Assembly: GCA_038279365.1 (NCBI GenBank)
Contig: JAYODI010000065.1
Coordinates: 1-34,953 of the forward strand
Length of the DNA stretch: 34,953 nt
DNA from: Candidatus Latescibacterota bacterium
Lineage (GTDB): Bacteria; Latescibacterota; UBA2968
Reading direction: 5' to 3'
The notes beneath the pieces are model-generated. The model was not told the DNA's origin and did no database searches. It worked only from the letters and a program-made list of their open reading frames with translations. Positions 1 through 34,953 of the stretch are shown piece by piece; the first letter of the stretch is position 1, and every line of letters starts with the position of its first letter. A program made the position numbers and the translations under genes.

Positions 1-2
1 GA

Positions 3-1157
3 GCACCTCTGGATATTACCCTTCACATTTCGCATGGATGTAATATCACATGCACCTATTGTTTTGCTCAAGGTGGCAGTTATGGTGGCAAGGCAACGAT
101 GATGGACTTTGGAACTGCCAAACAAGCTGTGGATTGGGTTTTGGACCAAAGTGAAGAGGTGGGGGCGTGTCAGATTACGTTGTTTGGTGGTGAACCTTTG
201 TTGAATTTGGATTTGATTAAACAGATCGTGCCTTATGCCAAAACACAAGCCAAAGAGAGAGGGATAAAAATTACATTTGGTATGACCACCAATGGCACAT
301 TGCTATCGGGTGAGGCACTGGCGTTTATTATGAAAGAAGATATTGGCGTGATGGTGAGTTTGGATGGCAATGCGGAGACGCACAATCGTATTCGCACCTT
401 TCACGATGGCAGTGATACCTTTGATGTGATTGCAGAAAACACACGGAAGGCCGCTGCACTTCGCCCAAATAAAGTTAAAGTGCGTGCAACGATGACGGCT
501 CATAACCTCGATATAGACCAGATCGCAGAAGACATTTCTCAGTATGGCACGACCACGATTGAAGTCTCTCCTACCATAGAGCACCCGAAAAGCCCAACTG
601 CGATTCGTATGGAACATTTGCCTGAGTTAAAAAAACATTTAAAGCGTGTGAGCAAAACGGAGTTGGCGAAACTGTTAAATGGTGAAAACCAGGCACATGC
701 TTATTTTGTGGGTAAGATTAAGCAGGTGCTTGATCCACATAAAAAAGAGTATGGGTGTGGGGGAGGAAAGACGTTTTACGGTATTGCGGCAGATGGGTCT
801 ATTTATTTTTGTTCGGCATTTGCCAGCAATTCAGAGTTTAAGATGGGGGATGTTTTTTCTGGGCTTAATCCAGAAAAAATGAAACAATTTGATCATGATT
901 TTCAAGTGGACAATCGGCAAACTTGCAAAACGTGTTGGGCGCGTAATTTGTGTGGTGGTGGGTGTGTTTATGATGCACATATGAGTACGGGAAAAGCGGT
1001 AGAGCCCAACCCTGTTTCTTGCGAACAGATTCGTTATGGATATGAATTGGCCATGGGTATGGCATTGGAAATTCAGGAGAATAACCCTGTAATTTTTGAT
1101 GCGCTTTGCCCTGCTGAAACTGTCTTGGGGGAGGTTTGTGATGCACCAAATGCATGA
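3..1157 (+). CDS. Radical SAM/SPASM protein, peptide-maturase (ranthipeptide/SCIFF-maturase-like) type; 5' end lies outside the window
   Basis: The frame is open from nt 3, upstream of the track's start at 99, and reads ITLHISHGCNITCTYCFAQGG (CxxxCxxC at about 39-62). It also has GGEPLLN, TTNGTLL, VSLDG and a seven-Cys SPASM pattern (YGCGGG..IYFC..CKTCWARNLCGGGC..VSC). Confidence 0.92.
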   Translation, partial: APLDITLHISHGCNITCTYCFAQGGSYGGKATMMDFGTAKQAVDWVLDQSEEVGACQITLFGGEPLLNLDLIKQIVPYAKTQAKERGIKITFGMTTNGTLLSGEALAFIMKEDIGVMVSLDGNAETHNRIRTFHDGSDTFDVIAENTRKAAALRPNKVKVRATMTAHNLDIDQIAEDISQYGTTTIEVSPTIEHPKSPTAIRMEHLPELKKHLKRVSKTELAKLLNGENQAHAYFVGKIKQVLDPHKKEYGCGGGKTFYGIAADGSIYFCSAFASNSEFKMGDVFSGLNPEKMKQFDHDFQVDNRQTCKTCWARNLCGGGCVYDAHMSTGKAVEPNPVSCEQIRYGYELAMGMALEIQENNPVIFDALCPAETVLGEVCDAPNA

Positions 1158-2511
1158 TTTTTTAGATATTGATACGCCTGCACAAAACGTGATCCCCATG
1201 CTCAAACAGTTGTATAAAACGGAGTGTCATATTTTTGAGCACCAAGGGCATCATATTCTATTTAATGTGTCATCGGGTAACTTTTTTCAAATTGACCAGG
1301 TTCAAAAAAATGTTGTAGAAGCGTGTTCGGGAAAAACGCTCAATGAAATATTACATGCCTTGCAGTATCAACACACTGAAAAACAAGTTATGAGCGCATT
1401 TAAGGAGCTTTTTGAGGCGGGTATTATTACCGATACACCTTTTGAACGCCCTCCTCAGTTTGCTTTGCCTGATCGGTTAGAAATTGTCCATTTTGATTTT
1501 AATATTACAAATGATACGTTGTTGGGTGTGGAGGAAAATGTTGCTTATATGGATGAAACAGTAGCTTTGGAGGCACTTGCACTTTTATTAAAAGAATCGG
1601 GACGCGTGCGTCGTTGTTCGATTGCGTTTCGGGGTGGTGAACCTTTGTTGAATGCGCCGCTTGTTGAAAAGATTATTGAAGAAGGTTATGCGCAGGCTCA
1701 AAAATTGGGTAAAGAAATTCGCTTTCAAGTGGTTACAGATGCACGTTTGCTCAATCCATCACTTTTTAATCGCTTACAAAAATTGGGTGCTGAAGTGGTG
1801 GTAAAATTTGAGGTAGATGAGCGCCCACCTTTGTTTTGTGGGCAAGGGCCATATAGTTTGTCATCTATTGATATGCCTGAGCATATACAAGAGAAACAAG
1901 CACCGATTGATCTATATTATGTTTTGGATCGACATCGCACAAACTATGCAAAAGATATGCAACAGGTTGTAAATCAATATCCCACGGTTAGAAATGTGTC
2001 TTTTGCATCTGATGAGAGGATGGAACAAGAGGATGTGCCACGTATCAAAGACGGTTATGCACAACTGGCGCGTTATGTTGAAGATCAGGCTTTGGACGGA
2101 CAAAGTGCTTGGATTGATGGCATTGAATCGCACATTTATCAGGTGTTTAATCAGAAAGCCTCTTTCTTGCACAGTGGTATTGGGGTGCGTTCTTTGGCTG
2201 TGGCACCCAATGGTATTTTGCACCCCAGCCTGACACAAGAAAAAACCATTGGAGATGTGTGGCAGGGCATTGATCGCGAAAAGCAGCATGCTTGGATTCG
2301 GGAAACGCAGGTGGACCAATTGGATGGATGCAAAACGTGTTGGGCGCGGCAATTGTGTGGGGGGGCTTGCCGACTCAATACACAATATGGGGCAGATACC
2401 AAACGGTCTACTTGTGAACTGGTGCAGTATAAATATGAGTTGGCAATGAAGACGTGTTTAAATATTGCGGCAAAAGATCAAGATGTTTTGTATCAACGTT
2501 ATGCAGAATAG
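1141..2511 (+). CDS. Degenerate radical SAM/SPASM paralogue with a probable N-terminal RiPP-recognition-like domain; lacks CxxxCxxC
   Basis: GGAGG at 1130-1134 precedes ATG 1141, which overlaps the upstream gene's end. The N-terminal HIFEHQGHHILFNVSSG..LFEAGII resembles the RRE extension of CteB-type maturases. GGEPLLN and CKTCWARQLCGGAC..C are kept, but the SAM-cluster motif position reads NITNDTLLG. Confidence 0.8.
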   Translation: MHQMHDFLDIDTPAQNVIPMLKQLYKTECHIFEHQGHHILFNVSSGNFFQIDQVQKNVVEACSGKTLNEILHALQYQHTEKQVMSAFKELFEAGIITDTPFERPPQFALPDRLEIVHFDFNITNDTLLGVEENVAYMDETVALEALALLLKESGRVRRCSIAFRGGEPLLNAPLVEKIIEEGYAQAQKLGKEIRFQVVTDARLLNPSLFNRLQKLGAEVVVKFEVDERPPLFCGQGPYSLSSIDMPEHIQEKQAPIDLYYVLDRHRTNYAKDMQQVVNQYPTVRNVSFASDERMEQEDVPRIKDGYAQLARYVEDQALDGQSAWIDGIESHIYQVFNQKASFLHSGIGVRSLAVAPNGILHPSLTQEKTIGDVWQGIDREKQHAWIRETQVDQLDGCKTCWARQLCGGACRLNTQYGADTKRSTCELVQYKYELAMKTCLNIAAKDQDVLYQRYAE

Positions 2512-2575
2512 AAACCATCGTTTGCGGACGAAGTGTTTGTTGCTTTTGATTTTTAGACCTTAACTTTTAAAACTT

Positions 2576-3775
2576 ATGAATATTCTTTTTTTTCAAGATA
2601 CGTTGGCTGTGAGTGGCGGCGAGATTTGGGTGGTGGATGCGGCTGACAAATTGCGGCAAAAAGGCCATGGTGTCACTTTGGCCTGCCCGAGTGGTTCTTG
2701 GATTGAGCGGCGGGCCAAGGAAATGGGTTTGCCACATTTTAATTATATCTTAGATGACGAGTACGAGGGGCATTTGCGTTGGTTGCTTTGTGAGACCCTT
2801 TGCGAAGAACAAATAGATATTATTTTTTGTGGTATTCCTGGCTATCGCGAAGAAGTGCCTGTGCTTGATGCTGCTGTAAGAGAGGCAGGGCGCGGGCAAA
2901 TTGTTTTGCGGTTGGGTGTCACGCCAGGACCACAGTCTTTGTCGTCTGACCGTGTTGGGCAGGGTTTTGAAACGGTGCGGGGAGTGGTGGTGGTGTCTGA
3001 AGATATTCGGAAGCATTTGTACAAGGCCTTTCCGTTTATGCCATCTGATCAGGTGCACGTAATTTATAATGGCGTAGATGTGGATCACTTTGACCCCAAT
3101 CGGTATTCCAATCGACGTAATTTTTGTCAGCAGCATGATATTCCCGAGCATCATTTATTAGTGGGATCTGTGGGGCGTTTGGATGGCATTAAGAACGTGC
3201 CCTTATTGATTGAAGCCTCCAAGGATGTGTTGCGTCATTTTGAAAATGTGACATTTGTGATTGCGGGTGATGGTATTGAGAAACAATCGTTGATGCATTT
3301 GGCGCGAGAAGCGGATGTGATGGATCATTTTCGGTTTACGGGCTTTGTGGATGATGTGCCTAAGTTGTTGTCGGGGTTGGATATTTTAGCGCATACGGCC
3401 TTTTCAGAGGGGGTGCCCAATTCGGTGATTGAAGCGATGGCTATGGGCAAATGCGTGGTGGCAACGGAAGTGGGTGGCGTGCCCGAGTTGATTGAAGATG
3501 GTGTGACGGGTTTGCTGGTGCCGTCTAATGATGTTGAGAAATTGGTGTGGACGTTGTGTGATGTGCTTCAAAACAAGTCAAAAATGTTGGCATTGGGCAC
3601 TGCGGCGCGTGCCTATATTGAGACGGCGCTCAATCGCAAAGAAAAACTCAATGAACTGGAGATGCTTCTGCAAGGCTTTGTGGATCATCCTGTAGACATT
3701 CCCAAAAGTGAAGAACCGGCGATGTTGTATGATTTACCCGATTTTGATGTGAAGAGTCCGTTTGGACGGTGGTGA
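2576..3775 (+). CDS. GT4 (GT-B fold) glycosyltransferase
   Basis: N-terminal SGGE, VIYNGVD, VGRL..KN and EGVPNSVIEAMAMG..VGGVPE signature. Confidence 0.92.
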   Translation: MNILFFQDTLAVSGGEIWVVDAADKLRQKGHGVTLACPSGSWIERRAKEMGLPHFNYILDDEYEGHLRWLLCETLCEEQIDIIFCGIPGYREEVPVLDAAVREAGRGQIVLRLGVTPGPQSLSSDRVGQGFETVRGVVVVSEDIRKHLYKAFPFMPSDQVHVIYNGVDVDHFDPNRYSNRRNFCQQHDIPEHHLLVGSVGRLDGIKNVPLLIEASKDVLRHFENVTFVIAGDGIEKQSLMHLAREADVMDHFRFTGFVDDVPKLLSGLDILAHTAFSEGVPNSVIEAMAMGKCVVATEVGGVPELIEDGVTGLLVPSNDVEKLVWTLCDVLQNKSKMLALGTAARAYIETALNRKEKLNELEMLLQGFVDHPVDIPKSEEPAMLYDLPDFDVKSPFGRW

Positions 3776-3798
3776 GTGAGAGAAGATTGGTATTTTTT

Positions 3799-3836
3799 AA
3801 AAGGGCTACGAATTTATTTTCGTGGTCCTTTTTTGT
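3799..3836 (+). terminator. Probable intrinsic terminator of the radical SAM-GT4 operon
   Basis: AAGGGCTACGAA / TTCGTGGTCCTT stem (with G-U pairs) followed by a T run. Confidence 0.6.
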
Positions 3837-3953
3837 TAAAAATGACCTTGGTGTCTAAATGGAGTATAGATTTAAGTAAAGTTTATGTGCTACGAATCCA
3901 ATTGGCTAAACACGAGTTGGCTGTCATATTCTTGTAAATGTGAGGGGTTTGAT

Positions 3954-4796
3954 ATGAAGATATGTGTTGTTCAACCGCGTTATCCTGTTGCGGGAACGAT
4001 TGATTCGGCACGTGCGTGTGTGGCATGGATGCAAATGCAATTGGAGGGTTTGCAACCCCAAGGACAGGATTTGATTGTGTTGCCTGAATATGCCAATGTG
4101 CCGGGGATCAATGATGTAGATACAATGCGAACATTTGCGGAAGGTGTTGGGCGCGCGTTTGTGGCATATGTTGCCGATTCATCGGCACGTTTGTCCTGTT
4201 TGATCACGATGGGTGGGGTGTTTAAAACGGATGTTGGGTGGCAAAATCAGGTGATGGTTTTTGATGGGGGAAAAACGCCGAAATACCTATATAACAAGGT
4301 TCATTTGACAGATGTGGAGTCAAATGGGCTGGGCTTAATACCTGGAAATAAGGTCGGTGTGTTTGATTGGCAAGGCATTCGCTTAGGGTTTGCAGTGTGC
4401 TTTGATATGTATTTTGCCTCGTATTTCGAAGCCCTTGCCAAACACAAGGTTGATGTAATTGTGTGCCCGGGTTATCAACGCTCTGAATCGGGTGACCGTA
4501 TTCGGTTGATTTCGGGGGCGCGTGCATTGGACACGGGTGCTTATGTGGTGCGCAGTAGTTATGCCATGCATACGCCTCAAAAAGGTGGGCATTCGTTGGT
4601 GGCGTCACCCGATGGTAACATTGTGGTGGATGCGGCAGATGCAGTGGGCATGGTGGCAGTTGATATTGATCCTCACCTGAAATTTGTGAAACCGGCGTCT
4701 CATGGACAGCCCGATGTGGAACATCGTGTATTGATAGAGGCCCATGTGCGACCTGAGGTGTATGCAACGGATGGGGTTTCTGATCGGTTATCTTAA
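3954..4796 (+). CDS. Carbon-nitrogen hydrolase (nitrilase superfamily)
   Basis: Glu-Lys-Cys triad motifs LPEY, YNKVHL and VCFD. Start moved to ATG 3954, behind GAGGGG. Confidence 0.88.
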   Translation: MKICVVQPRYPVAGTIDSARACVAWMQMQLEGLQPQGQDLIVLPEYANVPGINDVDTMRTFAEGVGRAFVAYVADSSARLSCLITMGGVFKTDVGWQNQVMVFDGGKTPKYLYNKVHLTDVESNGLGLIPGNKVGVFDWQGIRLGFAVCFDMYFASYFEALAKHKVDVIVCPGYQRSESGDRIRLISGARALDTGAYVVRSSYAMHTPQKGGHSLVASPDGNIVVDAADAVGMVAVDIDPHLKFVKPASHGQPDVEHRVLIEAHVRPEVYATDGVSDRLS

Positions 4797-5291
4797 TGGG
4801 TGATCAGCAGTTAGCAATTAGTGGTCAGCGGTCAGTGCTATACCCTCTATTGGGTGGTGGCGTGCGCGCTGTTTGGACGACCTGAGGTATTGATTTTGGT
4901 AGAGCACGTGTGTTGCGATGCCTGTTGGATGGGTGTTGGTGAGCGCAATGACGGTTTGTGGCTCTATTCTTATAGAAAGGTATTTATCGGGATATAAATG
5001 TGTGGTGATGGTGGGGTGGGAAAATCATGACCAGGGAGGTCTTTGGGCGGAAAAATCGTCTTTTGGGAAGACGGCTGATGGATAGGTGTGTCGGAACATT
5101 CGTCCGTTTTTGAAGCCTATTTGGGGTCTCATGGGAAAATTATACCTGTTCGGGAAAGATTATTCCCGAAGAGATATATCTGTGCCTATTCGGTATTAAT
5201 TGGTATTTTTAGTAAATTAAAATATTGTTTTATAATGAATTATGATTTTTTCAGTGAGCCTTTTTTCAAAAGGGTTCACTTTTTTTTTGTT

Positions 5292-5308
5292 TGGGTATGA
5301 TGCTTGCT
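5292..5308 (+). promoter_or_regulatory. Candidate sigma-54 -24/-12 promoter for the flagellar export operon
   Basis: TGGGTATGATGCTTGCT gives GG(5294-5295)-N10-GC(5306-5307) with TTGCT, about 40 nt before the fliO start. An AT-rich tract lies upstream. Confidence 0.6.
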
Positions 5309-5346
5309 CTTTGAGAGCGTGACCAATCAACACTCAAGGAGATTTC

Positions 5347-5817
5347 ATGAAACACGCACTATTATTTGGCATAACGTTTTTGCTTGCCGCACCCGCAATG
5401 GGTTCTGTGGCCGATTCGACAGCAGTGGCTGCGAATGTGGCGGCATTGCCCGATGTGAGCAGTTTGATTACACGCATGGTATTGTCATTAGGGGTTGTGT
5501 TGCTGCTGATTTGGGGTGCGGTGCATATCTTGCAACGCATATCGGGGCAATCTGTAAAGCCAGGGGGGGCAGAATCACATATTCGGGTATTGGATCGGAC
5601 ATACTTGGCCCCTAAAAAAGCAGTTTATGTGCTCAAAATTGGCACGCGCGCATTGGCTGTGGGGGTGACGGAAGATCAAATTACCCCACTGGCTGAATTG
5701 GACGCTGACGAAACCAACTTGGCATATCCTGCATCTTTGCCGTCTCAGGGCACGCCTTCTTTTGCCAACTTGCTCAAAGATGTGCGCACCCGCTTTGCAG
5801 GAGGGCAAGCATCATGA
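5347..5817 (+). CDS. fliO: Flagellar biosynthesis protein FliO/FliZ
   Basis: AAGGAG RBS, signal-like N-terminus, one TM segment, IRVLDRTYLAPKKAVYVLKIG..VGVT..ITPL motif; overlaps the fliP start. Confidence 0.85.
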   Translation: MKHALLFGITFLLAAPAMGSVADSTAVAANVAALPDVSSLITRMVLSLGVVLLLIWGAVHILQRISGQSVKPGGAESHIRVLDRTYLAPKKAVYVLKIGTRALAVGVTEDQITPLAELDADETNLAYPASLPSQGTPSFANLLKDVRTRFAGGQAS

Positions 5818-6557
5818 AATCTTTGCGGATTCTTTTGATCGTCATTTTGGCCTTTGTTGTTGTTCCTGATATTGCGGCGCAAGGTTTGCCGCGTATCAGT
5901 TTGGATGTGGCACAATCGAACAATGCAGAAGATGCAGCAGTGACTTTGGAAATTATTTTCATGCTCACTGTGTTGACGCTGGCGCCTTCCATTTTGATTA
6001 TGCTGACGTCATTTACGCGCATTGTGGTGGTGTTGTCGTTTTTGCGTATGGCCATTGGAACACAGCAAATTCCACCAACACAACTGATTGTGGGTTTGGC
6101 TTTGTTTTTGACCATGTTTGTGATGGGCCCTACTTGGGAACGTGTGTATGACAATGCCATTACACCATATTTGGAAGAGCAAATTGATCATACGGTGGCT
6201 TTGGATGAAGCCATGAAGCCGATTCGTGAATTTATGCTCAAGAACACCCGCGAAAAAGATATTGCATTGTTTGTGAAATTGTCGCGTGAAGCACGTCCTC
6301 GCAATGTGGATGAGCTGTCTAATCGGGTATTGATTCCAAGCTTTGTGATTAGTGAGTTGAAGACGGCTTTTCAGATCAGTTTTGTGTTGTTCATTCCGTT
6401 TATCATTATTGATATGGTGGTTTCCAGTACGTTGTTGTCGATGGGTATGATGATGCTCCCACCTGTTACGGTGTCTTTGCCGTTTAAGATTTTGTTGTTT
6501 GTGCTGGTTGATGGGTGGCATTTGATAGTGGAATCTATTGTGATGAGTTTTAAGTAA
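5814..6557 (+). CDS. fliP: Flagellar export gate protein FliP
   Basis: LTSFTRIVVVLSFLR, PSFVISELKTAFQI and GMMMLPP..SLPFKILLFVLVDGW motifs. Confidence 0.97.
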   Translation: MKSLRILLIVILAFVVVPDIAAQGLPRISLDVAQSNNAEDAAVTLEIIFMLTVLTLAPSILIMLTSFTRIVVVLSFLRMAIGTQQIPPTQLIVGLALFLTMFVMGPTWERVYDNAITPYLEEQIDHTVALDEAMKPIREFMLKNTREKDIALFVKLSREARPRNVDELSNRVLIPSFVISELKTAFQISFVLFIPFIIIDMVVSSTLLSMGMMMLPPVTVSLPFKILLFVLVDGWHLIVESIVMSFK

Positions 6558-6626
6558 GGTCGTGAAACGGCAAAAGTGAAACGGCAAATGGAAAGTCTAC
6601 AACGTCAGTTTTAATTGGAGTGAGTT

Positions 6627-6896
6627 ATGACCCCAGAGTATGTGGTGCATCTTGGACAGCAGGCGATTTATTTGATGTTGATGGTTTCGGCACCGATGTT
6701 GATTGCTGGGCTGGTGGTGGGTTTGGGCATTAGCATTTTGCAGGCGGTGACGCAGATTCACGAGGTGACATTGACATTTATTCCGAAGATTTTAGTGGTG
6801 TCGTTGGCTTTGGTGGTGGCGTTGCCTTGGATGATTCAGAAGTTGCTTGATTTTATGATTATGTTGATGCAGCAGATTCCGGCGATTGTAACGTAA
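6627..6896 (+). CDS. fliQ: Flagellar export gate protein FliQ
   Basis: QAVTQIHEVTLTFIPKI motif, 89 aa, GGAG RBS. Confidence 0.96.
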   Translation: MTPEYVVHLGQQAIYLMLMVSAPMLIAGLVVGLGISILQAVTQIHEVTLTFIPKILVVSLALVVALPWMIQKLLDFMIMLMQQIPAIVT

Positions 6897-6977
6897 AAGG
6901 CAAACGGCAAATGTGAAACGGCAAAAAGCCGACAGTAAATTTAAAAATCAGATAAAATTTAACTATAGAAGTGGATT

Positions 6978-7766
6978 ATGAACGCAACGTATCTCGACAT
7001 TTCTGTTGCACAATTTCAGGTGTTTTTGTTGGTGTTTTTGCGCACTTTGGGTGTTTTGGCAATGGCGCCTATTTTTGGGCATCGGGCAGTGATTAGCCAG
7101 GCCAAGGCGGGGTTTGCATTTGCCTTGGCACTTGCTTTGTTTCCTGCTATTCCGATGACATTGGCCGTAACAACCGATTTGGCACCCTATGTGTTTGCTG
7201 CGGTCAAAGAGATTACAATGGGGGTGATGTTTGGGTTTGTGGCGCGGTTGGTTTTTGTGGCGGTACAATTTGCGGGTGAGGTGATTGGTATTGATATCGG
7301 TTTTGGTGTGGTAAACGTGATTGACCCGCTTTCGGCAGAGCAAATTTCTATTATTGGTACGTTTAAGAACTTGATTGCGATGGTCACTTTTTTGATGATT
7401 GATGGGCATCATATTTTATTACAAGCATTGTCTGAGAGTTTTGCGATGGTGCCATTGGGTGGGGTTCAGTTTACGGAACTGTTGGCACAAGGCTTAATTA
7501 ATATGACGGCCCATGTGTTTGTGATGGCCATTAAGTTGGCCGCGCCGATTGTGACATCGTTGTTTTTAACTTCATTGGCATTGGGCATTATGGCACGCAC
7601 GATGCCTCAAATGAATGTGTTTATCGTTGGCTTTCCACTCAAAATAGCAGTGGGAATGGGCATGATGGCTATGGCATTGCCTTTGTTTCAAACGGTTTTG
7701 ATTAAGATGTTTTATGGTTTGGGACCCAATTTGAGTGTTTTGTTGGAACAGATGTATACACCTTAA
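6978..7766 (+). CDS. fliR: Flagellar export gate protein FliR
   Basis: Hydrophobic 262 aa protein with QFAGEVI, DGHH and RTMPQMNVFIVGFPLKI; gene order fits. Confidence 0.95.
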   Translation: MNATYLDISVAQFQVFLLVFLRTLGVLAMAPIFGHRAVISQAKAGFAFALALALFPAIPMTLAVTTDLAPYVFAAVKEITMGVMFGFVARLVFVAVQFAGEVIGIDIGFGVVNVIDPLSAEQISIIGTFKNLIAMVTFLMIDGHHILLQALSESFAMVPLGGVQFTELLAQGLINMTAHVFVMAIKLAAPIVTSLFLTSLALGIMARTMPQMNVFIVGFPLKIAVGMGMMAMALPLFQTVLIKMFYGLGPNLSVLLEQMYTP

Positions 7767-7872
7767 AAGAGGCAGGCAAAAGGCAAAAGTGAAACGGCAA
7801 AAGAGGTATTCCGTTCACTATCGTTGAGGATGATGTCACGTTTATCGATTGCCGTTTGCCATTTCAAATCCT

Positions 7873-8934
7873 ATGGCTGAAGAATCTTTTCAAGAAAAAA
7901 CAGAAGAGGCAACTCCGAAGCGGCGCGATGAAGCGCGTCGCAAGGGGCAAACAGCAAAAAGCCAAGAGTTGAACTCTGCTGTGGTGTTGATGGCAGCACT
8001 GGCGAGTTTGTATGTTTTGGGTGGGATGTTGTTTAACACGTTGTCGGGTTTTACGGCAAGCACGCTTGCACAAAGTCATACCTACGAATTTTCGGTGTTG
8101 AGTGTGCGCACCCATGTTATTGGATGGGCACAAGTGTTTTTTGGTTCTGTGGGGCCTATTCTGTTGGTCATTGGTTTGGCTGCATTTATTGTTTCGATTT
8201 CACAGGTCGGTTTTGTGATGAACGAAGAAGCATTGAATTTTAAGCCCAATCGTTTGGATCCGATGCAGGGGGCTAAGCGCATTTTTTCTATGCGTTCTTT
8301 GGTTGAACTGGTCAAGGGGATTATCAAAATTACGATTGTGGGTTTGATCAGTTATTGGGTGATTGCTCCAGAAATGCCTCGCATTGCATTGCTTACAGAC
8401 GCTGGGGTGGGTGATATTTTTACATACACTGGCGTGATGGTGTTTAAAGTGGGCATGTATACGGCGTTGGCGTTGTTGGTTATGGCCATTTTGGATTATG
8501 CTTATCAGCGTTTTGAGTTTAATAAGAGCATTCGGATGACCAAACAAGAAGTAAAAGAAGAAAGCAAACAAACAGAAGGTGACCCACAAGTGCGCATGCG
8601 GATTCGGTCTTTACAACGCGAAAATGCACGCCGACGCATGATGGATGACGTGCCAGAGGCCGATGTGGTGATTACCAACCCAACGCACTTTGCTGTGGCG
8701 TTGAAATACGATATGGACACGATGGCAACACCGATGGTGGTGGCCAAGGGTAAAAACCTAATTGCACAAAAAATTAAAGAAATTGCCCGAGAATCGGGTG
8801 TGCCAATGGTGGAAAACAAACCTTTGGCACAAGCTTTATTTAAATCGGTAGAGATTGGGCAAGGCATCCCTGAAGAGTTATATCGGGCAGTGGCTGAGGT
8901 CTTGGCGTATGTGTTCCGATTGAAGGGAAAATGA
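7873..8934 (+). CDS. flhB: Flagellar export switch protein FlhB
   Basis: EKTEEATPKR N-terminus, EGDPQ and the NPTH autocleavage motif. Start set at ATG 7873. Confidence 0.97.
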   Translation: MAEESFQEKTEEATPKRRDEARRKGQTAKSQELNSAVVLMAALASLYVLGGMLFNTLSGFTASTLAQSHTYEFSVLSVRTHVIGWAQVFFGSVGPILLVIGLAAFIVSISQVGFVMNEEALNFKPNRLDPMQGAKRIFSMRSLVELVKGIIKITIVGLISYWVIAPEMPRIALLTDAGVGDIFTYTGVMVFKVGMYTALALLVMAILDYAYQRFEFNKSIRMTKQEVKEESKQTEGDPQVRMRIRSLQRENARRRMMDDVPEADVVITNPTHFAVALKYDMDTMATPMVVAKGKNLIAQKIKEIARESGVPMVENKPLAQALFKSVEIGQGIPEELYRAVAEVLAYVFRLKGK

Positions 8935-9029
8935 TCAAGTTAAAAATAGAACGTGGAAGATGACACTTTTGAAGTTTTGCGCCCCAATTTCGACGATGTC
9001 ATGATTGTGGGGTGTCAATGGCTCTGAGC

Positions 9030-9059
9030 TTGACTAAATAGTATAAATCGCAGTATATT
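9030..9059 (+). promoter_or_regulatory. Possible internal sigma-70-type promoter upstream of flhA
   Basis: TTGACT (9030-9035), 18-nt spacer, TATATT (9054-9059) in the 155-nt flhB-flhA gap. Confidence 0.4.
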
Positions 9060-9089
9060 ATCCTACCTTGGCTCCTTTGGAGAAAACGC

Positions 9090-11153
9090 ATGAAAGAGTT
9101 TTTTGAACGTATTGCAAAATATACCGATGTGCTGTTTGCTTTGGCATTGATCGGGATGATTTCGGTGATGATCATTCCGATGCCTCCTGGTTTTTTAGAT
9201 GTTTTGTTGGCTTTTAATATTGCATTTAGTTTGCTTGTGTTGTTGATGACGATTTATATCACCAACCCATTGCAGTTGTCTGTATTTCCTGGTTTGTTGT
9301 TGGTGTTGACCCTTTTCCGACTGTCGCTTAATGTGGCCACCACCCGATTGATTTTGGGTGAGGGGTATGCGGGCGATGTGATTACCGCCTTTGGACAGTT
9401 TGTGGTAAAGGGTAATTATATTTTGGGTTTGGTGGTTTTCCTGATTATTGTGATTATCCAGTTTGTGGTGATCACAAAGGGTGCTGGACGTGTGGCTGAA
9501 GTGGCGGCTCGGTTTACCTTGGATGCGATGCCGGGTAAACAAATGGCCATTGATGCCGACTTGAATGCGGGTTTGATTACGGAAGAAGAGGCGCGAACAC
9601 GTCGTTCGAACATCTCGCGTGAAGCCGATTTTTATGGTGCGATGGATGGTGCCAGCAAGTTTGTGCGTGGTGATGCTATTGCGGGTATTTTGATTACGTT
9701 GGTAAATATTTTGGGTGGTTTGGGCATTGGGGTATTGCAGCGGGGCATGAGCGCGGCTTCTGCTGCTGAGACGTATACGATTTTGACCATTGGTGATGGT
9801 CTGGTTTCGCAAATACCGGCCTTGATTACCTCTATTGGCGCAGGTATTATTGTCACACGTTCGACATCGGACGACAACTTGGGTACCGACCTTGGACGTG
9901 AGTTGACCTCTAAACCGCGTGCCATTATGGTGGCTTCGGGTGTGTTGTTGGCGTTTGCGGCGGTGCCTGGTTTGCCGAGTTTACCCTTCTTGGTTTTGGC
10001 CATCCTCTCTGGTTTCGTGGCTTATTTTGCACAACGTGAATTGAATGCAGGTGAAACAGAAGCTGCCGCTGTTGCAGAAGCTGCCGAAGTAAAGACAGAA
10101 GAAAAACCTGAAGACTATTTGCACTTAGACCCATTGGAAATTACGTTGGGTTATGGTTTGATTCCTCTTGTGGATTCGGCACAAGGTGGGGATTTGCTCG
10201 ATCGCATTACGATGTTGCGAAAATCGACGGCGCTCGAATTGGGCGTGGTGATTCCACCCATTCGCATTCGGGATGACATTACCTTTAGCCCCAATCAATA
10301 TGCGATTAAAATTCGTGGCGTACGCGTTGCTGGGGCAGAGCTTCAACCGCGCCATTTAATGGCGATGGACCCAGGTTATGTAGAAGGTGAAGTGGAAGGC
10401 ACCAATACCATTGAACCGGCATTTGGATTGCCTGCCAAATGGATTGCTGAATCGGCACGTGAGCAAGCTGAGTTGTTGGGCTATACGGTGGTGGAACCCC
10501 CTGATGTTTTGGCTACGCATTTGACAGAAGTGCTCAAGTCACATGCCCACGAAATTTTGACACGCCAAGATACACAAAGTTTGATTGACCGTGTGAAAGA
10601 GAGCAGCCCAACGGTTGTTGAAGAGTTGGTACCCGATTTGTTGAATGTAGGTGGGGTGCAAAAGGTGCTTGAACATTTGTTGCAAGAACAAGTGCCTGTG
10701 CTGGATATGCAAACCATTTTGGAAACACTGGCTGATTATGCCAACTTGACCAAAGACCCCGAAATTTTGACCGAGTATGTACGCACGGCGCTTGCGCGAA
10801 CCATTTGCCAAAAATATTTGAATGACGAAGGCAATATTCCTGTGCTGACAGTGGACCCGCAATTGGAACAACAAATTGCCAATGCGATGCAAAGTACACC
10901 GGGTGGCATTAAAGTGGTGTTGTCGCATGATGTGACCAATCGGTTGTTGGAGCGCCTGGCAGAAAGCATTGACGGGATGGTGAACAACAATCAACAACCC
11001 GTGGTATTGACGGCTCCTAATGTGCGCCCAGCATTGCGACGCTTGACTGAAACGACGTTTCCAAGTTTGGCGGTGTTGTCTTATAATGAGATTGTTCCTG
11101 GTGTGGATGTTTATTCGGTGGGGATGGTGTCATTGGATGCGGTGCCTGCGTAA
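9090..11153 (+). CDS. flhA: Flagellar export protein FlhA
   Basis: RVAEVAARFTLDAMPGKQMAIDADL and FYGAMDGASKFVRGDAIAG (FHIPEP motifs). Confidence 0.98.
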   Translation: MKEFFERIAKYTDVLFALALIGMISVMIIPMPPGFLDVLLAFNIAFSLLVLLMTIYITNPLQLSVFPGLLLVLTLFRLSLNVATTRLILGEGYAGDVITAFGQFVVKGNYILGLVVFLIIVIIQFVVITKGAGRVAEVAARFTLDAMPGKQMAIDADLNAGLITEEEARTRRSNISREADFYGAMDGASKFVRGDAIAGILITLVNILGGLGIGVLQRGMSAASAAETYTILTIGDGLVSQIPALITSIGAGIIVTRSTSDDNLGTDLGRELTSKPRAIMVASGVLLAFAAVPGLPSLPFLVLAILSGFVAYFAQRELNAGETEAAAVAEAAEVKTEEKPEDYLHLDPLEITLGYGLIPLVDSAQGGDLLDRITMLRKSTALELGVVIPPIRIRDDITFSPNQYAIKIRGVRVAGAELQPRHLMAMDPGYVEGEVEGTNTIEPAFGLPAKWIAESAREQAELLGYTVVEPPDVLATHLTEVLKSHAHEILTRQDTQSLIDRVKESSPTVVEELVPDLLNVGGVQKVLEHLLQEQVPVLDMQTILETLADYANLTKDPEILTEYVRTALARTICQKYLNDEGNIPVLTVDPQLEQQIANAMQSTPGGIKVVLSHDVTNRLLERLAESIDGMVNNNQQPVVLTAPNVRPALRRLTETTFPSLAVLSYNEIVPGVDVYSVGMVSLDAVPA

Positions 11154-11197
11154 TGGGTGTATTCAAAAAAAAAGGCGAAGTTTGGGATTGATTTTCT

Positions 11198-12391
11198 ATG
11201 CGCATTAAAAAATACATTGCAGCCTCTATGCCAGAAGCACTCAAGCAGGTTAAAGCCGATTTGGGGCCACAGGCTGTTATTTTGAACACACGCACTTTGC
11301 GCAAAAGTGGTAAGTTGGGTCTTACGGGCAAAGGGCAGGTGGAGGTGACGGCTGCCATTGATGAAGGCGGTGGTGCGCTGTTGAAGAAAGTCCCCGCAAA
11401 AAAAGCGGTTGTGTCAACGCCTGCAGAAGCTGGTTCATCTACCCTTCCCAAACCTATCTCTCGGCCTACGTCTCAAGCTTTGTCTGCTTCTGTGCCTGAT
11501 CCCAAATGGGCAGATCGCATTACACAAAAGTTAGAAGGTTTAGAAGCTGCATTGCGAACGGCCCCCTCAAGACAGAGCGAGAAGTTGTTGCTTCCTGGTG
11601 CGCTTGATCCATTGGCGCAACAGTTGCGGTTGGCGGGTTTGTCGGATGCACTTGCACAAGATGTGCTTAAAACACTGCTTTTGGATCCTGGCCCCAACGG
11701 ACTGAAAGAATTGCCCCCTCTTCAAAAACGTGCGGGGCAGTTGATGAGCCGATGGTTTGAAAGCCCGCAGCCCACACGATTGGGCAAAAATGTGCGCAGT
11801 GTGGTGGCCTTGGTTGGCCCTGCTGGGGTGGGGAAAACGACAGCGGCGGCACGAATGGCGGCTCATTTTTCAGACGCAGGTGCTCGGGTGGTGTTGGTGG
11901 CAGCAGATACGGATCGTGTCGGTGGCTTGGAGCAAATAAGGGCCTATGCGGGTATTTTGGGTGTGCCCATCGAAGTGGTCTATACCTCAGATGAAATGGG
12001 CGATTTGATTCGGGATCGCCGAGATGTGGATTTGATGTTGATTGATACAGGCGGGGTGGGTCCATTGGATCAGGAGCGCTTGTTTCAACTGAATGAATTG
12101 TTAAAAGAAGCGGCACCGAATGAAGTGCATTTGACGCTTTCGGCAACCGCAGACTTGCATCAAATGTTGGATGTGGTGGCAGCATTTGAGCCAGTGGGTG
12201 TGAATCGGTTGTTATTGACCAAAATTGATGAGACGGCGCGGTTGGGGGCTGTGTGTGCAGTGGCTGTTGCGTCTAAGTTGCCATTGTCTTATCTGACAAA
12301 TGGGCGGGCGGTGCCCGGAGATTTTCAGCCAGCAGATCCGAATGTGTTGGTTGCGTGCCTTTTTGAGGGGGTTGCCCATGTCAGCAGATGA
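11198..12391 (+). CDS. flhF: SRP-family GTPase FlhF
   Basis: MRIKKY..MPEAL..VKADLG N-terminus, GPAGVGKTT, DTGG and TKIDE; sits between flhA and flhG. Confidence 0.92.
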   Translation: MRIKKYIAASMPEALKQVKADLGPQAVILNTRTLRKSGKLGLTGKGQVEVTAAIDEGGGALLKKVPAKKAVVSTPAEAGSSTLPKPISRPTSQALSASVPDPKWADRITQKLEGLEAALRTAPSRQSEKLLLPGALDPLAQQLRLAGLSDALAQDVLKTLLLDPGPNGLKELPPLQKRAGQLMSRWFESPQPTRLGKNVRSVVALVGPAGVGKTTAAARMAAHFSDAGARVVLVAADTDRVGGLEQIRAYAGILGVPIEVVYTSDEMGDLIRDRRDVDLMLIDTGGVGPLDQERLFQLNELLKEAAPNEVHLTLSATADLHQMLDVVAAFEPVGVNRLLLTKIDETARLGAVCAVAVASKLPLSYLTNGRAVPGDFQPADPNVLVACLFEGVAHVSR

Positions 12392-13202
12392 TGCACGTGC
12401 AACGGTGTGGTCTATTACAAGCGGTAAGGGTGGGGTGGGCAAAACCACATTAAGCGTAAATTTGGGTATTGCCTTGGCCAAGCAGGGGTTGCAGGTGTTG
12501 CTGATGGATGCCGATTTGGGTTTGGCCAATGTGGATATTTTATTGGGTGTTTCTCCCGAACGTACGGTTCAAGATTTGCTTTCTGGTGAAGCCTCGGCTT
12601 TGGATGTGGTTGTTGAAGGCCCTGAAGGGTTGTCTATTTTACCTGCTGCTTCAGGCATGGCAGAACACGATGCTTGGCAGATGGAAGATCGCCATCGTTT
12701 GGCAGAAGAATTGGGGCGGTTGGAGCGGGGATATGATCTGATTTTAATAGATACAGGTGCAGGTATTTCTTCTAAAGTAACCGATTTTGTCATGGCATCT
12801 GATCGCATGTTTGTGGTTGCAGTGCCAGAACCCACCTCTATTGCAGATGCCTACGCCATGGTGAAGGTGTGTCATCAAAATGCTCCTGCCCCGAAGATGG
12901 GTTTGATTGTGAATCGGGCACGTTCTCCAAGAGAAGCATTTGCATTACATCAGAAATTTGACCAAATTGTAGAGCGGTTTTTGGGTATTCATGTGGATCG
13001 TTCGGGATATGTGTTGGAAGATATTGCAGTAGAACAAGCCTCACGATCGCAGAACCCTGTTTTATTGTCACACCCAAACTCTGCTGCTGCAAAATGCATT
13101 GAGCAATTGGCAAAGGAGTTATCGGGTGGATCAGAGGTCCTAAAAAGACAAGGGCCGGGTTTGTTTGATAAGTTAATGAGTCGTATTATCGCAGATATTT
13201 AA
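12378..13202 (+). CDS. flhG: MinD-like ATPase FlhG/FleN
   Basis: SGKGGVGKT, DADLGLANVD, DTGAG and PEPTSIADAY. ATG 12378 lies behind GAGGGGG and overlaps the flhF end. Confidence 0.93.
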   Translation: MSADDARATVWSITSGKGGVGKTTLSVNLGIALAKQGLQVLLMDADLGLANVDILLGVSPERTVQDLLSGEASALDVVVEGPEGLSILPAASGMAEHDAWQMEDRHRLAEELGRLERGYDLILIDTGAGISSKVTDFVMASDRMFVVAVPEPTSIADAYAMVKVCHQNAPAPKMGLIVNRARSPREAFALHQKFDQIVERFLGIHVDRSGYVLEDIAVEQASRSQNPVLLSHPNSAAAKCIEQLAKELSGGSEVLKRQGPGLFDKLMSRIIADI

Positions 13203-13270
13203 AGTCACTCTACATCAATAGATCAAAAAACTCAATGCTGAGGTTTTTGATTTGCCCTAACGAGAGTTTT

Positions 13271-14038
13271 ATGGGAAAACAAAGAGCACAGTCGGCATAT
13301 CAAAAAACCCAATCGGCCAATGCACAAGATAAGCGCGAAGGCCAATTGATAGAGTATTTGCCATTGGTGAAATATATTGCTGGACGCATTGCAATTGGGT
13401 TGCCCAAGTCTGTTGAGTTGGACGATTTGATTAATGCTGGCGTCGTGGGCTTGATTGAGGCTTATAATAATTTTGATACCAGCAAAGGTGTCAAATTTGA
13501 ATCATATGCGTCTATGCGTATTCGTGGTTCTATTTTGGATGAGTTGCGTGCTGTTGATTGGGCACCGCGTTCAACCCGTGCCAAGTCGCGCGAAATGGAG
13601 CGGTCTATTTCGTCATTGGAAAACAAATTGGGCAGATCTCCCACGGAAGAAGAAATTGCTGAAGATCTCGATGTGTCTTTGGGCGATTTGTATAAGCTGC
13701 TGGATGACTTAAGCTCGACGACATTGTTGTCTTTGGATGAACTGTCGTATGGTTCTGATGAAGACAAACCTGTGCCTTTGCTTGATACTTTAAAGTCTAA
13801 GGATCGCACAGATGCATTGGATCAACTCGAGCGCGATGAAATGCGCAATTTGTTGGTGGATGCTATTGAATATTTGACGGAGCAAGAGCGGTTGGTAATT
13901 GCTTTGTATTATTATGAAGAACTGACATTAAAAGAAATTGGTCAGGTGATGGAATTGTCGGAATCGCGTGTGTCTCAAATTCATACAAAGTCTGTTTTGA
14001 GCTTGCGCGCCAAATTGCGCATGCGGTTGTTGCAATAA
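13271..14038 (+). CDS. fliA: Flagellar sigma factor sigma-28 (FliA/WhiG family)
   Basis: RIRGSILDELRAVDW and LYYYEELTLKEIG..SESRVSQIH. Start set at ATG 13271. Confidence 0.96.
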   Translation: MGKQRAQSAYQKTQSANAQDKREGQLIEYLPLVKYIAGRIAIGLPKSVELDDLINAGVVGLIEAYNNFDTSKGVKFESYASMRIRGSILDELRAVDWAPRSTRAKSREMERSISSLENKLGRSPTEEEIAEDLDVSLGDLYKLLDDLSSTTLLSLDELSYGSDEDKPVPLLDTLKSKDRTDALDQLERDEMRNLLVDAIEYLTEQERLVIALYYYEELTLKEIGQVMELSESRVSQIHTKSVLSLRAKLRMRLLQ

Positions 14039-14114
14039 ACACTATGAAACGGCAGACGGCAGACGGCAAAAAATTCTTTAAAATTCACCTGTTTTTAAAT
14101 GAGTATTTGATGAC

Positions 14115-15062
14115 GTGGCAAATTTAGCCCAAACATTTGCACAAGTACAGAGCCCAGAATTGAGCCAAAACCGATCACAGCGTTTGCGGCAGATTACAGA
14201 AAAGATTATTGGTTTGCCTACGTTGCCTACCGTGGTAACACAGTTGATTTCTGTGGTGGGTGATCCAGCATCTTCGGCGCGCCAAATTGCGCGGTTGGTT
14301 TCGACCGATCAGGCTTTGACTGCTAAAATTTTGAAAGTGGCCAACTCGTCGTTTTATGGGTTTTCGCGAGAGATCGCAACGGTGCAGTTGGCCATTGTGG
14401 TTTTGGGCATTGAGATGGTGAAGAATATCGGGTTAAGTGTGGCGGTGCTGAAGCGATTTTCCGAAGGGAAAGAACACCGATTGTTTGATCGCCAAAGATT
14501 TTGGGCCCACGCAATTGGGTGTGGTGTGGCTGCGCGCATGTTGGCACTTAAGTTTAAGGATCGTCGTATTGCCGACGAAGCTTTTGTGGCGGGTGTGTTG
14601 CACGATATTGGCAAGTTGATTTTGATTGAATATTTTAATGAAGAGTTTATCACTGTGTTGGAAAAAGCTGAGGTCGAAGGATTGGCCATTGTGGATGCCG
14701 AGGAGGAAGTTTTGGGGGTATCCCATGCCGATGTCGGGGCATGGCTGGCTGAAAAATGGAATTTGCCAGCCCATTTGGTAGAGGCCATTGCCTATCATCA
14801 TCGCCCCTTTGAGCCCGATGCCGAAAACCCTCAGGATTTGGTTATTTTGACCCATATGGGTGATGCCTTGATTCGGCATTTGCGTGTGGGCAACAGTGGT
14901 GATCAACAACTGGCCTCTTTGCATCCAAAGGTGGCAGATATGTTTAAAAAAGGGCGTAAAATTTCGGATGAGGCCTTATTTGAAGAGTTGGGTATCGGTT
15001 TGGAAAGTGAGTTGGAAACCGCACAAGTATTTAAAGATTTGGATGATGGTACTGAAAATTAA
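14115..15062 (+). CDS. HDOD-domain protein
   Basis: LPTLP..DQALTAKILKVANSSFYG, GVLHDIGKL, HADVGAWLAEKWNLP..IAYHH. Confidence 0.92.
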   Translation: MANLAQTFAQVQSPELSQNRSQRLRQITEKIIGLPTLPTVVTQLISVVGDPASSARQIARLVSTDQALTAKILKVANSSFYGFSREIATVQLAIVVLGIEMVKNIGLSVAVLKRFSEGKEHRLFDRQRFWAHAIGCGVAARMLALKFKDRRIADEAFVAGVLHDIGKLILIEYFNEEFITVLEKAEVEGLAIVDAEEEVLGVSHADVGAWLAEKWNLPAHLVEAIAYHHRPFEPDAENPQDLVILTHMGDALIRHLRVGNSGDQQLASLHPKVADMFKKGRKISDEALFEELGIGLESELETAQVFKDLDDGTEN

Positions 15063-15080
15063 TCGAATGATGATGGGTTT

Positions 15081-15956
15081 ATGAATCAAGATATTTTAAA
15101 ACGCGCGTCTGAATTGGCACACAAAATGGATGCCAAACCCGACCAAATGGCTGCATTGTTTGCTGATTTGGTCGATTTGGCACAGCAACAAGTGGCAGAA
15201 ATTGAGACGGTGCGCAGTGAACGAGATAAGGCCGATAGAAATTTGAAAGTGTCCCAGGCCCAATTGGTGCAGTCGGGTAAGATGGCGGCTGTAGGGCAGT
15301 TGGCTGCGGGAGTGGCCCATGAAGTGAATAACCCTTTGCAGATTATTTTGAGCCGGGTGCAGTTGTTGATGATGCGCAATCAGGGGCAAGATACTTTGGT
15401 GCAAGATTTGCAATTGATCGAAGCCAATGTGAAACGAATTTCGCGCATTATTCGAAGTTTGCTCGATTTTGCACGGCACAACAATGGTGAGGAAGATTGG
15501 AAAGTTGTTGCATTGATACCGCTTATTGAACAAACGGCAGAGTTGATGCGGCATTTGATGGAAAAATCGGGTATTGCGTTGACGGTGACAAATCTTGCAA
15601 GTGAGTCACCTATTTTGTATGGCAATGTGGGTGAAATCGAACAAGTGTTTTTGAACTTGCTGATCAATGCGCTTCAGGCAACACCTAAAAATGGTCGTAT
15701 TGATATATGTGCTGAATGCGTGGGTGAATATGTGGTGGTGCGGGTTTCCGATACGGGTAAGGGGATTGCGCCAGAAAATTTATCTCGCATTTTTGAACCT
15801 TTTTTTACCACCCGTGAAAACCAAGGTGGAACAGGATTGGGGTTGGCCATTATTTCGGGGATTGTGGATAAGCATCGGGGTAAAATAGAGGTGGAAAGTG
15901 TAGAGGGTGAGGGAACCACATTTATTTTGACATTTCCGGTTGATAAGAGTGGATAA
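15081..15956 (+). CDS. Cytoplasmic histidine kinase (HisKA + HATPase) with no recognisable sensor domain
   Basis: H box AHEVNNPL, N box NLLINA, G1 DTGKGI, F box FEPFFTT, G2 GTGLGL. Only a short coiled-coil precedes the H box. Confidence 0.92.
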   Translation: MNQDILKRASELAHKMDAKPDQMAALFADLVDLAQQQVAEIETVRSERDKADRNLKVSQAQLVQSGKMAAVGQLAAGVAHEVNNPLQIILSRVQLLMMRNQGQDTLVQDLQLIEANVKRISRIIRSLLDFARHNNGEEDWKVVALIPLIEQTAELMRHLMEKSGIALTVTNLASESPILYGNVGEIEQVFLNLLINALQATPKNGRIDICAECVGEYVVVRVSDTGKGIAPENLSRIFEPFFTTRENQGGTGLGLAIISGIVDKHRGKIEVESVEGEGTTFILTFPVDKSG

Positions 15957-15957
15957 T

Positions 15958-16470
15958 ATGCAAGGTATAGAAGTGCTCTATTGGGCCTTGTCGGTTCTTT
16001 TTTGTTTGGCTTTGGTTTTTGCCATTTTGTTTTGGTGCCGAAGTTGGCGAAATGAAGAACGCGAAACCAATTTGCGTCATTTGCAGTTATTGGCCCGTGA
16101 AGTGAAGCGTTTGGCTGAGGCAGTTGATGGATTGGAACATACGGCTGCTTCGTTGCAAATGGCAGATGAACAATTTTCACAACAGATTGAAAACATTCGC
16201 AATTTGGGGCGCGATTTAAAACGTCAACTGACCCCATCGGTTGTTCCTGCTCCTCAAACTGTGGCCTCAGAATCTAAGCCTGCTCCTATGCCATCAGCAC
16301 CCAAAGAGGCAGTAACTTTTCAAGAATCGTCAGAAGATCGTTATGCACAAGCACGAGATTTGTTGCTTGCTGGCCAACCACAAACAGATGTGGCACGACA
16401 ATTGGATTTGGGAACGGCTGAAGTGAGAATGATTGCACGGTTGCTCGAAAAAACAGGTGATGCATCATGA
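15958..16470 (+). CDS. Membrane-anchored coiled-coil protein with C-terminal HTH-like motif, probably flagellum-associated
   Basis: N-terminal TM helix, coiled coil, Pro-rich linker and YAQARDLL..G....VARQLDLG.AEV.MI tail, resembling small proteins often found after fliA. Confidence 0.65.
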   Translation: MQGIEVLYWALSVLFCLALVFAILFWCRSWRNEERETNLRHLQLLAREVKRLAEAVDGLEHTAASLQMADEQFSQQIENIRNLGRDLKRQLTPSVVPAPQTVASESKPAPMPSAPKEAVTFQESSEDRYAQARDLLLAGQPQTDVARQLDLGTAEVRMIARLLEKTGDAS

Positions 16471-16940
16471 TGCGCGTTGTTTATTTTTTTCTTGTGGTTG
16501 TGATGATGGGATGTAATAAAAATGAGGCGCCTACGGGTGTGTCGCGTACGGATGTCGAAGGCGTTTGGGCGGCTTCATTGGGTACGGTGAATTTGATGGG
16601 GCGCACACTGGTTGGAGAAAGCGATTGGCAGTTTAACCGCAGTACATTTGAGATTGCTTTTCTCGACCCACCTGTTGGACATGCAGAACGCATATCGGGT
16701 GATTGGAAGTTTAAAGATGGTAAAATGGTCATGACATTACGCAGTTCATTTCCCATTGTGGGAGATGTGGGCGCGAGCGATACGATGTTTGTTTCCATTT
16801 TGAATAATCAGATGTCATTGCAGACGCTTTCGGGTAGCAATATTTTGTTGGTCAAACTGCGTTCTTTTGCACAGGCTGTGTTACCTGAGCCCATTTGGGT
16901 TTTTCTGCCTGCCTTTTTACCTTCGTTTTTTGGTGCGTAG
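16467..16940 (+). CDS. Putative lipoprotein of unknown function
   Basis: Hydrophobic leader ending MMGC (non-canonical lipobox), a VEGVW motif suggesting a lipocalin-like barrel, and an ATGA overlap with the upstream gene. Confidence 0.6.
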   Translation: MMRVVYFFLVVVMMGCNKNEAPTGVSRTDVEGVWAASLGTVNLMGRTLVGESDWQFNRSTFEIAFLDPPVGHAERISGDWKFKDGKMVMTLRSSFPIVGDVGASDTMFVSILNNQMSLQTLSGSNILLVKLRSFAQAVLPEPIWVFLPAFLPSFFGA

Positions 16941-17077
16941 AGGGCATTGAAATAAAATGGTCGTACAGGGATCGTTTTTGCCTCTTTGTTTGTTGGATTT
17001 ACATGTTATTGTTTGGGTGCGCCTCTTGAAAGTTGGTTTCTTGGGCGCACTTTTGTTTTTATGATGGTGAGCTTCTC

Positions 17078-18388
17078 ATGCAAATTCAAAGCAGCACCCC
17101 CACACTGCGTTTCAATTTTTCGACAGATTCTCAGCGTCAAGCTTTGTTTGGCCGTTTGAGTGAAGGGCAAATGTTGGAAGCTCGTGTGGTGAATGAGGTG
17201 TCTACTGGGAAGTGGGCTGTGCGTTTGATGGGGCAAACGTTGGTGGCGGAGTCGCGTTTGGCATTGGAACCGGGGCAGACGGTGGCCGCACGGGTTGAGT
17301 CGTTGGGGCCGCCATTGGTGTTGGCTTTAACTGGGCATGCACGCGCTGAAGAAACGGCAATGCATCGGGCATTTCAATCTTTGGGGTTGGCAGATGACGC
17401 GACAAATCGTGCGATTTTACGGGGCTTAATTGCTAAGGGTATGCCGATTGATCGGGAACAGGTACAGGCTTTGAGACACCTGTTGACAGGGTTACAGGGC
17501 ACATTGAATTTGGATGGTGTAGATGTTTTGGAGAGGGTTATTGCACGGAGTTTGTTTTTACAACAACAAGGTATGCCTGTTACACCGGAGGCATTGGCAA
17601 CGTATTTGTCTCAGTTGCCACCGGGGGTGTTGGGTGGTTTGTTTGCAGATTTGGCGGGTGTTTTGCGTGGGTTGCGTTTGCGCCAAGGCACAGAAGTAAA
17701 TTTGGCAGAGTTGGCCGACCAGTTGGCAGAGGCCTTGCCTGATGGTGGACAGATGACCGCAGATACTTTGCGTAAGTTGGTGGGGGATTTGGGTGTGGAT
17801 TTGGAAGGGCGTTTGGCGCATTGGCTGTTGCAAGGACAAGAGGATTTACCCGAAGATGTGCACCGTTCGTTGCGAGGGGCTTTGTTGCGCTTGTTGACAC
17901 AATTGGAAGGACTGGATGGCGCAGATGGCCAAGTGCAAATGCTGTTGGGGCGTGTGCGTGAGACGTTGCAGACATTGGATACCATGCAAGCGGTAAATGT
18001 GCCCACAGAAAACCGAGAGGCACTGATGTTGCAACTGCCCCTGATGATGAATGGCCAACCGACAACAGCTGATTTGCAGGTGTTTTATCAAAAGCGTGGC
18101 AATGGTCAGATTGACCCCGACCATTTGCGATTTACATTGGCGTTGGATTTGTCGGGGTTGGGGGCTGTGCGATTTGAGTTGGTACTGGTGAAAAAACGGG
18201 CGACATTACGTGTTTATGCAGTGGATGAACAGCGGGCAAAATTTTTGGAAGGTGAATTGGGTGATTTGCAGACGCGTTTGGAAGGGTGTGGGTATACGGT
18301 TGCGGATATTGCGTGTCGGGTAATTGATCAAGTCCAAGAAAATCTTGTGGATAAACCACCAACGGTGGGTGTGGATTTTCGGGTGTGA
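17078..18388 (+). CDS. FliK-like flagellar hook-length control protein
   Basis: C-terminal LALDLSGLGAVRFEL..LEGELGDLQTRLEG.GY..VDFRV resembles the FliK C-terminal domain; it is the last gene of the flagellar cluster. Confidence 0.7.
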   Translation: MQIQSSTPTLRFNFSTDSQRQALFGRLSEGQMLEARVVNEVSTGKWAVRLMGQTLVAESRLALEPGQTVAARVESLGPPLVLALTGHARAEETAMHRAFQSLGLADDATNRAILRGLIAKGMPIDREQVQALRHLLTGLQGTLNLDGVDVLERVIARSLFLQQQGMPVTPEALATYLSQLPPGVLGGLFADLAGVLRGLRLRQGTEVNLAELADQLAEALPDGGQMTADTLRKLVGDLGVDLEGRLAHWLLQGQEDLPEDVHRSLRGALLRLLTQLEGLDGADGQVQMLLGRVRETLQTLDTMQAVNVPTENREALMLQLPLMMNGQPTTADLQVFYQKRGNGQIDPDHLRFTLALDLSGLGAVRFELVLVKKRATLRVYAVDEQRAKFLEGELGDLQTRLEGCGYTVADIACRVIDQVQENLVDKPPTVGVDFRV

Positions 18389-18421
18389 TTGGAAGCGGAT
18401 GGTTTTATGGGTATATGAAAT

Positions 18422-18459
18422 AAAAAAAGCGGACATCGACTATGCGATGTCCGCTTTTT
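18422..18459. terminator. Bidirectional intrinsic terminator
   Basis: AAAAAGCGGACATCG-actatg-CGATGTCCGCTTTTT between convergent genes. Confidence 0.88.
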
Positions 18460-18471
18460 GATTGCTTTTGT

Positions 18472-20259
18472 TTAATGTGAGTGCCTGGGAATATTGTCTT
18501 TCACATTTTGATATTTGACGGCGAGTTCCAAACAGGCGCCTGTGGCAAGTTGGCCAACGTTGTTGCGATACATTTCTTGCCAGGGTGTTTGGTGGAATAG
18601 TTCGGGTTGTTTCCAGTTCTTTTTGCGTGTTTCTAATTCTTCATCGCTGATGAGCATATTTGCTGTGTGTGTGTTGAGGTCGATGCGCACGCGATCACCG
18701 GTTTGTAAAAAAGCCAACCCTCCGCCGACAGTGGCTTCGGGTGAGGCATTGAGAATGGATGGGCTGGCCGAGGTACCACTTTGGCGACCATCGCCGATGC
18801 AGGGCAATTCGTGGATGCCTGCTTGCACGAGTCGGTCGGGAGGCAGCATGTTAACAACTTCGGCAGAACCAGGATACCCCACGGGGCCACAATAACGAAT
18901 AAAGAGCATGGAATCGCCATCAATGGGCAAGTTGGGGTCGTTGATGCGGTGGTGGTAGTCTTCGGGACCATCAAAGACAACGGCGGTACCTTCCCAGGCG
19001 TTTTCATCGCCGGTGCGTTGGAGATATTTTTTTCTGAAGTCTTCGCTGATGACTGAGGTTTTTAAGAGGCCCGCGTCGAAGAGATTGCCCGACAAGACGA
19101 TAAAACCAGCATCTTTTTTGAGAGGGTTGTTGTAGGTTTTAATGACGCGATCATCTTCTATTTCTTGGTTGGCCAAATTTTCGGCCATGGTTTTGCCCGT
19201 AACGGTGAGGCATTCGCCGTGGAGTTTGCCTGCTTTGAGGACTTCGTTCATGACGGCAGGTACACCGCCAGCACGATAAAAGGCTTCGCCAAGGTATTCT
19301 CCAGCGGGTTGGCAGTTGACGAGAAGGGGGATTTTGTGGCCATAGGTTTGCCAGTCTTTGATGGGGAGTTCGAGACCAATGTGACGGGCAAAGGCCGTGA
19401 TATGAACGGGTGTGTTGGTAGACCCACCGAGGGCTGAGTTGGTGACAATGGCATTTTGGAAGGCTTTTGGGGTAAGAATTTTGGAAGGGGTGAGGTCTTC
19501 GTGTACCATATCGACAATGCGCATGCCGGTGCGGTAGGCCATTTGTTTGCGTGCCCGATAGGGTGCAGGAATGGCGGCACATCCGGTGAGGGAAAGGCCA
19601 AGGGCTTCAGCCATTGAGTTCATGGAGAGTGCGGTGCCCATGGTGTTACAGTGGCCTACGCTGGGTGAGGAAGACGTGACCATGTCCATAAAACCATCGT
19701 AGTCTATGGTGCCTGCGGCATATTCTTCGCGGGCTTCCCAAACGACAGTGCCAGAACCAGCAAGGCGGCCTTTCCAGTGGCCGTCGAGCATGGGGCCACC
19801 AGAGAGGACGATGGCTGGGATGTTGACAGTGCAGGCGGCCATAATGCAGGCGGGGGTGGTTTTGTCACAGCCTGTGGTGAGTACAACCCCATCGAGGGGG
19901 TAGCCGTGGAGGACTTCAACGAGGCCAAGGTAGGCTAAGTTGCGGTCTAAAGCGGCGGTGGGGCGTTTGCCTTGTTCGGCAATGGGGTGAACGGGAAACT
20001 CGAAAGGGATGCCACCGTTGTCCCGAATGCCTGCTTTGACGCGGTCTACAAGGTCTTTGTGAACCATGTTACAGGGGGTGAGGTCGCCGCCTGTTTGGGC
20101 AATGCCGATGACGGGTTTGCCCGATTGGAGTTCTTCGCGGGTCCAGCCGTAGTTCATGTAGCGTTCGACATAAACGGCGGTCATGCCCATGTTGTGGGGG
20201 TTGTTGAACCATTCTTGGCTGCGGAGTTTGCCTTTAACTTCGGCGTAGTTTTTTTTCAT
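18472..20259 (-). CDS. xylD: IlvD/Edd-family sugar-acid dehydratase, D-xylonate dehydratase-like
   Basis: [29 protein letters not shown]. The N-terminal [15 protein letters not shown] and C-terminal PRHSH resemble Caulobacter-type XylD as recalled; substrate not proven. Confidence 0.8.
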
Positions 20260-20552
20260 TTTGGGTTCCTTGGTTTTAACTCTTACTTCTTTAACACCTT
20301 GCCTGTGGCGCGTTACTTTTTTTCTACAGCCAAAAAAAATAACCCAAAAAGGCCGCCCCTCAAGTGCCGGGGAGGCTGATTTTCCGCAAATACCTTTTGT
20401 GTGTGCAAAAGATAAGTGGCCTGCCAGCTTGTGTGGTTTTTAGAAATGATGTGCTGGACGGAATGGTGCGGAAAATCGAGGGTGGTTCTTGGTGATAGAA
20501 GTAAAAAGAGTAAGGTTACTTTCGTTTGGGTGAATGGTGTTTTGTTCGCGAA

Positions 20553-21365
20553 TTATTGTTCGTATAATACAGGGTTAATGGGGGTGTTGATGATTTCGCC
20601 AATTTTGGCACCGGGGCAACAGCCTTCCCAGTCGCGCTGTTGGTTTTCGTTTTCGGGTTTTTTGAGGCGCATGTCGATGTCCATGTAGATGATGGTCATG
20701 ACTTCGCGGGGTTTGTCGGTTTGGTTGTGGTCGGCTCGGTGGAAGGTCCAGCCATAGTGAAAGCTGACTTCGCCGAGGTCGTAGGGTTCTTGAATATAAG
20801 GGAATTGGGCATCGGAGAGGGCGGTTTGGATTTTTTGTTCGCTTTCGTCGCTGATGCTTAAGTCGCGGCCAAAGGTGAAGGTGTGGCTGCCTTCGGCAAA
20901 GGCCATGGGGCCCATTTCTAAGGGTGTTTTTTGAAGGGGGATCCAAACGGTACAGCATTTTTCGGTGGCCAAGGGCCAGTAAAATTGATCGGCGTGCCAG
21001 GGGGTAAACCCACCACCTGCTTCTTTGTAGAGGGCTTGGTCGTGATACATGCGCACACCACGTGTGCCCATGAGTTCTGTGGCAATGCGTGGAAGCCGTT
21101 TGCCAAAGACAAATTCTTTTACAAGATCGCTTTTTGTCCAAAGGTTGCCTATTTGGATGAAGGCTTTTTTATAGGTGGAGCGTTCAGACATGGGCTGGGT
21201 GTTTGTGTTGAGCTCGTGTACTTTTTGGGTAAATTCTTGGCCGTAGTGTGACAATACTTGTGGAGATAAGACGTCTTTTAGTTTGATAAAACCGCGTTTT
21301 TGAAAAGATGCGATTTGCTCGGGCGTGACAGGATAATGTGTGTCGATATCCAGTGTTGTTGCCAT
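20553..21365 (-). CDS. PhyH-family Fe(II)/2-oxoglutarate dioxygenase
   Basis: TPWHAD (HxD), TVWIPL, GSH and distal TFHRA. Confidence 0.9.
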   Translation of the reverse strand: MATTLDIDTHYPVTPEQIASFQKRGFIKLKDVLSPQVLSHYGQEFTQKVHELNTNTQPMSERSTYKKAFIQIGNLWTKSDLVKEFVFGKRLPRIATELMGTRGVRMYHDQALYKEAGGGFTPWHADQFYWPLATEKCCTVWIPLQKTPLEMGPMAFAEGSHTFTFGRDLSISDESEQKIQTALSDAQFPYIQEPYDLGEVSFHYGWTFHRADHNQTDKPREVMTIIYMDIDMRLKKPENENQQRDWEGCCPGAKIGEIINTPINPVLYEQ

Positions 21366-21494
21366 TGGGGATGTCCTTGTTTAGATTAGGAGTGTTTAAA
21401 TATTAAACATCTTAAGATAGGAATAATACGGAAGTGTTATTTTTAGGCAAAGACAAAATTGGCTTTGAAAAAATATTTTTGATGGGTGTGAAAG

Positions 21495-22664
21495 ATGAAT
21501 CGTCGTAGGAAAGTGTTGCATACAATGACCTGGCTAGCACCGGGGGGTGGTGCAGATCGCAATGTGTATTTGACGATGAAGGAAATGCGCAAGGCGTATG
21601 ACTTACATTTGGTGGTGGGACATGAAATTCATCGGCGCGATTTTTTTGAATTGGAAGGGATAACCATTCATGTGTGCCCTTATTTGGATCGTGAGATTCA
21701 TCCTTGGCGCGATTTTTTGTCTTTGATTTGGTTTTTTAGATTGATTAGGCGTGAACGGTATGATCTTGTGCATACACATGAGACAAAAGCAAGTTTGATT
21801 GGGCGTGTGGCGGCTTGGATGGCACGTTGCCCACATATAATTTATGGTTTACATGGTGTGGCTTTTAATGATCCGATGAGCAAGTTGAAACGCGCGTTTT
21901 ATATTGGGCTTGAAAAAGGAACCATTGGGTGTGCACACCATATTGTTTCTGTGGGAGAAGATACCCTCAATGAATATCGCAAACACCAGATTGGGTGTCA
22001 TATTCCAAAACAAGTGGTCTATAGTGGGATTGATGTTGAACGATATAAACAACACATATCGGAAGCAGATAAATGTGCTTGGCGACAGCAGTGGGGCATT
22101 GCTCCTGATGCCATTGTTTTGGTGAATATTGGGCGGTTTTCGGTGGCGAAAGCACAGCATTATACGATTCGGGCATTTGCAAAATTGCGTGCCCAAAATG
22201 CAAACCTGCGTTTGTTGTTGGTTGGTGAAGGGCCTGAGAAAGAGGTGTGCAAACAGCTTTGTCAAGAATTGGGTATTGCAAAGGATGTGATCTTTGCTGG
22301 ATTTTGTGAAGATGTGGTGCCCGTGTATGCGATTTCGGATATTCATATGTTGACTTCGCTGCGTGAAGGGTTGCCGAGTGTGGCGGTGGAGGCATCGTTG
22401 TCTCGGGTGCCAACGGTGGCATTTGAGGTAGAAGGTATTTATGAGATTGTGACACCAGATAAAACGGGGTATGTGGTTGGGCAGGGTGATGTAGATGCTT
22501 TGGTGGATTGTGCGCAAAAACTGTTAGATGATGCTGAAAAAAGACAGTTGTTTGGGCAAGAAGCCTTTGGGTGGGCCATAGAAAGATGGGATCATCGTGT
22601 GATGGTGAGAGATTTGAATGTTTTGTATCAAGATATGTTGAAGGAGTCCCATGAAAAAACTTAA
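21495..22664 (+). CDS. GT4 glycosyltransferase
   Basis: GGGA N-terminus, LVHTH..K, IGRF..K and EGLPSVAVEA signature. Confidence 0.9.
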   Translation: MNRRRKVLHTMTWLAPGGGADRNVYLTMKEMRKAYDLHLVVGHEIHRRDFFELEGITIHVCPYLDREIHPWRDFLSLIWFFRLIRRERYDLVHTHETKASLIGRVAAWMARCPHIIYGLHGVAFNDPMSKLKRAFYIGLEKGTIGCAHHIVSVGEDTLNEYRKHQIGCHIPKQVVYSGIDVERYKQHISEADKCAWRQQWGIAPDAIVLVNIGRFSVAKAQHYTIRAFAKLRAQNANLRLLLVGEGPEKEVCKQLCQELGIAKDVIFAGFCEDVVPVYAISDIHMLTSLREGLPSVAVEASLSRVPTVAFEVEGIYEIVTPDKTGYVVGQGDVDALVDCAQKLLDDAEKRQLFGQEAFGWAIERWDHRVMVRDLNVLYQDMLKESHEKT

Positions 22665-22770
22665 TACCATACTGGGTATGGAGGCATTTGGGGTTGGTTA
22701 TGTTACATCTCCATTTAAGATGAAAAATTGTGGACGCAAGAGACGTGTGACCATTTGGTTATCGAAGTAA
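22651..22770 (+). CDS. Small ORF (39 aa) not in the ORF track: MKKLNTILGMEAFGVGYVTSPFKMKNCGRKRRVTIWLSK
   Basis: AAGGAG at 22641-22646, ATG 22651 overlapping the GT4 end, and TAA 22768-22770 one base before the next ATG. Confidence 0.45.
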   Translation: MKKLNTILGMEAFGVGYVTSPFKMKNCGRKRRVTIWLSK

Positions 22771-22771
22771 T

Positions 22772-23764
22772 ATGATATCGTTTGCAAACAGTTCTTATCG
22801 CACCCAAGTGACGCGTTTGAGAAGACTGGCCCAAAATGCATTGAGGCAATATGCATTGGGCAAAGTGTCCATTCGATTGATTGCACATTGGAACAACACC
22901 ACGTTTGATGTGTGTGATAAATGGGGAGAACGTTATGTGTTGCGCATCGGACGCCCAGGTTTTCAGGATGTGCTGCAGGTTCAGTCGGAAGTGGCATGGT
23001 TAGCGCGGATTGAGGCAGAGACGGATATTTGTGTGCCACAAGTGGTGAGGACGATATCAGATCAAAAGGTGATTGAGGTTGGGGCTGATGCCGTTCCTGA
23101 AGCACGTGTTTGTGTGTTGTTTAAGCGCAGATTTGGTTTTTTTTATGATCGTGGGTTGTTGCCTCCGTATTATGAACGGGCTGGGCGCTTGTTGGCACAA
23201 TTACATGTATTTGCTCAGTCTTTTGTGGCACCCAAAGATTTTGTTCGTAAAACGTGGACAGCTGAGACCGCACTGGGGTGTGTGTCGGCTGTCGATCAAG
23301 ATGCTTTTGATCGGTTATTGCGTCCCAAAGATGAAGCCATTTATCGGGCGGTGTGGGATCGTTATGTGGAAGTGTGGCATACATTGGGGTTACAGGCTGA
23401 TCATTATGGTGTGATTCACGGTGATTTTCATCCGAGAAATATTTTGTTTATACCAAATGGGGTGGGTGCGATTGATTTTGACGAGTGTGGGTGGGGGCAT
23501 TATCTTCACGATGTGTCGGTGGCCCTAATGGGGATTCGCAAACACAAACGATATGGGGTTTTGCACGATGCTTTTTTAAAAGGATATTGTGACGTGCGTG
23601 TTTTGCCCGAAGTATTGGATGGTGCGCTTCAGGCATTTATGGCGGGGCGTATGTTGGGGTTGGCAGTATGGACAGCGGGTGTGACGGATCATCCTTGGAA
23701 TCGGAACCACGCACAGCGTGTGGTGGTAGAAACAATGGATGAGTTGGAACGTATGATTTTTTGA
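22772..23764 (+). CDS. APH / homoserine-kinase-II-like phosphotransferase
   Basis: YVLRI, Brenner motif IHGDFHPRN and IDFDEC. Confidence 0.88.
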   Translation: MISFANSSYRTQVTRLRRLAQNALRQYALGKVSIRLIAHWNNTTFDVCDKWGERYVLRIGRPGFQDVLQVQSEVAWLARIEAETDICVPQVVRTISDQKVIEVGADAVPEARVCVLFKRRFGFFYDRGLLPPYYERAGRLLAQLHVFAQSFVAPKDFVRKTWTAETALGCVSAVDQDAFDRLLRPKDEAIYRAVWDRYVEVWHTLGLQADHYGVIHGDFHPRNILFIPNGVGAIDFDECGWGHYLHDVSVALMGIRKHKRYGVLHDAFLKGYCDVRVLPEVLDGALQAFMAGRMLGLAVWTAGVTDHPWNRNHAQRVVVETMDELERMIF

Positions 23765-23828
23765 TCTGTGTTGGTTTCGAGATGTTTTTGGTTTCGACTG
23801 TTTTTGTGCATGAGAAAGGATAATTAAG

Positions 23829-24608
23829 ATGGCATCTGACACTGCGTATCAAGTTTCGGAAGAAGAGAAGTTTATTTTTGATTTGGACGGCTATATTGTG
23901 ATTAAAAATGTGTTGTCGGCTGATGAGGTAGATGAATTAAACGCCATCGCAGATGAAAAGATGGCGGCTCAAGAAGGTATAGATGGGTATCAGAATGTGC
24001 GCCAGCCATCGGCTTGGGGTGCACCTTTTCAACGGTTGTTGGATCACCCGCGTGTGATGCCTTATTTGTTAGAATTTTTGGGACCTAAGGTGCGGATTGA
24101 TCACGACTATTTGATCTTTATGGAAAAAGGTGCCAAGCGGGGGCGTTTACACGGTGGCGACAATGGGTCTGAAGGTGATCATTGGTATAAATATCGCGAT
24201 GGGGTGATTCGCACGGGTTTAACGGTGGTGACCTTTTTTACATCTCCTGCACGTGTGGGTGATGGTGGATTTTGTTGTATTCCGGGCACACACAAAACGA
24301 ATTTTTTGCGAAGCATTCCGCAAGATGTGCGCAACTTTGAACGCACGCCTCATTATGTGCGCCAACCCGAAGTGGAAGCAGGTGATGCTTTAATGTTTAG
24401 CGAGGCATTGGTTCACGGCACCATGCCTTGGGCTGCCGATCATCAACGGCGTGCTTTTTTGTATAAATATAGCCCTGGGCATTCGGCGTGGTCGGGCAAG
24501 TATTACGATTTGTCTCAGTATGAAAATTTGACCGAGCAACAATTGCGGTTGATGGCCCCGCCTTCCATTGGGAGTCGACCCGATACGGTGCTTTCTGAAG
24601 AGGCATAG
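23829..24608 (+). CDS. PhyH-family Fe(II)/2-oxoglutarate enzyme with atypical HxG motif
   Basis: FDLDGYIVIKNVLS, GGFCCIPGTHK and AGDALMFSEALVHG; the first metal motif reads LHGGD. GAAAGGA RBS. Confidence 0.85.
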   Translation: MASDTAYQVSEEEKFIFDLDGYIVIKNVLSADEVDELNAIADEKMAAQEGIDGYQNVRQPSAWGAPFQRLLDHPRVMPYLLEFLGPKVRIDHDYLIFMEKGAKRGRLHGGDNGSEGDHWYKYRDGVIRTGLTVVTFFTSPARVGDGGFCCIPGTHKTNFLRSIPQDVRNFERTPHYVRQPEVEAGDALMFSEALVHGTMPWAADHQRRAFLYKYSPGHSAWSGKYYDLSQYENLTEQQLRLMAPPSIGSRPDTVLSEEA

Positions 24609-24740
24609 GATGGATGATGAAATAGCGTGAATAGGAAGTGGGAAGAAGAAAGCTAGAAGATGCAACAACAGTGCTCTCTTTTCTTTCTTCTCTCTTCTTT
24701 CTTTTTGATCGGATTTTCAACTCTTTCTTCCGAGGTTTTT

Positions 24741-27308
24741 ATGAATATCCCCCCGTCTGCACATTTTACGCCTGTTGCATTGGATAAATATTTCAATGTG
24801 AACCATGCAAAACTCGAAGGGTTTTTTGGTGAAGACGATTCACTGGATGATTTTTTGGGCAATCAATCGGTGTTGGGTATTCCTTTTGAGTTGGGAGATG
24901 CCCATAAGAAGAATGGTGTGTTGTTAAATGATGCCTCGGTTGAAATTGCCTTAGATGACATCAAGGCCACCTATGTGTTGGTTCTTCATGTGGTGGAAGA
25001 TCGCGTAACCAATTATTTAGATGGTTTTGCCGATTTTGCAAAAGATGGCAATGAGTTGGGCGACCATGTGTCTGATTATGCACTTGAATATGACGATGGA
25101 GAAATACACAAGACGCCGATTTTGAGACGTTTTGCCATTCAGCAACCCCATATTGGGTGGGGGGCCAGTGCTTTTGCGGCGATGCCAGCAGCCAAACCTG
25201 GTGTGGTGATGACGGTAACGGAAGAACAAAGTTTGGGGCGCCGCCCAGTGGCCGCTTATGGGCGGGGTGAAACGCGTCACAATTCGGGTAGAGAAGGCAT
25301 GCGCACCAAGCTGTGGGTTTATGCATTGCCCAACCCCAACCCAGATAAGCCGATTAAGACATTGGTTTTGACACCCAAAGAAGAACGGTCTTTGGTATTG
25401 GGTGTTGCACATACCCGTGTTAAGGAACATCCATTGCGCCCAGGGATTCGGCAAAAGTTGCGGTTGGAATTGCCAAATGGTGCCCAATTGAATCGTTTGG
25501 GTGAATTGGAAGAGGTAGACATTGATTTGGGTACGGTGATTTCAGCACGTGCCGTGTTGCAATATGATGCTGCGCGATGGGCAAGCGATGAGCCCGATGT
25601 GCAGCCCGAGCGATCTGACAATGAAGTGGTGATAGAATATATCGCACATCCACAGGCGAAGATGTATGTGGGGGTGAATAATGATGAAGATCCACCTTGG
25701 GTGGCCTATGATTTGGCCAATAAACAAGGTGATGTGGTGGCCATCAAAGCGGCGCATCGCCCGGTAAAGATTAAGGTGGTGGATAAAAAAACAGGTCAGC
25801 CAGTGTCTGTACGATTGCATTTGCACGGTAAAGCAGGTGAATATTTGCCTCCCAAAGGGTATCATCGCAAGGTGAATGGCAATTGGTTTGAAGACAATTA
25901 TGGTGAGTTTGTGAATGGTCGCAATCAGTACTGTTATATCTTGGGTGAGTGTGTGGCTGATTTGCCCTTAGGTGAGGTATTTATTGAGATCTCGAAAGGG
26001 TATGAAATCAAGCCCATTCGCGAAATGTTTGTGGTAACGGCTGATACGGATGAGCTGACATTTGTGTTGGATCACGTGTTGCCTTGGCGCGAAGCGGGCT
26101 GGGTAACAGCAGACACACACGTTCATTTTTTGAGCCCACAAACGGCCAAGTTGGAAGGCGAGGGCGAGGGCGTGAATGTGGTGAACCTATTGGCGAGTCA
26201 ATGGGGTGAGATGTTTTCCAATGTGTCAGATTTTGATGGCAAGACCACCCTTGGTGCAAAGGATTTTGGTGGTGATGGTGAGTTCTTGGTGCGGGTGGGC
26301 ACAGAGAATCGGATGCAGGTGTTGGGGCATATTTCGCTGTTGGGGTATTCGGGCGCAATGATTCACCCGCTATGTTCGGGGGGGGCCTCTGAGTCGGCCA
26401 TTGGTGATGCGCAAGAAGTGTCGATGGCAGAGTGGGCGCAACGCTGTGTGGATCAGGGTGGTTTGGTGGTGATGCCACACGGGCCTAACCCACAGTGTGA
26501 ACGCGCTGCCGATATTGTGTTGGGCCTGATTCACGCGATGGAGATGATGACGTTTAACCCGCACCAAGGACAGTTAAATCCTTATGGCATTGCTGATTGG
26601 TATCGTTATTTGAATTTGGGATATCACATTCCGGTGGTGGGTGGGTCCGACAAAATGGCGGCTGCGTCACAATTGGGTGGGGTGCGCACCTATACCCATT
26701 TGGGCGATGCAGAATTTACGTACGAAAACTGGATGAAGGCCACCAAGGCGGGCAATACGTTTGTCACAGTGGGGCCGTTGGCCGAGATGACGGTTGAGGG
26801 GCAATTGCCAGGTTCCAAAGTGACATTGCCTGCAAGTGGGGGCACGGTAGATGTGGCGTGGAAAGTAGAATCGGTGAGTTTGCCAATTGATCAGGTGGAA
26901 ATTGTGGTGGGTGGGTTGACACATGAGCAAGTGAATGTAAATAAAGAACTGGCCGCGTCGGGCACTGCAAAGGTGAAGGTGACCGATTCCACGTGGATTG
27001 GTTTGCGTGTGCGAGGCAGTTATCAGGGCAAACACGGTGAGATTGCTGCACACACGAGCGTGGTGCAAGTGTTGGTTGCGGGCAAGCCGTTGTATAATCA
27101 AAATGACGCCACAGCGGTTTTACAACAAATTGAAGGAGCCATTGCTTATGTCGATACATTGGCACCGCGCCCAGAAGCAACCCGCTTCAAACAAATGCGT
27201 GCCACATTAGAAGCCGCGCACAATCGTTTGCATCAACAGATGCACCAAAATGGCGTGTTTCACAATCATTCGGTGTTGCATGACCACGGTCATTCACACG
27301 AACATTAA
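24741..27308 (+). CDS. Large PHP-like metallohydrolase (CehA/McbA-like)
   Basis: GWVTADTHVH, G.ENR..LGH, VMPH, WYRYLNLG..GGSD and G.TFVT.GP motifs; His-rich C-terminus. ATG 24741 lies behind GAGG. Confidence 0.75.
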   Translation: MNIPPSAHFTPVALDKYFNVNHAKLEGFFGEDDSLDDFLGNQSVLGIPFELGDAHKKNGVLLNDASVEIALDDIKATYVLVLHVVEDRVTNYLDGFADFAKDGNELGDHVSDYALEYDDGEIHKTPILRRFAIQQPHIGWGASAFAAMPAAKPGVVMTVTEEQSLGRRPVAAYGRGETRHNSGREGMRTKLWVYALPNPNPDKPIKTLVLTPKEERSLVLGVAHTRVKEHPLRPGIRQKLRLELPNGAQLNRLGELEEVDIDLGTVISARAVLQYDAARWASDEPDVQPERSDNEVVIEYIAHPQAKMYVGVNNDEDPPWVAYDLANKQGDVVAIKAAHRPVKIKVVDKKTGQPVSVRLHLHGKAGEYLPPKGYHRKVNGNWFEDNYGEFVNGRNQYCYILGECVADLPLGEVFIEISKGYEIKPIREMFVVTADTDELTFVLDHVLPWREAGWVTADTHVHFLSPQTAKLEGEGEGVNVVNLLASQWGEMFSNVSDFDGKTTLGAKDFGGDGEFLVRVGTENRMQVLGHISLLGYSGAMIHPLCSGGASESAIGDAQEVSMAEWAQRCVDQGGLVVMPHGPNPQCERAADIVLGLIHAMEMMTFNPHQGQLNPYGIADWYRYLNLGYHIPVVGGSDKMAAASQLGGVRTYTHLGDAEFTYENWMKATKAGNTFVTVGPLAEMTVEGQLPGSKVTLPASGGTVDVAWKVESVSLPIDQVEIVVGGLTHEQVNVNKELAASGTAKVKVTDSTWIGLRVRGSYQGKHGEIAAHTSVVQVLVAGKPLYNQNDATAVLQQIEGAIAYVDTLAPRPEATRFKQMRATLEAAHNRLHQQMHQNGVFHNHSVLHDHGHSHEH

Positions 27309-27320
27309 AATGGATGAATT

Positions 27321-27360
27321 GAAACGCCTGTTCTTAAATGGACAGGCGTTTCTTTTTCTT
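27321..27360 (+). terminator. Probable intrinsic terminator
   Basis: GAAACGCCTGT / ACAGGCGTTTC stem followed by a T run. Confidence 0.75.
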
Positions 27361-27373
27361 TTGAGGACAATGG

Positions 27374-27967
27374 ATGAAAAAGGTGAGCCGAATTTTAATT
27401 GGAGTTGTGTTGCCACTGATATTTTTGTCGGGTTGTGCAACATTGCGTGAAGTGGCGGCGTTGCGCAAGGTGGATTTTAGCTTGAGTGGGGTAAACGATC
27501 CTGTGCTTGCAGGGGTGTCATTAAAGGATGTGCGGTCTTATAAGGATATTGGTTTTTTGGATGCGGGGCGTTTGGCACTGGCTTTGGCGAGTAAAGAATT
27601 GCCGTTGACGTTTGTGTTGAAGGTACGGGCAGAGAACCCAGCAGACAATACGGTTCCGGCGCGTTTTGTGGGAATGGCTTGGACACTCTTTTTGCAAGAC
27701 AAGGAGACGATTAGTGGCACGGTTGATCAGAATATTGTTTTGCAACCGGGTGAACCCCAAGATGTGCCAATTGTGGTGGGGCTGAATTTGATGGACTTTT
27801 TTGACGGGGGCATTCGTGATTTGGTCGATTTGGCGTCTTCTTTAACGGGCAAAGAGGGTTCAACCTCAAGCATTCGTTTGCAGGTGACGCCGACAATTAA
27901 TACGTCTTTGGGGCCGATTCAATACCCACAACCGATTACAGTGATTAATAAACAAATTGGATCATAG
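27374..27967 (+). CDS. Lipoprotein, LEA_2/WHy-like fold possible
   Basis: Basic N-terminus, hydrophobic stretch and LSGC lipobox; V.AENP motif and beta-rich pattern. Confidence 0.7.
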   Translation: MKKVSRILIGVVLPLIFLSGCATLREVAALRKVDFSLSGVNDPVLAGVSLKDVRSYKDIGFLDAGRLALALASKELPLTFVLKVRAENPADNTVPARFVGMAWTLFLQDKETISGTVDQNIVLQPGEPQDVPIVVGLNLMDFFDGGIRDLVDLASSLTGKEGSTSSIRLQVTPTINTSLGPIQYPQPITVINKQIGS

Positions 27968-28057
27968 GGATAAATATTAAATTTTTTCTATTATTTTATA
28001 AATACCCTTTTAAATAAGGGTATTTATTTTTAATAAAAATATCTTTACGTAAGGATA

Positions 28058-28103
28058 TTGATTTTTTGTAAAAAATGATGTATGTTATATACATCATTTT
28101 TTA
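28058..28103 (+). promoter_or_regulatory. Promoter with overlapping palindromic operator for the toxin-antitoxin operon
   Basis: TTGATT (28058)-17 nt-TATGTT (28081). A perfect 15-bp inverted repeat TAAAAAATGATGTAT-gttat-ATACATCATTTTTTA (28069-28103) lies just before AGGAGG. Confidence 0.65.
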
Positions 28104-28115
28104 GGAGGTGTTGCA

Positions 28116-28373
28116 ATGTCTGGAATGATTCGTACTCAAATCTACCTTTCATCCGAACAACATGATGCGTTGAAACGACGCGGCGAAGGGGCAAAAAAAA
28201 CAATGGCTTCAATGATTCGAGAAGCCGTGGATCACTATTTGGCAGAAGAACAAGCACCTTCTCCTTTTCCCGTTGATGATCCTTTGTTTGATTTGATCGG
28301 GGCTGTTGACACTGGCCCGACAGATGTGTCAGAAAATCACGACATCTATCTTTATAACGATCCACATAAATAA
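28116..28373 (+). CDS. Ribbon-helix-helix (CopG-like) antitoxin
   Basis: RTQIYL..EQ...LKR......MASMIREAVD.YL N-terminus and DVSENHD.YLY C-terminus; AGGAGG RBS; upstream of a PIN gene. Confidence 0.85.
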   Translation: MSGMIRTQIYLSSEQHDALKRRGEGAKKTMASMIREAVDHYLAEEQAPSPFPVDDPLFDLIGAVDTGPTDVSENHDIYLYNDPHK

Positions 28374-28387
28374 TGGATAAAACTGTT

Positions 28388-28470
28388 TCAAGTCACAGGT
28401 CGGCAAGTCGCAAGTCAAAAAAGCAGTGTATTGATTTTCGACCTGTGACCTGTAGACCTGTGACCTGCGC
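28388..28470. repeat. Inverted array of degenerate heptamers (CA[A/G]GTCN / GACCTGT) between antitoxin and toxin
   Basis: caagtca caggtcg gcaagtc gcaagtc ... gacctgt gacctgta gacctgt gacctgc; the two arms are approximately complementary. Confidence 0.7.
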
Positions 28471-28472
28471 TT

Positions 28473-28880
28473 ATGACTTCTCTTTTTATCGACACAGGTG
28501 CATGGTATGCGTTGTTTAATCAACGCGATATGCATCACCAACGTGCGCGTGCCTTTTTTGAGGGCCTCAAAAACCAGCGTATTCGTTTGTTTACATCAGA
28601 TTATATTTTTGATGAGACGCTCACGCTTTTGCGCTATCATGCAGGGTATCAGATGGCACGCCAGTTTGGTGAACATTTTAGAAGAAGCAAGGTTATTTGT
28701 GAAGGTGTTACGCCCGAAGTAAGAGAAAGTGCGTGGCAGATTTTTTGTGATTATGAAGATCAAGCCTTTTCGTTTACAGATTGCACGTCATTTGCCTTGA
28801 TGAGAATGAAAAATATTCAAGATGTATTTGCGTTTGATGCCCATTTTCAAATTTGTGGTTTTACTGTTCATCCTTTTTAA
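28473..28880 (+). CDS. vapC: PIN-domain (VapC family) toxin
   Basis: FIDTGAW, DET, SFTDCTSF and FAFD.HF acidic PIN motifs. Confidence 0.9.
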   Translation: MTSLFIDTGAWYALFNQRDMHHQRARAFFEGLKNQRIRLFTSDYIFDETLTLLRYHAGYQMARQFGEHFRRSKVICEGVTPEVRESAWQIFCDYEDQAFSFTDCTSFALMRMKNIQDVFAFDAHFQICGFTVHPF

Positions 28881-29327
28881 ATTTGTGATTTTATCGAATT
28901 GTTCAATCTTACACTCGAAAACGTGCGTGTCATACACCACAGTGGTGGTCAGCCTGCGGTGCATATTGACAATTGTAGCAATGTTTTCACGCGCGACTTC
29001 ATCATCACTGGCAAAGGTAATAACAGTGCCGTTCTCATTGAAAATACAGGCGACATTGTTATTGATGGTCTCACACTAAACAAAGGCACAGAAAGTTTTG
29101 CCAATGGCCTTACCTATCTTATCAGCAAAGACATTGCACTCACCAATTTGCGCATTCAAAATGTGGCAGCACCCAATGCACAAAATGCCGGTGTTGTCCT
29201 TAACAACACGAGTCAGTCTGGCACACTGTCGGGTTACACGATAACGGGCAACACGGCCACGGTTAGCGACAATATCAAAGGCAAGCATGCTGGCATCTCG
29301 GGAAACTTTACAATAGCGCCAAATTGA
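28881..29327 (+). pseudogene. Probable C-terminal fragment of a right-handed beta-helix (pectin-lyase-like) protein
   Basis: Repeating I/V-x-I-x-N pattern; no RBS or ATG. The frame opens right after the vapC stop and codon usage differs from neighbouring + strand genes. Confidence 0.5.
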
Positions 29328-29491
29328 TGCGATCTTTTAAATGAAAACCAAAAACCAATCGGGTTTTAAAGATCCAGCCCAAGACGTGGGTTTTCAATGA
29401 GTGGGTAGAATAATTAGAACCTGCCAACAACAGCATATATCAGAGAATTTAGCGGACCGTCACTTTTATGAAGTAATGGTTAAAACGCATA

Positions 29492-29527
29492 ACGCCCCGA
29501 TTCTACAAAGAATCGGGGCGTGTTTTT
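29492..29527. terminator. Probable terminator hairpin downstream of the ECF fusion gene
   Basis: ACGCCCCGATTCT-acaa-AGAATCGGGGCGT perfect 13-bp stem between convergent regions. Confidence 0.75.
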
Positions 29528-29547
29528 GTGTGGTTTGTTCTGAACGC

Positions 29548-30813
29548 TTAAAACATCGCCCGCAGTTTTTGTTCGATGATATGTGGGTTTTCTCCAAGCT
29601 GTGTTGCCTGAATGCTTGTGCTGATGATGTCGAGTTTGCTTTCATATTGGCGCAATAATACTTTTTTTCGTGACGTTGTGATTTCTTGTACCAACTGCGG
29701 TGCCACGCCGTCGATGATTAATTGGAGGTTTAAGGATAAAAAGCCGTCTGGATCGGTTGCATCTTTTACGACATTTTGCAGGGCGAGAATGCCTTCGGTG
29801 CGTGCCACATTTGCCAAGTTGACGAGTGTGGTTGTTAAGGCTTCGAAATCTAAATGGGATGGCGGGATGGTTTTGAGTTGTTTTTGTAAGTCATTTTTCA
29901 TTTTTAAATACGCTTTGCTGAGTGGTTTTTGTGGTGGTTTTTCTTTGGGTGGCGGCCACACAATGTCGCCTCTTGCTATGAGGGCTTGAACAATTTCGAT
30001 GACGGTGGTTTGATTTTGCGCGATGAGACTGTCTGAGATGGGCATTTGTGAGTCAATATAGTCGTCTATGATTTTTCCGACACGTGCTGATACATTGGCA
30101 TAAATACGTTTTTTAAAAGCCTCACTGGCATTGACCATGGCCAGAGCCAAATCTTTGGTGTTTACTTGCCGAAGCATACGTTGAATTTCTTGATCGGTAA
30201 GTTGTGTGATGTCTTCGAGCTCTTGAATCACTTTGACTTGAAAATCGGGGTCGTTTGATGGACGTTCGTTTTGCAAATTCTTTTTGACCATTTTGATCAT
30301 CCTTTGTTGGAGGCGTTTGCGTGCACTGTGCAAGCGACTTTTGACAGTTTGCGTGGGTATGTTTAAAAAAGCACTGATTTCTTTTTGACTGTGTTCATCT
30401 ATGTAATACAAGGTGACCACTTCGCGTTCTGCTTCTGGTAAATTTTGAATGGCATGATGGACGCGAACTTTGGTTTCTTGTTCTTCAAGTTGGCTGTGTG
30501 GATCTGGTTCGGATGAAGGATGGTCGCGATCTAAATCCACAGTGAGCCACCTTTTTTTGCGTGTGAGGCGGTTACAACGCATAAAAACAATGCGCCGAAA
30601 CCACCCTGCAAAAGCAGCAGGTTCACGCAGTTGATCCAATTCTAAATAGGCACGCACAAAGGCTTCTTGAGCCACATCTTCGGCCAAATGGAAATCGCCC
30701 ACTATGGAATAGGCATATCCCACCGCCATATTTTGAAACCGATGTACCAAGCCCGTGTATGCATCTAAGTCTCGGTTTTGTGCCCGTATAACAAGAGATT
30801 GCAACGTGTCCAC
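29548..30813 (-). CDS. ECF sigma factor fused to a FliG C-terminal-like domain and a soluble MotA-like cytoplasmic domain
   Basis: aa 1-170: sigma2/sigma4 (AEDVAQEAF, WFRRI, TVKSRLHSARKRL). aa ~199-286: LEDITQLTDQEIQRMLRQV..DLALAM..AS..NVSAR..RGDIV. aa ~322-421: LANVARTEGILAL..FL..LQLIIDG..P and QLGENPHIIEQKL. GTG start with GGAG RBS. Confidence 0.85.
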   Translation of the reverse strand: MDTLQSLVIRAQNRDLDAYTGLVHRFQNMAVGYAYSIVGDFHLAEDVAQEAFVRAYLELDQLREPAAFAGWFRRIVFMRCNRLTRKKRWLTVDLDRDHPSSEPDPHSQLEEQETKVRVHHAIQNLPEAEREVVTLYYIDEHSQKEISAFLNIPTQTVKSRLHSARKRLQQRMIKMVKKNLQNERPSNDPDFQVKVIQELEDITQLTDQEIQRMLRQVNTKDLALAMVNASEAFKKRIYANVSARVGKIIDDYIDSQMPISDSLIAQNQTTVIEIVQALIARGDIVWPPPKEKPPQKPLSKAYLKMKNDLQKQLKTIPPSHLDFEALTTTLVNLANVARTEGILALQNVVKDATDPDGFLSLNLQLIIDGVAPQLVQEITTSRKKVLLRQYESKLDIISTSIQATQLGENPHIIEQKLRAMF

Positions 30814-31036
30814 AAAAACTCCAGAACAGGTTTAAGAAGGCCTTCTGTTTTAAAGCACCACCTAAAGAATGATTGGTTGATCAAAAGAAGTATTTTTTTG
30901 AAATTTCTATGGGTAATTTCGTTTGCTTATCATTAAAAGTTACATAAATTTATGGTAGTCGTATTCCAGTGAAAACATGACTGGTTGTCAATACGCGTTG
31001 TTTTGTATCTGAAATTGACAATGCAAAGAGGTTCAG

Positions 31037-31252
31037 ATGAAAGCATATCGAATAGAAAAAAAAATGACTGCGAATGGTGTATTGTCATTACAGGGTTTGC
31101 CTTTTGAAGAAGGCGATGATATTGAAGTTATTATTTTATCTGGCAAGGAAAAGAAACATACAATTTCTCAATCTATTGTAAAAGGCAAAGTGATCGAATA
31201 TAAAGACCCGACTGAACCAGTCGGACAAGATGATTGGGAAACGATTAAGTGA
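31037..31252 (+). CDS. Putative antitoxin
   Basis: 71 aa with G.L.L..LPF..GD.IEVII and acidic DPTEPV..DDW tail; AGAGG RBS; GTGA overlap with the PIN gene. Confidence 0.7.
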   Translation: MKAYRIEKKMTANGVLSLQGLPFEEGDDIEVIILSGKEKKHTISQSIVKGKVIEYKDPTEPVGQDDWETIK

Positions 31253-31638
31253 TTTTATTGGATACACATATTTGGATTTGGTTGGCGAATGAGCAGGAAG
31301 AATTAAGTGCGTATCATGCTCAGATTATTGCAGACCACAGATCGGACGGTTTGGGTATATCTGCGATATCGTGTTGGGAGGTTGCCAAATTGGTTGAATA
31401 TGGTCGGCTAAATTTGGCTTGTGATCTTGAGACGTGGATGGAGGCAGCACTTGATTTGCCCGGTATTCAAGTGATTGAGTTGACACCTACAGTTGCAATC
31501 GAATGAACAAAATTACCAGGTGCATTTCATCGAGATCCAGCAGATCAGATTATTGTGGCAACTGCCAGAACGTATCGACTTGACTTGTTAACCGTGGATG
31601 ATAAAATTTTGAAATATGAGCATGTTCATACGTTATAA
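31249..31638 (+). pseudogene. vapC: VapC/PIN toxin interrupted by an in-frame TGA
   Basis: ILLDTHIWIW..ISCWEV..AIE-TGA(31504-31506)-TKLPGAFHRDPADQIIVATAR..LLTVD, ending at TAA 31636-31638. Confidence 0.88.
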
Positions 31639-31654
31639 TTTGGGTAACCAACGC

Positions 31655-31689
31655 AAAAGAGCCAGTGAATATTCACTGGCTCTTTTTTT
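31655..31689. terminator. Bidirectional intrinsic terminator
   Basis: AAAAGAGCCAGTGAATATTCACTGGCTCTTTT perfect palindrome between convergent genes. Confidence 0.88.
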
Positions 31690-31705
31690 GTCTTATTTCC
31701 TCGGC

Positions 31706-32659
31706 TTATGCACCAAACCCTTCAACGGAATTGGCAATTTCAAGCGCTCGGGCGCGTTCTTCTGATGTAAGAGAAGGCACACTCATGGCGCCTGCATTTT
31801 CCTCAAGCTGTTTGCGGCTTTTGGCCCCTGGTATCACGGCTGTCACACCTTCTGTATCTAAAATAAAGCGCAACGCTGCCTGAACCATTGTGCGGTTGGT
31901 GCCTTCTGTAAGAAACCTGAGTTCGCTGAGTTTTTGAAATGTGCGCACGGCTTTGTCTGAAGTAAAACGCCCCTGTCGCCGATCTTTTTCATCCAGTTCT
32001 GGGCGAATATTAAAATACTTTCCCGAAAGTGCACCGCTGTCTAATGGGCCACGAATGAAGGTGCCCAAGTTTTCTTGTTTGGCCAGTTGGAGTGCGGCTT
32101 CACCACTGTGGTCTCTGATGTTAAAGCGGGCTTGTACGGTGGCCAAGTCGCCCAATGCGAGCAATTTTTGAATGGCATTGGCATCGTCTGTTGAAATACC
32201 AAACCAACGAATTTTGCCTTGCTTTTTCAACTCAGCAAGCGTGTCCATCACTACAGGCATAGTCGATTCTTCTGGAATGGCGTGTAGTTGATACACATCA
32301 ATGCGATCTGTTTGCAAACGTTTCAGGCTGCCCTCACAGGCTTCTATGATACGCTGTTTGGCTTTTTTTTCATTGGGGTCGTCGGTAATGGGGCGCACTT
32401 TGGTGGCTATCACAAAATGATCACGCACGCCTTGTGTGGCTTTGCCAATGAGTTCTTCGCTGTGTCCTTTGCCATATCCTTCGGCGGTGTCGAGCAAGTT
32501 GATGCCTATTTCTTTGGCCAAGTGAATGGTGGCAATGGATTCGGCGTCGGTGGTGCCTGTCCACCCCGAGTCACTGCCTGCCAATCCACCCATTTGCCAA
32601 CAACCAACACCTACGGTTGAGACTTCTAACCCTGTTTTTCCTAAAATGCGATATTCCAT
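31706..32659 (-). CDS. Aldo/keto reductase
   Basis: MEYRILGKTGLEVS, DTAEGY, ATK, SLKRLQTDRIDVYQLH and IPGAK..QLEEN. Start at 32659 behind AGGAG. Confidence 0.93.
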   Translation of the reverse strand: MEYRILGKTGLEVSTVGVGCWQMGGLAGSDSGWTGTTDAESIATIHLAKEIGINLLDTAEGYGKGHSEELIGKATQGVRDHFVIATKVRPITDDPNEKKAKQRIIEACEGSLKRLQTDRIDVYQLHAIPEESTMPVVMDTLAELKKQGKIRWFGISTDDANAIQKLLALGDLATVQARFNIRDHSGEAALQLAKQENLGTFIRGPLDSGALSGKYFNIRPELDEKDRRQGRFTSDKAVRTFQKLSELRFLTEGTNRTMVQAALRFILDTEGVTAVIPGAKSRKQLEENAGAMSVPSLTSEERARALEIANSVEGFGA

Positions 32660-32786
32660 TTTTAACTCCTTGGTGGCGTTTTCATGTATTTGAATGGTTG
32701 TGCTTTTTTGACGAGGAGTCAGAAACGCAAAAGATATCCTATTTGGGTTTGACACAGGTGTGAGGTGTGTGCAACCCAGTGTTTGA

Positions 32787-34178
32787 TCATTCGTTTTTCC
32801 AAATAGTGCCAATGGCGTCTAATTTGTCATCACTCAAATAACCGTAACGGTTAATCCACACACCGTGTGCATCGCTGTCTGCAACCAGTTGAAAGCGTCT
32901 TGTGAAATCTTTTATGGGTCCATAGCCGTGCATTAAAGCGGTGATTTGAGAGCGATCTCGTACTTCGTTTATGACTTGTTGAATTTTTCGGACTTGGGGT
33001 TCATTGGGAATGGGGTGTGCTTCATGTGGTTCTGGGTAGCCGTAATCGGACAATTTTGTGGCGGTGATGTCGTCACTCAGATCAAAGAGGTTTGCCAACG
33101 CGCGGGTGACGAGGGTTTCATCTAAACCGGCGTTGTGTTCAAGAAGCACAGAGCCCCAAAATTCGATCATGGCAGACCAGTGCATGGTGTAGAGCTTGGG
33201 TGAAATGGCATTGCAATGTTTGGATGCACCTGAAAAATCAAAACCTGTAAAGAGGGTAAGCGGTACCATAAAGGCATTGGCCGAGAGTTCTTTTTCGGGG
33301 CCACCAGCATCTGTAATGGCTTCGCGCCAGTCGCGCAATAAGTCGGTGCTGAGTGCGGCTTTGAGACGCAACCATTCGAGAATGGCAGGGTATTGTCGCA
33401 AAAGACGCATTTGGGATAATTTGCCTCGGTCGATGTCTGCCCAATCGGCAAGGTCGGTGTTGGTGAGGCTTCCGTGAAGGTAGTTGTAAAAGGCTCCGAC
33501 TTCTTTTTTGATGGCTTGAAAGGCAAACCCCCGCGATTCTGCCCAGGGTTTGATGTGCATGCCAAAGTCTTGAAAGGCTTCGTCGAGTTTGTAACATGGG
33601 TATTCGGGCCAGTCGGGGCGAAAGCCTGTGACGTTGGGATATTTGGCAAGTAAGTCACGCACAAAGGCACGGTTGTAACTGCGAATAGCTGGGCTTGCCA
33701 AACTGCCGGTATTGGCCATACGGTTTTTTGGTATTTCGCCGTTGGGCAAGCGCGGTGTGTCGTCGGTCATCAGGTTTGAGGGAGTGGCCGCGTTGACTTG
33801 AAGATAGACTTTAAGGCCCCTCTCCAAGGCGGCTTTGATAAAGTCGTCTATGATATGGCCATGTGTAATGGTGAGCTCATTGGCTTTTCTTGGGCTGTAA
33901 GAAGTGTCGCGATACAATCGTTCATTGGGGTGATAACTGGGCGCACTTTTGACCCAAAGTGATTTTTTGCCAAATAATGGGCGGTCAAAAATGCGTGGGC
34001 TGCTGCCTGCGTCGGATGGGGGTTGAAAACTGCCCTGTCCTTCGGGTGCTTCGGTGGTGACTGTGGGATTGGTGGCCACAGCGGTTGCCCCTACTTTTTC
34101 GAGGTTGTTGAGAATGGTGTCTATGCCTTCGCTAATAACAAAGTCTGCCAATACGGTAATGCCTAAAAAGCGGCTCAT
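32787..34178 (-). CDS. Hypothetical protein, possibly glycoside-hydrolase-like TIM barrel
   Basis: 463 aa ORF with AGGAGG RBS; A.ERGLKVY and YP.VTGFRPDWPEY segments are reminiscent of GH-type barrels. Confidence 0.6.
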   Translation of the reverse strand: MSRFLGITVLADFVISEGIDTILNNLEKVGATAVATNPTVTTEAPEGQGSFQPPSDAGSSPRIFDRPLFGKKSLWVKSAPSYHPNERLYRDTSYSPRKANELTITHGHIIDDFIKAALERGLKVYLQVNAATPSNLMTDDTPRLPNGEIPKNRMANTGSLASPAIRSYNRAFVRDLLAKYPNVTGFRPDWPEYPCYKLDEAFQDFGMHIKPWAESRGFAFQAIKKEVGAFYNYLHGSLTNTDLADWADIDRGKLSQMRLLRQYPAILEWLRLKAALSTDLLRDWREAITDAGGPEKELSANAFMVPLTLFTGFDFSGASKHCNAISPKLYTMHWSAMIEFWGSVLLEHNAGLDETLVTRALANLFDLSDDITATKLSDYGYPEPHEAHPIPNEPQVRKIQQVINEVRDRSQITALMHGYGPIKDFTRRFQLVADSDAHGVWINRYGYLSDDKLDAIGTIWKNE

Positions 34179-34339
34179 GGCCCCTCCTTGAAATACAAAG
34201 AATATTCATAATAGATATGATGCGTCAAGATACATGGAAAACGTGTGTTGCCAAAGTCAAAGATGTGGTGGTCTAAATTGTGCTTGAAAAACATGTTGTC
34301 GCACGATAGTTTAGGGTTTGTATCTTGAAAGGAGAAGAT

Positions 34340-34858
34340 ATGCAAACGATTCGTGATGTAGAAACGACGACCTATTATTTAAAAGATGATGGGGTGATTC
34401 CCAACAGTCCTAATCCTTTGCTGGTTTATCCGGGAGCGATTGATGTTGACCGCAATGGTGCGGTGACGATAGAAAGGATCTTTGCGGCCAATACATGGGA
34501 TCGATCTTGGCGCAATGGAATCTATTCGTTTCATCATTATCACAGTACGGCTCATGAGGTGTTGGGTATTGCTAAGGGCTATGCCAAGGTGCAGATGGGT
34601 GGGCCACATGGGGTGACGTTTTCGATTCAAGCAGGTGATGTAATGGTGATTCCTGCGGGTGTGGGGCATAAAAATTTGGGTGCGAGTGCCGATTTGTTGG
34701 TCATTGGCGCTTATCCCCCCGGGCCGAGTTGGGATTTGTGTCGAGAAAGCGATTCGGAACACCGTCAGGCGCTGGTGAATATTCCCCAAGTACCTAATCC
34801 ATCTGCTGACCCAGTTTATGGTGTTGATGGACCGTTGATGAATTTGTGGGGGAAGTAG
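34340..34858 (+). CDS. Cupin-domain protein (YjlB-like)
   Basis: HHYHSTAHEVLG and AGDV.VIPAGVGH cupin motifs; AAAGGAG RBS before ATG 34340. Confidence 0.88.
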   Translation: MQTIRDVETTTYYLKDDGVIPNSPNPLLVYPGAIDVDRNGAVTIERIFAANTWDRSWRNGIYSFHHYHSTAHEVLGIAKGYAKVQMGGPHGVTFSIQAGDVMVIPAGVGHKNLGASADLLVIGAYPPGPSWDLCRESDSEHRQALVNIPQVPNPSADPVYGVDGPLMNLWGK

Positions 34859-34859
34859 A

Positions 34860-34953
34860 AAACGGCAAACGGCAAACGGCAAATGGCAAACGGCAAACGG
34901 CAAATGGCAAACGGCAAACGGCAAACGGCAAACGGCAAACGGCAAACGGCAAA
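34860..34953. repeat. Tandem heptamer array (AAA[C/T]GGC) x13, running off the window end
   Basis: Eleven AAACGGC and two AAATGGC units plus a partial unit, directly after the cupin stop. Confidence 0.97.

Follow-up and report, generated by a model that had tools for sequence, protein, structure and literature searches.

A conserved pseudo-radical-SAM/SPASM protein inherited with a glycosyltransferase in a putative RiPP cluster of Latescibacterota

The 34,953-nucleotide stretch of Candidatus Latescibacterota DNA analysed here (hereafter the window) opens with two overlapping genes for radical SAM (rSAM)/SPASM proteins, the second of which, gene 2, appears from comparison of its orthologues to encode a selected pseudoenzyme that has lost the SAM-cleaving cluster site and retained a second auxiliary cluster (AuxII) site. 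The protein probably holds a peptide rather than modifying it. We give an even chance to its being a non-catalytic, leader-holding adaptor whose most likely partner is the GT4 glycosyltransferase encoded directly behind it, both the partner and the chemistry being what we infer. The genes appear to form part of a RiPP system under sigma54 control that is so far undescribed, made up of an enhancer-binding protein, a precursor peptide with one Cys, gene 1, gene 2 and the GT4. The cluster is rare within Latescibacterota, a phylum that is not known to have cultured representatives.

Gene 1 and its SAM-cluster motif, the latter read from the sequence, are placed as follows.

3..1157, forward strand: gene 1, rSAM/SPASM peptide maturase, an open reading frame present as a 5'-truncated fragment of 384 aa
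39..62, forward strand: SAM-cluster motif CNITCTYC of gene 1

As the window begins at the contig start, the 5' end of gene 1 is missing, and with it the RRE and approximately 100 N-terminal residues; neither this N-terminus nor a peptide gene was found by tblastn in the rest of the genome, G000. The motifs ascribed to gene 1 in the original prediction were confirmed. The three-Cys CxxxCxxC of a catalytic rSAM enzyme is present as CNITCTYC, GGEPLLN is also present, and the seven SPASM cysteines lie at residues 252, 270, 308, 311, 317, 321 and 340 (numbered within the 384-aa fragment). The AuxII site of gene 1 is complete, and gene 1 has an RRE of its own. Pfam Radical_SAM (PF04055) matched gene 1 at 56.7 bits against a gathering score of 29.5. 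The best NCBIfam matches fell below their cut-offs: 280 bits (2.6e-83) against 340 for the PapB family of ranthipeptide maturases (NF047865), a score obtained with the truncated fragment, and 269 bits against 425 for the SCIFF maturase (TIGR03974), to which gene 2 scored 97 bits. QhpD (TIGR03906, cut-off 453 bits) yielded 244.4 bits for gene 1 and 113.9 bits for gene 2. A full-length orthologue of gene 1 from metagenome locus L100 matched CteB (5wgg) with E 3.1e-61, and comparison with this copy gave a dN/dS of 0.082. Gene 1 is taken to be the active enzyme of the cluster, and a Cys thioether would be its product.

The second gene follows on the same strand.

1141..2511, forward strand: gene 2, pseudo-rSAM/SPASM protein of 456 aa, an uninterrupted, full-length open reading frame

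The longest reading of gene 2 begins at a TTG at 1096; translation probably starts at the ATG at 1141, which lies six bases past the Shine-Dalgarno sequence GGGGGAGG, and from this start gene 2 overlaps the end of gene 1 by 17 nt. Genes 1 and 2 encode paralogous proteins (26% identity over 311 residues, E 4e-27), and a tree built by a quick method did not place gene 2 as a recent copy of gene 1. A profile of gene 2 searched against the PDB matched CteB with E 2.3e-57 over residues 29-447. The AF2 model (pLDDT 82.4, pTM 0.82) found its best Foldseek matches in CteB structures 5why and 5wgg, with TM 0.70-0.77 over 443-457 columns, and contains, within residues 117-319, the six strand-helix units of a partial (beta/alpha)6 barrel. 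By model and profile alike, gene 2 has a CteB-type fold of RRE, rSAM barrel and SPASM domain. At the level of domain profiles, PF04055 fell short of its gathering score of 29.5 bits (26.4 bits, E 9.2e-06) and the SPASM model TIGR04085 (SPASM: TIGR04085/PF13186) exceeded its cut-off of 27 with 31.1 bits. ESM Atlas features were confined to generic rSAM/SPASM clusters. Metatranscriptome contigs from two libraries of two studies match gene 2 with 0-1 differences (X19 at 1426-1656 and 1914-2133, X20 at 1571-1737), as assembled contigs that cannot show transcription and may stem from DNA carry-over.

The cluster sites of gene 2 were compared with gene 1 and with 32 full-length orthologues of 28-98% identity.

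1489..1548, forward strand: degenerate SAM-cluster site, HFDFNITNDTLLGVEENVAY in place of CxxxCxxC, from alignment A1 and the orthologue alignment
1630..1653, forward strand: retained GGE motif RGGEPLLN, residues 164-171, with the Glu in 28/32 orthologues
2167..2232, forward strand: lost AuxI ligands, LHSGIG (Cys replaced by Ser345) and GILHPS (Cys absent), from the alignment with gene 1 and the orthologues
2329..2421, forward strand: SPASM remnant read from the sequence, CKTCWARQLCGGAC (C397, C400, C406 and C410) plus C425

In alignment A1, HFDFNITNDTLLG of gene 2 stands opposite the CxxxCxxC of gene 1. The original prediction that this full-length, uninterrupted protein had lost its SAM cluster, while keeping GGEPLLN, CKTCWARQLCGGAC and Cys425, was borne out across the family: the three SAM-cluster cysteines of the catalytic rSAM motif (PF04055) occur in 0/32 orthologues, the RS region has at most one Cys in each of them, and the segment is deleted in most. 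Gene 2 cannot bind a SAM-cleaving [4Fe-4S] cluster, since none of its orthologues has the three cysteines. The predicted loss of most AuxI ligands holds for the lineage of the window, where two of three are gone: LHSGIG and GILHPS stand opposite GCGGG and IYFC of gene 1. Elsewhere the loss is restricted to some lineages, with Cys retained in 16/32 and 11/32 orthologues at these two sites and in 27/32 at the third. The four AuxII ligands (C397, C400, C406 and C425) were assigned by analogy with PapB, for which the variants described in section 10 of PMC10470005 define CxxCx5C plus the last Cys as AuxII ligands, in agreement with the predicted assignment. All four are present in 32/32 orthologues; the gene 2 of the window thus has five of the seven SPASM cysteines, four of AuxII and one of AuxI. 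The motif pattern is backed by homology and common to all orthologues, and is not a product of chance. Graded loss of this kind (RS in all family members, AuxI in some, AuxII in none) is more telling than a single dead gene. In a sister lineage (G028 and P0055) the protein at the position of gene 2 retains the RS site and has lost AuxII; therefore no single cluster is common to the whole of the wider clade.

That gene 2 is still an enzyme, catalysing a reaction without radicals at its former active site or binding a cluster through non-canonical ligands, appears very improbable. The retained GGE Glu, the purifying selection on the barrel and family-specific invariant residues (such as G236 and S239 in GPYSLSS, K191 and E329) would all suit such an enzyme, but the RS region has at most one Cys in each orthologue, with the segment deleted in most of them, and no alternative conserved Cys/His triad was seen among the invariant columns.

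Simple decay, in which gene 2 is a dying duplicate of gene 1, was raised with the original prediction and is scarcely credible. The catalytic cysteines are gone and AuxI has eroded further in the lineage of the window, as decay would have it; however, the reading frame is full length in all orthologues down to 28% identity, AuxII persists together with invariant residues on the surface, and the tree speaks against a recent copy. Measured against the 89%-identical copy in L100, dN/dS was 0.096 at a dS of 0.59, similar to that of gene 1, and decay is refuted because this value shows purifying selection. By part, the RRE was the most constrained (0.070), followed by the barrel and the AuxII part (0.097-0.098). 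Gene 2 thus appears, on sequence comparison, to be maintained by selection as a pseudoenzyme, with AuxII and the leader-binding surface invariant across the family.

The N-terminus of gene 2 had been described as RRE-like from the sequence, and the AF2 model, the Foldseek match and profile searches all uphold this.

1210..1416, forward strand: RRE-like winged-helix domain of gene 2, residues 24-92, from the AF2 model and PqqD matches

The model exhibits the four strands (24-26, 29-34, 37-42 and 48-51) followed by three helices (53-61, 67-73 and 80-92) of a winged-helix RRE, and the full-length Foldseek match takes in the N-domain of CteB. The PqqD/RRE profile PF05402 (gathering score 23.4 bits) reached 13.5 bits in the gene 2 of the window, with E 0.092; it was detected at E<=0.1 in 9/25 orthologues, with a best value of 3.4e-05. 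Peptide recognition, also predicted originally, was modelled with the L100 proteins (gene 2, 89% identical, and its precursor) because neither the peptide gene nor the N-terminal part of gene 1 is present in the window. The complex scored 0.65, compared with 0.30 for the best of three controls, on a scale whose mark is reached in 116/157 solved complexes and 2/215 mismatched pairs. At least 39% of contacts agreed between runs, and the pLDDT of the peptide partner was low, at 37-41. Peptide residues 1-8 and 10 contact gene 2 residues 46-51 and 89-95, as well as 39 and 55, and the conserved leader motif sits along the RRE strand at residues 46-51. Binding of the precursor leader by gene 2 is accordingly a prediction of the model. 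A pass of this kind could also reflect memory, within the model, of the solved CteB-peptide complex.

Leader binding of this kind, together with the strong constraint on the RRE, would also suit a chaperone, immunity or regulatory protein that binds the leader but works for no enzyme: it would sequester the precursor or product, stabilise it, or signal how much of it is present (for example to the sigma54 activator). The cluster contains neither a protease nor an exporter gene and a sigma54 activator lies upstream at every locus, both in keeping with such a role. We consider it improbable, as it explains neither why gene 2 is so strictly inherited with the GT4 nor why the barrel and AuxII have been retained under equal constraint.

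The glycosyltransferase lies immediately downstream of gene 2.

2576..3775, forward strand: GT4 glycosyltransferase, co-inherited with gene 2 (Pfam Glycos_transf_1, 9e-38)

Wherever a locus has sequence at that position, an orthologous GT4 comes immediately after the member of the gene 2 clade (L100, G005, G037, G003, L022, G001 and two Poribacteria loci). Among 168 genomes of the phylum, gene 2-type proteins were found in G000, G001, G003, G005, G037, G077 and G079, and GT4 orthologues (E<=1e-45) in G000, G003, G005, G037, G077 and G079, so that the two distributions match; these related genomes are not independent samples. G008 has a partial GT4 match (residues 9-209) beside a run of 261 N, with gene 1 and gene 2 absent nearby, explained perhaps by a gene remnant, perhaps by a gap in the assembly. 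A scan of metagenomes yielded one close locus only, L100. The GT4 has no RRE of its own and is generic by sequence, its best NCBIfam match, to an XrtA-system glycosyltransferase, reaching 160 bits where the cut-off is 409. Its substrate could be a glycan and not a peptide.

The relationship with gene 1 is looser. Conservation of the pair had been proposed as a check: gene 1 lies upstream in 7/7 gene 2 loci with sequence there, and relatives of gene 1 also occur alone. The 17-nt overlap is found in G000, L100 and G001, whereas an 857-bp gap separates the genes in G037, and in G077 and G079 they are parted by a GT9 that carries an RRE-like domain of its own (hhalign probability 95.6%). The gene 1 of G037 is 66% identical to solo rSAM proteins of the L039 type, whose loci encode similar peptides but contain neither gene 2 nor a GT4 in the 8 kb flanking them on either side. 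As judged from gene content, gene 1 would not depend on gene 2 in these relatives, and gene 2 appears to be tied more tightly to the GT4 than to gene 1.

The heteromeric maturase put forward in the original prediction, with gene 2 as a scaffold for gene 1 or as an electron shuttle passing electrons through AuxII to the SAM cluster of gene 1 after each thioether, must be weighed against this distribution. The overlap of the two genes, the constant upstream position of gene 1 and the invariant AuxII cysteines are all points in its favour, as is the requirement of PapB for intermolecular electron transfer, likely through the second auxiliary cluster, in the variant work of PMC10470005. On the other hand, gene 1 already has a complete AuxII and an RRE, its 66%-identical relatives work without gene 2, the adjacency is loose in three genomes and AuxII is lost in the G028/P0055 variant. 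We regard a heteromer as unlikely.

An adaptor for the GT4 is favoured over an obligate partner of gene 1 because gene 2 and the GT4 are co-inherited and relatives of gene 1 occur without both. Gene 2 would carry out no radical chemistry as an adaptor; the strand of its RRE would bind the leader of the precursor and hold the peptide for a partner enzyme, most likely the GT4, and its AuxII cluster would be mainly structural or serve as a redox link. Some observations count against the adaptor: the overlap of genes 1 and 2 in this genus fits a co-translated pair, the invariance of AuxII suggests a redox role beyond the needs of a plain adaptor, and the G028/P0055 protein has an RS site without AuxII. 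A more tentative proposal makes gene 2 a [4Fe-4S]-bearing hand-over subunit, an rSAM maturase body turned into a clamp for the leader peptide, that would link the radical thioether step of gene 1 to sugar transfer by the GT4, with AuxII as the redox or conformational link. Were that so, the graded loss would be nature's way of separating the parts that a SPASM maturase needs for binding from those that it needs for catalysis. Inheritance with a glycosyltransferase, and not with the active enzyme, bears on the role of the non-catalytic parts of SPASM proteins, and gene 2 in particular on that of the second auxiliary cluster in SPASM maturases.

The closest solved relative of both genes is CteB, the SCIFF thioether maturase of Clostridium thermocellum (PDB 5WGG/5WHY), which has the same three-part build of RRE, rSAM barrel and SPASM domain. 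Gene 2 differs from it in lacking CxxxCxxC and, in the window, in having one of three AuxI ligands; the precursors here have one conserved Cys rather than the six of the CteB system. PapB, a maturase of Cys-Asp/Glu thioethers in ranthipeptides, acts alone, and the part of PMC10470005 drawn on here describes no natural cluster-less partner for it; its cluster-deletion variants define the RS, AC1 and AC2 cysteines, and their reactivation needs intermolecular electron transfer.

Partner proteins of the pseudo-rSAM type are already known in silico from Bacteroidales, and gene 2 comes from an unrelated lineage. The pseudo-rSAM of the GG-Bacteroidales system (TIGR04150/IPR026418) pairs with the rSAM protein TIGR04148, in some clusters with glycosyltransferases, and is thought to partner the rSAM enzyme, with no function assigned by experiment in the sections of PMC10352776 and PMC4573289 that concern it. 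Gene 2 resembles it in being rSAM-like without the cluster motif and in standing beside an active rSAM and a precursor (the peptide gene of the window being off the contig), and differs in its phylum, its CteB/QhpD-like branch, its RRE and its invariant AuxII. TIGR04150 (cut-off 250 bits) was absent from the 22 NCBIfam matches of gene 2 at E<=0.1, and a search of G000 with this model found nothing at this locus, its matches of 25.2 and 16.6 bits lying on other contigs.

Inactive, RRE-bearing partners that present a peptide to catalytic subunits are exemplified by the E1-like McbB of microcin B17 synthetase. The concept of a dead paralogue retaining leader binding is the same in gene 2; the fold and chemistry differ, and McbB is not known to have an Fe-S site.

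Although the precursor gene of the window is off the contig edge, it can be followed in relatives. The precursor is a peptide of approximately 55 aa with a conserved N-terminal leader motif, h-x-x-I/V-N-R/G, and one conserved Cys. The gene is real, as it has a Shine-Dalgarno sequence and the L100 and G001 copies differ at third codon positions. Small ORFs homologous to it precede gene 1 in G003, L022, G028 and G037 and occur in 18/18 single-rSAM Latescibacterota loci; none was recognised in the two Poribacteria loci, L044 or L048. A sigma54-type promoter was found in 10/19 loci. Literature on Latescibacter with radical SAM and RiPP, judged by title and abstract, contained nothing on this cluster, and these one-Cys, sigma54-controlled peptides, present in multiple copies in Latescibacterota, apparently constitute an undescribed family. 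A DNA contig of sequencing run X5 reaches approximately 540 nt upstream of the start of the window.

The window opens contig C48 of a Candidatus Latescibacterota metagenome-assembled genome (G000) of 6.0 Mb in 199 contigs, 98.5% complete with 7.4% contamination. The genes concerned are:

3 to 1157, + strand: gene 1, radical SAM (rSAM)/SPASM peptide maturase, 5' end open (Pfam Radical_SAM, 56.7 bits)
1141 to 2511, + strand: gene 2, CteB-like paralogue with an uninterrupted reading frame; ATG at 1141, six bases past GGGGGAGG
2576 to 3775, + strand: GT4, glycosyltransferase behind gene 2

Gene 1 is open solely because the contig begins there. The window contains neither the N-terminus of gene 1 nor the peptide gene, and no sequence upstream of gene 1 was recovered elsewhere in the assembly by tblastn. 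CNITCTYC, GGEPLLN and seven SPASM cysteines are present in the gene 1 fragment. Its top NCBIfam matches were thioether maturases (PapB 280 bits, SCIFF maturase 269, nif11-type 249, QhpD 244), all scoring under the family cut-offs; from these nearest named relatives only, we infer that gene 1 may perform thioether chemistry.

The ATG at 1141 is most likely the start of gene 2, which shares its first 17 nt with the 3' end of gene 1. The two products are paralogues (26% identity, E 4e-27). The original prediction described gene 2 as an apparently catalytically dead copy that retained the second auxiliary cluster (AuxII) and peptide recognition, and its sequence observations were confirmed. NITNDTLLG lies at the aligned place of the SAM-cleaving cluster (RS) motif CxxxCxxC, and HSGIG and ILHPS at those of GCGGG and IYFC; GGEPLLN, CKTCWARQLCGGAC and the last cysteine (C425) are retained.

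A word-indexed search yielded 20 gene 2 orthologues (P0001-P0020, 98% to 30% identity), exhaustive HMMER against 1.84 billion representatives yielded 17 proteins at E<=1e-30, and further copies emerged from searching the genomes G001, G003, G005, G037, G077 and G079 (locus L022). The alignment comprised 32 full-length sequences; five partial ones were excluded, namely the fragments P0010, P0019, P0051, P0053 and the truncated copy of G005. Several of the 32 are near-copies, such as P0001 with 98% identity to gene 2 of the window. The first RS cysteine occurred in 0 of 32 sequences, as did the complete set of three. Loss of the SAM cluster is therefore universal in the gene 2 family. Each of the four AuxII cysteines was kept in all 32, the three AuxI cysteines in 16, 11 and 27, and the glutamate of GGE in 28. 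Ligands were assigned to clusters from the definitions of the PapB variants delta-AC1 (C352, C370, C421) and delta-AC2 (C408, C411, C417, C440) as set out in PMC10470005. From the alignment, AuxI loss is secondary and lineage-specific, affecting the clades of the window and of G003, with AuxII untouched. Across the word-indexed and HMMER searches CxxxCxxC was missing in 41 of 192 proteins, the uncounted ones outside the gene 2 family being N-terminally cut entries (328-352 aa) and fragments.

Against the 89%-identical copy on the metagenome contig L100, gene 2 gave a dN/dS of 0.096 (Nei-Gojobori, dS 0.59) compared with 0.082 for gene 1, which excludes simple decay. Values by region were 0.070 for the part corresponding to the PqqD-like leader-binding domain (RRE), 0.098 for the barrel and 0.097 for the SPASM part. 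Comparison with the G001 copy (70% identity) gave 0.154 at a dS of 1.3, near saturation.

An AlphaFold2 model of gene 2 from an alignment of 20 orthologues (mean pLDDT 82.4, pTM 0.82) had four strands and three helices in its N-domain (residues 24-92), followed by six strand-helix units (117-319) and, C-terminally, by a helical SPASM region. Foldseek returned CteB chains 5why and 5wgg as top matches (TM 0.70-0.77 over 443-457 columns), followed by TigE and anSME. The gene 2 sequence profile matched CteB at E 2.3e-57 over residues 29-447, covering the N-domain. PqqD, the Pfam family of the RRE, was matched at E<=0.1 by 9 of 25 orthologues (best 3.4e-05) and by gene 2 of the window only at E 0.092. 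The RRE-like N-terminus proposed from the sequence was upheld by the modelled N-domain, the Foldseek match to CteB and the PqqD hits among orthologues.

A modelled complex of L100 gene 2 (25-row alignment) and the L100 precursor (7-row alignment) scored 0.65 against 0.30 for the best of three controls, passing a mark attained by 116 of 157 solved complexes and, among mismatched pairs, by 2 of 215. Runs shared at least 39% of contacts; the peptide's own fold is uncertain because partner pLDDT was only at least 37. Peptide residues 1-8 and 10, the conserved leader motif, contacted residues 39, 46-51, 55, 89-95, 336-339 and 437-457 of L100 gene 2, with the lowest expected errors between peptide residues 5-7 and residues 47-50 of that protein. 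The contacted positions F48, F49, L90, V335 and N337 are invariant or nearly so across the family. The model supports predicted leader binding by gene 2. The pass may reflect likeness, because a CteB-peptide complex (5WGG) has already been solved.

In all seven loci having upstream sequence (G000, L100, G001, G003, G037, G077 and G079), gene 1 precedes gene 2. The spacing varies from the 17-nt overlap in the window's genus to an 857-bp gap (G037) or a whole GT9 gene (G077, G079). Wherever a locus extends past gene 2, an orthologous GT4 stands immediately 3' of it:

L100: 94% identity
G005: 59% identity
G003: 48% identity, split by a frameshift
G037: 46% identity
L022: 39% identity
G001: first 25 aa only, then contig end
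Two Poribacteria loci: GT4 behind a gene-2-clade protein that still has a cysteine motif

A different GT4 occupies the corresponding place in G028. Gene-2-type proteins were found in 7 of 168 genomes of the phylum (G000, G001, G003, G005, G037, G077, G079), relatives that span three families and are not independent samples. GT4 orthologues (E<=1e-45) occurred in six of these seven, with a partial match in G008; the seventh, G001, is cut at that point. In the single-contig 8.4-Mb assembly of G003, gene 1 and GT4 are frameshift-split (L014:6947-8355 and 9784-10952) and gene 2 is intact; the frameshifts could stem from errors of long-read assembly or from real damage.

Judged from sequence, models and gene linkage, the most likely scheme is one in which gene 1 would install a radical modification and gene 2, unable to cleave SAM, would clamp the leader on its RRE and present the peptide to another enzyme. 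We give this role of gene 2 as an adaptor an even chance overall. GT4 is the favoured candidate for the enzyme served, a narrower proposal within it that is tentative and somewhat less probable. GT4 lacks any additional domain. In G077 and G079, the GT9 between genes 1 and 2, a family 9 (heptosyltransferase-type) glycosyltransferase, is fused to an RRE-like N-domain that matches the gene 2 profile with an hhalign probability of 95.6% (L022:4190-6157 in G079, L103:113-1477 in G077). At the Poribacteria loci a separate GT9 adjoins the gene-2-like gene, preceded by a 359-aa ORF that by eye resembles a sugar kinase.

The original prediction instead suggested that gene 2 is a partner of gene 1 in a heteromeric maturase, as a scaffold, substrate-presenting or electron-transfer protein. 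The gene overlap and the invariant AuxII site agree with this, and PapB is described as requiring intermolecular electron transfer, probably via the second auxiliary cluster (PMC10470005). Gene 1, however, already contains a full AuxII site, and its close relatives manage without gene 2, which makes such a partnership rather unlikely. Gene 1 of G037 shares 66% identity with the solo rSAM of L039 and only 43% with gene 1 of L100, and the G037 and L039 peptides are of the same subtype. Neither gene 2 nor GT4 was found within 8 kb on either side of solo rSAM loci.

Proteins of this kind have precedents. NCBIfam TIGR04150 ('pseudo_rSAM_GG', 407 positions), of which gene 2 is not a member, adjoins the rSAM TIGR04148 and a precursor in Bacteroides, as described in PMC4573289. 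In its account of pseudo rSAMs (IPR026418), a 2023 survey lists them without experimentally assigned function, thought to act in partnership with an rSAM, and records that some of these clusters also encode glycosyltransferases (PMC10352776).

A quick tree of 57 rows, rooted at the midpoint and with SH-aLRT support values, mixed the gene 1 proteins of pair loci with solo rSAMs in a single clade with 99% support. Gene 2 fell in a distinct clade, also at 99%, along with two small groups that retain an RS motif, G028/P0055 and Poribacteria L023/P0059. The G028/P0055 form retains RS and AuxI and has lost AuxII: at the gene 2 position, L016:7897-9375 (G028) and P0055 keep CxxxCxxC and the AuxI cysteines and lack the AuxII CxxCx5C and last cysteine, a reciprocal degeneration. 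The protein at this position thus tolerates loss at either end, an argument for placing its shared function in the fold and the RRE.

L100 and G001, of the same genus, share the order sigma54 enhancer-binding protein C-terminus, spacer of about 0.5 kb, small ORF, gene 1, gene 2, GT4. The small ORF encodes 55-56 aa behind an AGGAG Shine-Dalgarno sequence; a conserved TGG-N9-TTGT element precedes it, and the two genomes differ in it at third codon positions. Homologues lie immediately 5' of gene 1 in G003, L022, G028 and G037, and upstream in all 18 single-rSAM Latescibacterota loci (L025-L042); no precursor-like ORF was recognised in L044, L048 or two Poribacteria loci. Common to the peptides are an N-terminal h-x-x-I/V-N-(R/G/A) motif and a single conserved cysteine, which lies within L-S-C at four of the gene 2 loci. 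Of 19 loci examined, 10 had a TGG-N9-T(G/T)C element, in many cases the complete TGGCACG-N4-TTGCA, no more than 260 nt before the peptide ORF. The regulators encoded upstream are sigma54 activators, including a 1641-aa kinase/STAND/TPR/GAF/sigma54-activator fusion in G016 with homologous ORFs of 1628 aa in G037 and 1638 aa in G028. The cluster looks like an undescribed RiPP-like family; a narrow literature search found no paper on it.

The solo loci hold a multi-copy family of peptides of about 60 aa (L017:6556-6735, with counterparts at the corresponding position in L025-L042), each encoded directly 5' of a solo rSAM/SPASM gene. Its members follow the pattern M-x-T-R-R-K-L-T-L-I/V-N-G, one cysteine, then V-P-P-L-P-F-P and an acidic tail. 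Where checked (G016), the 1641-aa fusion and a second sigma54 activator flank them, and genomes with such loci have up to six rSAM matches. These peptides appear to be an undescribed RiPP family.

Near-identical metatranscriptome contigs from two libraries of two studies map to gene 2, a hint of expression and no proof of transcription. Between GT4 and fliO, a carbon-nitrogen hydrolase (nitrilase superfamily) gene at 3885-4796 had no tblastn match in related loci including G005 and therefore probably lies outside the cluster. The gene 2-GT4-FliO-FliP junction is common to the window and G005. Directly downstream of the cluster, 5347-18388 holds a flagellar export and regulation operon, with gene names interpreted from Pfam domains: FliO, FliP, Bac_export_1 (FliR-type), FlhB, FlhA, an SRP54-type GTPase, a MinD/ParA-type ATPase, a sigma-70-family factor, HDOD, a histidine kinase and a FliK-like protein. 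Positions 20553-27308 contain two PhyH-type dioxygenases, a second GT4, an APH-type kinase and an ORF of 882 aa that matches no Pfam family at E<=1e-5. GC skew was strongly positive in all 1-kb bins of positions 1-34953 (0.04 to 0.37), the + strand holding most long ORFs. On the - strand, the ORF at 29551-30813 joins a FliG C-terminal domain to ECF-like sigma-70 regions 2 and 4, an unusual fusion.

Follow-up and report, generated by a model that had tools for sequence, protein, structure and literature searches.

Why would a sigma factor include copies of two flagellar parts whose surfaces meet in the motor? A gene in a 34,953-nt stretch of a Candidatus Latescibacterota genome, hereafter the window, raises this question. 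The gene (29548..30813, minus strand) is a single uninterrupted ORF with a GTG start. Its 421-aa product has three parts: an ECF sigma core, the C-terminal subdomain of FliG and a soluble copy of the cytoplasmic domain of MotA. The first-pass annotation of the window had proposed this fusion within one ORF, and Pfam, phmmer and a family profile all bear it out. From upstream to downstream, the gene and its signals read as follows.

30851..30880, minus strand: weak candidate ECF-type promoter, TCAACC, 15 nt, GGTGCTTTA, with mismatches; a loose likeness to TGAACCTTT ... GGCTCTTTA
30819..30822, minus strand: GGAG ribosome-binding site, 5 nt 5' of the GTG (sequence reading)
30274..30813, minus strand: ECF sigma core, aa 1-180, regions 2 and 4, no region 3 (Pfam Sigma70_r2, r4_2, r4 and Sigma70_ECF; TIGR02937)
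30241..30264, minus strand: junction motif R184-P185-S186 ... F191, right behind region 4 (alignment of 23 fusion proteins)
29959..30222, minus strand: FliG C-terminal six-helix (torque-helix) subdomain, aa 198-285 (PF01706)
29917..29955, minus strand: Pro/Lys-rich linker, aa 287-299 (sequence reading)
29551..29916, minus strand: soluble MotA cytoplasmic-domain copy, aa 300-421 (family profile and phmmer)
29492..29521, minus strand: intrinsic-terminator-like hairpin 3' of the stop codon, a 13-bp stem with 8 G-C pairs and then a T-rich tail

An ECF sigma factor with a long extension

The N-terminal part reads as an ECF (group 4) sigma-70 factor, with regions 2 and 4 present and regions 1.1 and 3 absent. 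Pfam places Sigma70_r2 at aa 22-89 (E 8.3e-12) and Sigma70_r4_2 at aa 117-168 (E 1.9e-16). The TIGR02937 model, whose cut-off is 42.9 bits, gives a score of 97.4. The nearest solved relative is SigW (5wuq_A, E 1.5e-19). SigW is also the best of the NCBIfam equivalog models, all of which fell below their cut-offs on the core (105 bits vs 209 for SigW). The extension behind the core is 240 aa long, and with no recognisable anti-sigma gene next to it the protein belongs among ECF factors with C-terminal extensions (>50 aa). Flanking genes comprise PIN toxin-antitoxin pairs, an ORF without a Pfam match and an aldo-keto reductase; a Pfam scan of the flanking ORFs found no anti-sigma domain, in agreement with the earlier reading of the locus.

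Extension-bearing ECF factors provide a precedent for the general layout of the protein. Extensions described in PMC7826278 include SnoaL in ECF41 and ECF56, TPR in ECF42 and a Cys-rich domain in ECF238. Like these factors, the protein has a core limited to regions 2 and 4 with a long C-terminal domain fused to it, and no recognisable anti-sigma gene lies beside it. Unlike them, it draws its extension from flagellar rotor and stator domains, its clade carries many extension types instead of one per group, and its predicted model here has no confident sigma-extension contact. Flagellar rotor or stator extensions go unmentioned in the main texts of PMC7826278 and PMC7671368 and in one supplementary file of the former. 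Our literature search found no ECF or other sigma factor fused to FliG_C and no described protein with both a FliG-like and a MotA-like domain, so the annotation's statement that no ECF factor of this architecture has been characterised agrees with what we found in print.

Two facing parts of the flagellar motor

The middle part of the protein is the torque-helix subdomain of FliG. PF01706 matches aa 198-285 (E 1.1e-18, 67.9 bits; cut-off 23.3) over profile positions 20-107 of 108, confirming a call first made at aa ~199-286, and in a sequence search against the PDB aa 199-285 match 8ucs_H. The predicted fold superposes closely on solved FliG_C (Z 16-17, rmsd 1.1-1.3 Å, ~90 residues aligned; rmsd 1.0-1.1 Å for 1qc7), and identity to solved and own-genome FliG_C is 35-42%. 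The part keeps the fold and its charged torque helix, including the equivalents of R281 and D288, though three of its five charges have been replaced. It begins right behind the position of the MFXF hinge and comprises only the subdomain that faces MotA. ARM_C, the MFXF hinge, FliG_N and FliG_M are absent, Pfam gave no PF14842 or PF14841 match in the 421-aa protein, and the protein is not a three-domain FliG (FliG_N, FliG_M, FliG_C). Because the last six-helix subdomain stands alone, incorporation into the C-ring in the normal way is impossible. Four full-length FliG genes lie elsewhere in this genome.

The C-terminal part is the cytoplasmic domain of MotA without its membrane portion. Residues 300-421 combine the equivalents of MotA loop 65-140 and of the C-terminal helix 217-243, with TM3-TM4 left out. 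In a phmmer search against the PDB, aa 328-399 aligned with MotA 82-151 of 8ucs_C and 6ysf_E (E ~4e-5), and aa 296-421 match the genome's own PomA-like MotA (E 1.2e-10). A three-round family profile recovered both cytoplasmic segments of that MotA, residues 65-140 at E 1.5e-23 and 217-243 at E 7e-11; the alignment omits MotA 141-216, the TM3-TM4 membrane hairpin, and nothing else. Because both segments are present and the hairpin alone is missing, this part is the whole soluble cytoplasmic domain (TM2-TM3 loop plus C-terminal helix) and no chance motif. With neither transmembrane helices nor a MotA_ExbB channel domain, it is soluble and cannot conduct ions, and it is not a four-TM MotA/PomA stator.

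Structural comparison gives a fainter signal for the MotA part. MotA chains match it weakly (Z 5.4-5.7, rmsd 5.5-5.7 Å, 100 residues) and are nevertheless the best non-FliG rows in the comparison. Foldseek returned no significant MotA match with either model (best 6ykm_A, E 0.97), and the membrane hairpin breaks up the alignment of its MotA rows and so raises their rmsd. The domain itself is predicted with pLDDT ~88-97 in both the full-length and the module models. Pfam found nothing in this part, including when the last 124 aa were searched separately, and no PF01618, because PF01618 spans the membrane part of MotA. The earlier MotA assignment thus stands by phmmer and the family profile but not by Pfam.

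Together, these data support the view that the fused pieces, a torque-helix subdomain and a channel-less MotA cytoplasmic domain, are the exact motor parts that face each other, as the annotation had supposed when it named them the two partners of the torque interface. As in the solved MotAB stator with FliG_C (8UCS), both partners are represented, here by sequence relatives in one chain. The difference is that the FliG_C and MotA parts are covalently linked and the MotA part is a soluble domain, presumably monomeric.

The fusion and its module in other genomes

The fusion is genuine and shared across homologues. The sigma-FliG_C-MotA-like architecture occurs in 51 of the 120 homologue clusters listed, down to ~36% identity, and 25 of those 51 have two MotA-like domains. 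A contig of run X6 from another study covers 29733-30483, including both junctions, with 3 differences, and a metatranscriptome contig of 175 nt lies at 29736-29910. The source genome is a 199-contig assembly with an estimated contamination of 7.4%, which could have suggested an assembly chimera or a decaying gene. The probability of either is practically nil: the frame is uninterrupted and has a ribosome-binding site and terminator, the clusters come from several sources, and the 51 clusters and the contig across the junctions rule such an origin out.

The FliG_C and MotA-like pair is also a widespread independent module, found free-standing, duplicated or behind other N-terminal domains. Among 150 module representatives listed, 17 are sigma-fused and 39 carry an unrelated N-terminal domain of ~85 aa; the remaining ones are free-standing, in either domain order. 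The ~85-aa domain bears no family name and was not found in this genome. In a scan of genome contigs with the sigma-core pattern, none of the 49 ORFs among the matches listed had FliG_C. The first-pass annotation had missed that the pair mostly occurs without a sigma fusion.

The small share of sigma-fused proteins invites a reading in which the module would mainly occupy FliG or MotA and so serve the motor as a brake, clutch or stator-recruitment factor, the sigma core adding only feedback or localisation. For the present protein we consider this very unlikely. In the sigma-fused branch the core is complete and highly conserved, so transcription is very likely the output of that branch.

A possible interface within one chain

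Interface charges are partly lost in this protein and mostly kept, as judged from alignment, across the collected module proteins. The role of charged residues on the FliG and MotA faces was reportedly described by Zhou, Lloyd and Blair in 1998. In E. coli numbering, verified on the K-12 genes, the 421-aa protein retains two of five FliG charges and one of two MotA charges. R244 and D251 preserve R281 and D288, and K264, D289 and R297 are replaced by V, Y and S; R338 preserves R90, and E98 is Q346. Under the classical pairing, which we take to be R90-D289 and E98-R281, each cis pair lacks one of its charges (R338 with Y252, Q346 with R244). Across module proteins the R281 equivalent is R in 155 of 195, the D288 and D289 equivalents are E/D in 129 and 135 of 197, and the equivalents of R90 and E98 are R in 217 and E/D in 173 of 282, respectively. 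The two presumed charge pairs show no covariation in 176 module proteins (Fisher p 0.68 and 0.09, with no correction for kinship).

Structure prediction points to the FliG_C-like and MotA-like domains being packed together in a fixed mutual arrangement. AlphaFold2 run on the module alone, with 31 sequences, gave pLDDT 91.7 and pTM 0.72, and the intramolecular packing that the annotation had raised appears in this model. Linker residues 288-295 have pLDDT <50 in the full-length model and >=80 in the module-alone model. The full-length prediction (pTM 0.33) contains no confident contact between sigma core and extension, and its linker at 178-199 has pLDDT <50.

The extension may have been exapted, a compact helical FliG_C/MotA-like unit that would regulate the sigma core in its own chain in response to a motor-unrelated signal, its flagellar ancestry being history only. 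We regard this as possible, if on the unlikely side. ECF41 and ECF42, with their SnoaL and TPR extensions, would be comparable cases, and C-terminal extensions are presented as the second commonest form of ECF regulation, one that coincides with missing anti-sigma genes (PMC7826278). The loss of several charges in the 421-aa protein and the prediction of one compact unit fit this reading; the retention of interface charges in most family members does not, and neither does the lack of a confident sigma-extension contact at pTM 0.33.

A sigma clade with many extensions

The sigma core belongs to a clade in which a conserved core (50-59% identity) is fused to fragments of very different housekeeping proteins. 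Extensions include FliG, MotA, FliE, the PheRS catalytic core, the Rho RNA-binding domain and the T2SS/T4P platform protein F, and further ones are a bifunctional nuclease domain, a nucleotidyltransferase, histidine-kinase domains, and ankyrin and HEAT repeats. Flagellar basal-body pieces recur on sister sigma factors, FliE (PF02154) in 13 and FliG_N/M in 3 of the 120 clusters listed. The join is conserved as well: the R184-P185-S186 ... F191 motif is unchanged in all 23 aligned fusion proteins, and RP[ST] stands at the junction position in 89 of 121 collected proteins, independent of the extension type that follows. Because so many non-flagellar extensions share this sigma clade, its logic may be general and not motor-specific. 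Membership of this clade was absent from the first-pass annotation.

This pattern counts against an exapted extension. Known groups pair one extension type with one sigma group, which is read as co-evolution of contacts (PMC7826278). In the present case a variety of unrelated extensions sits on a single sigma clade, and the FliG/MotA label switches at least 8 times when 117 sigma cores are placed on a quick tree.

The same pattern has a second possible explanation in biological conflict. Plant immune receptors carry integrated decoy domains; in a parallel arrangement, the sigma core would be fused to copies of invader or toxin targets, and binding or modification of the copy would trigger transcriptional defence or repair. 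One conserved core joined to such different housekeeping fragments would suit this role, as would the surroundings of the gene, a region of reduced G+C with a PIN-type toxin-antitoxin pair on either side, and passages of PMC8195603 note ECF-like domains with variable C-terminal repeats in conflict systems. Searches of defence collections do not back it. Twelve clade members compared with PADLOC had no match to a sigma-type defence model and gave only weak hits to a CARF model and hits to repeat-type models (ankyrin, HEAT, JetC); for P0001 the weak CARF model match over region 4 (E 4.4e-5) was the sole hit. For two sigma-ankyrin members NCBIfam was blank at E 1e-25 or better, and the one match to the Mza anti-phage sigma factor MzaA belonged to an ankyrin protein encoded separately and reached 136 bits where 800 are required. 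Membership of MzaA or of the PADLOC defence proteins is thus not apparent. The loci seen have no conserved defence genes beside the gene, to our knowledge the intracellular faces of FliG and MotA are not phage targets, and a motor role explains the association with flagellated genomes more simply. A decoy function is therefore quite unlikely.

Upstream sequences yield a promoter motif for one part of the clade. The motif TGAACCTTT, spacer, GGCTCTTTA occurs in 15 of 58 upstream regions against <=6 in shuffles, ~60 nt upstream and almost solely at sigma-ankyrin clade genes in Chloroflexota-labelled MAGs. Upstream of the gene studied here there is only a loose look-alike. The strict motif has 15 sites genome-wide, about chance level by our own estimate, and this genome-wide scan yielded no regulon for the sigma factor. 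A metagenome scan for orthologous upstream DNA returned 3 short contigs with <=95 nt upstream, and of the genomes in the same genus, G001 has the gene truncated at a contig end and G002 has a fragment of it.

Relation to flagella

Genomes with flagellar genes carry the module more often than others, an association that is strong but not strict. In the window's phylum, at least 18 of 168 species genomes have a match to the two-domain module, a lower bound because 152 further matches lie outside those listed. Among the matches listed, FlhA is found in 15 of the 18 module genomes vs 48 of the 150 others, counts that overstate independence because genomes of one phylum are kin; the co-occurrence that the annotation had proposed to test is there. 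All three genomes with the verified sigma-fused form (G000, G007 and G080) have FlhA. The module genomes without an FlhA match, among the matches listed, are 92% (G161), 83% (G113) and 75% (G072) complete, and G003, a complete single-contig genome, has a MotA-like-only ORF, three FliG-like genes and no FlhA. Such genomes favour an exapted extension; the enrichment in flagellated genomes speaks against it.

Gene position adds little. The sigma gene lies outside any flagellar operon. The flagellar export cluster, fliO to fliK, occupies 5347-18388, and the window's own FliA lies at 13235-14038. The annotation's distance of about 11 kb is correct (11.2 kb), but as evidence for a link it is weak because unrelated metabolic genes intervene.

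A sigma factor that may follow the motor

Our preferred reading, which we hold tentatively, is a one-component ECF sigma factor whose extension serves as a rotor-stator-copy interaction switch, its availability following motor or stator state. The 421-aa protein would be a functional one-component ECF factor, and its extension a self-contained module with one soluble copy of each face of the torque interface. The two domains most likely pack in cis, perhaps copying the real interface, and this closed form would let the module work as a protein-interaction switch: C-ring FliG or stator MotA would compete for one of its two faces, and this competition would tether or release the sigma factor. 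The availability of sigma to RNA polymerase, and with it a putative regulon, would in this way track the state or number of motors or stators, in whichever direction control may run. The data hint at an undescribed link from motor to gene control.

Flagellar biology already has one such coupling. In the FlgM-FliA checkpoint, the anti-sigma factor holding sigma-28 is a substrate of the flagellar export apparatus. The switch proposed here would resemble it in function alone, by making sigma availability depend on what state the flagellar machine is in. It differs in its sigma class and in having no secreted anti-sigma factor, and the proposed coupling would run through mimicry of the rotor-stator interface.

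A bolder form of the interaction switch treats the single-chain rotor-stator copy as a motor-occupancy sensor, and the whole sigma clade as counters of unpartnered machine subunits. We consider this form speculative and unlikely as it stands. The two faces of the module would hold each other shut until free C-ring FliG sites or unengaged stators separate them, and the N-terminal partner, an ECF sigma here and other domains elsewhere, would be tethered at the motor or freed from it. This would amount to a novel type of flagellar checkpoint, one that reports stator engagement or motor number to transcription without a secreted anti-sigma factor. In the wider version, each clade member would carry a copy of one subunit, such as FliE, FliG, PheRS, Rho or platform-protein fragments.

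Implications

If the module reads or touches the motor, it would open a new route from the flagellum to gene expression, alongside the FlgM-FliA checkpoint. It would also be the first family known in which the MotA cytoplasmic domain is soluble. The torque-generating interface is hard to study in membrane complexes, and a small soluble single-chain unit, for which the structure prediction is highly confident, could suit crystallography, NMR and binding assays. Beyond the motor, the clade breaks the rule of one extension type per ECF group and therefore could show how sigma factors are wired to cellular machines in general.

A complete sigma core in an apparent single-gene unit

The gene is defined by three features.

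29548–30813, minus strand: uninterrupted ORF of 421 aa with a GTG start
5 nt upstream of the GTG, minus strand: GGAG
29492–29521, past the ORF end: 13-bp hairpin terminator

With GGAG upstream and a terminator downstream, the ORF appears to form a unit of one gene. The first-pass annotation of an ECF sigma core within one unbroken frame holds: in Pfam, residues 1–180 form a complete core (Sigma70_r2, E = 8.3e-12; r4_2, E = 1.9e-16) with no match to region 3, and the protein scores 97.4 bits against the ECF superfamily model TIGR02937 (cut-off 42.9). Every named equivalog model scored the core under its cut-off.

VapBC-like pairs of a small ORF and a PIN-domain ORF lie on either side (28116–28880 and 31037–31506), the second PIN ORF being short (85 aa, profile positions 1–78 of 120). 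G+C around the gene is 0.40–0.44, below most of the window. GC skew is strongly positive (0.13–0.37) over 1–27000, where nearly all genes are plus-strand, and drops to 0.04–0.12 at 28–33 kb, where genes are minus-strand, a pattern that fits a strong G excess on the coding strand.

The fusion is authentic and conserved

Independent data reproduce the architecture. Among the matches listed, 51 of 120 whole-protein homologue clusters carry sigma, FliG_C and MotA-like domains (one MotA-like domain in 26, two in 25), drawn from several sources and between about 36% and 86% identical. Comparison with estuary and marine metagenomes yielded a contig from another study (run X6) that spans both junctions, covering 29733–30483 with 3 differences; the FliG_C/MotA junction is also bridged by contigs from runs X5 and X7. 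Chimeric assembly, a concern raised at first reading, is excluded by the spanning contig and the recurring architecture, and the chance that the architecture is an artefact is negligible. A 175-nt contig at 29736–29910 from a DNase-treated metatranscriptome hints at transcription.

A same-genus genome (L098, G002:C58, 1522–1752) holds only the last 77 codons, at 78% identity in a 91-aa frame, which may be a relic of the gene or the result of an assembly break. The contig that carries a 56%-identical orthologue (L108) starts with about ten tandem 7-nt units (CGTGACC, CGTGACT or CGCGACT) in bases 1–75, immediately upstream of that gene.

The extension pairs two motor surfaces

What is fused here is precisely the pair of surfaces that meet in the motor, and the pair is conserved. 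The FliG_C assignment to residues ~199–286 proved accurate: residues 198–285 match PF01706 (E = 1.1e-18, profile positions 20–107), and the model's fold matches that of solved FliG C-terminal domains (Z 16–17, rmsd 1.1–1.3 Å over ~90 residues). The piece starts just past the MFXF hinge and comprises only the last six-helix subdomain, which bears the torque helix.

The MotA assignment stands on sequence comparison and less firmly on structure. Pfam returned no match for residues 300–421, because its MotA model covers the membrane part. By phmmer against the PDB, residues 328–399 align to MotA 82–151, and the segment finds the PomA-like MotA of its own genome (E = 1.2e-10). A three-round family profile matches residues 65–140 (E = 1.5e-23) and 217–243 (E = 7e-11) of that MotA and passes over 141–216, the TM3–TM4 hairpin, so the domain is the entire MotA cytoplasmic part, made soluble by loss of the hairpin. 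Structural matches to MotA chains are weak (Z 5.4–5.7), yet are the best non-FliG rows. Judged by these alignments, residues 300–421 are homologous to the MotA cytoplasmic domain.

AlphaFold2 modelling of the module with 31 module-family sequences gave pLDDT 91.7, pTM 0.72 and a well-ordered linker, which predicts a fixed arrangement of the two domains. The full-length model has no confident sigma–module contact (pTM 0.33).

Interface charges were counted over stored module proteins, with E. coli numbering confirmed on the K-12 genes. Zhou, Lloyd and Blair reportedly assigned these charged residues a role in torque generation in 1998.

Conservation of interface charges (residue; module proteins; this protein)
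FliG R281; R in 155/195; R244, kept
FliG D288; E/D in 129/197; D251, kept
FliG D289; E/D in 135/197; Y252
FliG K264; K in 69/192; V227
FliG R297; R in 18/197; S260
MotA R90; R in 217/282; R338, kept
MotA E98; E/D in 173/282; Q346

Within-protein covariation across module proteins was not significant for either classical charge pair (MotA R90–FliG D289, MotA E98–FliG R281).

The module is a family in its own right

Searching 1.84 billion cluster representatives with residues 186–421 retrieved 1319 proteins with E no higher than 1e-3, 207 of them at 1e-10 or better. Our own profiles assigned architectures to 150 listed module proteins: 39 place the module behind an unrelated conserved ~85-aa N-terminal domain that has no family name, 32 are free-standing FliG_C plus MotA-like, 22 are free-standing with two MotA-like domains, 22 have the reverse order (MotA-like before FliG_C), 17 are sigma-fused, and 18 are MotA-like only or other mixes. 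That the protein is a motor effector merely bearing a sigma core we consider very improbable.

The ~85-aa domain (LPxxPSLEQLKKQAK ... SLQEAQHVxAREYGF; P0138, P0146, P0150 and 36 more; loci L113–L121 and L131–L139) has no match in Pfam or in the window's genome, and its sole Atlas match is weak (0.80) and points only to a FliG_C cluster. At one locus (L142, G113:C64, 3687–6700, minus strand), a 364-aa gene for this domain, FliG_C and MotA-like lies directly upstream, on the same strand, of a 566-aa sigma factor from the same sigma clade, possibly a split version of the fusion.

The sigma clade carries diverse extensions

The sigma core is 50–59% identical to many sigma factors with other extensions, including ankyrin repeats, FliE, FliG_N/M, the PheRS catalytic core, T2SS protein F, histidine-kinase domains and GNAT. 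Among named species from several phyla, a tally of 49 listed ORFs gave ankyrin repeats in about 31, nucleotidyltransferase in 3, PheRS core in 2, Rho RNA-binding domain in 2, bifunctional nuclease domain in 1, no Pfam match in about 10 and FliG_C in none. Paralogues in the window's genome bear ankyrin and HEAT extensions. Common to these extension types is RPS directly after region 4, followed by F five residues on. Mapped on a quick FastTree tree built from 117 sigma cores, the FliG/MotA label shows a minimum of 8 changes; shuffled labels need 31 or more.

A published ECF survey describes one extension type per ECF group, a pattern interpreted as a sign of co-evolving extension–core contacts (PMC7826278); this clade, in contrast, bears many. 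The lack of a confident sigma–module contact is in line with such mixing.

Clade fusions to PheRS core, Rho RNA-binding, bifunctional nuclease, nucleotidyltransferase, FliE and T2SS protein F (L016, L031, L035, L043, L023, L022, L029, L045; P0060, P0092 and others) place an uncommon mix of housekeeping fragments on a single sigma core. This odd assortment speaks for an integrated-decoy sensor, but defence-model scans gave no support, and we think that reading improbable.

About 60 nt upstream of sigma–ankyrin genes in Chloroflexota-labelled MAGs (L041, L042, L048, L050, L052, L053, L055, L056, L058–L060) lies a conserved ECF-type promoter motif, TGAACCTT(T), 13–16 nt, GGCTCTTTA, with a looser copy upstream of a sigma–PheRS gene (L031). 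It is probably an autoregulatory promoter of the sigma–ankyrin branch.

The link to flagella is substantial and not absolute

Flagellar genes occupy 5.3–18.4 kb of the window (fliOPQR, flhB, flhA, flhF, a MinD-type ATPase gene, fliA, fliK), separated from the fusion gene by metabolic genes. FlhA occurs in 63 of 168 Latescibacterota species genomes. At least 18 of the 168 have a two-domain module match, and the suspected flagellar association shows in FlhA being present in 15 of these 18, against 48 of the remaining 150; the genomes are kin and module counts come from the matches listed, so these figures are indicative only. Three module genomes are without FlhA (completeness 92%, 83% and 75%). 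All three genomes with verified sigma-fused forms (G000, the window's own; G007; G080) have FlhA.

The tie has an exception in one complete single-contig genome (G003), which has a 138-aa MotA-like-only ORF and three FliG-like ORFs (321–343 aa) while lacking a FlhA match; FliG relatives of the phylum may act outside flagella, or G003 may have lost flagella recently. A domain of flagellar descent that regulates solely from within the protein is an unlikely alternative to a motor-linked module, given less weight than the latter.

The window's genome has four full-length FliG genes (C194, C31, C118, C26; L006–L009; TIGR00207 293–380 bits), an extra FliG fragment at the end of C191 (L010) and only one FlhA. 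The C194 and C31 copies are 92% identical; of the FliG genes, one has an RpoE-like ECF sigma gene as neighbour and one an ankyrin protein. Contamination stands at 7.4%, so a second strain could be the source of some copies. Several FliG genes are also present in related complete genomes, G080 giving up to 12 matches.

A putative switch between motor proteins and transcription

We group the protein, as a variant, with the ECF sigma factors that bear C-terminal regulatory extensions. As first supposed, no characterised ECF is known to have this architecture: full-text literature searches returned no paper on a fusion of an ECF sigma factor with FliG or MotA, nor on a FliG_C plus soluble-MotA module, which appears undescribed. 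The main texts of two ECF surveys (PMC7826278, PMC7671368) mention no FliG, MotA or ankyrin, nor does one supplementary file of PMC7826278, whose other supplementary tables could bear on novelty.

Our best reading, held tentatively, is a putative protein-interaction switch linking the sigma factor to motor proteins, because the motor-surface pair is conserved, the domains are predicted to pack, most interface charges are kept family-wide and hosts are mainly flagellated. The module would be closed through cis pairing of its FliG_C-like and MotA-like domains; real FliG or MotA would open or tether it, and so tie the sigma factor to the motor.
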